24,000 bases of DNA. It comes from an uncultured Conexibacteraceae bacterium. Its GTDB lineage: Bacteria > Actinomycetota > Thermoleophilia > Solirubrobacterales > Solirubrobacteraceae. This document shows positions 1-24,000 of the stretch, one piece after another. The DNA lies in assembly GCA_963761675.1 (NCBI GenBank), contig CAVXIA010000015.1, positions 62,054-86,053 on the forward strand, given 5' to 3'. Below the pieces are notes generated by a model, which had not been told where the DNA came from, did no database searches, and saw only the letters and a list, made by a program, of their open reading frames with translations. How positions within the stretch are numbered: the first letter of the stretch is position 1; each line of letters opens with the position of its first letter. Made by a program: the position numbers and the translations under genes.

Positions 1-1337
1 CGCTGTTCCTCGCGGAGACCCCGGATCTCGCACTGACGGCGGTGGTCGCGTTGCGGGGCGAGCTCGTGCTTCTGCAGACGCTGGCCCAGGAGACCGGTTG
101 CGTCAGATGGCGAGCACTGGCAGATTGGTGGCGCGCAACGGCATGGCCGGAGCGTGAGCTGCTCGAACGCGATGATCGAGCCCAGATCGATCGGTGCTTG
201 GAGGGCCACAGCCTGACCAGGCCGGACGCGGATCTGATCGACCGATCGGTGTCCGGGCTCGACGTGTTCGCGATTCCCTATGGGCCCGTGAGATCCGGGA
301 TCTTTGAGGCGATCCAGTTTCAGATCGAGACCGGCGGCGAGGACATCACACACCTGCAGACCCGGCCGTTTTTCAAGCACCGCGGCATCGAAGCACGCTT
401 CACCGGTATGGACCCGGAGAACGCCGTGATCGTCGCCGAGCGTGTGGCGGGGATCGCCAGCAACGCCTACGCAAGCGCTTTCTCGGAGGCCGTGGAGCGG
501 GTGGCGGGCGTGAGCGCGCCCCGCCGTGCGCAGCGCTGGCGCGCGGTCTATTGCGAGCTCGAACGGATGGCCTGCCACCTGGACGTGATCGCCAAGGAGG
601 CGGAGACCACGGCGCTGTACGTCGGGCAGGCGCGGTTCCAGATTCTCAAGGAGAGCGTGCAACGGATACGGGCTCAATTGACGGGCAGCCGGTTCGGACG
701 AGGCATGATCGTTCCGGGTGGTGTTCGGGCCGAAGGTGAGCTGAGTCTCGAAGACCTGAGCACGGGGCTTGACGCGCTCGCACGCGATCTGCGACGTGAC
801 TGCCGCATGTTCCTGGGTACCCCGTCGATGACAGATCGCCTGATCGGCAGCGGTCGTCTTGACCGCGCGGTGACAGAGGAGCGGTGCGCTGTGGGTCCGC
901 TCGCACGCGGCTCGGGGATATCCACTGACGCGAGACACGAGCGCCCATACGGTGCGTACGCGCGCCTGGGGGTGCGGGTGATGACCGATCGTGGCGGTGA
1001 CGCGATGGCCAGAATGAGCGTCCGGTTCGCTGAACTATTCGAGTCGCTCCGCCTTGTGCGCCAGACGACGGAGCAGCTTCGCCGCCACGATGGTGAGCTC
1101 CTCGCCGCGATCCCTGAGCACCTCACCGGCACGGCGTGCGGCTGGGCCGAGGCGCCGCAGGGCGAGCTGGTGTTCTGGGTGGAGATGCGGAACGGCGCCG
1201 TGCACCGCGTGCACATCGCTTCACCATCGCTGCGGAACTGGGCGCTGTTCGATGGCGCGTTCCCGAATGATGTGCTGACCGACTTTGCGTTCATAGAGCA
1301 CAGCTTCGGTCTCACCCCCGCGGGAGCTGATCGCTGA
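1..1337 (+). CDS. HycE/NuoC-NuoD-like [NiFe]-hydrogenase large-subunit homolog lacking the Ni-Fe cysteine ligands (5' partial; the frame is open to the window edge)
   Basis: The frame of ORF 42..1337 stays open back to nt 3. A NuoC-like 'AWPERELLERD' segment is followed by NuoD/HycE motifs: 'GPVRSGIFEAIQFQIETGGEDI', 'FFKHRGIE', 'AVGPLARGSGISTDARHERPYGAY', 'AEAPQGELVFWV' and 'IASPSLRNW'. The L1 position reads 'AERVAGIASNAYA' and the C-terminus reads 'FIEHSFGLTPAGADR', so neither has the cysteines. Confidence 0.8.
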   Translation, partial: LFLAETPDLALTAVVALRGELVLLQTLAQETGCVRWRALADWWRATAWPERELLERDDRAQIDRCLEGHSLTRPDADLIDRSVSGLDVFAIPYGPVRSGIFEAIQFQIETGGEDITHLQTRPFFKHRGIEARFTGMDPENAVIVAERVAGIASNAYASAFSEAVERVAGVSAPRRAQRWRAVYCELERMACHLDVIAKEAETTALYVGQARFQILKESVQRIRAQLTGSRFGRGMIVPGGVRAEGELSLEDLSTGLDALARDLRRDCRMFLGTPSMTDRLIGSGRLDRAVTEERCAVGPLARGSGISTDARHERPYGAYARLGVRVMTDRGGDAMARMSVRFAELFESLRLVRQTTEQLRRHDGELLAAIPEHLTGTACGWAEAPQGELVFWVEMRNGAVHRVHIASPSLRNWALFDGAFPNDVLTDFAFIEHSFGLTPAGADR

Positions 1338-1960
1338 TGCTCGAGTGGATCTACCGCGGCCTCAGCAAAGGCCGGATCACAACCACCTACCCACACCGGG
1401 CAGAACACGGCCCCGCTGGCTTCGAGGGCACTGTCGAGATCCTGGCAGCGGGCGAGCGCGAGCGCGCCGCGACCGCGTGCTCTGAGGGGGCGATCGTCGT
1501 GATCGGGGATCCCGCCCGACTCTCGAGTGATGCCTCCGGCCTGCGCCGCTCGATTCATGTGCGCCACATCGACTGCGGTTCCGACGGGTCGGAGGAGTGG
1601 GAGATACATGCGTTGTGGAACCCGCATTACGACATCCAGCGACTGGGGTTCTTCCTCACCAACGCCCCTCGGCACGCCGACGTTCTGTTGGTGACGGGAC
1701 CCGTCACCACACCGTTGCGAGAACCGCTTCGGCGCACCTGGGAGGTCATGCCCGCGCCGAAGGCGCTGATCGCCGTCGGCGACGACGCCTGCGGCATCGG
1801 GTTGCATGCGGACAGAGCAGGCGGGCTGACGGCCGGAGGCGTCGACGGTGTCCTGACAGTCGACGTATATGTGCCCGGCACGCCGCCACCGCCGATCATG
1901 ATCATGCAGGGACTACTGCTTGCAGCCGGCGTTCACACCCCAAGGCAGGTGGCAGCATGA
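1337..1960 (+). CDS. HycG/NuoB-like small-subunit homolog with an N-terminal HycF-like stub; Fe-S ligands largely substituted
   Basis: 'SIHVRHIDCGSDGSEEWEIHALWNPHYDIQRLGF..APRHADVLLVTGPVT', 'KALIAVGDDACGIG', 'GGVDGVLTVDVYVPGTPPPP' are collinear with NuoB/HycG motifs. The N-terminal 'GLSKGRITTTYPHRAEHGPAGFEG' resembles the HycF/NuoI N-terminus. The start overlaps the upstream stop (TGATG at 1335-1339). Confidence 0.8.
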   Translation: MLEWIYRGLSKGRITTTYPHRAEHGPAGFEGTVEILAAGERERAATACSEGAIVVIGDPARLSSDASGLRRSIHVRHIDCGSDGSEEWEIHALWNPHYDIQRLGFFLTNAPRHADVLLVTGPVTTPLREPLRRTWEVMPAPKALIAVGDDACGIGLHADRAGGLTAGGVDGVLTVDVYVPGTPPPPIMIMQGLLLAAGVHTPRQVAA

Positions 1961-3936
1961 ACGTCCTTTTTGCCATCGGAATGAGCCTGCTCGCGCTGGC
2001 CATACCGGTGGCCTGGATATCGCCTTCGACCGCCGGCCCCAGGCTGGGTTCGATCTGCTCGGCGGCCGGCTGTCTGCTGCTTGTAGCTGTTGGGCTTGCG
2101 GCCGCGCTCGGGCGCAGCGAGCCGGTTGTGAATCTCGGATCATGGATCGGGTTCGGTCACAGCGCACTTCGAGCCGACGGACTCGCCGGCATCTTTCTCG
2201 CGCTCACGGGGATCACCGGCGCTGCCGTATCGCTTGCCTACGCTGAGCTACCGGCTGGGAAATGGCTGACGATGCTCTCGAGCGCTCTGATTCTGTTCGT
2301 GGTGGTCGCGATCGGATCAGACAACGGGTTTCTGTTCTTCCTTGCCTGGGAGGCGATCACCGTCTGCGTGTACCTGATTGCAAGCGCCGGCCGCACACAC
2401 GAGGATCTGGTCGGCGGTTACCTGACGGGCGGGCTGGCGAAGCTCGGCGGTGCCGCCCTGCTGGCCGCGTTCGGGTTGCTCTACGGGCATACGCACAGCT
2501 TCTCCCTCGAGGTCTGGCGGCACGCGCACCTCTCCGCGGGAACGCGCGACCTGCTGTTCGCGCTATTCCTCAGCTGCTTCGCGACGAAGGTCGGAGTCCT
2601 TCCGTTGCAGGGCGGACTCCCCGCCGGATACGGGTCGGCCCCGCGGCTCGGGGCCGCGTCATTGTCGGTCGCGTTGTGTGCGGGGTTCTACGGACTCTGG
2701 CGATTCACGTTCGACGTGCTTGGCCCCCTGCCGACGGGATGCGGAGATGCGCTGCTGATCATCGCCTCCCTCACCGCGGTCACGGGGGTCACATACGCGC
2801 TGACACAGAATGACATGCGCGGATTCCTCGGCTACTCGACGGTCGAGCACGCCGGCGTGGCATTGGTCGGATTCGCGGTCGCGCTGCTCGGGCATGCGGC
2901 GCACCAGCCGAAGCTCGCCGCCATCGGCCTTCTCGCGTGCACGCTCCAGGTCTGCGCGCACAACCTCTCAAAGACGCTGTCGCTGATCAGCATCGACCGT
3001 GTGATCTATGCGACTGGAAGGCGAACGATCGACCCTCTCGGCGGGATCTCGCGACTACTGCCGGTCACAGCGGCAACATCCGGGGTCGCCGCGCTCACGC
3101 TGGCCGCGATCCCGCCTCTGGGCGGGTTTGTCAGCGAATGGTTCACGTTCGAGGCGCTGTTGCAGGGCTTCCGCATGCCGACACTGCTGGCACGCTTGCT
3201 CTGCGCTCTGGCGGCGGCGATCCTGGCCTTGACCGCCGGGCTCGGGTTGCTCGCTTTTGCGAAGTACTACGGCTTCGTCTTCCTCGGTCGCGCGCGTGAA
3301 AACCTTGGTGAGGTGCGTGAGCCTTCGAGATGGCCGCTTGGGGCGGGGGCCCTGGCGGTGGTGGTCCTGTTCCTGGGTGCGGCTGCGCCGTGGGAGATAC
3401 ATGTGATCGGAGCTGGCCTGCGCCCTCTGCTCGGATTTGATCTTTCCGCGAGCACGATCAGTCACCCGCTCGTTCTCGGGCCGGTGTTCCAGAACTTCTC
3501 GGTCCTGGACCCAACCTGGCTATGTGTCGTGCTGCCGTGTTATGCGATCGTCGCCGCGACGATCGCCTTCGGCGCGGACAGGCGTCGCGGCGCGCGCCGC
3601 GCCCCGGTCTGGGTGACCGGCAGCGGCGCTGAGCTCGCGGCCGTGCAATACCGGCCGTCGGCGTACTCGAACCCCATGCGCGTGATCCTTCGGGGCCCGC
3701 TCGGTTTCCGACGCCGTCTGTCACCCGTCGCCGGCGACGGCGCCGTGGGGCACCTCGTGCTCGAAACCCGGGTCGTCTTGGTCATCGACCGTTACCTCTA
3801 TCGACCGGCCGCCACGGTTGCGTTGCGGATTGCCGAGCGCGTACGCGCCACCCAATCCGGACGGCTGTCCGTCTATCTGCTGTACATGCTGACGGCCCTG
3901 CTGATCGCCCTGTCCCTCGTCCCCATTCTGCACTGA
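1957..3936 (+). CDS. HycC/HyfB/NuoL-type antiporter-like membrane subunit (proton-conducting membrane transporter family)
   Basis: Polytopic hydrophobic protein of 659 aa from ATG 1957 (ATGA overlap with the upstream stop). 'GFLFFLAWEAITVCVYLI', 'LGGAALLAAFGLLYG' and 'GLWRF' are typical of NuoL/M/N-like subunits. The C-terminal 'VWVTGSGAELAAVQYRPSAYSNPMRVIL' resembles the HycC/HyfB tail. The track ORF start at 1597 is an R-rich off-gene leader. Confidence 0.85.
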   Translation: MNVLFAIGMSLLALAIPVAWISPSTAGPRLGSICSAAGCLLLVAVGLAAALGRSEPVVNLGSWIGFGHSALRADGLAGIFLALTGITGAAVSLAYAELPAGKWLTMLSSALILFVVVAIGSDNGFLFFLAWEAITVCVYLIASAGRTHEDLVGGYLTGGLAKLGGAALLAAFGLLYGHTHSFSLEVWRHAHLSAGTRDLLFALFLSCFATKVGVLPLQGGLPAGYGSAPRLGAASLSVALCAGFYGLWRFTFDVLGPLPTGCGDALLIIASLTAVTGVTYALTQNDMRGFLGYSTVEHAGVALVGFAVALLGHAAHQPKLAAIGLLACTLQVCAHNLSKTLSLISIDRVIYATGRRTIDPLGGISRLLPVTAATSGVAALTLAAIPPLGGFVSEWFTFEALLQGFRMPTLLARLLCALAAAILALTAGLGLLAFAKYYGFVFLGRARENLGEVREPSRWPLGAGALAVVVLFLGAAAPWEIHVIGAGLRPLLGFDLSASTISHPLVLGPVFQNFSVLDPTWLCVVLPCYAIVAATIAFGADRRRGARRAPVWVTGSGAELAAVQYRPSAYSNPMRVILRGPLGFRRRLSPVAGDGAVGHLVLETRVVLVIDRYLYRPAATVALRIAERVRATQSGRLSVYLLYMLTALLIALSLVPILH

Positions 3937-4376
3937 TGTTTCAACGAATCCTGCTCGCTTGGGACGGCTCCGACATCGCCCAGCGCGCCCTCGACGTGGC
4001 CATCGACGTCACCCGCCGTTACGACGCCGAGCTCGTTGCCGTCGCCATCGCATACTCGCCCGCACACGCCGAGACCAAGGCCGACCGCGAGGAGACGGCC
4101 GACGCTGCACACCGGTACCTCAGTCGTACCTTCGACGAGGTTGCCGACCGTGCGCAACGCGCCGGTGTCGATGTCTCCCTCGAGATCATCGACGGAGACA
4201 GCCCCGCCCGCGCGCTCCTCGATTACGCGCACCGGCACGCATTTGACCTGATCGTGTGCGGGCACCACCACAGCGGCCGCGCCGGTCGTCTGCTGCTCAA
4301 GGGTGTAGCCCCCGAGCTGATCGAGGATGGCTGCCCGACGCTGGTCGTGGGCGATGAGGACCCCCTGGCGCCTTGA
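3936..4376 (+). CDS. Universal stress protein (UspA family)
   Basis: 'ILLAWDGSDIAQRALDVAIDV....AELVAVAI', 'DLIVCGHHHSGRAGRLLLKGVAPELIEDGCPTLVV' gives the typical USP architecture. The ATG overlaps the upstream stop (TGATG at 3934-3938). Confidence 0.8.
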   Translation: MFQRILLAWDGSDIAQRALDVAIDVTRRYDAELVAVAIAYSPAHAETKADREETADAAHRYLSRTFDEVADRAQRAGVDVSLEIIDGDSPARALLDYAHRHAFDLIVCGHHHSGRAGRLLLKGVAPELIEDGCPTLVVGDEDPLAP

Positions 4377-5452
4377 ACGACGATTGCCTCAAACTCACGA
4401 CGTACTTCGGGGAGCGGGACCGAACCGACCGCGGTCTCCTGGCCGACGACCTCATGGCCGTCTACGGCGACCATCACGTGGCGGCCGGCATCCTTCTACG
4501 GGGTGCAGAAGGATTCGGCCGGCTCCACCACCTGCACACCGACCGGCTTCTGACGCTGTCCGAAGATCTCCCGGTTGTCTCGATCGCCGTCGACGAGCGC
4601 GCCCGCATCGAGCTGCTGCTGCAAGAGCTGCTTCAAATCAAGCGTCGCGGGCTCATAACCCTTGAACGGGCGCGGCTGTTGTCCGGAGAGATAAGGCAGG
4701 TGCAGCTGCCCGATGAGTTTGGGGAGGCCACGAAGCTGACGGTCTATCTCGGACGCCAGGATCGCGCAGGTGACGCTCCGGCCTACGTTGCGCTCTGTGA
4801 CCTCATGTACCGCCGCGGCCTGGCTGGGGCGAGTGTCTTTCTCGGCGTCGACGGCACGCGTGGCGGCCGTCGAGCGCGCGCGAGGTTGTTCGCTCGCAAC
4901 GCCGATGTACCGATGATGCTGATCGCCGTCGGGTCCGGAGAAGGGATCGCAGAGGTGCTTCCGGAGCTTGGCGGACTGCTCCACGCGCCCCTGATGACAC
5001 TGGAGCGGGTGCGGGTCTGCAAGCGCGACGGCGAGCTGCTCGCAAAGCCGCATGAGCTGCCGGCGACGGACGAGCATGGCCTGGGGATGTGGCAGAAGCT
5101 CATGATCTACACGTCGAACGTCGCGGCGCAACATGACCGCCCTTTGCATATGGAGATCATCCACCGGCTGCAGGCCGAAACCGAGGCAGCCGGCGCCACC
5201 GTGCTACGCGGGATGTGGGGCTACCACGGCGACCATGCGCCACACGGCGACCGCCTTTTGCAGGTCCGACGTCACGTGCCAGTCTGCACGATCGTCATCG
5301 ACCGTCCTGATCGGATCGCTCGGTCGTTTCAGATCATCGACGAGATCACCGCAACGCACGGCCTCGTGACAAGCGAGATGGTTCCGGCGGCACGGGCCAT
5401 GAGCGAAGCTCACATGCGCGGCGGTCTGCGGCTCGCCAGACATCGGTTCTGA
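4373..5452 (+). CDS. Protein with three tandem DUF190 (COG1993, PII-like) domains
   Basis: Three internal repeats of about 105-115 aa each begin with a 'KLT(T/V)Y' or 'KLMIY' strand. Each contains an 'A(G/A)xxLRG..G(F/Y)G' or 'GASVFLGVDG' segment and ends with a 'L(I/M)TLER' or 'LVTSEM' strand, the DUF190 pattern. The TTG start overlaps the USP stop (TTGA at 4373-4376). Confidence 0.75.
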   Translation: MNDDCLKLTTYFGERDRTDRGLLADDLMAVYGDHHVAAGILLRGAEGFGRLHHLHTDRLLTLSEDLPVVSIAVDERARIELLLQELLQIKRRGLITLERARLLSGEIRQVQLPDEFGEATKLTVYLGRQDRAGDAPAYVALCDLMYRRGLAGASVFLGVDGTRGGRRARARLFARNADVPMMLIAVGSGEGIAEVLPELGGLLHAPLMTLERVRVCKRDGELLAKPHELPATDEHGLGMWQKLMIYTSNVAAQHDRPLHMEIIHRLQAETEAAGATVLRGMWGYHGDHAPHGDRLLQVRRHVPVCTIVIDRPDRIARSFQIIDEITATHGLVTSEMVPAARAMSEAHMRGGLRLARHRF

Positions 5453-5483
5453 CCGCGGTCGGTGGCTCCCCTGTCTAGAGTTC

Positions 5484-5891
5484 ATGGCGATGACCTTGCG
5501 GACCAGCGGAATCAGGCAGCCGAGCATCTGGGCGAGCGTCGTCAGCCACGACGCGCCCGGGTTGCGCGGCTGGCTGCTTGCACTCGGATTCACACAGGAT
5601 CTGATGATCCCAGGGGAGAGCGAGGGTTCGATCCACCACTGCCAACTCGATTGGCCCGAGGGTGGTCGTGTGCTGCTCTCGAGCACCGACGAGCGTCCAA
5701 CCCCCTGCCGGCCCGGTACCAGCTCGCTGCACGTCGTCACCGCAGACCCTGACGCCGTGATGGCTCGCGCAGTCTCGCTGGGAGCGGTTGTGATTCACCC
5801 ACTCACCGATCAGACCGACTACCCGTCACGCGACTGCACGATCGCGGACCCTGACGGGAATCATTGGACATTCGCGACCTTCGCCGGATGA
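5484..5891 (+). CDS. VOC (glyoxalase/bleomycin-resistance/dioxygenase) family protein
   Basis: Size of 135 aa, with 'LRGWLLALGFTQD' near the N-terminus and a C-terminal 'DYPSRDCTIADPDGNHWTFA', the pattern typical of small VOC-fold proteins. Confidence 0.65.
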   Translation: MAMTLRTSGIRQPSIWASVVSHDAPGLRGWLLALGFTQDLMIPGESEGSIHHCQLDWPEGGRVLLSSTDERPTPCRPGTSSLHVVTADPDAVMARAVSLGAVVIHPLTDQTDYPSRDCTIADPDGNHWTFATFAG

Positions 5892-7048
5892 GGCCGAGCC
5901 CTGCTGCCAGCTCGCGCTCGTCTGTCGGCATGGTCGGCGCCGGACAGCTTGCCCGGATGGCCTGGCAGGCCGCGATCTCGCTGGATCTCGAGCTGGTCTG
6001 CCTCGGTGCGCAGGGCGATGCCGCCGCGCGGGCCGGGGTTTCGCTGCTTGAGGGGTCGGGTCGGGACGGATCGGCCCTGGGCGTGCTTGCGAAGCATTGC
6101 GATGTGCTGACGTTCGAGCATGAACTCGTGGACCTCGCGGCTGTGGCTGGGCTGGAGGCTGGAGGAACGCCGGTGCGCCCCTCCAGCGCGGCGCTGGAGC
6201 TGGCCGTGGACAAGCTCCGGCAGCGGAGGACATTGTCGGACTTGGATGGGGTTGCTGTTCCGGCACACGCTTCCGCCGGCGCCGTCACCGACGTCCACGC
6301 CTTCGCCGCGGCGCATGGATGGCCAGTGGTTCTGAAGGCGCGCAGTGGTGGGTACGACGGTCGAGGCGTCTGGATGTGCATCGACCGGAGGGATGCCGAA
6401 GCGGCCTTCGCCGAGGCGACCACGGCCGGCCTCGAACTCTACGTCGAGGAGGCGGTTGAACTCGCTCAGGAGCTTGCCGTCATCGTCGCACGCTCACCCT
6501 CGGGTGATCTAGCCGTTTACGCACCGGTCGAGACCCAACAGGTCGATGGCATGTGCCGCTCGGTGCTGATGCCGGCCGGAATCCCGGAGACGATGGCCCT
6601 GGAGGTCGAGAACCTGGCGCGGACGCTCGCCGAGCACATCCGGCTGGAGGGGCTCATGGCCGTTGAGCTGTTCGTGACGCGCGATCGTCGTCTGCTGGTG
6701 AACGAACTGGCTCTGCGGACCCACAACACGGGACACCTTCACACCGAGGCCTCCGTCACCTCGCAGTTCGAGCAGCACCTGCGCGCGGTCCTCGACCTGC
6801 CCCTCGGGCTCACGACCCCGGTCGCGGCGGCGGCCGCGATGGTCAACGTGGTGGGACCGCGTGACGGTTCGGACCCGGCATCGCGCTTGGCGGACGCGCT
6901 GAGCGTACCGGGGGCCCGTGTGCATCTTTACGGCAAGAGCGCACGGCCCGGACGCAAGCTCGGGCATGTCACGGTCTGCGCCGACACGCCTGAGGAGGCG
7001 CTTGCTCGGGCGCGGGAGGCAGCCGATAGGCTGGAGCGGGATGTCTGA
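5888..7048 (+). CDS. purK: N5-carboxyaminoimidazole ribonucleotide synthase
   Basis: '[12 protein letters not shown]', 'VLTFEHE', '[19 protein letters not shown]', '[11 protein letters not shown]', 'GRKLGHVTV' form the ATP-grasp PurK signature, and the gene sits next to purE. ATG 5888 forms an ATGA overlap with the VOC stop. ATG 5930 is an alternative start. Confidence 0.9.
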
Positions 7049-7556
7049 ACCGATCGTCGGCGTGGTCATGGGGTCTGACAGCGACCTGAGCGTCATGAGC
7101 CAGGCCACCGCAGTGCTCGATGACCTCGGTGTGCCCGTGGAAACGCGGGTGGTGTCGGCCCACCGCACCCCGGTCGAGATGATCGCCTACGGACAGCAGG
7201 CTGAGGCGCGGGGTCTGGCCGTGATCATCGCCGGCGCCGGTGGCGCGGCTCACCTTCCCGGGATGCTGGCCGCGGTCACCTGCCTGCCGGTGATCGGTGT
7301 ACCTGTGTCGCTCAAGAATCTCGATGGGCTGGACAGTCTGTTGTCGATCGTGCAGATGCCCAAGGGCGTTCCGGTCGCGACCGTCGCCATTGACGGTGCT
7401 CGTAACGCCGGACTGCTGGCCGCCAGGATCCTCGCGGTGCGGGACCTCGATCTGCGCGAGCGGCTGCGTGGTTTCGCCGACGCACAGGCCCAGGCCGCAC
7501 TTGAGGCCGACGCGCGGGTCCGGCAAGGGGAGACCTTCCCGCGGAAAGGTTCTTGA
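7041..7556 (+). CDS. purE: N5-CAIR mutase (class I PurE)
   Basis: '[14 protein letters not shown]', 'VVSAHRTP', '[15 protein letters not shown]', 'PVIGVPV', '[16 protein letters not shown]'. The ATG at 7041 overlaps the purK end by 8 nt. Confidence 0.92.
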
Positions 7557-7628
7557 GACCTCAGGTATCCGGGCTGGGACCCGGCGGCAGCGCTGGCCGC
7601 GAGCCGTGCCTCGCTTGGCACGCCGAGC

Positions 7629-7871
7629 TCAGTGTGGACGGCGCTCGCTCCGCGCGTCGAAAGCTCGATGGCGACGGCACCAGTCGCGAAGCCGGCCAGG
7701 TTGCTCAGCCAGCGGCCGTGCCGGTCGCGCCATCGACCTGGCAGACGCTGCGTCACCGTCACCTGGCCTGCTGGTCGACAGGTGCGTGACGAACACGACC
7801 TCGTCGTAGCGGGCGCGGGGCGCCGGCATGCTCGCAATCAGTTGCAGTTGCGTGGTCGAAGCGATGAACAA
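7629..7871 (-). CDS. Hypothetical small protein; frame integrity uncertain
   Basis: TTG at 7871 lies 6 nt downstream of a perfect AGGAGG (complement of 7878-7883). The LacI-type palindrome sits 4 nt further upstream. The first ~35 codons look coding, but after that an overlapping frame looks more protein-like. Confidence 0.3.
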   Translation of the reverse strand: MFIASTTQLQLIASMPAPRARYDEVVFVTHLSTSRPGDGDAASARSMARPARPLAEQPGRLRDWCRRHRAFDARSERRPH

Positions 7872-7887
7872 GTTCTACCTCCTAGGG

Positions 7888-7901
7888 TGCAACCGGTTGC
7901 A
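7888..7901. promoter_or_regulatory. LacI-family operator-like perfect palindrome TGCAACCGGTTGCA (copy 1)
   Basis: Perfect 14-bp palindrome matching the TGNAANCGNTTNCA pattern of LacI/GalR operators. It lies just upstream of the SD of the small minus-strand ORF and is identical to the copy at 8991-9004. Confidence 0.55.
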
Positions 7902-7982
7902 AAGAACGGGACGAGAGCAGCCCCGCATCAGGCAGGGGGCGAATGGGGGAGACCGGCGGTGCGAAGAGTGATATCGGAGCTG

Positions 7983-8990
7983 TCATCGGGCGGAGTCCCT
8001 GACGACCAGCTCAGCGGGAAGCGATGTGCTGGTGATGGCACCCGTCTGCACGCGCTGAACCACGCCATCGGCGAGCAGTCGGCCGGCGAGCATCGCGTCC
8101 TGGCGAATCGTTGTCAGCGACGGCTTGACGTGGGCCGCGAGTGGCACATCGTCGTAGCCGACCACCGCGATGTCTCCCGGGACGCTGCGGCCGCTGTCGG
8201 CGATCACCTCCATCGCGGCGATCGCCATGACGTCGCTGTTCACGAACACCCCGTCGATCTCGGGTGCGCTGTCGAGCAACTCCGCCATTGCGACGCGGGC
8301 CGAGCCCTCCGACCACGCGGTGTGGGTGATCAAACCGGGATCCGGTGTGCGTCCGGCTGCCGCAAGGGCGGCCTCGTAGCCGCGCTGCCTCTCGGCGACC
8401 TCAGCCGCGTGCTTGGGGCCGCCGAGAAACGCGACCTTCTGGCGCCCGATGCCCAGCAGGTGCTCGGTCGCAAGGCGGCCTCCGCGGACGCTGTCGCCGC
8501 TGACTGAACAGAAGGAGCCATCGGAAGATGGCTGTCCCCAGACGATGAAGGGTGCGTCGGCGTCCCGCAGGGCGCGCATCTGCTGACGCGTGCACTGTGC
8601 CTCGAGCATGATGAAGCCGTCGGCGCGCCCGGTTTCCAGGTAGCGGCGCGGCCAGGAGACGTCGCTGGGCCCGACGTGAATCATCAGCAGGTCGTAATCG
8701 CTCCTGCCGAGTCCGGCGGAGATCCCGGTCATAAGTTCGAGCATGAAGGCGTCTGGCACGACGCTGCCGGCCTTGTAGCCGTAGGCGACCAGCGCGATCG
8801 CCCCACTCTGCTGGAGGCTCAAGCGGCGGGCCCGAGCGTCGACCTCGAAGCCGTGCTCCTTGGCGATGGCGCGCACCAACTCCTTTGTCTCAACGCTGAT
8901 CACGGGGCTGTCGTTGAGCGCCCGCGACACGGTGGATTTGGAGACCCCGGCCAGGCGGGCGATGTCGGCTATAGAGTTCACGCTCGCCAT
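7983..8990 (-). CDS. LacI family transcriptional regulator
   Basis: N-terminal HTH 'SIADIARLAGVSKSTVSRALNDSPVISVETKELVRAIAKEHGFEVDARARRL' followed by a periplasmic-binding-protein-like sugar-binding core ('IALVAYG', 'DGFIM', 'VAFLGGP', 'DIAVVGYDD'). Start is either ATG 8990 or ATG 9005. The track start at 9032 is less likely. Confidence 0.9.
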   Translation of the reverse strand: MASVNSIADIARLAGVSKSTVSRALNDSPVISVETKELVRAIAKEHGFEVDARARRLSLQQSGAIALVAYGYKAGSVVPDAFMLELMTGISAGLGRSDYDLLMIHVGPSDVSWPRRYLETGRADGFIMLEAQCTRQQMRALRDADAPFIVWGQPSSDGSFCSVSGDSVRGGRLATEHLLGIGRQKVAFLGGPKHAAEVAERQRGYEAALAAAGRTPDPGLITHTAWSEGSARVAMAELLDSAPEIDGVFVNSDVMAIAAMEVIADSGRSVPGDIAVVGYDDVPLAAHVKPSLTTIRQDAMLAGRLLADGVVQRVQTGAITSTSLPAELVVRDSAR

Positions 8991-9004
8991 TGCAACCGGT
9001 TGCA
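8991..9004. promoter_or_regulatory. LacI-family operator-like perfect palindrome TGCAACCGGTTGCA (copy 2; probable autoregulatory site)
   Basis: Identical 14-mer directly abutting ATG 8990 and overlapping ATG 9005 of the LacI-family gene. Confidence 0.6.
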
Positions 9005-9261
9005 TGGTACCGCCAATCGCGGCGGACGGCAACCGGCCACGGTGCGCCGCGGCAAATCAGCGCCCGACGGCAACCTGCGAGGGCTGCCTCGTGGGAAATC
9101 CCTTCCGGGCCTGGCGCGGATACCTCTCCAGGTCTCTGCTGGTGGAGTCTGCGGACGGGTGTCTCGCGCCGGCGGGCTGGGGCGGTCGATGGCCCCCGGT
9201 AGTGCGGCACGGCCTTCCCGGCCTCTCCGGGCGCGAGCGGGGCTTGGTGTGAGGGCGCTAT

Positions 9262-9301
9262 GCGGGGTGGGGCGGCCGCGCGAGGCGGCGCCCCACCCCG
9301 C
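9262..9301 (-). terminator. GC-rich hairpin downstream of the PLDc_N/SHOCT gene (terminator-like, no U-tract)
   Basis: GCGGGGTGGGGCG (9262-9274) is the perfect reverse complement of CGCCCCACCCCGC (9289-9301), with a 14-nt loop. The hairpin begins 7 nt past the stop codon at 9308-9310. Confidence 0.5.
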
Positions 9302-9307
9302 CCCAGA

Positions 9308-9718
9308 TCAGCTGCTGCTGCCGCTCAGGGCCTTTGCCTTGAGCGTGTCGAACTCCTCCTGCGTGATCGTGCCGCTGTCAAGCAGCTGCTTGGCGTTGGC
9401 GATCTCGCTCGCCGAGCCGCTGCTGCCGGCTGTCTGGCGAACGTAGTCGTCGAACTGCGCCTGAGCTTTCTGAGCGTCCTTGTTCTGACGATCGGCCATG
9501 CCGTTGTGGTAGGCGATCAGGTAGATCAGGACTCCCAGGAACGGGAGGATGATGATGAATATGACCCAGAAGGCCTTGCCCCACCCGGATATGTCCTTGC
9601 GGCGGATGAGGTCCATGAAGACCGTAATCGCGATCCAGATCCAGACGATGAACGCGAAGAAGATCAGCATTGACCACAGCACACCGAGGAACGGATACGA
9701 CGTTGCGGTGATAAGCAT
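9308..9718 (-). CDS. Small membrane protein with a PLDc_N-type N-terminal domain and a C-terminal SHOCT domain
   Basis: Two TM helices with 'FWVIFIIILPFLGVLIYLIAY' (PLDc_N pattern). The C-terminal 'AKQLLDSGTITQEEFDTLKAKAL' is the SHOCT pattern. I chose ATG 9718 as the start; the track start at 9784 adds a non-hydrophobic leader. Confidence 0.75.
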   Translation of the reverse strand: MLITATSYPFLGVLWSMLIFFAFIVWIWIAITVFMDLIRRKDISGWGKAFWVIFIIILPFLGVLIYLIAYHNGMADRQNKDAQKAQAQFDDYVRQTAGSSGSASEIANAKQLLDSGTITQEEFDTLKAKALSGSSS

Positions 9719-9944
9719 TTGGTTGGACTTACTCCCAGAATGGTTGTGGGAATTAACGGGATAGGACCTCCATCCCAGAGCCAACAGGGGCGAGGTCCCG
9801 ACTTTGTGATGCAGGACACTACCGCTTGGCGACGTCGAGTGTCTTCGGTGTGGTCCCGCAACGTCCAGGGCAGGGCCTCCGTGTGTCCCAGGGGCGCGGC
9901 CCCGAAGCGCGGAACCATCTGCGGCATGCCGGGGGTTATATGGG

Positions 9945-10154
9945 GTGATGAACGATTTTGATGAGTTCGTTGCCGGCAGCGTCGAGCCGCTGCTGAGGAC
10001 GGCCTACCTGATCACGTGGGACGGCGGCGATGCGGGCGCCGACCGCGCCGCCCTGCCCGAGCGGAGCCCGCTGCAGCTTCGGCTATGGCTCGAGCGGCGG
10101 GCCGGGCGCCGCCGCCGCCGGTACATCGTCTACGAGCGTCACAGGCTCGTCTGA
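9945..10154 (+). pseudogene. Probable remnant of an ECF (SigE-family) sigma factor gene
   Basis: The first ~28 codons, 'MNDFDEFVAGSVEPLLRTAYLITWDGGDA', match the characteristic N-terminus of actinobacterial ECF sigma factors (FxxFVxxxxxxLLRTAYLLTGD). The remainder is R-rich, non-sigma-like, stops at 69 aa and overlaps the RDD gene tail. Confidence 0.3.
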
Positions 10155-10712
10155 CTGAGCGCCTGAAGTCCCCGGGGTGGCCAGCGGGCCACCCCGGGGG
10201 GGCTGACCATGCTCGGAGTCGACAGCCTGCTGGCGGAGTTGCTCCCGGACGGCCTTCTCGGTCTCCTCGTCGATGTCCCAGCGCACCACGGTATCGGCCA
10301 TACGATCCTGGAATCCGCGCCGCCGCGGGTCGGTCAATATCGGTATCAGGCCGGCGCCGAGCGGGATGATCGCCAGGGTCAGGCCAATGAATCGGCGCAC
10401 GGCCTGCGTGAAGGTGACATCACCTCCGCCGACGCCGCTGAGCACGCGAATCCCGAGGATGCGATTGCCGACCGTCTGGCCGGTCAGTGCCCAGAAGGTC
10501 ACGAAATAGAACAGGCTCCATACCCACCAGGCTGCCGCGCCGAGCACAGCCCCGACGATGTCGATGTTCCCGCTCACGCCCAGCAGCGATGCGATCAGGT
10601 TGACCGCGCCGCCGAGCAGCACCGCAATCGCGTTGACGACGAGGGCGTCGATCAGAAACGCAACCCCGCGGGTCACGAGACCGACGTAGCCGACCGGCGC
10701 GGTACGAGTCAC
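10083..10712 (-). CDS. RDD family membrane protein
   Basis: 'GLVTRGVAFLIDALVV', 'TGQTVGNRILGIRV', 'RRRGFQDRMADTVVV' form the RDD-domain pattern with three TM segments, followed by a low-complexity C-terminal tail. The GTG start overlaps the upstream stop (GTGA). Confidence 0.8.
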   Translation of the reverse strand: MTRTAPVGYVGLVTRGVAFLIDALVVNAIAVLLGGAVNLIASLLGVSGNIDIVGAVLGAAAWWVWSLFYFVTFWALTGQTVGNRILGIRVLSGVGGGDVTFTQAVRRFIGLTLAIIPLGAGLIPILTDPRRRGFQDRMADTVVRWDIDEETEKAVREQLRQQAVDSEHGQPPRGGPLATPGTSGAQSDEPVTLVDDVPAAAAPGPPLEP

Positions 10713-11380
10713 TCGCCGGCCTGGGGCTCTCGTCGCCCGAGCAGGCGGCGGGCGATGCGCTCGGCAACATCATCCGCGACGACCGTCCGTGTTCGGACCC
10801 CGACGGCGACATCGTCCGCCAGGCCGACCGTCTGGCGGCGGAGCACCGCACGCAGCTCGGGCGAGCTCGTGACGTACTCGAGCACCTGTTGCATCTCCTC
10901 GCTCGCAAGCAGACGCGCGGTGATCTCTTCGAGCATGCGGCTGTCCATGACGCGATCGATCAAGCGATCGAGTCCGGGATCGTCGAGGGCGTTGCCGATC
11001 AGCGCCTCTGTGGCCGGGTGGTTGATCACGACGCTCACGATCCGGTCGAAGGCGCCGGAGCGCAGCAGCCGGTCGAGCAGCTCATCGCCGAGCCCTGAGC
11101 GGGCGAACTCGTCGGCCAGTGCCCGCGACAGCTGCGCCGCGAGCCGACGCGCCTGCGCAGCGGCGTCGGCGGTCACGAGCACGCCGTCCTGGCCCCATCT
11201 GTAGGAGACGGCGTCGGCGCGAGCACGCACCGGTGCCCACGGAGACGAGTTCCAGATCGCGGCCGCCGGCCATGCCGCAGCCGCCAGTGCCCGTGCGCCG
11301 ACGGCGACCGGGCGGCGCGAGCGTCGGGCCACGTTGGCCGTCGCGCCGACCACGACATACGGGATGGGAGCGCGTTTCAA
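10709..11380 (-). CDS. Hypothetical protein (helical, Leu/Arg/Asp-rich), translationally coupled to the RDD gene
   Basis: Long ORF with consistently G/C-rich third positions. I recognise no family. The exact start is uncertain (TTG 11380 or a downstream GTG). Confidence 0.55.
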   Translation of the reverse strand: MKRAPIPYVVVGATANVARRSRRPVAVGARALAAAAWPAAAIWNSSPWAPVRARADAVSYRWGQDGVLVTADAAAQARRLAAQLSRALADEFARSGLGDELLDRLLRSGAFDRIVSVVINHPATEALIGNALDDPGLDRLIDRVMDSRMLEEITARLLASEEMQQVLEYVTSSPELRAVLRRQTVGLADDVAVGVRTRTVVADDVAERIARRLLGRREPQAGE

Positions 11381-11477
11381 GGCGATGACGATCGGGTGGT
11401 TGTCGATGCCCCAAAGGGTACGCCCGCAGCGAAGAGCTTGGGCGGCCGACGCTCCTCGGTACGAATCTCGGCCATGC

Positions 11478-12272
11478 TCAGCTGGTCAGATGGACCGCGG
11501 CCTCCGGTGTGGCCACGTGGAAACTGAAGCTCTCCTGGAGGTAGAGGTTGACCTGCTCGGCATCGTGTGAGTCGTAGCCCAATGAGATGTCCTGGCCGCT
11601 GTCGAAGAGGAAGTCACCGCCGCGGCGGCTGAGCAGCACAGCGCCCTCGATGCCGGGAACCCACACGATCGGGCCTCCGAGCAGCAGTGACACGTGTTCT
11701 CTGAGCGGGTAACCGCCCGGCACGGGAGCGGTGCCCAGCAACCGGTAGTGATCCTGGCCGGCACCGAGTGCGTACGGTCCGTCGACTCCCGATCCGAGCA
11801 GCAATTCGATCGCCGCCGTCACACGTTCTGCGTAGTTCTCCGCTTTGATGCGCTTCAGCATCGCGTGCGGGGTGGCCGCGATCACCCCGTTGAACGTTCC
11901 GGCCCAGCCGCCGAAGACGGCGTCACCTTCGGCCCGTGCGATCTCGCGAGCGGCGGTGTCGAGCGGACCCAGATCGGCATCGTCGGCGCCGCGATCGACG
12001 TCCTGGAGCTCGCTTCGCGAAAGGCTGAAATCGGCGCGGAGCTCGATCAGCGGCAGGACGCGTCGTCGCAGCGCAGTCACCCCTTCGGGGCTGCCTTCGA
12101 TCGCCTCGACCCGCCCAAGGTTCGTCGATGAGTGTGACCAACCGCGAGGGCCGTCGAAGTCGACCAGCTTGCGCGCACCCAGAGCCGGGGTCAGGCGCTC
12201 GCGGGCCTCGTGGTCGAGCAGCTCCCAGCCGGCATCGCTGATCGGCGCGTGCGAACGAAGCAGATGATTCAC
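11478..12272 (-). CDS. Family 1 encapsulin nanocompartment shell protein (linocin M18-like)
   Basis: At 264 aa it is collinear with mycobacterial Cfp29-type encapsulin: 'LLRSHAPISDAGWELLDHEA', 'LIELRADFSLSRSELQDVDRGADDADL', 'GVDGPYAL', 'GYPLREHV', 'SRRGGDF', 'LGYDSHD...VNLYLQESFSF'. A GTG start sits in a GTGA overlap with the DyP stop. The SD GAGAGGAG lies 7 nt upstream. Confidence 0.92.
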   Translation of the reverse strand: MNHLLRSHAPISDAGWELLDHEARERLTPALGARKLVDFDGPRGWSHSSTNLGRVEAIEGSPEGVTALRRRVLPLIELRADFSLSRSELQDVDRGADDADLGPLDTAAREIARAEGDAVFGGWAGTFNGVIAATPHAMLKRIKAENYAERVTAAIELLLGSGVDGPYALGAGQDHYRLLGTAPVPGGYPLREHVSLLLGGPIVWVPGIEGAVLLSRRGGDFLFDSGQDISLGYDSHDAEQVNLYLQESFSFHVATPEAAVHLTS

Positions 12273-13282
12273 GCTGATGCTCCTCTCAGACCGCCGATCC
12301 CCAGCGATCCGTCGTGGTTTGTCGTCTCAGGTTCGATGACGGCGGCGCTCGGCTCGAGCGGGGGATCTGCCATGCCCGCGAGCTGATCCGTGGTGGGCAC
12401 GAAGAACAGTGTTCCCGTCACGGCGGTGGAGTAGTCGAGCACGCGGTCGTGATTGCCGGGCGGGTTGCCGATGAACATGTTGCGCAGCATCTGTTCGATC
12501 ACGCCCGGGTCAGACGCGTAGCCGATGAAATACGTGCCGAACTCGCCTGCCCCAACGCGGCCGAAGGGCATGTTGAAACGCACGATCTCGAGCTCCTCTC
12601 CGGTCTCATCGACGATCGTGTTGAGTGCGACGTGCGAGTTCGATGGCTTGACGTCGTCAGGCAGCTCGATATCGCTGAGCTTCGTGCGTCCGATCACGCG
12701 CTCCTGTTCCTCGACCGAAAGGGAGTCCCAGGCCGCCAGGTCGTGCAGGTACTTCTGGACGATCACGTAACTGCCCCCGGCGAACCCCGGATCCTCGGCG
12801 CCGATCGTGACCGCGGTCCTCGCCGCTTCGCCCTCCGGGTTCTCGGTGCCGTCGACGAAGCCGAGCAGGTCGCGCTCGTCGAACGAGCGGAATCCATGGA
12901 CCTCGTCGACGATTCGGACCAGCCCGCCCAGCCGTTCGGCGATCCGCTGCGCGAGCTCGAAGCAGAGATCAAGCCGGCGCGCACGGATGTGGAAAAGGAG
13001 ATCGCCCGGGGTGGAGGCCGCCGTGTGGGCTGCGCCGGAGAGCGGGACGAAGCGATGCAGCCCCAGCGGCTTCGGGCACAGAGGGCCCAGGCGATCCCAG
13101 AGGTCTGAGCCGATCCCCACCACGCAGCTGAGGCACGCCTCGGGGATGCGGAAGCCGACGGAGCGCTTGAGACCGGGAATGTCGGCGAGCGCGTCACGGA
13201 GCTGATCCTCGTCACCGGCCGGGGCGATCATCACGAGAAAGATCGCCGCCTCCGTCGATGGTTGAAGGATCGTCTGCTGCAT
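12269..13282 (-). CDS. DyP-type (dye-decolorizing) peroxidase carrying a C-terminal encapsulin targeting peptide
   Basis: 'AAIFLV', 'GFVDGTENP', 'GGSYVIVQKYLHDL', 'SHVAL', 'IVRFNMPFG', 'GTYFIGY' are DyP motifs. A flexible P/A/E linker is followed by 'DGSLGIGGLRG'. Start is ATG 13282 (MQQTILQP...) or GTG 13315. Confidence 0.9.
   Translation of the reverse strand: MQQTILQPSTEAAIFLVMIAPAGDEDQLRDALADIPGLKRSVGFRIPEACLSCVVGIGSDLWDRLGPLCPKPLGLHRFVPLSGAAHTAASTPGDLLFHIRARRLDLCFELAQRIAERLGGLVRIVDEVHGFRSFDERDLLGFVDGTENPEGEAARTAVTIGAEDPGFAGGSYVIVQKYLHDLAAWDSLSVEEQERVIGRTKLSDIELPDDVKPSNSHVALNTIVDETGEELEIVRFNMPFGRVGAGEFGTYFIGYASDPGVIEQMLRNMFIGNPPGNHDRVLDYSTAVTGTLFFVPTTDQLAGMADPPLEPSAAVIEPETTNHDGSLGIGGLRGASA
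12272..12313 (-). other. Encapsulin cargo-loading (targeting) peptide at the DyP C-terminus
   Basis: The last 14 codons encode DGSLGIGGLRGASA, matching the SLxIGSLKG-type targeting peptide consensus of DyP cargo proteins. Confidence 0.8.
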
Positions 13283-13438
13283 CACGCTCGCGCCCGTCTC
13301 GTCGCTCACTCGCACTCACTGTAAGACTTCGCGGCGATCGACGGCAACGCTGGGGGAGGATTCTGGCTGACATCGAATCAGTACAGCCGGGGCCGCGCCC
13401 AGTCCTGAGCGCCCGTCGGCGCCTGCTTACATGGAGAC

Positions 13439-14632
13439 ATGGCCAGATATCGGTCCGTGCTCACGGCGCCGGGCTGCTTCCGGCTGCTGAGCACCGCACT
13501 CCTGGGACGACTGCCACAGGGCATGTCGGCGCTTGCCGTGCTCCTGCTCGTGCGCGACACCACGCACTCCTACGCGGCTGCGGGCATCGCCGTGGGAGCG
13601 AACGCGTTGGCCACCGCCGCCGCCGCGCCGGTGCTTGGTCGGATGGTCGACCGCGTGGGCCGGCGGTGGGTCGTGGGACCGGCCGCTCTGCTGCAGGGCG
13701 CCGTATACATCCTGCTGGCACTGGCAGCAGATGCAGACGCGCCCACGCTCGCATTGGTCGCATGCTCGGCATTGGCGGGGGCGCTGACGCCGCCGATCGC
13801 ACCGGTCGTGAGGACGCTGCTGCGCGACGTGTTCGACGAGCCCTCGGTGCGTGAAACGGCCTACGCACTCGAAGCGATCGCCCAAGAGACGATTTGGGTC
13901 GTCGGTCCACTGCTGGTGACGGTGATCATCACCACGTTCTCGCCAAAGGCCGCCGTGCTGACGCTCAGCGTCATCGGCGTACTGGGGACACTCCTGTTCC
14001 TGCGCTCGCCGCTGCTCGACGCTGTGCCGGAGCACGAGCACCAGCACCGGCACGCCGGCTCCGCCCTGGGGAGCATCGACCTGCGCTGGCTGTTGATGCC
14101 GGTGACCCTGATGGGCTTCGGGCTGGGCGCCGTCGAGGTTGGAATTCCGGCCCTGGCATTGCAGAACGGCTCGCAGGCGGCGTCCGGCTACCTGCTCGCG
14201 CTGTGGAGTCTCGGCAGCATGGCCGGCGGAATTCGATACAGCACTACACATTGGCGATCGCCCTTGGGCTCCCGATACTGCATGCTCCTGCTGCTGGACT
14301 GTGGCGTGACGATCCCGCTGCTGGCGGCCAACTCGATCGCCGCCGCCGGAGTCGCCAGTTTCATCGCCGGACTGGCGGTGGCCCCGGTGTTCTCCTGTCA
14401 GTACCTGCTGGTCGGTCAGGTGGTACTACCCGGAACCGAGCACGAGGCCTTCAGCTGGTTGCTGTCAGGTCTGATCGGCGGGCTAGCGGCCGGCTCTGCC
14501 CTGGGCGGCGTGATCATCGGGCCGCTGGGCGTGCGCGCACCGTTCGTGATCGCCTGTGTGGCCGCAGCCCTCGCAGCCGCGAGCGCGACTCGCTTCCGAG
14601 GCCGATTCGCCGCGGGCGTAGCTCTCGCCTGA
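13439..14632 (+). CDS. MFS transporter
   Basis: About 12 hydrophobic segments. The loop motif 'GRMVDRVGRRWVV' between TM2 and TM3 is the MFS signature (G-x-x-x-D-R-x-G-R-R). Confidence 0.85.
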   Translation: MARYRSVLTAPGCFRLLSTALLGRLPQGMSALAVLLLVRDTTHSYAAAGIAVGANALATAAAAPVLGRMVDRVGRRWVVGPAALLQGAVYILLALAADADAPTLALVACSALAGALTPPIAPVVRTLLRDVFDEPSVRETAYALEAIAQETIWVVGPLLVTVIITTFSPKAAVLTLSVIGVLGTLLFLRSPLLDAVPEHEHQHRHAGSALGSIDLRWLLMPVTLMGFGLGAVEVGIPALALQNGSQAASGYLLALWSLGSMAGGIRYSTTHWRSPLGSRYCMLLLLDCGVTIPLLAANSIAAAGVASFIAGLAVAPVFSCQYLLVGQVVLPGTEHEAFSWLLSGLIGGLAAGSALGGVIIGPLGVRAPFVIACVAAALAAASATRFRGRFAAGVALA

Positions 14633-14947
14633 GGCGTCGGGCTCGTCAAGCATCGCCATCAGCTTGGTGATCACGAAGCCGAGGCAGCCGATCTCCACGA
14701 CGAGAGTCGCGCCGACCAGCCAATAGGACGGCGACAGCGCAAGCGCGATGATCCCCGCGATCACCAGCAGCATCGGCATGCCGACGCCATAGATCAGCCT
14801 GAGATCGCTCCCGAGGGCGCGATCGAGTCGAGTGTCGAGCCGCCTCAGCGGGTCAATCTGATGGCCGCTGCCTGTAGTGCGCGATTGGTTGGTGTCTGCC
14901 CTCGGGCGCTGCGCCGGGGTCGCCGGTTGGGGTATGGCCACCTGCAT
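14483..14947 (-). CDS. Hypothetical small membrane protein (two TM helices)
   Basis: ATG 14947 is preceded by GAGGAGG with 5-nt spacing. The hydrophobic core reads 'GVGMPMLLVIAGIIALALSPSYWLVGATLVVEIGCLGFVI'. The ORF has no stop until 14483, so it overlaps the MFS 3' end. Confidence 0.5.
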   Translation of the reverse strand: MQVAIPQPATPAQRPRADTNQSRTTGSGHQIDPLRRLDTRLDRALGSDLRLIYGVGMPMLLVIAGIIALALSPSYWLVGATLVVEIGCLGFVITKLMAMLDEPDASGESYARGESASEASRARGCEGCGHTGDHERCAHAQRPDDHAAQGRAGR

Positions 14948-15123
14948 GAGAGCCTCCTCGTATCCGATGCGCGTGACGCTACGCTCCCGCTGAGAGGCGC
15001 CCATCCGGGTCTTCACGCCTCAGCGAGAGGATGTGACCTCGGCTGCGGTGCGGCAAATCACGGGTCGGGCACGGTGGTTGTCGCTCGTGCTGATCCGTGC
15101 GGGGACCGCCGTTTTGTGAGCGC

Positions 15124-15546
15124 TCAGGAGAGTTCGGGCGGCAGCGCTCGGGGACCGTCGGGGTAGAGCTCCGTGATCATCTCGGGGGTCATTGCGCGCG
15201 TGTCGGCGCCCTCGAGCGGCGCGCCGACAACGAGCCAGAGCGCGGGCACGGCGGTGTCATTGAAGACCTGGCGCAGGCTCTGCGGCTCCACCAGCAGCGC
15301 GGACAATGGCTCGAGCGTCAGCAGCTCTTCGTCAACGCGAATGCGGCCGGTGCCCTCCAGAACGACATACAGCTCGTGTTGGGTGCGGTGCCGGTGGCGG
15401 GTGTTGGCTTGCCCTGGCTCCAGTCTCCACAGTCGCGCGCCGAGTGTCTCTGCTCCGAGCTGCTGGGCCAGGTCGGTGTTGGCTACCCCCATCTGGTTTG
15501 AGGGGCGCCAGAAGGCGTCTCGGGAATTCAGGACGCGAAATCCCAT
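15124..15546 (-). CDS. Cupin domain protein
   Basis: 'LWRLEPGQANTRHRHRTQHELYVVLEGTGRIRVDEE...L' is the cupin motif 1/2 pattern; 140 aa. Confidence 0.75.
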   Translation of the reverse strand: MGFRVLNSRDAFWRPSNQMGVANTDLAQQLGAETLGARLWRLEPGQANTRHRHRTQHELYVVLEGTGRIRVDEELLTLEPLSALLVEPQSLRQVFNDTAVPALWLVVGAPLEGADTRAMTPEMITELYPDGPRALPPELS

Positions 15547-15558
15547 GGCGAGATTCTA

Positions 15559-16476
15559 TTGGTCGCCCGAGTCCAGCTGCCACGGCTACCTGTCCCGTCC
15601 GAACAGCTCTCCAAACTGAACGGATGCCATGCCCGGGCGTCGGTGATCACACTGCAGTCAAAGCGGCTTCCTGAGCCACGACGAGTTGCGCCGCCGTCGC
15701 TGCGGGTCGGCCTGATCGGACTCGTGGGGGGTCTGCTCGCGGCTCTGGTTGGAGGCGCCGACGGGTTCTGGCTCTGCCTCCCGGCCGGGCTGTTGGCCGC
15801 GGCCGTCGCTCATACCAGCCGCGGTGGGCTGTGGAGCGCCGTGCCGGTGTGGCTGATCGGCGCCGCGGCGGCCGCAGCAGTTCAGCGCGGCGTGATGCCG
15901 CCGCTGTGGCTGGCGGTGCTCGTGCCGTGCGCCTGCCTGTCCGTGACCCTGGGCACCGGGGGACGCCTGCGACGCGAGCGCGACGCGCTGCGGGACGCCG
16001 CTCTCAGCGACCCGCTCACGGGGCTGGCCAACCGCCGCATGCTCATGTCGATGGCCGAGTACGAGATCGCTCGGCACCACCGAGCCGATGGCCGGTTCAC
16101 CGTCGTGATGTTGGACCTCGACGGGTTCAAGCCGCTCAACGACCGCCACGGCCACGCCGCCGGCGATCAGATGCTGCGGGATGTCGGTGCCGCGCTGACC
16201 CGCGCGCTGCGCGCTCAGGACACCATCGCTCGATTCGGCGGAGACGAGTTCTGCGTCATCGCGCCCGAGACCGAGCACCCGCGGGTGTTGGCGGCGCGGA
16301 TCGCCGGCGCGGTGTCAGAGGCCGCCGGTGGCCTCGATTCGCTCAGCGCCAGCGTCGGCCTGGCGGTATTCCCGGAGGACGGGACGTCGATCGAGCTGCT
16401 GCTGCGTGCGGCCGATGAGCGGCTGCTGGCGGCCAAGCGGCGACTTCACGGCGACGCCGAGCGGCGAGCCGCGTAG
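15559..16476 (+). CDS. Membrane-anchored diguanylate cyclase (GGDEF domain) with an intact I-site
   Basis: 'DPLTGLANRR', 'VVMLDLDGFKPLNDRHGHAAGDQML', 'RAQDTIARFGGDEFCV'. The N-terminal region holds 3-4 TM helices. The start is uncertain (TTG 15559 or GTG 15643). Confidence 0.85.
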   Translation: MVARVQLPRLPVPSEQLSKLNGCHARASVITLQSKRLPEPRRVAPPSLRVGLIGLVGGLLAALVGGADGFWLCLPAGLLAAAVAHTSRGGLWSAVPVWLIGAAAAAAVQRGVMPPLWLAVLVPCACLSVTLGTGGRLRRERDALRDAALSDPLTGLANRRMLMSMAEYEIARHHRADGRFTVVMLDLDGFKPLNDRHGHAAGDQMLRDVGAALTRALRAQDTIARFGGDEFCVIAPETEHPRVLAARIAGAVSEAAGGLDSLSASVGLAVFPEDGTSIELLLRAADERLLAAKRRLHGDAERRAA

Positions 16477-16485
16477 CGCTGCGCG

Positions 16486-17235
16486 GTGCCGACCGTGGGC
16501 GGTGGCGATAGGCTGCGCGTCACAGTGGCGAGCGGAAGCGAGGACCTATCGGCCTGGTACGCGTCGCCGGCTCTGCACTGGCCGGTGGGCGTCGCCAACC
16601 TCGACGCCAAGCGGGCGGTCGCAGAGCGGATCGCCGCGCGCGTCGAGGACGGTGCGCTGATCGGAGTCGGATCCGGTTCGGCGACGTACATGGCGCTCTG
16701 GGCGATCGGCGAGCGCGCCAGCCGCGAGTCGCTCTCGATCCGGGTGGTGACGGCCTCCTACGAGACGGAGATGGCCGCGTTGCGGCTTGGGGTACCGACG
16801 CTGCCGCTGGGCTCGGTGCAGCCGGAGTGGGGGGTGGACGGAGCGGACGAGGTCGATCCTCACGGGCGCCTGCTCAAGGGCCGCGGTGGCGCGATGTTTC
16901 GAGAGAAGATCCTCTGGTTCACGTGCACGCGGATGTTCTTGGCGATCGATTCGAGCAAGCAGGTCGAGCGGCTGGGGCAGGGCTTTCCGGTTCCGGTGGA
17001 GGTCGACCGTGCCGCGGTGGATCTGGTCGGCCGCTGGCTTGATACCCATGGCTCCAGCTCGTGGGAACTGCGTCTTGCCGGTGGCAAGGACGGGCCCGTG
17101 CTGACCGAGTCCGGGAACCTGGTGATCGACGCCTGGTTCGATGAGATCGAGCAGGGGTTCCACGCGCGCCTGAAGGCACTCCCCGGAGTGATCGAGACCG
17201 GTCTCTTCGAGGGCTACACGTTCGAGGTCGTCTGA
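16486..17235 (+). CDS. rpiA: Ribose-5-phosphate isomerase A
   Basis: 'KRAVAERIAARVEDGALIGVGSGSAT', 'GVDGADEVD', 'LLKGRGGAMFREKI', 'FPVPVEV', 'TESGNLVID', 'LPGVIETGLF'. It has a ~35-aa N-terminal extension relative to typical RpiA, so the true start may be an internal GTG (16525 or 16585). Confidence 0.85.
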   Translation: MPTVGGGDRLRVTVASGSEDLSAWYASPALHWPVGVANLDAKRAVAERIAARVEDGALIGVGSGSATYMALWAIGERASRESLSIRVVTASYETEMAALRLGVPTLPLGSVQPEWGVDGADEVDPHGRLLKGRGGAMFREKILWFTCTRMFLAIDSSKQVERLGQGFPVPVEVDRAAVDLVGRWLDTHGSSSWELRLAGGKDGPVLTESGNLVIDAWFDEIEQGFHARLKALPGVIETGLFEGYTFEVV

Positions 17236-17258
17236 CTCGGATCGAGCGGGGCCGGGCG

Positions 17259-17669
17259 CTACTCGGACTGGCGCCCGAGAATCGCCACGAAGCGGTCGAT
17301 CCGCCGGCGCTGCTCGTCGTCCAACGGGCCGGTTGACTCGGCCAGCAGCGTCATGGGGCCGCGATCCCGCGCCCATGTGCGAGCTCGCTCGCTGAAACCG
17401 GCGGCCAGCCACACGAGCGGAAGCGAACCGGCGTAGGCGATTACGATCGCGTCTTCGAGATCGCGCGTCGACTCGGCTCTCACCACGGAGATGACGCTCT
17501 GCCCCAGATCATGAGCGACGGCGTCGATCGCGCCAAGACCCTCTGCACCCAGCAGAGCGACCTCGCCCTCGCGCAGCATGTCTCGTGCCCAACCGGCCGG
17601 GGCACCCGTCAGGGCGGAGGGCGCACAGATGAAGCGGAAGCGTGTCGCGGGCGCGGATGGTTCGGACAT
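17259..17669 (-). CDS. Hypothetical protein
   Basis: A 136-aa ORF that fills the gap between rpiA and the TauE gene and has a balanced amino-acid composition. I recognise no family. Confidence 0.45.
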   Translation of the reverse strand: MSEPSAPATRFRFICAPSALTGAPAGWARDMLREGEVALLGAEGLGAIDAVAHDLGQSVISVVRAESTRDLEDAIVIAYAGSLPLVWLAAGFSERARTWARDRGPMTLLAESTGPLDDEQRRRIDRFVAILGRQSE

Positions 17670-17792
17670 GGCCGGGAAGCTACTGGCTTGTGCATGAGAA
17701 GGTCCGTCGAACGATTCGCGTGAACGTGGATAGACTTGGTTGACCCAATCGGTTTTGTGGGGTCAGCCCGGCCCGCACCAGGCCCGTCTCAG

Positions 17793-18782
17793 ATGCAGAT
17801 CGATCCCTACATCGTCCTTGGAAGCGCAGTCGTCGGGCTGCTCGTCGGCATGACCGGCGCGGGCGGTGGCGCGCTGATGACGCCGATGCTGATCCTGCTG
17901 TTCGGCGTGACGCCGACGGCCGCCATCTCCAGCGACCTGGTCGCCTCCGTGGTGATGAGGCCGGTCGGAGCGGGCGTTCATCTGCGTGCCGGGACGGTCA
18001 ACAAGCGGCTCGTGCTGCTGATGTCCTGCGGCTCGGTCCCGGCGGCGATCCTCGGCTCCTACCTGCTCAGCCTGATGGGCGACTCCACCACCGATGTCAA
18101 GCGCATCGAGTTGATCCTCGGCACCGCGCTGCTGATAGGCGCCGCGGCCATGGTCCTGCGTTTCTTCCTCGACCGCCGCTCGGGCACAGATCGCGACGCC
18201 CATGTCAGCGAGATCACCCCTCGCCCCGCTCTGACGATCCTGGTCGGCGTGATCGGAGGCGTGATAGTCGGGATGACCTCGGTCGGGTCCGGCTCCTTGA
18301 TGATCGTGATGATGCTTTTCCTGTACCCGATGATCAGCGCCAAACAGCTCGTCGGAACCGACCTCACTCAGGCGGTGCCGCTCACGCTTGCGGCGGCGGT
18401 CGGCGCGCTGATCTTCGGCAACGTGCAGTTCGGACTGACGGCCTCACTGATCATCGGCTCGGTGCCGGCGGTCTTCATCGGCTCGATGCTGTCCTCGAGC
18501 ATCCCGGATCGTTATATCCGCCCCGTGATCGCATTTGTGATCCTCGCGTCGGGCCTCAAGTACGTCGGTCTCGCCACGACTGCGCTTGGTTGGACGCTCG
18601 TTGCCGTGCTGCTTGCGGGCGCCGGCTTCGTCGCGTACGAGCTCGGCCGTTCACGCACGGCCGAGGCCCGCTTGGCCTCGGCCGGCGCCGCACCCACTCT
18701 CGACGTCGGCTCCGCACCGGCTCCCGAGGCTGTGCCCGCCGCGGCGGAGGCAGGGCCCGCGGACGCGTCGCTCGCCGGCTGA
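17793..18782 (+). CDS. TauE/SafE (DUF81) family anion exporter
   Basis: 'GLLVGMTGAGGGALMTPMLILLFG' and a second internal copy 'GVIVGMTSVGSGSLMIVMMLF' form the duplicated 4-TM TauE pattern. The C-terminal tail is Ala/Pro-rich. I chose ATG 17793 over the track start at 17736. Confidence 0.85.
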   Translation: MQIDPYIVLGSAVVGLLVGMTGAGGGALMTPMLILLFGVTPTAAISSDLVASVVMRPVGAGVHLRAGTVNKRLVLLMSCGSVPAAILGSYLLSLMGDSTTDVKRIELILGTALLIGAAAMVLRFFLDRRSGTDRDAHVSEITPRPALTILVGVIGGVIVGMTSVGSGSLMIVMMLFLYPMISAKQLVGTDLTQAVPLTLAAAVGALIFGNVQFGLTASLIIGSVPAVFIGSMLSSSIPDRYIRPVIAFVILASGLKYVGLATTALGWTLVAVLLAGAGFVAYELGRSRTAEARLASAGAAPTLDVGSAPAPEAVPAAAEAGPADASLAG

Positions 18783-18786
18783 GACG

Positions 18787-18809
18787 GCCGCCGGACTCTT
18801 CCCGGCGGC
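18787..18809 (+). terminator. Hairpin immediately after the TauE stop (terminator-like)
   Basis: GCCGCCGG (18787-18794) pairs with CCGGCGGC (18802-18809), an 8-bp perfect stem with a 7-nt loop, 4 nt after the stop. There is no T-tract. Confidence 0.4.
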
Positions 18810-18927
18810 TCCGGGCGCGGAGCGTCTAGGATCCGGTCGGCTGGATTCCCGTAACCGTCTGGGAGGCCGCGCAGTGAGCGCGAATCGAAACCTGGTTCTG
18901 ACGGCGATGGCCCGCTGAGATCGGGCC

Positions 18928-19332
18928 ATGCCACACGAAGCATCCGAACTCTCCTGGCTGGTCGTGAAGCCGAGCCCATGGTCCGTCGAGGAGACCGTGA
19001 CGCGTCTGTCGGATGTGATCGCGACTCGTGGTGCGAAGCTGTTCGCCGTAATCGATCACAGCGGCGAAGCCCGAGACAGCGGGCTCGATCTGCGAGATAC
19101 GAAGGTCGTGATCTTCGGCAGCCCGCTGGCCGGAACGCCTGTGATGGAAGACGCGCCGCTCGCTGCGCTCGACCTGCCGCTGAAGGTGTTGGTCTTCGAT
19201 GACGCCGGGGCTACCAAGGTCTGCTATGCCTCGCCAACCGGGCTCGCAGATCGCTACGGGCTGTCGCCGGATCTGGTGCCCAGGCTCGCCGCAATCGATG
19301 TGATCACCGATGCCGCGCTCGCGCATGGCTGA
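18928..19332 (+). CDS. DUF302 domain protein
   Basis: 'SVEETVTRLSDVIATRGAKLFAVIDHSGEARDSGLDLRDTKVVIFGSPLAGTPVMEDAPLAALDLPLKVLVFDD' matches the DUF302 pattern. Confidence 0.8.
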   Translation: MPHEASELSWLVVKPSPWSVEETVTRLSDVIATRGAKLFAVIDHSGEARDSGLDLRDTKVVIFGSPLAGTPVMEDAPLAALDLPLKVLVFDDAGATKVCYASPTGLADRYGLSPDLVPRLAAIDVITDAALAHG

Positions 19333-19386
19333 GTGCGACCGAAAGCCCTCACCCGGCATGGGTGATGCCATCTCACCCATGTTCTG

Positions 19387-20343
19387 GTGAAATCCGGAGC
19401 TGTGCGCGAAACATTCGGAATCCGGGTCAGGGCCCTCGTAAAGGCGATACGGGACGGCGATCCCGAGGACATCGAGGCGGCCGTGCTCAGCGTCAGTCGC
19501 AGCCACCGTTGGCTGGCGCCGCTCGCACTCACGATCAGCACGCTCGTCCTGCTGATAGACGGTCTGCGCCTGATCTTCTCCAACTGGCGTCTCACGATCC
19601 TGCAGGTGCTGCCGGCGGTGTGGGTGTGGCTGGCGATGTTCGACCTCAAGGTTCACGTCCTTCATGGCAGGAGCTTTCACGAGATCACCGGCTGGAGATC
19701 ATGGGCTGCGATGGGGTTGATCGCGGTGATCACGATCGGGGCCTTCTATCTGAACGCGGTCACCGCCTTCGCGATCATGAACCCCGATGGCCCCTCGCTT
19801 CCCGAGGGACGGCGAAGCGCGCGGCGCAACTGGCGGATGGTGGTGACCTCGGGCGCGGTGATCGGAGTGCTGGTGGGGTGGTCAGCGGTCTTCGCAGCGC
19901 GCCACGGGCGCCACTGGTTCACGCTCTTCATGGGGATCAGCGTGGGCCTGATGATGCTCGCGTATGTGTCGGTGCCGACGCGTCTGCTGAATGCGGACAC
20001 GAAGCGGATGACGAGACGTGACAAGCTTGTCAATGCCGCGGTGACCGGAACGCTCAGCGGTGTGGCCGCCGCACCGGCCTACGTGCTCAGCAGGGTTGGA
20101 ATCCTGATGCTCGGCAGCCACGCGCTGTTCATCCCGGGCGTTATCGTGACCGCTGTGGGGTTCGCCCTCGAGGCGGGCGCATCGAGCGCGGTTCGGGCGA
20201 TCAAGATGAGCATGAAGCTGCTGGCGGGTGGCGCGCTCGAGCCGTCGGATGCGGAGGCCGCGGCGACGCGGCCGAGCGCAGCAGCTGAGCCCACTGCGGC
20301 GGAGCCGGCTGCAACGGGGACGTCTGAGGCGCCGGGCGGCTGA
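19387..20343 (+). CDS. Hypothetical integral membrane protein
   Basis: A 318-aa ORF with about six hydrophobic segments, a GTG start, and an Ala/Glu/Pro-rich C-terminal tail. I recognise no family. Confidence 0.55.
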   Translation: MKSGAVRETFGIRVRALVKAIRDGDPEDIEAAVLSVSRSHRWLAPLALTISTLVLLIDGLRLIFSNWRLTILQVLPAVWVWLAMFDLKVHVLHGRSFHEITGWRSWAAMGLIAVITIGAFYLNAVTAFAIMNPDGPSLPEGRRSARRNWRMVVTSGAVIGVLVGWSAVFAARHGRHWFTLFMGISVGLMMLAYVSVPTRLLNADTKRMTRRDKLVNAAVTGTLSGVAAAPAYVLSRVGILMLGSHALFIPGVIVTAVGFALEAGASSAVRAIKMSMKLLAGGALEPSDAEAAATRPSAAAEPTAAEPAATGTSEAPGG

Positions 20344-20347
20344 CTGA

Positions 20348-21589
20348 TCAGGCGGTGGCGACGCCGCCGGCGTCGGAAGAGCCGGGCAGCGAGATGTGTG
20401 CAGAGGGGAACTCGCGCAGCATCTGACGGCGCAGGATCTCGGTGCCGACCATCGCCAGGATCGTGAAGACCAGCATGCCAATCGGTTTGCCTGTGGCCGG
20501 GAATGGTTGCCAGATGAAGAGGATCAGCAGGATCCCCGCGACAACGGCGAACATCCCTCCGGGGTGCGTCTCTGCGTGCGGGGCGAGCCAGCGACGGGCG
20601 GCCACCGCCCAGGAGGCCGGACCGGCGAACCACGAACAGGCGATGAGCACAGCGCCGATGAAGACCACGCCGCCTGCGATCTGTGTCAGCAATGAGGTCG
20701 CAATCGAGACGACCGCGCTCGCGGTCGCCTGCATGGACGCGTCGCTCGTCAGCGCCGGCGGGACCTGACCCACGATGATCGAGCGGATCAGAACAACGAT
20801 CAGACCGACCACAACGCCGCAGATCCCGATCGTCATCAGCGTCCTGCGGCGGCGGCTGGGCGGAGCGACGGCCAGCGCTGCGGCAAACAACAGCGGAACC
20901 AGGATCGTGAGGATCAACGAGAGGCCCTTGAGGGCCCTGCCGAAGTCCTGGACCAGGCTGAGCTGCTTCGACTTCAAGACCACGAGGTTGGCGACCGACG
21001 CGGGCAGCTTGGCGCCCAGGTCGCTACTTATCCCCAGCTGCGCCGCAACCTGGTTCACGACCGACCGCAGGTCCAGTGTCACCTGGCCGTTGTTGAAGTG
21101 AACCGAGCCCGACTGCCCGTTGATGATGTTGATCAGCTGCTGGTCGGTCGCGCGGTTGACCCGCCGCCAGATGTTCTGAAACTCAGGTCGAGAGAGAGCC
21201 AGTTCCGTGACGGACACGGCTCCGTTCTGAAGCGCACCGGCCAGCGGCGTCGCCAGCGGCTTCAGCCGCGGTGGCAGCGCCGAACCGATCTTCTGGGAGA
21301 CGTTGACGTTGGCGTAGATCTCGTCGACGATGTAATTCGCGGCTGTCGCGCGGACTGCGGGGTTCTGGAGCAGCTGGGTGCTGGTGGTGGACCAGTTGTC
21401 CGCGTTGAGCACCTGGCGGTCAGCCCAGATCGCGAGGATCGCGATCACCGTCAGCACCGACGCGATCCCGATCAGGATCCGGGACCAGACGCGGCGGGTC
21501 TTGGTGTCCGAGGCTGGGCGCCCAGGAGTGGTTACGGCAGCGTCCGGCTGCGCTCCGTCGGCTGCCTCTATCGGACGGTCGGTGCTCAC
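20348..21589 (-). CDS. Hypothetical integral membrane protein with a large extracytoplasmic loop
   Basis: At 413 aa it has an N-terminal TM ('ILIGIASVLTVIAILAIW'), a ~170-aa polar domain and then 4-5 TM segments. GTG start at 21589. Confidence 0.6.
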   Translation of the reverse strand: MSTDRPIEAADGAQPDAAVTTPGRPASDTKTRRVWSRILIGIASVLTVIAILAIWADRQVLNADNWSTTSTQLLQNPAVRATAANYIVDEIYANVNVSQKIGSALPPRLKPLATPLAGALQNGAVSVTELALSRPEFQNIWRRVNRATDQQLINIINGQSGSVHFNNGQVTLDLRSVVNQVAAQLGISSDLGAKLPASVANLVVLKSKQLSLVQDFGRALKGLSLILTILVPLLFAAALAVAPPSRRRRTLMTIGICGVVVGLIVVLIRSIIVGQVPPALTSDASMQATASAVVSIATSLLTQIAGGVVFIGAVLIACSWFAGPASWAVAARRWLAPHAETHPGGMFAVVAGILLILFIWQPFPATGKPIGMLVFTILAMVGTEILRRQMLREFPSAHISLPGSSDAGGVATA

Positions 21590-21751
21590 GACCGCACAGG
21601 ATCGGTTGTCGGTGGGTGACCGCGCGTCACCCTTCGAGGGTGAGACGGAGGATCTGCCAGGCTCGCGTCGGCGGATAAGGCAGGGATAAGTCGGGTGGCA
21701 GGGAATTAAGGCCAGTCACATGACATTTCCCATACGGAGGAGGAACTTAGG

Positions 21752-22153
21752 ATGAGCTATTCCGGGCAGTCGGCCGGCGGGTCGGTCCAGGGGGCGGGCC
21801 GTGTTGTTCTTGCCTCGGTGCTGCTGCTGATCGGCGGCATCCTGAACATCATCTGGGGGATCGCGGCGATCGGCAATTCGCATTTCTTTACGGCGAACGC
21901 CCACTACGTCTTCTCCGACCTGCACACGTGGGGCTGGATCACTTTGATCCTCGGGGTCCTCGAGCTCTGTGCGGCGGGGTCGCTCTGGGCCGGCAACGAG
22001 TTTGGCCGCTGGTTCGCGATCGTTGTGGCCTCACTGGCGATGATGGGCGCGCTGTTCGACATGCCCTCTTACCCGTTCTGGTCACTGGCGGTGTTTGCGC
22101 TGAGCCTCTGGATCCTTCACGGCCTCTTCATCTACGGCGAGTCGACCAACTGA
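21752..22153 (+). CDS. Small four-TM membrane protein (HdeD/DUF308-like or DUF7144-like)
   Basis: The ATG is preceded by GGAGGAGG 7 nt upstream. 'ILNIIWGIAAI' and 'WGWITLILGVLELCAAGSLWAGNEFGRWFAIV' resemble actinobacterial small membrane proteins of this type. Confidence 0.7.
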   Translation: MSYSGQSAGGSVQGAGRVVLASVLLLIGGILNIIWGIAAIGNSHFFTANAHYVFSDLHTWGWITLILGVLELCAAGSLWAGNEFGRWFAIVVASLAMMGALFDMPSYPFWSLAVFALSLWILHGLFIYGESTN

Positions 22154-22177
22154 GACGGGGCGCGAAGGGCGCTCTGA

Positions 22178-22209
22178 CGCGCCGGTGGCCCAGCGGGGCC
22201 GCCGGCGCG
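22178..22209. terminator. Bidirectional terminator-like hairpin between convergent genes
   Basis: A 14-bp stem (22178-22191 pairing with 22196-22209, including one G-U/T-G position at 22186/22201) with the 4-nt loop AGCG. It lies between the stop at 22151-22153 (+) and the stop at 22212-22214 (-). Confidence 0.5.
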
Positions 22210-22211
22210 AG

Positions 22212-24000
22212 CTAAACCAGGTTCAACTGCTTGGCGCGGCGCACCGCGTCATTGCGAGTGGCGACGCCGAGTTTGCGGTAGATGTTCTTGGTATGGGTCT
22301 TGACGGTGTTGACCGAGACGAAGAGTTCCGCGGCGATCTCGGCCTTGGACATCACGGTCGGCAGGTAGCGCAGCACCGCCTCCTCGCGATCGCTGAGCGG
22401 ATCGAGCAGCACAAGTGAACCGGCGTCCAGCTCCGGGGTGTCGGCTCCGTCGAGTCGCTGGATCAGCTCTCCCGCCAGGGAGCGGTAGGCCGTGCCGGCG
22501 CGGACACGTCGTCTGAGCATCGAGCGCAACGGTGCGCCCAGCAGGACCAGCGGCAGCCGATAGCCCTCGGGCTGGGCAAGCGCCAGCGCCGCCTCGAGCA
22601 TGTCCAACGCCGCGGCGTCGTCATGCAGGAGGCCGTACGCCAGCGATGCCAATCCGAGGGCCTGAATGCGGGTGCCGAGATAGCGCACCGTCGAACTGTC
22701 GGCAAGCCAGGGCTGAAGCTCGCGCAATGACTCGGAGGGGTCTGCGTCGGCAAGCGCGATACGCGCCCGGGAAACCGCCGCCTCGAGCGGCGCCAGCGCG
22801 GTCCACGGCTCCTGCTCAAGTGCGTTGCGGGCCGGTCTCAGGTCGCCTGAGTCGATCACCAGCAGCGTCTCCATCAGCGCCGCGATCACGGCCAGCGAGT
22901 CGGGTAGCTCCGAGCCGTCGATCTCGTGGCGAGCGGCGCGCACGACGCGCAGCCCCTGCGCGGGGTCGTGGATCCCGACGTGCAGGCCGTGGAGGAGCTC
23001 CACGACGCTTGTCATCGCCAAGCGTGAGTGCCGCGTCGCGGCGAGTGCCTGATCGAGCAGTCTGCCGCTCTCCTCGATGTCAGCCCACTGGAGGTGTGTG
23101 ACGGCCAACGCCAGATATGCCGCGACTGAGACCGGGCGCTCGTCCCAACCGTGTTTGGCGGCCATCTGTAGGGCTGAGCGGCCAAAGGCGGCGGCGTCGC
23201 GCAGCCGGCCGTCAACCACTGCGAACAGAGCAAGCTGACCAAGGCAGTCGAGCGTGAGCCCATCGTTTGCGGTGTCGCGGTTGGTCTCGAGCACGCGCTC
23301 CAAGCGCCGCCGGGCGCCCAACTGGTCACCAAGCCAGTATTCGGCGACCCCGAGGTGCAGCTGGGCAACCGCGTGCCAGAGTTGGTCGGGACCTGAGACC
23401 GACCAGCTGCCGAGCAGCTTGTGCGCCGCATCCCGGGTGGCATCGAAATCGCCCCGCGCACGGCTGTCGAGCATTGTCACCATCGCCCGCGAGACGGTGA
23501 AGCGTGCGCGCTGCTTGGCTGGGACGGCGCCGGCATGATCGTCCGCGATCTGCAGGTAGCTGCGGGCGGTGTCGAGGTCACCCGTGTCGAGCTCCGCCGC
23601 AGCGCCGGCGAGCGCCAGCACCGGCTTGGTCGACATCGCCTGGCCGCCGAGGCCACGCACCCATTTGAGCAGGTCACGGGAGTGCCCGCGGTCGATCAGC
23701 GTGAGCCACTGTTGGGCGACCAGCGCCTGCGCCATCTCCTGATCGCCTGCCGCCATCGCATGCCAGACGGCCTCAGCCGGTCGTCCCGCGCCCGCGAACC
23801 AGCGGGCCGCGCGGCGATGCTCAAGCGCATAGGCCTCCGGCGTCTCGTACCGCAATTGGCTACGCAGCAGCTCCTTGAAGAGCGGGTGGTAGCGGTAGCG
23901 TCGTCCGCGCTCGTCGGTCGGCGCCAGGAAGGCGTTGCTGCGCTGCAGCTGCTCGAGCGTGTGCATCCCGTCGGGCCGGCCCGTGAGCTCCTCGGTCAGG
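22212..24000 (-). CDS. MalT/LAL-type LuxR family transcriptional regulator (N-terminus beyond the window edge)
   Basis: C-terminal LuxR HTH 'LSDREEAVLRYLPTVMSKAEIAAELFVSVNTVKTHTKNIYRKLGVATRNDAVRRA'. A long helical-repeat (TPR-like) middle region is present. 'RSNAFLAPTDERGRRYRYHPLFKELLR' is typical of the MalT-like arm. The frame stays open to nt 24000. Confidence 0.88.
   Translation of the reverse strand, partial: LTEELTGRPDGMHTLEQLQRSNAFLAPTDERGRRYRYHPLFKELLRSQLRYETPEAYALEHRRAARWFAGAGRPAEAVWHAMAAGDQEMAQALVAQQWLTLIDRGHSRDLLKWVRGLGGQAMSTKPVLALAGAAAELDTGDLDTARSYLQIADDHAGAVPAKQRARFTVSRAMVTMLDSRARGDFDATRDAAHKLLGSWSVSGPDQLWHAVAQLHLGVAEYWLGDQLGARRRLERVLETNRDTANDGLTLDCLGQLALFAVVDGRLRDAAAFGRSALQMAAKHGWDERPVSVAAYLALAVTHLQWADIEESGRLLDQALAATRHSRLAMTSVVELLHGLHVGIHDPAQGLRVVRAARHEIDGSELPDSLAVIAALMETLLVIDSGDLRPARNALEQEPWTALAPLEAAVSRARIALADADPSESLRELQPWLADSSTVRYLGTRIQALGLASLAYGLLHDDAAALDMLEAALALAQPEGYRLPLVLLGAPLRSMLRRRVRAGTAYRSLAGELIQRLDGADTPELDAGSLVLLDPLSDREEAVLRYLPTVMSKAEIAAELFVSVNTVKTHTKNIYRKLGVATRNDAVRRAKQLNLV

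Follow-up and report, generated by a model that had tools for sequence, protein, structure and literature searches.

A group-4 hydrogenase-related gene cluster without NiFe ligands as a candidate part of a fluoride-stress operon in Solirubrobacterales

What might a membrane complex do that resembles a group-4 hydrogenase and has no ligand left for a NiFe site? This question is raised by five intact, overlap-coupled genes at positions 3–5452 of the 24 kb window (the whole stretch of DNA analysed), which encode a NuoCD/HycE-like subunit (E), a HycF stub fused to a NuoB-like domain (G), a HyfB-like antiporter subunit (L), a universal stress protein (USP) and a triple-DUF190 protein (Table 1). Our reading, held with moderate confidence, is that they form the 3' portion of an operon for fluoride stress that Solirubrobacterales have conserved.

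Table 1. Coordinates of the genes and of the putative deletion scar in the window
Feature	Position	Strand	Evidence
E, large-subunit gene (NuoC+NuoD / HycE/HyfG-like), 3' 1335 nt	3..1337	+	Pfam, PDB alignment, homologs
G, small-subunit gene, 207 aa, HycF/NuoI-like stub + NuoB/HycG-like domain	1337..1960	+	Pfam, PDB alignment
L, HyfB/HycC/NuoL-type antiporter-like membrane subunit, 659 aa	1957..3936	+	Pfam/NCBIfam, PDB alignment
Universal stress protein (USP), 146 aa	3936..4376	+	Pfam
Triple DUF190 (PII-like) protein, 359 aa, TTG start	4373..5452	+	Pfam, predicted structure
Putative deletion scar, USP stop / DUF190 start	4355..4376	+	Comparison with nearest relatives

Gene identity and loss of cofactor ligands

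The initial annotation described five ORFs joined by stop/start overlaps of 1–4 nt, and all four junctions were recovered (TGATG at 1335–1339, ATGA at 1957–1960, TGATG at 3934–3938 and TTGA at 4373–4376); the G/C-rich third positions it had pointed to correspond to a GC3 of 0.78–0.80 in all five. Its view that the genes are intact and not decaying withstood a test for relaxed selection, comparison with five relatives indicating purifying selection on every gene (dN/dS 0.07–0.22, with dS around 1). Pfam domains comprised PF00346 and a fragment of PF00374 in ORF1, PF01058 in ORF2, PF00361 in ORF3, PF00582 in ORF4 and three copies of PF02641 in ORF5. Assignment of the first three ORFs to homologs of FHL/group-4 hydrogenase subunits agreed with Pfam and NCBIfam searches and with alignments to the PDB entries 7Z0S (FHL) and 6CFW (MBH), the best PDB matches being HycE for E, HycG for G and HycC for L. 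ORF1 is open from nt 3 with no in-frame stop and therefore extends past the 5' end of the window; the full-length protein (P0001, 100% identical) has 500 amino acids and a NuoC-like domain at its N-terminus.

Alignment to solved structures placed RVAGIAS of window E (nt 441–461) at the RVCGICG motif of HycE and DFAFIEHS (nt 1281–1304) at the C-terminal DPCxxC position, and no NiFe ligand remains in the E/G pair. The replacement motifs ERVAGIAS and LTDFAFIEHSF are near-universal in the E proteins of relatives. In window G, the CNGC of HycG/MbhJ is aligned to D..E within CGSDGSEEWE (nt 1574–1603) and PGCPP is replaced by PGTPPP (nt 1874–1891), while the third N2 ligand is kept as Cys152 in GDDAC152GIG (nt 1778–1801); one of the four N2 cysteines is thus left, the others having become D, E and T. 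The earlier claim that all Ni-Fe and Fe-S ligands but one cysteine are substituted held against the structures, with the addition of two cysteines beside former sites: C80, which is Cys in E. coli HycG and Ser in MbhJ, and C48, the orphan 'CP' Cys of a ferredoxin motif and the only one left in the HycF/NuoI-like stub (ACSEGAI, nt 1475–1495), where the ferredoxin segment is deleted.

The description 'cofactor-less' stands for the window lineage but not for the family. A four-Cys ferredoxin motif is present in the HycF-like domain of 31 of 41 Solirubrobacterales G proteins, one such motif is kept in the Mycobacterium branderi protein, and the Burkholderia homolog retains two ferredoxin motifs and all four N2 cysteines, giving three Fe-S sites in Burkholderia, one in most Actinomycetota and none in the window lineage. 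The G motifs GSDGxEEWE (39/41 relatives) and PG[S/T/A]PP (all 40 full-length G proteins of the 41 relatives) are conserved. Since G proteins without the ferredoxin segment come in five different lengths (183, 187, 190, 207–210 and 222 aa), the comparison suggests that the segment was lost repeatedly while the operon was kept. L retains Glu132, Lys211, His335/Lys339 and Glu394, aligned to charged-chain residues of HycC/MbsH', and matched MrpA/MrpD at E about 1e-15.

Operon layout and fluoride riboswitches in relatives

About 45–50 related loci share the layout riboswitch, H (a HycD/NuoH-like + HyfE-like fusion), Q (HyfF-like), E, G, L and USP, and about half of these loci continue with CrcB-CrcB-3xDUF190. 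Every relative has the off-window partners that had been predicted: another antiporter-like gene besides L, and a HycD/NuoH-like gene that also carries a fused HyfE-like portion; the window begins inside E, and H, Q and the leader presumably lie just off-window in this genome too. No dehydrogenase or electron-input gene was present in the operon of the relatives examined, and the loci studied lacked hyp/hycI maturation genes.

A fluoride aptamer of the form GAUGGAGUCC...AACCGCC...GGCUGAUGGCUCC was identified in 35 of 35 aligned operon leaders of relatives, its positions being 94.7% paired compared with 27–52% in slid controls; both P1 and the pseudoknot show compensatory changes. The 3' tail of these leaders, CUCCUUUCGC, is the exact complement of the Shine-Dalgarno sequence GCGAAAGGAG, and the anti-SD helix is 99.4% paired. 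Solirubrobacterales operon leaders differ from the RF01734 class in an extra hairpin of 25–65 nt that separates P1 from the AACCGCC segment; the sole leader run through Rfam's own model (L049) reached 11.5 bits, far short of the gathering score of 34, and we regard the insertion-bearing leader as a predicted fluoride aptamer. RF01734 matches at the gathering score occurred in the flanks, and our own covariance models recovered more than 60 copies. Further riboswitch-driven neighbours (MutS-V, pyrophosphatase, HAD) are classic fluoride-regulon genes. Within the 24 kb window no fluoride riboswitch reached threshold.

Beyond the Solirubrobacterales, homologous NiFe-less operons lie directly behind Rfam-grade fluoride riboswitches on plasmids of Mycobacterium branderi (40.9 bits) and Burkholderia cenocepacia (55.9 bits), with DUF190, crcB, enolase, pyrophosphatase and USP genes as neighbours. 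The loci resemble the known fluoride-riboswitch regulon (RF01734), including the fluoride-resistance operon of Enterobacter cloacae FRM, in combining aptamer leaders with CrcB, USP, pyrophosphatase, enolase, HAD, MutS-like and NUDIX neighbours. The statement that no such system had been described was too strong: a 2010 study (PMC2864571) had already placed the crcB motif before genes annotated 'formate hydrogen lyase', reviews have since restated this (PMC11139923), and a USP in a fluoride-riboswitch operon is documented experimentally, uspA rising 120-fold with fluoride (PMC5533749). In the searchable literature, these hydrogenlyase-like genes were not recognised as NiFe-less Ehr complexes. 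The decisive context that the initial annotation lacked was fluoride, seen in relatives as the riboswitch before the operon and the CrcB-CrcB pair between USP and DUF190.

Ehr complexes such as Geobacter sulfurreducens EhrA-S (GSU0739-45) lack the Ni/Fe-coordinating cysteines (PMC6349859; PMC7894505) and share with the present cluster large and small group-4 [NiFe]-hydrogenase homologs and NuoH-like, HyfE-like and antiporter-like membrane subunits. They differ in that here the small subunit is also without the proximal/N2 cluster, and in the window lineage without ferredoxin clusters; relatives have the operon under predicted fluoride-riboswitch control; USP, CrcB and DUF190 genes belong to the operon; and there is no formate dehydrogenase partner. 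The suggested Ehr affiliation is supported, and our verdict is that the complex is an Ehr-type member of the fluoride regulon, in the class recorded as 'formate hydrogen lyase' in 2010, which gives the enigmatic Ehr complexes a testable physiological cue in fluoride stress. Compared with E. coli hydrogenase-4/FHL (hyfABCDEFGHI; FHL-1, 7Z0S), the best NCBIfam matches are HyfB, HyfF and HyfE, and the order C+E, F, G, H'/I is as in hyf with hyfB moved last; here, however, hyfC+hyfE and hyfH+hyfI are fused, and the NiFe site, the Fe-S chain and a HycB/FdhF electron-input module are missing.

USP, DUF190 and the putative crcB deletion

USP is the conserved last gene of the core operon, directly after L in nearly all related loci. 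Downstream of it, non-redundant loci carried CrcB and DUF190 (16), neither (20), DUF190 only (4) or CrcB only (0); the two come and go together in 36 of 40 loci, and CrcB without DUF190 was never seen in Solirubrobacterales. In the nearest relatives, USP stop and DUF190 start are separated by 70–590 nt of small-ORF/intergenic sequence and two crcB genes (about 760 nt), whose products CrcB1 and CrcB2 exceed NCBIfam cut-offs. Where the pair is present, the crcB2 stop is joined by an overlap to the start of the DUF190 gene. In the window, which is nested within a clade otherwise all CrcB+DUF190, the USP stop overlaps the DUF190 TTG, a start homologous in position to the relatives' ATG. We infer a recent deletion of the crcB pair in the window lineage that placed DUF190 directly on USP; it would explain both this coupling and the divergent C-terminal tail of USP, GDEDPLAP, which is unlike that of relatives. 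With no adjacent crcB, the local link to fluoride export is broken in this lineage, which counts against the fluoride reading; CrcB or CLC-F may be encoded elsewhere in the genome.

The DUF190 repeats (about 4373–4726, 4727–5086 and 5087–5449) each superpose on 1O51 (TM0021; TM 0.82) and 2DCL (PH1503; TM 0.72–0.75) in an AF2 model with pLDDT 81 and pTM 0.85. Low-confidence loops at equivalent places of the repeats (52–55, 171–175 and around 290–300) may be T-loop-like, and the model suggests a pseudo-trimer. Unlike PII/GlnB-like proteins (the GlnK-AmtB paradigm) and these DUF190 structures, the three repeats are mutually diverged and form a single chain. DUF190 is known as flJ in fluorination clusters (PMC9173684).

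The USP/DUF190 adjacency was not unique to this genome, co-occurrence across relatives showing linkage elsewhere too. The model of the initial annotation, in which both proteins would dock directly on the Ehr complex and let a nucleotide or metabolite gate its redox-independent ion movement, with CrcB a mere neighbour, is conceivable if rather unlikely. Four independent Solirubrobacterales lineages (the window, L028, L033 and L035) have DUF190 by the Ehr genes but no crcB; M. branderi has a 3xDUF190 gene after the operon, and the 8 kb to each side of the match contain no annotated crcB; the operon riboswitch of B. cenocepacia has a single-domain DUF190 gene immediately upstream, with crcB about 10 kb off; and the near-constant position of USP fits as well. 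However, the complex does not need DUF190 in cis, as 20 loci have the Ehr-USP core but lack a DUF190 gene in its vicinity; the joint gain and loss of CrcB and DUF190 and the crcB2/DUF190 overlap also argue against docking, and a fluoride-independent ligand is not indicated because every context is a fluoride-riboswitch context.

Possible function of the complex

In the favoured fluoride-stress operon, fluoride binding would free the ribosome-binding site sequestered by the leader tail, and the stop/start overlaps would carry translation down the operon. Because there is no Ni-Fe or Fe-S site, yet the charged antiporter residues are kept under purifying selection, the window complex would not be redox-driven, and we propose redox-independent ion translocation, most likely by a secondary or conformationally gated, Mrp-like H+/cation translocator with a vestigial peripheral arm. 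Mrp antiporters, a multisubunit membrane module likewise with two antiporter-like subunits and no redox cofactor, are the closest analogue for a possible working of the cofactor-free version, although NuoH-, NuoCD- and NuoB-like subunits are present here and MrpE/F/G missing. The probable role would be to keep cytoplasmic pH and membrane potential stable while HF enters the cell. Membrane potential drives F- out via Fluc (CrcB) channels; cation/H+ antiporters normally bring H+ in, so an antiporter role against acidification is not obviously helpful. USP and the pseudo-trimeric DUF190 protein would assist or regulate the fluoride module. The looser analogy drawn with DabAB (DAB) CO2-uptake complexes, where a PII-like protein is likewise found close to a NuoL-like membrane protein (PF00361), failed, as a DabA-like (PF10070) partner is absent; NuoH/CD/B-like subunits and a context of fluoride, not inorganic carbon, are further differences.

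It appears improbable that the complex has remained a redox enzyme, with electrons supplied by some unrecognised cofactor or partner to an E/G pocket that reduces a substrate as in Mbx/MBS or the proposed FDH-Ehr. The Fe-S motifs of the Burkholderia, M. branderi and most Solirubrobacterales homologs favour this reading, as do published views of Ehr as redox-coupled (PMC6349859), but with the ferredoxin segment deleted and three N2 ligands gone, window G offers electrons no traceable route to the E/G interface. The repeated loss of that segment from a retained operon and the lack of an electron-input gene also speak against it, and E is not a quinone site because the NuoD Tyr position is Gly. 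Full or partial Fe-S sets in homologs suggest that the ancestral job was redox-linked, so the cofactor-free form may do a different job or only part of the ancestral one.

Apparent frameshifts in related loci L029, L034, L040, L043 and L046–L048 all came from one MAG series (isolate names MFD…), which we take to be long-read assemblies, and are therefore probably sequencing errors. A decaying, functionless remnant of a formate hydrogenlyase/Hyf hydrogenase, to which these frameshifts and the loss of all catalytic ligands might point, is highly improbable and effectively already refuted by the low dN/dS of every gene, the conserved substitutes at former ligand sites, the kept coupling overlaps and more than 1800 homologs at E ≤ 1e-5, of which the best 120 listed are full-length with 67–78% identity.

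Operon genes and their cofactor sites

Five co-directional genes, overlapping by TGATG, ATGA, TGATG and TTGA in that order, were found where the initial annotation had placed them (see the table of features). The G+C content of the window is 64–71% and the GC3 of each of the five genes 0.78–0.80. The large subunit E, with a full-length protein (P0001) of 500 amino acids, matched PF00346 (5e-32), Escherichia coli HycE (7Z0S_E, 2e-39) and MbhL (6CFW_L, 7e-29); in NCBIfam the operon proteins scored best with NuoD, NuoB and hydrogenase-4 subunit B, in every case far under the family cut-offs. More than 1800 homologs were obtained at E ≤ 1e-5, and the best 120 of these were nearly all full-length, with 67–78% identity, and came mostly from Solirubrobacteraceae MAGs. 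Values of dN/dS, estimated by the Nei-Gojobori method against five relatives at a dS of about 1, were 0.07–0.22 per gene for all five genes. The operon is under purifying selection and is not decaying; together with the abundance of homologs and the conservation of the substituted residues described below, this supports the earlier view of an intact operon rather than one in simple decay. No promoter or terminator above chance was detected in a scan of window positions 1–6000. Apparent frameshifts in H, Q, E or L were seen in seven related loci (L029, L034, L040, L043, L046, L047 and L048), all belonging to one MAG series with isolate names beginning MFD; these MAGs are presumed to be long-read assemblies, and the frameshifts are probably assembly errors rather than marks of pseudogenes.

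Features of the window and of related loci, with their coordinates
Sequence	Feature	Position (nt)	Strand	Remarks
Window	E, large subunit	3–1337	+	5' end open; Pfam Complex1_49kDa/NiFeSe_Hases
Window	G, small subunit	1337–1960	+	Pfam Oxidored_q6
Window	G, CxxC position	1574–1603		GSDGSEEWE
Window	G, third ligand	1778–1801		GDDACGIG
Window	G, PGCPP position	1874–1891		PGTPP
Window	L, antiporter subunit	1957–3936	+	Pfam Proton_antipo_M
Window	USP	3936–4376	+	Pfam Usp
Window	USP, putative ATP-motif region	4260–4310		G-HHHS-G-RAGRLLLK-G-V
Window	Rejected relic riboswitch	4336–4404	+	USP/DUF190 junction
Window	Triple-DUF190 gene	4373–5452	+	3x DUF190
Window	Encapsulin and DyP-type peroxidase genes	11478–13315	−	Overlapping
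L002	Tandem aptamers	6650–6721, 6770–6900		Canonical, then insertion-bearing
L005	Small ORF region, USP to crcB	14671–14949		
L006	Tandem aptamers	5767–5838, 5901–6047		Canonical, then insertion-bearing
L011	Riboswitch of FTHFS gene	6447–6521	−	Divergent from operon
L015	Riboswitch of DUF6062 gene	14463–14537	−	
L027	Riboswitch of FTHFS gene	6573–6647	−	Divergent from operon
L034	Riboswitch of DUF6062 gene	17365–17439	−	
L039	Riboswitch of DUF6062 gene	3640–3716	+	
L045	Tandem Ehr-like operons	1–6322, 6555–13768		
L045	Aptamer of second operon	6443–6525		Canonical-looking
L049	Operon leader	6706–6852		11.5 bits (RF01734)
L049	Small ORF region, USP to crcB	14530–15116		
L052	Riboswitch	2591–2651	−	53.6 bits (Rfam)
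L052	PE / PPE / PPE genes	1–2284	−	

Alignment of E with E. coli HycE (7Z0S_E) and Pyrococcus furiosus MbhL showed that the L1 motif RVCGICG reads RVAGIAS and that DFAFIEHS stands at the C-terminal DPCxxC position, all four cysteine ligands of the NiFe site being replaced (by A and A in L1 and by A and E in L2). The position of the quinone-site tyrosine of complex I (Nqo4 Y87) is occupied by glycine (RVAGIAS vs RLDYVSM). In G, aligned with HycG and MbhJ, the CxxC pair is replaced by D and E, the cysteine of PGCPP by threonine, and the third ligand cysteine is retained after a two-residue insertion. The N-terminal 70 residues of G form a HycF/NuoI-like stub from which the CxxCxxC segment is deleted, the sole remaining site being the position of the 'CP' cysteine (ACSEGAI). 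The ligand substitutions reported in the initial annotation are therefore correct for the window genome as judged by alignment of both proteins to solved structures. The substituted residues are conserved: LTDFAFIEHSF is kept in E of 42 of 47 loci, GSDGxEEWE in G of 39 of 41 relatives, and PG(S/T/A)PP in each of the 40 G proteins of full length. The NiFe cysteines are absent from E of most related loci and from the homologs of Mycobacterium branderi and Burkholderia cenocepacia, and at the N2 site the Solirubrobacterales relatives share the same replacements rather than random ones (Asp, Glu and Ser/Thr/Ala, one Cys being kept), a conservation which hints that the site may have been put to a new use.

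The membrane subunit L retains Glu132, Lys211, His335/Lys339 and Glu394, aligned to charged residues of HycC/MbsH'. The USP matched PF00582 over its full length (1.7e-21). Canonical USPs of the UspA/MJ0577 type carry the ATP-binding motif G-x2-G-x9-G-(S/T), from which the putative motif region of the window USP differs in spacing.

Operon layout in relatives, a putative crcB deletion and the triple DUF190 protein

Around 50 related loci were gathered by exact-protein look-ups and one genome scan, and their genes were mapped with tblastn. This revealed a near-universal core of six genes, H-Q-E-G-L-USP. H (about 543 amino acids) comprises an N-terminal part matching Pfam NADHdh and 200 C-terminal residues corresponding to HyfE, and Q (about 505 amino acids) is HyfF-like. 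A HycD/NuoH-like subunit and further antiporter-like genes had been predicted upstream of the window, which begins inside E; as H and Q, such genes are present in all relatives. For the window's own contig, exact-protein look-ups recovered a single Logan contig of 4.7 kb, which likewise starts within E. The gene order is that of hyf, except that hyfB has moved to the end, C is fused to E and H is fused to I.

Downstream of USP, 16 non-redundant loci carry two crcB genes followed by the triple-DUF190 gene, four (the window, L028, L033 and L035) carry the triple-DUF190 gene alone, 20 carry neither, and none carries crcB alone; in six loci the region after USP was too short to tell. Both CrcB proteins of the relatives exceed the NCBIfam cut-offs for fluoride exporters; no CrcB was found by tblastn in the 24-kb window. 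When L sequences were placed in a neighbour-joining tree, the window fell within a clade whose every other member has CrcB and DUF190. Like the window, its nearest relatives L049 and L051 have a short G of 207–210 amino acids; their downstream order is USP-(small transmembrane ORFs)-CrcB-CrcB-DUF190. Because the window nests in this clade and its nearest relatives carry the CrcB pair, the TTGA overlap that couples USP and DUF190 is best read from these comparisons as a scar left when crcB was recently deleted. The end residues of the window USP are unlike those of its relatives, and the DUF190 start lies at the homologous position, with TTG instead of ATG. The weight that had been placed on the direct coupling of USP and DUF190 was accordingly an over-reading.

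Between USP and crcB, several relatives have one or two small paralogous ORFs (92–100 amino acids) which lack a family match and are absent from the window along with crcB; the C-terminal half of their products is hydrophobic, and these are probably membrane proteins. One further locus, L045 (Solirubrobacterales palsa_651), contains a tandem pair of more distant Ehr-like operons (35–52% identity) without USP, the second copy being preceded by a canonical-looking fluoride aptamer.

The triple DUF190 protein matched PF02641 in three stretches (4.5e-67). Its repeats have diverged from one another, and each matches TM0021 (1O51) and PH1503 (2DCL) by sequence; in Foldseek comparisons single repeats superposed on 1O51 (TM 0.82) and 2DCL, with TM scores in the range 0.72–0.82. 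An AlphaFold model based on an alignment of 49 sequences (pLDDT 81, pTM 0.85; pLDDT 34 for the single-sequence model) was compact and comprised three beta-alpha-beta-beta-alpha-beta units, whose low-confidence loops fall at equivalent places. A Foldseek search of the PDB with the whole chain gave no meaningful match, the top hits being sulfur oxygenase reductase and coproheme decarboxylase at TM ~0.2. The model is most naturally read as a pseudo-trimer in which one chain supplies three PII-like domains. Triple DUF190 proteins are abundant, with 7941 of 8000 scored candidates at E ≤ 1e-5, and the 120 matches listed were nearly all of about 358–360 amino acids. In the fluorination clusters of actinomycetes, DUF190 is found as flJ (PMC9173684), and it has been speculated to modulate channels in the manner of GlnK (PMC3543383). 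The partner of DUF190 may be either the CrcB channel Fluc or the Ehr complex, since the gene co-varies with crcB in Solirubrobacterales yet accompanies the Ehr genes without CrcB in four lineages of that order, as well as in M. branderi and B. cenocepacia.

Predicted fluoride riboswitch leaders and homologous operons in other lineages

At the gathering score, the Rfam fluoride riboswitch model RF01734 (crcB motif) gave ten matches in seven related loci, and searches of about 0.8 Mb with two covariance models derived from RF01734 matches yielded more than 60 copies. Apart from canonical copies ahead of neighbouring genes, a sense-strand element is present in every locus that extends upstream of H, separated from the start codon by 28–41 nt, or by 87 nt in one locus. 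Alignment of 35 leaders gave a common layout, comprising from 5' to 3' the P1 5' strand, GAUGGAGUCC, the P1 3' strand, a variable hairpin of 25–65 nt, (G)AACCGCC, a loop, GGCUGAUGGCUCCUUUCGC and GCGAAAGGAG, after which the start codon follows at a distance of about 12 nt. As judged from this alignment, the leaders carry the signature nucleotides of the fluoride aptamer and a predicted extra hairpin between P1 and AACCGCC. The named pairs of P1, pseudoknot and P2 were 94.7% paired, compared with 27–52% in slid controls, and compensatory changes were seen in P1 (UA vs CG) and in the pseudoknot (GC vs AU). The 3' tail of the leader is exactly complementary to the Shine-Dalgarno region, with which it can form a 10-bp helix that is 99.4% paired, an architecture predicted to be that of a translational ON switch.

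The leader of L049 scored 11.5 bits under RF01734 against a gathering score of 34 because the model takes the inserted hairpin for P1. This leader and its equivalents in 34 other loci are therefore likely to be missed by standard annotation, and given this low score the fluoride regulons of soil Actinomycetota may be under-annotated. In the 24-kb window, which does not include the 5' end of the operon, no fluoride riboswitch matched the Rfam model at the gathering score. A stretch across the USP/DUF190 junction (GGGCGAUGAGG...CGCC..GAAC...UUGCCUCAAAC) scoring 16–17 bits in our own models was considered as a relic riboswitch and judged a coding coincidence, because its 3' half encodes the conserved DUF190 N-terminal residues CLKL, the P2 hairpin is missing, and relatives lack a riboswitch between USP and crcB.

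The genes behind other riboswitches in these loci encode MutS-domain-V proteins, inorganic pyrophosphatase and HAD proteins, which are typical of the fluoride regulon, as well as an ABC ATPase, an MFS protein, formate-THF ligase and DUF6062 proteins. Some relatives (L002 and L006) have tandem aptamers ahead of the operon. In L011 and L027, an FTHFS gene (567 amino acids) divergent from the Ehr operon has its own fluoride riboswitch; in other loci a divergent riboswitch drives a protein of 513–574 amino acids, with MutS domain V in the example from L006, and the proteins of L019 and L036 look alike by eye. Genes for cysteine-rich DUF6062 proteins (240–454 amino acids, with repeated CPxC) recur under riboswitch control.

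Operons of other lineages were found by tblastn of annotated plasmids. On M. branderi pJCM12687, an Rfam fluoride riboswitch (40.9 bits) heads an operon encoding, in order, a NUDIX protein, NuoH-like and HyfE-like proteins, an antiporter, a NiFe-less large subunit, a ferredoxin/NuoB-like fusion and a second antiporter, with an enolase gene, a triple-DUF190 gene of 360 amino acids and a divergent riboswitch-controlled USP gene as neighbours. In the fusion, the N2 ligands are replaced by N, D, I and A, and one four-cysteine motif is retained. Another riboswitch on this plasmid lies about 300 nt upstream of PE, PPE and PPE genes (L052); a fluoride-controlled PE/PPE pair would be unusual, and might be a mycomembrane channel. 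A conjugative plasmid of B. cenocepacia carries six Rfam riboswitches in 17 kb, one of which (55.9 bits) is directly upstream of a NuoH-like gene and just after a single-domain DUF190 gene; crcB, pyrophosphatase and HAD genes are nearby. Its large subunit is without the NiFe cysteines, and its small subunit retains both ferredoxin motifs and the four N2 cysteines. On an Alicyclobacillus plasmid, a riboswitch precedes a lone NuoCD-like gene adjoining crcB and two-domain DUF190 genes. Rv0082-Rv0087 of M. tuberculosis is presumably a related actinobacterial hyc-like cluster.

Across the family, the number of Fe-S sites falls from three in Burkholderia to one (CILCGEC + CPTGAI) in M. branderi and 31 of 41 Solirubrobacterales, and to none in the window, L049, L051, L009, L014, L016, L022 and L037. 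Because the cluster-free G proteins differ in length (183, 187, 190, 207–210 and 222 amino acids), their sequences suggest that the cluster was lost repeatedly. This loss of Fe-S sites while the operon stays under purifying selection constitutes a natural experiment, bearing on whether a complex-I-type membrane arm works without redox drive, a central question of the coupling mechanism.

Relation to known systems and proposed function

Assignment to the Ehr (energy-converting-hydrogenase-related) class, as in the initial annotation, was upheld: the window encodes a NiFe-less large subunit homologous to group 4 [NiFe]-hydrogenases and NuoD, with NuoB-like and antiporter-like partners, and the NuoH-like and second antiporter-like partners (H and Q) are encoded upstream in relatives. 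Ehr complexes have been described as group 4 hydrogenase relatives without Ni/Fe ligands and with no assigned function (PMC6349859; PMC7894505). In contrast to group 4 [NiFe]-hydrogenase and formate hydrogenlyase, E lacks the four NiFe cysteine ligands, and G lacks the proximal [4Fe-4S] ligand set and the ferredoxin clusters; unlike respiratory complex I (Nuo), E is without the quinone-site tyrosine and G without the N2 ligands, with NCBIfam NuoD and NuoB scores far under cut-off. Antiporter-like PF00361 subunits are the only part shared with the Mrp antiporter, and no MrpE, MrpF or MrpG family member occurs in the window or the related operons. The suggested analogy to DabAB fails, no DabA (PF10070) being found among the window proteins or in the related operons.

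The relatives resemble the fluoride-riboswitch regulon in their aptamer leaders, seen in all 35 that were aligned, and RF01734 reaches its gathering score at the M. branderi and B. cenocepacia homologs. The window has no co-located crcB, which lies between USP and DUF190 in 16 related loci, its nearest relatives among them. A 2010 report placed the crcB motif ahead of 'formate hydrogen lyase' genes (PMC2864571), a link for which a 2024 review still gives a metabolic switch towards formate oxidation as the explanation (PMC11139923). In Enterobacter cloacae, uspA lies in a riboswitch operon and is induced by fluoride (PMC5533749). In the searchable literature, the fluoride riboswitch was not coupled with Ehr, hydrogenase-like or complex-I-like terms, and no report was found that recognised the riboswitch-associated 'FHL' genes as NiFe-less Ehr genes, nor their Fe-S erosion, triple DUF190 partner or insertion-bearing leader. 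The annotation 'formate hydrogen lyase' is misleading, as this class of the fluoride regulon does not consist of hydrogenases. Thus the Ehr-type class, the intactness and the upstream partners of the initial annotation stand; the fluoride context, in the form of leaders and of CrcB in relatives, had been missed, and the USP-DUF190 coupling had been given too much meaning.

We propose that the window genome has the same 5' end (leader, H and Q) as its relatives and that fluoride would switch translation on by freeing the Shine-Dalgarno sequence. Since the complex would be unable to use redox energy, it would act as a secondary or gated H+/cation translocator, supporting pH and membrane potential under HF stress, with USP and DUF190 as likely accessory regulators. 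Ehr complexes are widespread kin of complex I and membrane-bound hydrogenases without demonstrated function. In Actinomycetota, Burkholderia and Alicyclobacillus, a large branch of them is preceded by fluoride riboswitches and travels with genes for Fluc, DUF190, USP, enolase and pyrophosphatase. The feature itself is real, and its substantial interest lies in the fluoride association, which gives Ehr complexes a testable inducible cue, with fluoride MIC, internal pH and membrane potential as phenotypes. A further reading, which we consider improbable, is that the N2 replacements and the emptied NiFe pocket form a hard-metal (Mg2+/Mn2+) or metal-fluoride/HF site, the peripheral arm serving as a fluoride sensor or coupling site of a fluoride-gated or fluoride-coupled ion translocator with the putatively pseudo-trimeric DUF190 protein as its PII-type regulator. 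If true, this would be the first function assigned to any Ehr complex, and would make it a complex-I-type machine that ligand binding, instead of redox chemistry, drives or gates.

Elsewhere in the window, the gene for an encapsulin shell protein (Linocin_M18, 264 amino acids) lies directly downstream of, and overlaps, that for a DyP-type peroxidase (348 amino acids), a classic nanocompartment cargo pair.

Follow-up and report, generated by a model that had tools for sequence, protein, structure and literature searches.

The window analysed here, a stretch of DNA of 24,000 nucleotides, opens inside a gene whose product is a homologue of the group-4 [NiFe] hydrogenases and of NuoD and carries none of the four cysteines that would hold the Ni-Fe centre, and it raises the question of what such a protein is and what the operon around it may do. 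The gene, referred to as EhrL in the following, occupies positions 3..1337 of the + strand and encodes the C-terminal 444 residues (57-500) of a NuoC-NuoD/HycE-like large subunit with Ala, Ala, Thr and Gly at the [NiFe] cysteine positions, the full-length protein (P0001) having 500 residues and the gene start being located upstream of the window. Frame 3 of 1..1337 is open from the edge of the window to a stop at 1335-1337; an open reading frame of 42..1337 with a GTG start is only a truncation artefact, since the true start precedes the window. The frame holds GPVRSGIFE, FFKHRGIE, GPLARGSGISTDARHERPYGAY, APQGEL, SPSLRNW, AERVAGIASNAYA, AWPERELLERD and, directly before the stop, HSFGLTPAGADR, and every backbone motif quoted in the initial annotation is present in it. 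The AlphaFold2 model of EhrL (pLDDT 95.3) has the fold of a hydrogenase large subunit, the top Foldseek match being HycE of the formate hydrogenlyase FHL (7z0s_E, TM 0.90/0.85), and phmmer matches in the PDB comprise HycE (E = 2e-39), MbhL (E = 7e-29) and MbsL (6u8y_L, E = 2e-19), so that the homology claimed at the outset is borne out by alignments and fold alike. The NuoC-like domain is too divergent to be detected by Pfam PF00329; it is covered by the alignment to HycE, in which W..ERE is invariant, and by the structural match with its 533 aligned columns, and the HycE-style fusion is indeed kept.

The loss of the metal ligands is seen in both motifs. In the MAFFT alignment to E. coli HycE the L1 motif of EhrL reads ERVAGIASNAY and has alanine opposite both C241 and C244, and phmmer places 'ervagiasnay' opposite 'drvcgicgfah' of HycE (7z0s_E) and 'ermcgicsfsh' of MbhL (6cfw_L); compared with the consensus RxCGxCxxxH both cysteines are thus Ala and the histidine is Tyr. 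In L2, 'SFGLTPAGADR' is found opposite 'SLDPCYSCTDR' of HycE, C531 being replaced by Thr and C534 by Gly, which leaves GLTPAGADR where DPCYSCTDR represents the consensus DPCxxCxxH/R. The HMMER comparison with the PDB, the MAFFT alignment and the AlphaFold model agree that all four Ni-Fe cysteines are gone, as the initial annotation had it, and no alternative set of cysteines exists elsewhere in the protein, since among the 120 closest homologues, which have from 1 to 8 cysteines each, there is a single conserved cysteine column (C247 in ERMACH). Furthermore, ERVAG[IV]A.. and IEHSFGLTPAGADR followed by the stop are nearly invariant across the 120 cluster representatives of EhrL, and the loss can therefore not be ascribed to chance or sequencing error. 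Judged from these alignments, EhrL is predicted to be incapable of ligating a Ni-Fe centre. The protein ends at the ...DR position, the site of HycE processing; it should be mentioned that the absence of a C-terminal extension is nothing special to EhrL, as its closest cysteine-containing relatives likewise end in ...CDR.

NuoD and NuoCD share this fold and likewise derive from a hydrogenase large subunit that has lost its cysteines, and the best NCBIfam and Pfam names for EhrL are in fact NuoD and Complex1_49kDa. The NCBIfam scores however all fall far short of the curated thresholds (for NuoD, 163 bits where 360 are required), the position of the quinone-headgroup Tyr, adjacent to that of the first cysteine, is occupied by Gly, the loop GPVRSGIFE is found instead of the β1-β2 loop with the NuoD His, and both the nuo operon and a NuoB with cluster N2 are absent here, the relatives having Hyf-type neighbours within 8-10 kb. 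The resemblance to the NuoD state that had been noted is accordingly confined to the loss of cysteines. With E. coli NuoCD furthermore more distant than any other sequence of the tree described below, and with the single conserved cysteine in the protein, it is hardly credible that EhrL should be a bona fide NuoD or NuoCD, or a working [NiFe] hydrogenase with its ligands elsewhere, and this reading was rejected.

Relatives of the group-4 hydrogenases without the CxxC motifs are known as Ehr, and their function is unknown (PMC4378227, PMC10284858, PMC6349859). They were described by Marreiros et al. 2013 (BBA 1827:198), as cited in PMC4378227, PMC6349859, PMC10284858 and PMC7304191; they are left out of HydDB and routinely filtered from hydrogenase surveys, and they are nearest to group 4f (PMC10284858). 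The architecture laid out in the supplement to PMC6349859 consists of a NuoCD fusion, a NuoI-NuoB fusion, HyfB, HyfF, NuoH and HyfE, and the same NuoC-NuoD and NuoI-NuoB fusions and HyfB-, HyfF-, NuoH- and HyfE-like membrane subunits are found for the genes studied here. The window itself contributes the NuoCD-like EhrL, a small subunit of the NuoI-remnant/NuoB-like kind (EhrS) and a HyfB-like subunit, and the genes upstream of it are inferred from relatives of 55-72% identity, the nearest loci with context being 70-72% identical. In a neighbour-joining tree of 119 sequences, built without curated Ehr or HydDB references and of moderate support, EhrL falls within a large radiation of Cys-less sequences beside cysteine-containing 4f-like proteins and lies outside Nuo, far from NuoCD. 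Because L1 and L2 are replaced, the fold is HycE-like, and the tree position and operon fit, EhrL is very probably the large subunit of an Ehr complex rather than a hydrogenase or NuoD. Ehr are defined by just this lack of cysteines in the large subunit, which is as such not new in kind. The initial annotation had mentioned Ehr-L merely as an item for comparison, and it is very probably what the gene encodes.

Synteny, as established by phmmer searches with reference proteins on six-frame open reading frames, places the genes of the relatives in the order HyfC/HyfE fusion, HyfF-like, EhrL, EhrS, HyfB-like, universal stress protein (Usp) and sometimes 3xDUF190, the first two preceding EhrL in 80 genome and 74 metagenome loci, and the window begins inside the third. 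EhrS (1337..1960, +), of 207 residues, overlaps the stop of EhrL with its start, and it is followed by the HyfB/NuoL-like antiporter-type membrane subunit (1957..3936, +; 659 residues, gene call in L001, offset 305). The start of the Usp gene (3936..4376, +) overlaps the stop of the HyfB-like gene, to which it is translationally coupled, and the gene has the same position in most related loci, and the start of the 3xDUF190 (UPF0166) gene (4373..5452, +), which follows Usp in about one third of the related loci, in turn overlaps the Usp stop. Searches with E. coli queries within 8-10 kb of EhrL in the 154 related loci gave no homologues of nuoA/E/F/G/J/K, nor of HycB, HycF, HycI/H or HypA/B, and no homologues of formate dehydrogenase or endopeptidase were found near these loci. 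The hydrogenlyase-type context proposed initially in place of a nuo operon consequently stands as regards the Hyf-type membrane and peripheral core, but not as regards formate dehydrogenase, HycB, Hyp and the endopeptidase.

Among characterised systems, E. coli FHL with HycE, HycG and HycF (PDB 7Z0S) is the best solved match in both sequence and structure (E = 2e-39, TM 0.90), and hydrogenase 4 (Hyf) has equal kinds of subunits; HycE and HyfG however carry Ni-Fe, their C-terminal extension is cleaved off, and they are accompanied by HycB, formate dehydrogenase and Hyp/HycI maturation, none of which were found here. The group 4f-like [NiFe] hydrogenases (P0160, locus L091) share gene order, the ...CDR end of the large subunit and the set of HyfB, HyfC, HyfE, HyfF, large subunit and fused ferredoxin-small subunit with the present clade at 30-37% identity, but they retain the four Ni-Fe cysteines, the four proximal-cluster cysteines and both ferredoxin clusters. 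The 'hyc' locus Rv0082-Rv0087 of M. tuberculosis, likewise actinobacterial, is a lead only; going by its description (PMC6901956) it encodes six subunits of the kinds found here, with their order permuted cyclically, and responds to regulators of stress and hypoxia. Compared with other Ehr the present clade is set apart by the fusion of the NuoH-like and HyfE-like subunits, by a Usp gene in the operon, and by its small subunit, which has lost the proximal [4Fe-4S] ligands that four other Ehr types examined have kept; the copy in the window is furthermore without any complete Fe-S motif.

This small subunit, EhrS, joins what is left of a ferredoxin domain of the HyfH/NuoI type to a small subunit of the HycG/NuoB type. 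The CxxC of the proximal cluster has become D..E and GCPP has become GTPP, so that only the cysteine of 'GxxAC' is kept, one of the four. The replacements, D..E for CxxC together with GSPP or GTPP for GCPP, are found in all 82 small-subunit open reading frames from the examined loci and in all 120 EhrS homologues, and the EhrS of this clade is on these grounds predicted to be unable to ligate the proximal (N2-equivalent) [4Fe-4S] cluster. A complete four-cysteine [4Fe-4S] motif, composed of a CP and a CxxCxxC, is kept in 112 of the 120 closest EhrS homologues; the EhrS of the window lacks the 52-residue piece that bears the CxxCxxC in its relatives, and the last ferredoxin-type cluster motif has thus been deleted as well. 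Of 83 loci, 10 lack the piece and are dispersed across the tree, the short form seen in the window recurs in 7 further clusters at 90% identity, and close pairs such as L012/L016 (dS 0.25) and L036/L043 differ in having it. The scatter of the deletions and the existence of these pairs indicate that it was lost repeatedly and that the cluster is therefore dispensable. Three cysteines are conserved even in the short form, namely C48 (120/120), C80 (116/120) and C152 (119/120). The AlphaFold model of EhrS is of low confidence (pLDDT 51) and was not used. Because the ligands of the Ni-Fe centre, of the proximal cluster and of the ferredoxin-type cluster are all missing, the peripheral arm encoded here is predicted to have neither a canonical metal site nor an electron path.

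The same motifs bear on whether the complex could be of the Mbx/Mbs type, carrying out ferredoxin-driven reduction of sulfane sulfur or another acceptor. MbsL is a detectable homologue of EhrL that is also without a Ni-Fe site, although HycE and MbhL are both closer by the E-values given above. The Mbs structure paper reportedly describes an Fe-S chain of three clusters running through the subunits that resemble NuoB and NuoI, and, for Mbs/Mbx, a layout of 13 genes with MrpE/F/G-like subunits; the Fe-S motifs are absent here and the operon is of the Hyf type with 5 core genes, and we regard this reading as very improbable and have rejected it.

It might also be supposed that a former hydrogenase operon has shed its cofactors step by step, first the Ni-Fe ligands, then the proximal cluster and finally the two ferredoxin clusters one after the other, and is now decaying, and one related locus (L085) does appear frameshifted. 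The clade of this EhrL and EhrS, which consists mostly of Solirubrobacterales MAGs, is however represented in the GTDB genome collection by 353 stretches confirmed by tblastn and in addition by many peat and soil metagenome contigs. Open reading frames that are intact and of full length are found in hundreds of genomes and metagenomes, synteny is conserved, and starts and stops overlap along the operon. Since dN/dS is low, 0.10-0.25 for both EhrL and EhrS, and the replacement motifs are nearly invariant, we can conclude that the two genes are under purifying selection and are not decaying; a pseudo-operon is accordingly most improbable and this reading, too, was rejected.

From the predicted lack of an electron path we infer a redox-independent and possibly regulated function in ion translocation. 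As an Ehr complex it is membrane-bound and has its origin in group-4 (4f/Hyf-like) [NiFe] hydrogenases, and it would be neither a hydrogenase nor another electron-transfer enzyme. Its membrane module, predicted to comprise two antiporter-like subunits, one NuoH-like and one HyfE-like, all conserved, may act as a redox-independent ion translocator that is driven by or dissipates an ion gradient, as in cation/proton exchange of the Mrp type, and the hydrogenase-derived arm may persist as a structural element that caps or gates the NuoH-like channel, with the single cluster, where it survives, as a putative sensor and the co-transcribed Usp and PII-like DUF190 proteins as candidate regulators. 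Both antiporter-like subunits, HyfB-like and HyfF-like, retain the Glu of TM5, the Lys of TM7, the Lys of TM11 and the Glu of TM12, and the loop E..E.G...E.SG of the NuoH-like subunit and the 'EN' motif of HyfE are retained as well. In the HyfB-like subunit of the window the Lys of TM8 is Cys and 'HxWLP' has become 'QGGLP', and these changes could mean altered or impaired proton transfer, which would count against translocation. The likeness to the Mrp antiporters, whose NuoL/M/N-like and NuoK-like subunits move ions without redox chemistry (PMC9568556), is a functional analogy only; Mrp has neither a NuoH-like subunit nor a hydrogenase-derived peripheral arm, and instead of an MrpA-G set without such an arm the shared parts are only the antiporter-like (PF00361) and HyfE-like ones.

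As a whole, an Ehr complex working as a redox-independent ion translocator is in our opinion the best explanation, held with slightly better than even confidence, and the redox-independent mechanism taken by itself is a tentative proposal drawn from conserved and missing residues. With similar reserve, the window may encode a cofactor-free member of the complex I/membrane-bound hydrogenase superfamily that has both peripheral and membrane arms, is under selection, and would be without Ni-Fe, N2-type and ferredoxin clusters. The leading alternative is that the complex is redox-active after all and couples an oxidoreduction to ion translocation. It would do so through an unlinked partner, such as formate dehydrogenase or a ferredoxin-dependent module, together with a non-canonical site for a cofactor or substrate made up of the Asp, Glu and Cys of EhrS and the ERVAGIA / HSFGLTPAGADR pocket of EhrL. 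In the literature Ehr is indeed expected to link redox reactions in the cytoplasm with the translocation of charge, and FDH-Ehr complexes have been proposed (PMC6349859). The four-cysteine cluster kept by most members of the clade evidently matters in these relatives and could accept electrons from such a partner, the three conserved cysteines of EhrS could form a non-canonical metal site with the new Asp and Glu, and the strong conservation of the nearly invariant former active-site motifs suggests a specific ligand or a catalytic role of EhrL and speaks against a passive cap. The ligands of the proximal cluster are however absent throughout the clade, and by the geometry of complex I and FHL the remaining N6b-like cluster would be too distant from the pocket of EhrL for electrons to pass efficiently; its motif has moreover been deleted repeatedly, also in the window, with selection on the operon persisting, and no partner genes were found within 8-10 kb in the 154 loci. 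A redox-active Ehr is on balance unlikely.

If the window does encode such a cofactor-free member, the hydrogenase-derived arm would have an electron-free job, for instance in gating or regulating the flow of ions through the subunits that resemble NuoH and the antiporters, perhaps controlled by the Usp and DUF190 proteins, and the single cluster of the relatives would be a sensor and not a wire. The added value of the locus lies in the neighbouring EhrS, by which an abundant clade of soil Actinomycetota would have shed the electron-transfer chain from a conserved complex-I-like machine, a loss that the lineage in the window appears to have completed. An Ehr version without an electron path narrows the functional hypotheses to non-redox ones and would be a simple test system for the part played by the peripheral arm in ion translocation across the superfamily. 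Caution is also due in annotation, as relatives are named 'formate hydrogenlyase subunit 5' or 'NADH-quinone oxidoreductase subunit D' in public sources, and both names should be avoided for EhrL. An exact look-up of full-length EhrL (P0001) gave zero matches and a metagenome scan for the locus itself gave about 75% identity at best, with none closer, and the look-up of EhrS gave one identical contig only, of 4.7 kb.

The gene for the large subunit EhrL (window 3..1337, +) starts upstream of the window, and frame 3 stays open from the window edge down to a stop at 1335-1337. All motifs quoted in the initial annotation are found in this frame, and a database protein of 500 aa (P0001) is identical to EhrL across the entire overlap, which places residues 57-500 in the window. 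Pfam matches are to Complex1_49kDa and to an N-terminal piece of NiFeSe_Hases, and the NCBIfam names are NuoD-like, with every score far under the curated cut-offs. Among all PDB chains the best phmmer match is HycE of the E. coli FHL (7z0s_E, E = 2e-39), followed by P. furiosus MbhL (6cfw_L), and in both alignments R[VM]CGICxFxH is the counterpart of ERVAGIASNAY in EhrL. The L1 columns come out alike when EhrL is aligned by MAFFT with HycE translated from E. coli K-12, and this alignment furthermore places the EhrL C-terminus, SFGLTPAGADR, over SLDPCYSCTDR, the HycE ligands C241, C244, C531 and C534 being Ala, Ala, Thr and Gly in EhrL. The fused NuoC-like domain claimed earlier is likewise borne out, since the AlphaFold2 model of EhrL (pLDDT 95.3, built on 116 homologues) finds its best structural match in HycE of the FHL (TM 0.90/0.85, 533 columns), and the match extends over the divergent NuoC-like domain at the N-terminus, which escapes Pfam. 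The 120 closest homologues share a single conserved Cys column, so that no other set of Cys could replace the Ni-Fe ligands, and we can conclude that EhrL has indeed lost them. In the same homologues the replacement motif ERVAG[IV]A.. is nearly invariant, as is the C-terminal IEHSFGLTPAGADR-stop, present in 105 of the 120.

Among 1.84 billion cluster representatives searched, 373 are relatives of EhrL at E <= 1e-30. Of the 114 nearest full-length representatives, counted without the references from E. coli and the two sequences of the window clade itself, only 16 have all four Ni-Fe Cys, the others showing many different Cys-less combinations. A neighbour-joining tree places the window clade deep within this Cys-less radiation, with a group of Cys-containing relatives near the base of the radiation, HycE and HyfG of E. 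coli outside it, and NuoCD far off. [quoted passage not shown] The complex in the window is thus very probably an Ehr complex, rather than a hydrogenase or a NuoD, and the Cys-less EhrL is by itself an instance of an already known kind. EhrL also lacks the Tyr of the quinone site and the His loop that are specific to NuoD. Database names of the relatives include 'formate hydrogenlyase subunit 5', 'Ni,Fe-hydrogenase III large/small subunit' and 'NADH-quinone oxidoreductase subunit D'; all of them mislead where Cys-less proteins are concerned, and soil metagenome surveys could overcount hydrogenases as a result.

Four genes follow EhrL on the same strand of this 67% GC DNA, every start overlapping the preceding stop: the NuoB/HycG-like small subunit EhrS (1337..1960, +, 207 aa), a HyfB/NuoL-like membrane protein (1957..3936, +, 659 aa), a Usp protein (3936..4376, +) and a protein with three DUF190 domains (4373..5452, +). 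The genes upstream of EhrL are predicted from relatives, for which 74 metagenome loci and 80 loci of GTDB species genomes were examined, nearly all of the latter being Solirubrobacterales/Thermoleophilia MAGs. In these loci the genes run HyfC/HyfE fusion (543 aa), HyfF-like (492 aa), large subunit, ferredoxin-small-subunit fusion, HyfB-like, Usp and, in about a third of loci (e.g. L007, L009, L013, L018), the triple DUF190 (UPF0166) protein. This matches exactly the published Ehr architecture of NuoC-NuoD fusion, NuoI-NuoB fusion, HyfB, HyfF, NuoH and HyfE (supplement of PMC6349859). Within 8-10 kb in the 80 GTDB and 74 metagenome loci there are no homologues of E. coli HycB, HycI, HycH or HypA/B, nor of NuoA/E/F/G/J/K; with no nuo neighbours and no ligands elsewhere in EhrL, the earlier reading of a Cys-less subunit outside a nuo operon therefore stands. 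In the region corresponding to window 3936-5452 (+), translation of the Usp gene is coupled to that of the HyfB-like gene in almost every related locus, and the only solved relatives of the DUF190 protein are the uncharacterised structural-genomics proteins 1o51 and 2dcl. Two MAGs each carry two separate Ehr-type loci (L012 and L084 in DATJTT01, L072 and L081 in DATGKS01), which may be paralogous copies unless they are a binning artefact. At about 8000-12500 of L085 (CAWIRN010000007.1) the large-subunit, small-subunit and HyfF-like genes are each split into several fragments in different frames, the result either of pseudogenisation or of frameshift errors in the assembly, and L087, a long-read-like contig, is similarly fragmented.

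The small subunit EhrS aligns with HycG and MbhJ, in which the proximal-cluster ligands lie in CxxC, GxCxxxGG and GCPP; the EhrS counterparts are D..E (IDCGSDGSEEWEI), DDAC, which retains one Cys, and GTPP. D..E together with GSPP is found in all 82 small-subunit ORFs from the 80 GTDB loci and L001-L004, in 120/120 closest database homologues, and also in two Ehr groups further away, L087 and L088, with 40-43% identity to EhrL in the large subunit. Four other Ehr types (L093-L096) have Cys-less large subunits and keep all visible proximal-cluster Cys, only the CxxC pair being visible in L093, which ends at a contig edge, and the closest true hydrogenase type (L091) keeps these Cys and both ferredoxin clusters. 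Proximal-cluster loss thus marks a sub-branch of Ehr and not Ehr in general. The state of EhrS differs from that of L093-L096, and no description of proximal-ligand loss in Ehr small subunits was found in the accessible literature; as the founding Ehr paper is not part of that literature, this does not prove novelty. The structure model of EhrS (pLDDT 51) is not usable.

The N-terminal part of EhrS is a NuoI/HyfH-type ferredoxin domain, and most clade members retain nothing of its Cys motifs beyond 'CP' in the first and CxxCxxC in the second. In 2x[4Fe-4S] ferredoxins these four Cys bind one cluster, which in the clade we take to be the equivalent of N6b of complex I. The window EhrS lacks the 52-residue piece that bears CxxCxxC in relatives, and window-type short forms occur in seven further 90%-identity clusters. 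Deletions of the same kind, with varying boundaries, are found in 10/83 loci scattered over the large-subunit tree, some of them closely related to forms that retain the cluster, as in the pair L012/L016 (dS 0.25). The last cluster has thus been lost repeatedly and the operon not abandoned. Loci with the deletion, representing several independent events, include L013, L016, L023, L025, L036, L037 and L075. Cys48 (the former 'CP' Cys), Cys80 and Cys152 are conserved even in short forms.

Where dS is unsaturated, pairwise Nei-Gojobori dN/dS of the large- and small-subunit genes is 0.10-0.25, also between genes that are unlike in the ferredoxin deletion. Four residues of functional importance in NuoL/M/N, namely TM5 Glu, TM7 Lys, TM11 Lys and TM12 Glu, are retained in the antiporter-like subunits, and the NuoH-like loop and HyfE 'EN' motif are kept as well. 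The TM8 Lys is missing from both antiporter-like subunits, an absence that is ancestral in the HyfF type (Asn in E. coli HyfF and the 4f-type relative) and new in the HyfB type (Cys). Judged from sequence, the complex thus lacks Ni-Fe and proximal-cluster ligands, in the window lacks any complete Fe-S motif, has no linked redox partner within 8-10 kb in relatives, and is under purifying selection with a conserved membrane module, which suggests that it is not an electron-transfer enzyme. A non-redox transport mechanism can be proposed tentatively, the odds being somewhat against it: the membrane module would translocate ions independently of redox chemistry, in principle as Mrp does, the arm derived from a hydrogenase would be retained to cap or gate the NuoH-like channel, and the surviving cluster of most relatives, like the co-transcribed Usp and PII-like DUF190 proteins, might act in regulation. 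Against such a mechanism, however, most relatives keep the full four-Cys cluster and the three Cys of EhrS stay conserved, short form included, and the near-invariant motifs at the former active site hint at a specific ligand, which weakens it further. M. tuberculosis Rv0082-Rv0087, stress-regulated and with the same six subunit kinds as the Ehr operon (PMC6901956), is likened to it by description only and may serve as a lead.

Elsewhere in the window, an encapsulin shell protein gene (Linocin_M18, E = 6e-70; 11478-12272, -) lies directly downstream of a DyP-type peroxidase gene (12269-13315, -) with overlapping stop and start, a classical encapsulin-cargo pair. Two ORFs at 5864-7556 (+) resemble purK and purE, as judged by eye from ATP-grasp carboxylase and AIR carboxylase/mutase motifs. 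Genes for a small PLDc_N+SHOCT membrane protein (9308-9784, -), an RDD-family protein (10083-10712, -), a membrane-anchored GGDEF diguanylate cyclase (15559-16476, +), a TauE/SafE exporter (17736-18782, +) and a LuxR/MalT-TPR regulator (22212-23966, -) are unremarkable, and nothing evident ties them to the Ehr operon.

Follow-up and report, generated by a model that had tools for sequence, protein, structure and literature searches.

Among described systems, the Ehr complexes, known as EhrA-D/L/S in Geobacter and from the Rv0082-Rv0087 'hyc' locus of M. tuberculosis, most resemble the locus studied here; they comprise NuoH-, HyfE-, HyfF-, NuoCD-, NuoB- and HyfB-like subunits. They are defined as energy-converting hydrogenase-related complexes in which the subunits resemble those of group 4 hydrogenases and complex I and the large subunit is devoid of the NiFe cysteines (PMC6349859, PMC3569383, PMC10284858), and their function has been described as undetermined (PMC6728331; PMC10284858). 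In 2010, crcB-motif RNAs were reported upstream of genes annotated as 'formate hydrogen lyase' (PMC2864571). Here we describe a small subunit encoded in a 24-kb stretch of DNA (the window), which probably belongs to a six-subunit Ehr-type, Hyf-like complex of Solirubrobacterales that is redox-dead, fluoride-induced and ion-translocating.

The open reading frame at 1337..1960 (+) is a real gene, and the translation of its 207-aa product matches exactly that read in an initial annotation of this DNA. Its start overlaps the stop of the large-subunit gene (TGATG), and the protein opens with a degenerate ferredoxin remnant, while the NuoB/HycG-like domain behind it has no cluster ligands. A profile search matched residues 87-194 to Pfam PF01058 (Oxidored_q6) at 67.1 bits, against a cut-off of 27; the NCBIfam NuoB models remained below their cut-offs (78.6 versus 116). 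The nearest solved structures were E. coli HycG (7z0s_G, E = 3e-25) and then P. furiosus MbhJ (6cfw_J). A 4.7-kb Logan contig was all that sequence look-ups with the small subunit and with the HyfB-like subunit retrieved. Foldseek searches with an AF2 model of moderate quality (pLDDT 70.5, pTM 0.72) recovered 7z0s_G, 6cfw_J and complex I subunit B chains, including NDUFS7, at a probability of 1.00; the model thus suggests that the flavodoxin-like NuoB fold is retained, and the NuoB fold motifs are kept, as initially noted.

Alignments place D83, E86, D150 and T182 at the four [4Fe-4S] ligand positions of the NuoB/HycG fold. The HycG segment DCGGCNGCEIEI lies opposite DCGSDGSEEWEI in the query, so that the CxxC ligand pair is replaced by D83 and E86 (1583..1594 (+); codons 1583-1585 and 1592-1594), which sit in the invariant motif H-I-D-C-G-S-D-G-S-E-E-W-E. 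The PGCPP ligand is replaced by T182 (1880..1882 (+)), at a position that is Ser in the family majority and varies between T, K, A, L and S within the query's subclade. The initial annotation had recognized both replacements; however, it took the cysteine of VGDDACGIG (C152) for a surviving G-x-C ligand, which the alignments contradict. The family HMM alignment pairs G148-D149-D150 with G-A-C without a gap, and a multiple alignment made with MAFFT, a check that the annotation had itself proposed, gave the same gapless pairing with HycG, MbhJ, NDUFS7 and NdhK fragments, putting the third ligand position at Asp150 (1784-1786, within a feature at 1784..1792 (+) that includes C152 at 1790-1792). 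The two-residue gap introduced by phmmer arises because the query has GIG where the family has SGG, together with a two-residue insertion at 158-159. C152, two residues downstream of D150, is a conserved non-ligand Cys, and its position is also Cys in 32 of 77 canonical representatives (GACACSGG). With Asp150 at the third position, all four ligands are therefore gone: the cysteine loss is real and had been set too low.

The N-terminal part has likewise lost its cluster sites. Alignment with 259-aa homologues delimits an MbhN/NuoI/HycF-like remnant at residues 1-68 (1337..1540 (+)), and residues 2-118 of these long forms match MbhN (6cfw_N, 2.8e-8), NuoI (1e-4) and HycF (3.8e-4), in agreement with the earlier description of a HycF-like stub. 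The long forms retain C48 and one CxxCxxC, and therefore one cluster; with this [4Fe-4S] motif intact, they may have a redox or sensing role. About 50 aa including the CxxCxxC are absent from the query and seven close relatives, the sole Cys of the query's remnant is C48 (1478-1480), and neither of the two CxxCxxCxxxCP motifs of the 2x[4Fe-4S] ferredoxin subunits HycF, NuoI and MbhN is present. The analysis supports the initial picture, in which a small subunit of the NuoB/HycG type carries a degenerate ferredoxin remnant of the HycF/NuoI type and neither part has a canonical Fe-S site.

Four ligand substitutions and a deletion of about 50 aa in one gene resemble decay, as expected of a pseudogene, a strain-specific defect or a sequencing artefact. 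Among the 120 closest homologues, however, D83, E86, E87, W88 and E89 never vary, 118 have D150, 52 columns are invariant overall, and none has the four ligand cysteines, whose retention in the closest homologues the initial annotation had named as counting against its reading. The same motifs recur in independent assemblies, the reading frame is unbroken and has coupled start/stop overlaps, the deletion is common to eight cluster representatives (69-100% identity), and an identical protein is present on a second contig. We rejected a pseudogene or sequencing error on the grounds of this conservation, and regard decay of any kind as extremely improbable; the pattern of conserved residues is far beyond chance.

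The loss is conserved across hundreds of actinobacterial sequences. D-E-D-S is the commonest pattern at the ligand positions among about 400 sampled relatives, and 280 of about 460 sampled relatives carry it; cluster-less forms are spread over Solirubrobacterales, Streptosporangiaceae, methanogens, Bathyarchaeia and Dehalococcoidia. Of the 150 representatives (50% identity) nearest to the query, about 60 are without the ligands and 77 retain them, in a list ranked by similarity to the query, such that the proportion is not a global one; in sequence space, these data do not support the great rarity that cluster-less NuoB homologues had been credited with. A rough NJ tree sets the actinobacterial cluster-less clade apart from the archaeal/Dehalococcoidia one, with Cys-keeping lineages between, and is too crude to choose between single and repeated cluster loss.

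Upstream of the small-subunit gene lies that of a NuoC-NuoD/HycE-like large subunit (3..1337 (+)), recognized by matches to PF00346 and PF00374; its frame has no in-frame stop upstream and its 5' end lies beyond the window. The L1 (RxCGxC) and L2 (DPCxxC) NiFe motifs are absent: RVAGIA stands in place of the RVCGIC of HycE, ...SFGLTPAGADR in place of L2, and the C-terminus, ...FIEHSFGLTPAGADR, is Cys-free. All four NiFe cysteines are thereby lost, in agreement with an alignment of the full-length large subunit of a relative (locus L021) to HycE (7z0s_E) and with a motif table across loci. At the site aligned with the quinone-binding Tyr of complex I, which we take to be Tyr87 of Nqo4, the large subunit has Gly. 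The absence of NiFe ligands makes this an Ehr-type complex, and its subunit set agrees with the definition of that class. Neither this loss in the adjoining subunit nor the link to fluoride genes described below featured in the initial annotation.

The downstream gene (1957..3936 (+)), whose start overlaps the small-subunit stop as ATGA, encodes a 659-aa HyfB/HycC/NuoL-type antiporter-like membrane subunit (PF00361; HycC 7z0s_C, 1.6e-36) that also matches 7qru_A and 7d3u_A. Alignment with HycC shows that the TM5 Glu, the TM7 Lys, the Lys of HxxxK (TM11) and the TM12 Glu are retained. The NCBIfam HyfB model scored 347 bits, below its cut-off of 667; indeed, the HyfB-, HyfF-, HyfE- and NuoH-like genes alongside are all below the NCBIfam equivalog cut-offs.

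Judging by these sequences, the complex is left with no canonical redox cofactor site. It could still be a redox enzyme if the Asp/Glu pocket, perhaps with C80 and C152, held a non-canonical cofactor, for example an Fe-S cluster with Asp/Glu ligands or an Fe/Mn centre (mononuclear or dinuclear), and this cofactor passed electrons on to the large-subunit pocket from a donor of ferredoxin type. Consistent with this, the Solirubrobacterales family conserves C80 (116/120), C152 (119/120) and C48 (120/120), the archaeal clade also keeps C152 (GDDACDGG), the long forms have one complete 4-Cys ferredoxin motif, and some relatives with a hydrophobic residue at the E86 position have Asp at 182 (DIDD, DVDD), which maintains three carboxylates, as a metal site requires. 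The Streptosporangiaceae-type clade, however, keeps D-E-D-S even though it carries Ala at position 80 and Val at position 152; the ferredoxin cluster is wholly lost in the query's subclade, the large subunit has neither NiFe ligands nor the quinone Tyr, and the operon lacks an electron-donor subunit. We know of no Fe-S cluster with mostly carboxylate ligands, which also speaks against this account, and we consider it very unlikely. Two conventional assignments were rejected: a genuine hydrogenase, as the NiFe ligands are absent, and a canonical quinone reductase, because an electron-input module is missing from the operon, none of the N2 ligands remains and the large subunit resembles hydrogenases at the aligned site.

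We then considered the surrounding genes. The gene for a universal stress protein (USP; 3936..4376 (+)) is translationally coupled to the membrane-subunit gene by a 1-nt overlap, and is itself overlapped by 4 nt by the gene for a triple DUF190 protein (4373..5452 (+); COG1993, PII-like), in which PF02641 is found three times and which matches TM0021 and PH1503. The gene order H-N-LSU-SSU-L-USP is kept in about 30 loci, and a USP gene lies downstream of the Ehr genes in nearly all related loci. Between the USP and DUF190 genes, relatives have one or two crcB fluoride-channel genes, translationally coupled within the operon; crcB lies inside the operon in 11 loci, including L021, and as a tandem pair in L085, a member of the window's own deletion subclade. 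The operons of L021 and L085 contain only NuoH/HyfE, HyfF-like, large, small and HyfB-like genes, followed by those for USP, CrcB and DUF190, with no electron-input module or donor subunit. No crcB was found in the 24-kb window, where USP is directly followed by DUF190, and the window begins within the large subunit, so that its own operon leader lies outside; for this genome the fluoride link therefore comes from its relatives and from the USP and DUF190 genes coupled to the operon.

In those relatives, riboswitches strengthen the link. A canonical fluoride riboswitch precedes the operon in Streptosporangiaceae-type loci, and RF01734 was found at or above its gathering score directly 5' of the first operon gene in L082 (aptamer at 5124-5190, first gene at 5229) and L084. 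An insertion variant of the aptamer adds a hairpin between P1 and the linker and has an anti-SD/SD platform. In 27 Solirubrobacterales loci (24 and, in addition, L085, L087 and L088) it is located 20-45 nt ahead of the first gene, in a leader at 5225-5353 in L021 and around 5190-5330 in L085; in L021 it scores 15.6 bits against an Rfam gathering score of 34. Across the variant alignment 92.6% of cells pair, with compensatory changes in P1 and the inserted hairpin, and its covariation score was reached by none of 500 shuffles; the pseudoknot and anti-SD helices are almost invariant and therefore provide no covariation evidence. The variant leader is thus a structurally supported candidate fluoride aptamer, and the 'formate hydrogen lyase' genes associated with the crcB motif turn out to be cofactor-less Ehr genes.

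This association could nonetheless be mere neighbourhood, with the complex serving in salt or pH homeostasis as a general Na+(K+)/H+ antiporter of Mrp-like kind, the cluster-less small subunit persisting as a purely structural relic, and no specific part played in fluoride stress. The intact antiporter-like residues and the lack of crcB in the window would fit, and many canonical riboswitches in related loci point away from the Ehr operon, controlling MutS_V, FTHFS, PAP2 or USP genes (riboswitch neighbours there include crcB, enolase, MutS_V, USP, PAP2 and NUDIX genes). Moreover, 782 kb of Ehr loci from archaea and Dehalococcoidia yielded no fluoride riboswitch, in contrast to about 50 strong matches in 611 kb of actinobacterial loci, and no crcB was found in the archaeal and Dehalococcoidia cluster-less loci; cluster loss is therefore not explained by fluoride biology alone. 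However, the riboswitches of L082 and L084 and the variants of the 27 other loci lie in the Ehr 5' leader itself, crcB is coupled inside the operon, and the same association recurs in two separate actinobacterial lineages, making simple neighbourhood unlikely.

We favour a redox-dead, fluoride-induced translocator, and the combined evidence suggests a non-redox role in fluoride or acid stress. The peripheral arm would no longer be an electron wire and would be kept for assembly and coupling, with conserved carboxylates occupying the former cluster pocket, where they would either coordinate a hard cation or make up a protonatable network. The complex would work as a redox-independent H+/cation translocator, Mrp-like in principle; the one observation that would point to Mrp-like cation/H+ exchange is the retention of the four charged residues of TM5, TM7, TM11 and TM12. 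Fluoride would induce the complex, which would help to re-establish pH and ion homeostasis as Fluc channels expel F-. More specifically, the former [4Fe-4S] pocket might have been turned into a conserved tri-carboxylate site of D83, E86 and D150. This site would either take up a hard cation (Mg2+ or Ca2+, perhaps within a metal-fluoride complex) or sense pH from a buried position, so that ion or proton binding switches the peripheral arm instead of electron transfer. This we hold to be quite unlikely; if true, the complex would be an ion translocator of complex I-like build, gated by a ligand and devoted to fluoride and acid stress.

Ehr complexes are widespread, the Rv0082-87 locus of M. tuberculosis included. 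Here, strong purifying selection maintains a complex I/hydrogenase architecture whose peripheral arm has no canonical redox-cofactor site, which means that the arm must serve some purpose other than electron transfer. The conserved Asp/Glu/Asp replacement amounts to a natural experiment that bears on the N2 site's contribution to coupling, and the operon link to fluoride riboswitches and Fluc channels suggests a concrete candidate inducer and a phenotype to test, with Conexibacter sp. S30A1 (locus L021) as a cultured host.

Compared with known systems, the complex shares its subunit set and its large subunit without NiFe cysteines with Ehr complexes. Open-access definitions of Ehr rest on the large subunit only, and in the open-access literature we found no account of small-subunit cluster loss, D-E-D-S replacement, a fused ferredoxin remnant or fluoride control, although earlier mention elsewhere is possible. 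E. coli FHL (7Z0S) and Hyf (hydrogenase 4) provide the best matches for the small, large and antiporter-like (HycC/HyfB) subunits, and HycF aligns with the ferredoxin remnant. HycG, however, has a four-Cys [4Fe-4S] site and HycF two clusters, whereas the query protein has none; the NiFe site is absent here, HycF and HycG are combined in one chain, and no FdhF or HycB partners are encoded. In P. furiosus MBH (6CFW), MbhJ is the second-best match for the NuoB domain and MbhN the best for the long-form N-terminal domain, but MBH is ferredoxin-driven and proton-reducing, with three [4Fe-4S] clusters and a NiFe site. As in the crcB-motif regulon (RF01734; CrcB/Fluc), canonical aptamers lie upstream of related Ehr operons, whereas the leader of the Solirubrobacterales family carries an extra hairpin and is sub-threshold in Rfam. 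The Mrp Na+/H+ antiporter shares the antiporter-like subunit family PF00361 and has no NuoB, NuoD or NuoH homologues; working as it does without redox chemistry, it is the functional analogy, as distinct from a family membership, that we propose for this Ehr-type complex.

The small subunit studied here (1337..1960, +; 207 aa, as the initial annotation quoted it) overlaps its neighbours at both ends: its ATG shares bases with the stop codon of the preceding gene (TGATG at 1335-1339), and its own stop with the ATG of the next gene (ATGA at 1957-1960). The N-terminus is strongly conserved (MLEWI.RGL..GR.TT.YP), which indicates that the annotated start is right. Residues 87-194 match PF01058 (NADH:ubiquinone oxidoreductase 20-kDa subunit) at 67 bits, above a Pfam cut-off of 27. 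Among solved structures, E. coli HycG matches best (7z0s_G, 3e-25), with P. furiosus MbhJ (6cfw_J, 6.5e-24) second and chains of complex I subunit B and NDUFS7 after them. Alignment of HycG DCGGCNGCEIEI with DCGSDGSEEWEI of our protein turns the CxxC pair into D83 and E86, and the PGCPP box reads PGTPP, with T182 at the ligand position; both replacements had been claimed in the initial annotation and hold. Its further proposal, that the cysteine of VGDDACGIG survives as the G-x-C ligand, does not; pairwise phmmer made the same placement, via a 2-residue gap. The family consensus GTDACSGGL aligns without gaps to GACGNSGGI (HycG), GACPTGGSV (MbhJ), GSCANGGGY (NDUFS7), GACTITGGM (NdhK) and GACACSGGI (canonical representatives, which keep the Cys ligands), meaning that the ligand position is D150. 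The cysteine itself, C152, is two residues C-terminal to D150, where 32 of the 77 canonical representatives also have a non-ligand cysteine. On these alignments all four [4Fe-4S] ligands of the small subunit are replaced, by D83, E86, D150 and T182.

A count over the 120 closest homologues (52-100% identity) found the replaced-ligand pattern in every one, ruling out a strain-specific defect. Position 83 is D and position 86 is E throughout, as are E, W and E at positions 87-89; position 150 is D in 118 and E in 2, and position 182 is S in 113, T in 3, A in 2, and K and L in one each. Fifty-two columns are invariant.

Searching 1.84 billion 50%-identity representatives yielded 3584 relatives; among the nearest 150, a set ranked by similarity to the query rather than a global proportion, 77 keep four cysteines and about 60 are without them. 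Across about 460 sampled sequences, the residues at positions 83/86/150/182 were D-E-D-S in 280, C-C-C-C in 77, D-A-D-N in 24, D-T-D-N in 21, D-D-D-S in 6 and D-I-D-D in 3. Cluster-less NuoB homologues are thus not very unusual in sequence space, contrary to the initial view, and occur in several lineages: Solirubrobacterales/Conexibacter (the window's own family), Streptosporangiaceae-type actinomycetes (also without C80 and C152), Methanosarcina, Methanoregula, Methanospirillum, Bathyarchaeia and Dehalococcoidia. A rough neighbour-joining tree sets the actinobacterial cluster-less clade apart from the archaeal/Dehalococcoidia one. Related loci L033-L081 (Methanosarcina, Methanoregula, Methanospirillum, Bathyarchaeia, Dehalococcoidales and others) have the gene order L-H-N-LSU-SSU; their small subunits are likewise cluster-less (DSGSDNSTEIE / GDDACDGG / PGNPPSP), and the C-termini of their large subunits have no Cys.

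Most members of the small-subunit family are about 259 aa long, and the first ~120 residues of these long forms match MbhN (2.8e-8), NuoI (1e-4) and HycF (3.8e-4), with NCBIfam NuoI, HycF and HyfH matches each below cut-off. The long forms retain the 'CP' cysteine of ferredoxin motif 1 (C48) and the CxxCxxC of motif 2, but lack the CxxCxxC of motif 1 and the CP of motif 2; what is left makes up exactly one [4Fe-4S] site. In our protein, and in seven cluster representatives close to it (69-76% identity), a ~50-aa deletion takes out the remaining CxxCxxC, leaving this subclade without a single intact Fe-S motif. The HycF/NuoI-like N-terminal stub without ferredoxin motifs, as first read from the window, is therefore borne out.

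The ORF upstream of the small subunit, which extends past the window start, encodes a NuoC-NuoD/HycE-type large subunit. HycE RVCGIC corresponds to RVAGIA in the full-length large subunit of L021, the related locus of Conexibacter sp. S30A1, and the C-terminus, ...FIEHSFGLTPAGADR, has no cysteine, as in all related loci. A hydrogenase identity is ruled out by this lack of NiFe cysteines. [quoted passage not shown] Downstream of the small subunit, a 659-aa protein is nearest to HycC/HyfB (NCBIfam HyfB, 347 bits) and retains the TM5 Glu (WEA), TM7 Lys (TKVG), HxxxK Lys and TM12 Glu (SEW).

The L021 operon runs NuoH/HyfE-like, HyfF-like, large subunit, ferredoxin-NuoB fusion, HyfB-like, universal stress protein (USP), CrcB and triple DUF190, and includes no gene for electron input (formate dehydrogenase, HycB or NuoEFG type); about 30 Solirubrobacterales loci share this order. 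The final five genes of the operon lie in the window (partial large subunit, small subunit, HyfB-like, USP and triple DUF190), and their start and stop codons all overlap. The NuoH-like and HyfE-like membrane subunits form a single 543-aa ORF in Solirubrobacterales (L021 5366-6997) and two genes in L082, which looks like a lineage-specific fusion. At window 4373-5452 one chain carries three DUF190 (COG1993, PII-like) repeats, conserved 3' of Ehr-USP(-CrcB) genes in many loci; the fold is normally trimeric, and this chain may be a covalent pseudo-trimer of it. Elsewhere in the window are purK and purE (N5-CAIR synthase, mutase) and a LacI-family regulator (5864-7556, +; 7983-9032, -), housekeeping genes with no tie to the finding, and an encapsulin shell protein (Linocin_M18, 7.7e-71) directly 3' of a DyP-type peroxidase (11478-13315, -), the classic encapsulin cargo pair.

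The fluoride-channel gene crcB lies 3' of USP in 11 loci. In L021, USP (12744-13193) and crcB (13190-13585; PF02537, 1e-25) overlap by 4 nt. L085 has a small subunit of the same deletion subclade as the window (76% identity); there the genes from NuoH to HyfB-like are followed by USP, two small ORFs, a pair of CrcB genes and triple DUF190, with abutting coordinates. We found no crcB in the 24-kb window, where USP leads directly to DUF190 (3936-5452); in the corresponding stretch of L085 (12606-15456) the two small ORFs (100 and 93 aa) and the crcB pair separate them. Either the window genome lost these interposed genes or they were moved elsewhere. The archaeal/Dehalococcoidia loci L033-L081 have no crcB, USP or DUF190 nearby.

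Of 28 actinobacterial loci scanned with Rfam, 14 have the fluoride riboswitch RF01734 at or above gathering score, ahead of MutS_V pairs, enolase, FTHFS, PAP2, DUF6062, USP, NUDIX and MFS genes. In Streptosporangiaceae-type loci it sits directly in the Ehr operon leader (L082 5124-5190, gene at 5229; L084 4875-4943). A model built from riboswitch matches, together with a motif search, located a variant of this element in 27 loci (24 Solirubrobacterales loci plus L085, L087 and L088; alignment A5), 20-45 nt 5' of the first Ehr gene, as at L021 5225-5353, L002 5262-5373 and L085 ~5190-5330. It comprises YCAG-AUGGAGUC-CUGR (P1 with its loop), an inserted hairpin that varies and stands between P1 and the linker, GAACCGCCC...GGGCUGAUGGCUCC (P3 plus pseudoknot strand), and CUCCUUUCGC...GCGAAAGGAG, an anti-SD paired with the SD as expression platform, followed by the start codon. 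Pairing holds in 92.6% of A5 cells. The outer P1 pair alternates between U-A (10) and C-G (6), compensatory changes occur at each of the six inserted-hairpin pairs, and none of 500 shuffles reached the observed covariation score. The pseudoknot (99.3% paired) and anti-SD helix (99.6%) are nearly invariant, and so are consistent with the model rather than proven by covariation. Because its RF01734 score is low (15.6 bits in L021), the variant is missed by standard annotation at the gathering threshold. As a negative control, 49 archaeal and Dehalococcoidia Ehr loci (782 kb) gave no fluoride-riboswitch match. The window has no riboswitch at gathering score, and its operon leader is upstream of position 1; with crcB absent too, we infer the fluoride link of this genome from its close relatives. 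Weinberg et al. 2010 reported crcB-motif RNAs in 5' UTRs of 'formate hydrogen lyase' genes (PMC2864571), which are plausibly Ehr operons of the present kind.

Other genes nearby are also preceded by such elements. Pairs of MutS domain V genes (about 500 aa each) lie under canonical fluoride riboswitches, divergent from or adjoining the Ehr operon (L019 909-4205; L004 236-3373; L082 14657-17799). A dynamin-like GTPase gene follows the operon in Streptosporangiaceae-type loci (L084 12850-14589, L082 12924-14633), in L084 with a riboswitch 5' of it (12773-12835, +). Tandem riboswitches in L085 (15502-15563 and 15685-15761, +) precede 15961-18831, encoding a Gpr1/Fun34/YaaH-family protein (acetate/succinate channel-like) and acetyl-CoA synthetase. 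In the accessible literature, which covers key Ehr and fluoride work in part, so that earlier mention is possible, the following appear to be undescribed: the complete and conserved absence of a cluster from the small subunit, the ferredoxin remnant fused to it and the deletion that shortens this remnant further, the fluoride-riboswitch variant with its insertion, and an operon that joins these genes to crcB, USP and DUF190.

Judged from sequence, canonical cofactor ligands are absent from the small subunit, ferredoxin remnant and large subunit, strong purifying selection acts on the replacement carboxylates, and the antiporter residues are intact. The operon is shared with genes for Fluc channels, USP and the PII-like DUF190, and relatives have fluoride-riboswitch leaders. 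Three buried carboxylates need a counter-charge, and the predicted site is thus likely to bind Mg2+ or Ca2+, or to form a protonatable network; D-I-D-D and D-V-D-D variants, which keep three acidic residues with one shifted to position 182, fit a metal site. In fluoride toxicity, HF enters and F- exits through Fluc, leaving a proton load and depolarisation. The complex would help the cell with both, its peripheral arm being kept as an assembly and coupling module. The small subunit belongs to the PF01058 family by sequence and fold but lacks its functional hallmark, the four Cys ligands, and the complex as a whole would resemble Mrp in moving H+ or cations without redox input.

Follow-up and report, generated by a model that had tools for sequence, protein, structure and literature searches.

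Within the window, by which we mean the whole 24-kb stretch of DNA that was analysed, lies a gene encoding three DUF190 domains in a single chain (3xDUF190). It is preceded on the same strand by a universal stress protein (USP) gene and by the genes of an antiporter-like (Ehr/complex-I-like) module, the Ehr-like cluster (Table 1). The USP gene is immediately upstream of 3xDUF190 and is translationally coupled to it, its TGA stop and the TTG start sharing a 4-nt overlap (TTGA); in relatives, the start codon at this position is ATG or GTG. The USP gene is syntenic in the related loci L001-L005, L007 and L009. The open reading frame of the HyfB/NuoL-like subunit was listed from 1597 and its likely start is near 1957; the subunit scores 346.8 bits against the NCBIfam model of hydrogenase-4 subunit B, under the cutoff of 667. 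The NuoB-like subunit appears to keep only two of the four cluster-N2 cysteines, judged against the canonical NuoB motifs, and the NuoD/HycE-like subunit is without the [NiFe] cysteine ligands (RVAGIASNAY and a C-terminal TPAGADR, no Cys). A promoter and terminator scan around the 3xDUF190 gene was uninformative.

Table 1. Coordinates of genes, domains and the deletion junction in the window
Feature	Position	Strand	Details
NuoD/HycE-like large subunit	42..1337	+	Pfam Complex1_49kDa and NiFeSe_Hases; may start before the window
NuoB-like subunit	1337..1960	+	Pfam Oxidored_q6
HyfB/NuoL-like antiporter-type membrane subunit	1957..3936	+	Pfam Proton_antipo_M; synteny
Universal stress protein (USP) gene	3936..4376	+	Pfam Usp, E 1.7e-21
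Deletion junction	4356..4376	+	Relatives carry ~1.07 kb here; blastn and junction sequences
3xDUF190 gene	4373..5452	+	359 aa; TTG start, TGA stop
DUF190 domain 1	4391..4675	+	aa 7-101; 76.5 bits, E 2e-21
DUF190 domain 2	4733..5017	+	aa 121-215; 74.3 bits, E 1e-20
DUF190 domain 3	5096..5383	+	aa 242-337; 81.2 bits, E 7e-23

Three DUF190 domains in one polypeptide

The whole protein, to which P0001 is 100% identical, matches Pfam DUF190 (PF02641) in three stretches, scoring 222.8 bits (E = 4.5e-67; cutoff 23.4 bits), and each third scanned singly gives a near end-to-end match to the family (profile positions 2-96/97). The three tandem domains proposed by the first-pass annotation are thus confirmed, and one polypeptide comprises three full DUF190 (PII-like) domains. 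The repeat boundaries suggested there (5-105, 118-220 and 240-345) agree with the blocks of secondary structure predicted by AlphaFold2 (aa 4-104, 118-218 and 238-339). By BLASTP, repeat 1 is 28% identical to repeat 2 (34.3 bits, E 4e-8) and 32% identical to repeat 3 (38.1 bits, E 2e-9), the top score in 100 shuffles being at most 23.9 bits. Repeats 2 and 3 give no pairwise BLASTP match and are linked through the family profile only.

That the three copies have diverged, as was also claimed at first reading, is seen best in their loops. The loop region is the most conserved part of each domain, and its motif differs in all three: RG.xGFG...S.DLP in domain 1, which is alignable to TM0021 and PH1503; G.DG...G.R.RA...N..VP in the basic loop of domain 2 (aa 158-180); and G.WG.G...P.G......R..P in domain 3, where the loop has low pLDDT (aa 286-302). 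Residues 160-169 of the domain 2 loop are predicted by AlphaFold2 to form a beta-hairpin. The Arg-rich character that had been pointed out for this loop is real and conserved, with R167 and R169 invariant in 78 orthologues and the motif G.DG...G.R.RA at least 80% conserved in an alignment spanning 34-60% identity.

The first-pass annotation had also raised the possibility of a covalent pseudo-trimer, and comparison of the predicted structure with known ones is in line with it. AlphaFold2 predicts one compact body of three beta-alpha-beta-beta-alpha-beta domains (pLDDT 84.8, pTM 0.88). In Foldseek, the single domains match the DUF190 structures 1o51 (TM0021; TMt 0.90, rmsd 1.4 Å) and 2dcl (PH1503; TMt 0.74-0.79), and more weakly the PII-like protein CPII (5d4p; TMt 0.67). 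At the level of the chain, Foldseek matches single domains only; its nominal top matches to 5f9p, sulfur oxygenase reductase and coproheme decarboxylase (TM ~0.2, rmsd ~17 Å) are meaningless. A profile search of the PDB returned 1o51 and 2dcl only; in the latter, the single PDB entry of PH1503, three chains share the same sequence. When 388 family sequences (Neff80 = 104) were analysed by mean-field DCA, plausible contacts within domains were recovered, along with a strong coupling between repeats 1 and 2 (39-162), which together with 38-163 and 71-166 makes up the top inter-repeat couplings. In a test for cyclic symmetry at the same depth, block correlations were 0.009-0.032 in the same orientation versus 0.024-0.055 when transposed.

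Since the chain holds three full DUF190 domains, is predicted to fold as a single compact body and matches known structures domain by domain, a covalent pseudo-trimer is the natural reading, and it is most likely that 3xDUF190 folds in this way. As the three T-loop regions are permanently non-equivalent, the three inter-domain clefts of such a model would be non-equivalent too. The canonical PII proteins bind ATP, ADP and 2-oxoglutarate in the clefts between their subunits and carry a GDGKIF-type ATP motif in the B-loop. This motif is missing in 3xDUF190, where the equivalent positions, read by eye, are RRGLITLE, HAPLMTLE and THGLVTSE, and none of the three domains matches canonical PII (PF00543) at E≤1.

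A crcB pair in relatives and its loss from the window

The triple architecture is not unique to the window. Close homologues number more than 8000 matches of about 358 aa, and family representatives (clusters at 50% identity) number 1727, 774 and about 270 at E≤1e-3, 1e-10 and 1e-30, respectively. The best-scoring representatives are mostly collinear and full length (about 320-370 aa), with identity down to about 36%. The metagenome scan was seeded with alignment A1, the more diverse alignment A2 being too variable as a seed. The 3xDUF190 family is old, widespread and mainly found in Actinomycetota; it is common in soil members of this phylum, and its proteins stand in databases under the generic name "DUF190 / PII-like signaling protein". 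NCBIfam has no model for it. The family is unstudied: our literature search found no paper on the 3xDUF190 form and no biochemical or genetic evidence of function for any DUF190 protein. Searches on UPF0166, on crcB together with PII-like proteins and on Rv3071, a possible homologue in M. tuberculosis, returned nothing relevant.

The neighbours of 3xDUF190 were surveyed in 92 informative loci, in each of which 800 nt or more upstream of the gene could be read. The dominant neighbour is a tandem crcB pair, immediately upstream in 76 loci and present as a remnant in one more; both open reading frames match Pfam CRCB, and the stop of crcB2 overlaps the start of 3xDUF190. Single-domain DUF190 genes each lie behind a single crcB (four of four checked). 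The Ehr-like cluster is near 3xDUF190 in just about a quarter of loci, and the upstream genes of most crcB-crcB-3xDUF190 loci are unrelated. In this family, a crcB pair encoding the two-gene (heteromeric) Fluc fluoride channel is both the ancestral and the prevailing gene partner. Cultivable carriers of 3xDUF190 include Conexibacter sp. S30A1 (L005), with the order crcB-crcB-3xDUF190, and Mycobacterium sp. 141. Adjacent crcB is absent in the remaining 15 loci, as it is in the window. Six of them are Mycobacterium genome loci and one is a closely related metagenome locus (L114), and here a TetR gene is found instead. The protein is thus not strictly dependent on a channel encoded in cis.

The closest relatives of the window (79-81% identical) all have about 1.07 kb that the window is missing, and this segment encodes, in order, a small membrane protein (~97 aa), crcB1 and crcB2. 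By blastn, the step from 4356 to 4374 in the window corresponds to that from 8934 to 10002 in L002, and the same pattern is found in L001-L009. In the window, the USP frame now terminates at the TGA shared with the start of 3xDUF190, and crcB was found nowhere in the 24 kb by tblastn. The arrangement in the window is therefore a secondary deletion that removed crcB1 and crcB2, and the position of 3xDUF190 beside the antiporter-like module is secondary as well. The first-pass annotation had taken the antiporter context, in place of the usual crcB, as a clue to a different regulatory target. This is not borne out, given the crcB pair in most relatives, the deletion in the window and the minority of loci in which the antiporter cluster is adjacent.

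Similar crcB deletions with different junctions are present in L036, L052 and L077, and 3xDUF190 is intact in each. In all four crcB-deleted loci, the window included, it lies in an operon directly behind the Ehr-like cluster and the USP gene. None of the 71 columns without variation in 78 orthologues is changed in the window protein, and its dN/dS, measured against relatives, is 0.10-0.13 and equals that of the relatives with crcB. Apart from the deletion, the window copy is an ordinary member of the family, intact and under purifying selection, and so presumably still works. With 3xDUF190 kept behind that cluster through four separate deletions of crcB, it is conceivable that its role is not strictly bound to adjacent channel genes.

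A link to fluoride is found in some of the relatives, whose operons are under fluoride-riboswitch control. A fluoride riboswitch (RF01734) scores above the gathering threshold directly upstream of crcB-crcB-3xDUF190 in L060 (51.7 bits) and upstream of MutS_V-MutS_V-crcB-crcB-3xDUF190 in L018 (49.8 bits). In L004, fluoride-riboswitch-like aptamers that score below gathering and have the pseudoknot intact precede the Ehr-like cluster. At the gathering threshold, Rfam detected no riboswitch in the window or in L004, L005, L010, L017 and L030, and at E≤1 none in the window, L010, L002 and L005. In the majority of the crcB-3xDUF190 loci examined, no riboswitch was detectable, and a universal riboswitch link was rejected on this ground. 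The window is without an RF01734 aptamer, but its operon begins further upstream than the 24 kb reach. With neither crcB nor riboswitch in these 24 kb, the window copy is linked to fluoride through its ancestry only.

A putative PII-like partner of the Fluc channel

Few signal integrators are as widespread as the PII-type proteins, which are normally symmetric homotrimers. The nearest relatives of 3xDUF190, the single-domain DUF190 proteins (COG1993/UPF0166; e.g. TM0021, PH1503), share with all three window domains the Pfam family and the fold. They are ~100-120 aa long, whereas 3xDUF190 has three diverged copies in one chain of ~359 aa, each copy with its own loop motif. The genes of both forms have crcB immediately upstream, one copy for the single-domain form and two for the triple form, while the window copy is without any crcB. 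A DUF190 protein is also encoded by flJ in the fluorination cluster of Streptomyces cattleya, and duplicate flJ copies in some clusters are mentioned in a figure legend (PMC9173684). FlJ resembles 3xDUF190 in belonging to a fluoride-related cluster of an actinomycete, but this cluster is biosynthetic and the gene is not behind crcB.

Among the better-known PII systems are GlnK-AmtB and SbtB-SbtA, in which a canonical PII or PII-like protein plugs or regulates the channel or transporter encoded alongside it. 3xDUF190-crcB is similar to them in that the gene for a protein of PII-like fold shares a transcript with that of a channel for a small solute and a conserved T-loop is the candidate contact element; DUF190 was proposed earlier as a GlnK-like channel modulator (PMC3543383). 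The differences lie in sequence, the three domains being outside PF00543, and in symmetry: GlnK and SbtB are homotrimers and 3xDUF190 is a putative covalent asymmetric trimer, and the targets of the former are trimeric, whereas the candidate target of 3xDUF190 is a dual-topology dimeric channel. CPII, a carboxysome-associated protein, has its gene beside that of a NuoL/antiporter-type membrane subunit. It is a structural neighbour in its PII-like fold, but it is a homotrimer with a bicarbonate/ADP context and has no detectable sequence relationship to 3xDUF190.

We argue that 3xDUF190 serves the fluoride-stress response as an accessory protein that is PII-like, covalent and asymmetric, and that its partner is probably a two-gene Fluc channel; we would give this reading a probability of about 0.6. 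By analogy to GlnK-AmtB and SbtB-SbtA, it would act as a cytoplasmic accessory or regulatory subunit. One or more of the inter-domain clefts may bind a small ligand, and a specialised loop could engage the cytoplasmic face of Fluc, the best candidate being the invariant basic hairpin of domain 2. For the window protein, the partner would be either a fluoride exporter whose gene lies elsewhere or some other member of this stress operon.

The arrangement in the window may instead suggest that the triple protein regulates the neighbouring antiporter-like module and not a fluoride channel. After four different crcB deletions the gene was kept behind the Ehr-like cluster and the USP gene, and the dN/dS of the window copy equals that of crcB-bearing relatives. 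CPII offers, by its operon context, a precedent for a PII-like protein beside a NuoL-type subunit, and 5d4p is a structural neighbour. We nevertheless consider this quite unlikely, as the Ehr-like cluster is nearby in only about one locus in four and most crcB-crcB-3xDUF190 loci have unrelated genes upstream; where both partners are present, it is crcB and not the antiporter gene that overlaps 3xDUF190. Moreover, single-domain DUF190 genes pair with crcB alone, and the antiporter-like cluster of L004 itself lies behind fluoride-riboswitch-like aptamers. Formate-hydrogen-lyase-type genes and Na+/H+ antiporters are reported to be common among fluoride-riboswitch-associated genes (PMC11139923), and a USP gene was found within a fluoride-riboswitch-controlled operon (PMC5533749).

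A soluble sensor or buffer for fluoride or ion stress, without action on a channel, would account for the 15 loci lacking adjacent crcB, which include a coherent Mycobacterium clade beside a TetR regulator. Such a protein could, for example, bind nucleotides or anions and signal the status of energy or Mg-fluoride to targets other than a channel; three conserved loops with three motifs suggest several distinct binding surfaces, and flJ is found in organofluorine biosynthesis clusters (PMC9173684). We regard this as rather unlikely, since in 76 of the 92 loci translation of the gene is tightly coupled to that of crcB2, as is typical of partners that interact physically, and since the protein has neither a canonical PII ligand-binding motif nor a PF00543 match at E≤1. 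Lacking its usual companion genes, 3xDUF190 in the window might also be a functionless leftover that has yet to decay after the loss of crcB. This is highly improbable for an open reading frame that is full length, retains every residue invariant in 78 orthologues, has a dN/dS of 0.10-0.13 and a start codon still translationally coupled; 3xDUF190 is moreover intact in three other loci that lost crcB independently.

Returning to the preferred reading of an accessory protein of the fluoride-stress response, it is possible, as a tentative extension, that the fused triple DUF190 is a dedicated, intrinsically asymmetric cytoplasmic partner of heteromeric Fluc, with one fused trimer per two-gene channel versus one free domain per one-gene channel. 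The regulation of fluoride export was named as a future research area in a 2024 review (PMC11139923), and our literature search turned up no protein that partners or regulates Fluc channels. For this role, the PII-like gene behind crcB, being conserved and coupled to it in translation, is an obvious and so far unstudied candidate. If 3xDUF190 is a dedicated Fluc partner, fluoride channels would have in it their first protein regulator, and PII-type trimers their first natural single-chain example with loops of three distinct functions. A natural single chain whose three loops and clefts differ permanently would be an example of a PII sensor in which asymmetry is hard-wired. The window and the three other loci in which the channel genes were lost and the PII-like gene was kept are a natural experiment on a role beyond the channel, and the repeated survival of the gene behind a fluoride-riboswitch-associated antiporter module would then point to a second target there.

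Three fused DUF190 domains and their predicted packing

The triple DUF190 gene of the window is an intact frame of 359 codons plus stop. Its TTG start shares four bases (TTGA) with the TGA stop of the preceding gene, which is the usual mark of translational coupling. In relatives, ATG or GTG is found at the identical start position and the same N-terminus, MN(D/E)DCLKLT, follows. The G+C content of the window is 64-71%, and its nearest homologous loci are in genomes of Conexibacter, Conexibacteraceae and other Solirubrobacterales, which makes a soil-dwelling member of the Thermoleophilia its most likely source.

That the protein contains three DUF190 domains, as the first-pass annotation had read it, is confirmed by profile searches. 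Pfam DUF190 (PF02641) matches it in three stretches (E=4.5e-67), and the thirds, scanned singly, align nearly end-to-end with the 97-position profile at 76.5, 74.3 and 81.2 bits (cutoff 23.4 bits). By BLASTP, repeat 1 matches repeat 2 (28% identity, E 4e-8) and repeat 3 (32%, E 2e-9), the top score among 100 shuffles being 23.9 bits; repeats 2 and 3 have diverged too far to give a direct pairwise match. All three repeats align column-for-column with the single-domain DUF190 structures TM0021 (1o51) and PH1503 (2dcl). Membership of the canonical PII family was ruled out, as PF00543 has no match in the protein. The triple protein is a genuine feature. It belongs to a fused variant of the PII-like DUF190 family that is large and so far uncharacterised.

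AlphaFold2, run on a 78-sequence alignment (57-100% identity), gave a model with a mean pLDDT of 84.8 and a pTM of 0.88. Three consecutive beta-alpha-beta-beta-alpha-beta units are predicted (residues 4-104, 118-218 and 238-339), joined by linkers of 13 and 19 residues. In Foldseek comparisons with the PDB, single domains match 1o51 (TMt 0.90, rmsd 1.4 Å) and 2dcl (TMt 0.74-0.79), and more weakly CPII, a bicarbonate/ADP-binding PII-like protein (5d4p, TMt 0.67). Since such a pTM would be unexpected for three domains tumbling independently, a defined compact assembly is predicted. Because of this compact fold, and because 2dcl, the single PDB entry of PH1503, holds three chains of one sequence, a covalent pseudo-trimer is the natural reading of the model, and the earlier suggestion of a covalent trimer appears likely. 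A mean-field DCA of 388 sequences (Neff about 104) returned plausible contacts within the domains and did not tell cyclic from non-cyclic packing. Inter-repeat coupling was strong at 39-162 (rank 2) and was also found at 38-163 and 71-166, which places the loop hairpin of domain 2 against beta2/beta3 of domain 1.

In a 47-sequence alignment (34-60% identity), conservation is equal across the three domains and the T-loop region is the most conserved part of each, with a motif that differs per domain: RG.xGFG...S.DLP in domain 1, G.DG...G.R.RA...N..VP in domain 2 and G.WG.G...P.G......R..P in domain 3. The Arg-rich loop noticed earlier in repeat 2 is real; all 78 orthologues have R167 and R169, and together with the conserved motif this makes the loop a feature of the family. 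The triplication is old, and these patterns suggest that every copy has a fixed, distinct role.

A fluoride-associated neighbourhood

Clustering of ORFs from 35 genome loci and 80 metagenome loci singled out a tandem pair of genes of about 125-130 aa directly 5' of the triple DUF190 gene. Both are Pfam CRCB (E 4e-27 and 1e-22), as in the two-gene Fluc fluoride channel. Upstream sequence of 800 nt or more is available for 92 loci; 76 of these carry both crcB genes, one a remnant and 15 none. The crcB2 stop overlaps the triple DUF190 start in relatives (ATGA or GTGA), and gene content 3' of the triple gene is not conserved. Single-domain DUF190 genes from diverse contigs each lie behind one crcB (4/4), so that the sample, small for single domains (n=4), shows single DUF190 domains next to a single crcB and three fused domains next to two. 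In a crcB-less Mycobacterium clade, the gene adjoins a TetR gene. A crcB-less group of loci (L079, L082 and L074) has a fragment covering the first ~48 residues of the triple protein about 1.1 kb 5' of the full gene, which suggests local duplication or rearrangement. In four long-read MAG loci, the triple DUF190 frame is broken into several pieces, either as pseudogenes or through indel sequencing errors.

Fluoride riboswitches (RF01734) were detectable by Rfam in only part of the loci scanned. Two score above gathering: one in L060 (51.7 bits), about 170 nt 5' of crcB1-crcB2 and the triple gene, and one in L018 (49.8 bits), 5' of two MutS_V-domain genes followed by crcB-crcB and the triple gene. 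L004, among the closest relatives holding the whole syntenic cluster, has aptamer-like matches of 24.7-30.8 bits, all below gathering. Two of them lie directly 5' of the first complex-I-like gene, and the stronger retains the pseudoknot pairing (GAGGC/GCUUC) of the above-threshold examples. An opposite-strand match precedes a small Cys-rich DUF2180-like ORF. Another relative, L003, has a sub-gathering match just 5' of its complex-I-like cluster; this match and L004 994-1058 are incomplete in the P1 loop and may be degenerate. Pairs of consecutive genes with a MutS_V domain, about 520 and 510-620 aa long, occur in L018, L012 and L035, between riboswitch and crcB-crcB in L018 and directly 5' of the triple gene, with crcB absent, in L035. 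These MutS-related paralogues seem to belong to the fluoride regulon.

Published associations agree with this fluoride link. Formate-hydrogen-lyase-type genes and Na+/H+ antiporters are reported to be among the genes most commonly associated with fluoride riboswitches (PMC11139923), a uspA gene lies within a fluoride-riboswitch-controlled operon of Enterobacter cloacae (PMC5533749), and the DUF190 family is represented in actinomycete fluorination clusters by the product of flJ (PMC9173684).

The window opens with the tail of a complex-I/hydrogenase-4-like module. Judged by sequence, none of the four [NiFe] cysteines is present in the NuoD-like large subunit (RVAGIASNAY; C-terminal TPAGADR), and the NuoB-like subunit seemingly keeps only two of the four Fe-S cluster cysteines of canonical NuoB. 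On account of both changes, the cluster looks like an Ehr/complex-I-like ion-translocating module, possibly redox-dead, and not a hydrogenase. The closest relatives show no alignment to the DNA 3' of the triple gene, which is therefore the last gene of the operon. Further downstream, an encapsulin shell gene (Linocin_M18, E 8e-71) directly follows a DyP-type peroxidase gene, a classic encapsulin-cargo pair; the GGDEF, TauE/SafE, DUF302 and MalT-like genes are unrelated to the triple DUF190 finding.

Coordinates of features in the window and in related loci (L numbers)
Feature	Locus	Position	Strand	Remark
Complex-I-like module (NuoD-, NuoB-, HyfB-like)	window	42-3936	+	first gene may overrun window start
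crcB-loss junction	window	4356-4376		USP stop overlapping triple DUF190 start
Triple DUF190 gene	window	4373-5452	+	
Glyoxalase/VOC-like ORF	window	5484-5891	+	overlaps purK start
purK	window	5864-7048	+	then purE (AIRC), ending 7556
Encapsulin and DyP-type peroxidase	window	11478-13315	-	
GGDEF diguanylate cyclase	window	15559-16476		
TauE/SafE exporter	window	17736-18782		then DUF302 gene
DUF302 protein	window	18928-19332		
MalT-like LuxR regulator	window	22212-23966		
crcB-loss junction	L077	1030-1045		USP stop overlapping ATG start of triple gene
crcB-loss junction	L036	~3950-4000		45-nt spacer; final ~20 nt like crcB2 3' end
crcB-loss junction	L052	3879-3998		crcB2 last 120 nt kept
Aptamer-like match	L004	827-888	+	30.8 bits
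Aptamer-like match	L004	994-1058	+	26.9 bits
Aptamer-like match	L004	685-746	-	
DUF2180-like ORF	L004	285-590		
Aptamer-like match	L003	1045-1102	+	22.6 bits
~97-aa ORF	L002	8943-9246		
~97-aa ORF	L004	8948-9246		
MutS_V pair	L018	6119-9207		
MutS_V pair	L012	~6120-9232		
MutS_V pair	L035	~6787-10004		
Upstream fragment	L079, L082	2865-3008		
Upstream fragment	L074	1-129		
Broken triple DUF190 frame	L031, L032, L034, L035	around 10001-11080		

Loss of crcB in the window and elsewhere

The closest relatives (L001-L004, at 79-81% protein identity; also L005, L007 and L009) share the order NuoH-like, antiporter-like, NuoD-like, NuoB-like, HyfB-like, USP (universal stress protein), a ~97-aa membrane ORF, crcB1, crcB2 and the triple DUF190 gene, with neighbouring genes overlapping or abutting. 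The conserved ~97-aa ORF overlaps the USP stop with its start. Its basic N-terminus and hydrophobic stretches make it a probable small membrane protein, and it was lost in the window along with crcB. The window is collinear with these relatives on both flanks and lacks about 1.07 kb (4356 to 4374 corresponds to 8934 to 10002 in L002), its USP frame now extends to the TGA that ends crcB2 in relatives, and tblastn found no crcB anywhere within the 24 kb.

Similar losses are seen in three other loci (L077, L036 and L052), and the differing junctions point to separate, real deletions and not to assembly artefacts. The window and L077 each have nearest neighbours with both crcB genes. L036 and L052, among informative loci, are closest to each other (80%), crcB-bearing loci being only slightly further (78-79%). 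The overlap of USP stop and triple DUF190 start in the window and in L077 might reflect deletion between start/stop-overlap junctions or selection for translational coupling. The triple gene is full-length in all four loci. The window protein keeps 71/71 columns invariant among 78 aligned orthologues, a set that includes it. Its dN/dS of 0.10-0.13 is indistinguishable from that of crcB-bearing relative pairs (0.08-0.18), values that, with dS near saturation, inform only on long-term constraint.

The first-pass annotation had argued that an antiporter-like neighbour instead of crcB points to a different target. As stated, this is unsupported: crcB is the partner of the family, the window is a deletion derivative, and the antiporter-like cluster is itself part of this fluoride-associated neighbourhood. 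The protein may nevertheless act beyond the adjacent channel, since the triple gene is repeatedly retained after crcB loss and the Mycobacterium clade has it beside TetR.

Proposed role and extent of the family

Synteny and the analogy to GlnK-AmtB and SbtB-SbtA lead us to favour a mechanism in which the triple protein would serve the fluoride response as a PII-style accessory or regulatory protein. Contact with Fluc would most likely be made through one specialised loop, and the protein may sense a ligand in its non-equivalent clefts. A GlnK-AmtB-like analogy has been suggested for DUF190 before (PMC3543383).

The triple architecture is widespread. Each of two word-indexed protein searches returned at least 8000 candidates, nearly all of about 357-362 aa, named, where names are given, "DUF190 domain-containing protein" (NCBI) or "PII-like signaling protein" (JGI); Mycobacterium interjectum, M. 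lacus, M. paraense and M. parmense are among the species named. Scanned exhaustively with HMMER, 1.84 billion representatives clustered at 50% identity gave 1727 matches at E<=1e-3, of which 270 reach E<=1e-30; the top-scoring are mostly collinear, 320-370 aa long and down to about 36% identical. Genome matches include Solirubrobacterales, Conexibacter, Mycobacterium, Pseudonocardia, Nocardioides and one Acidobacteriota bin. With a family this large, the architecture is no peculiarity of the window. Databases already list this common family under a generic name; we found no description of the triple form in the literature consulted on DUF190/COG1993/PF02641, which treats the family in passing. 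For PII and fluoride biology, the triple architecture and its partnership with two crcB genes are a good lead that can be tested.
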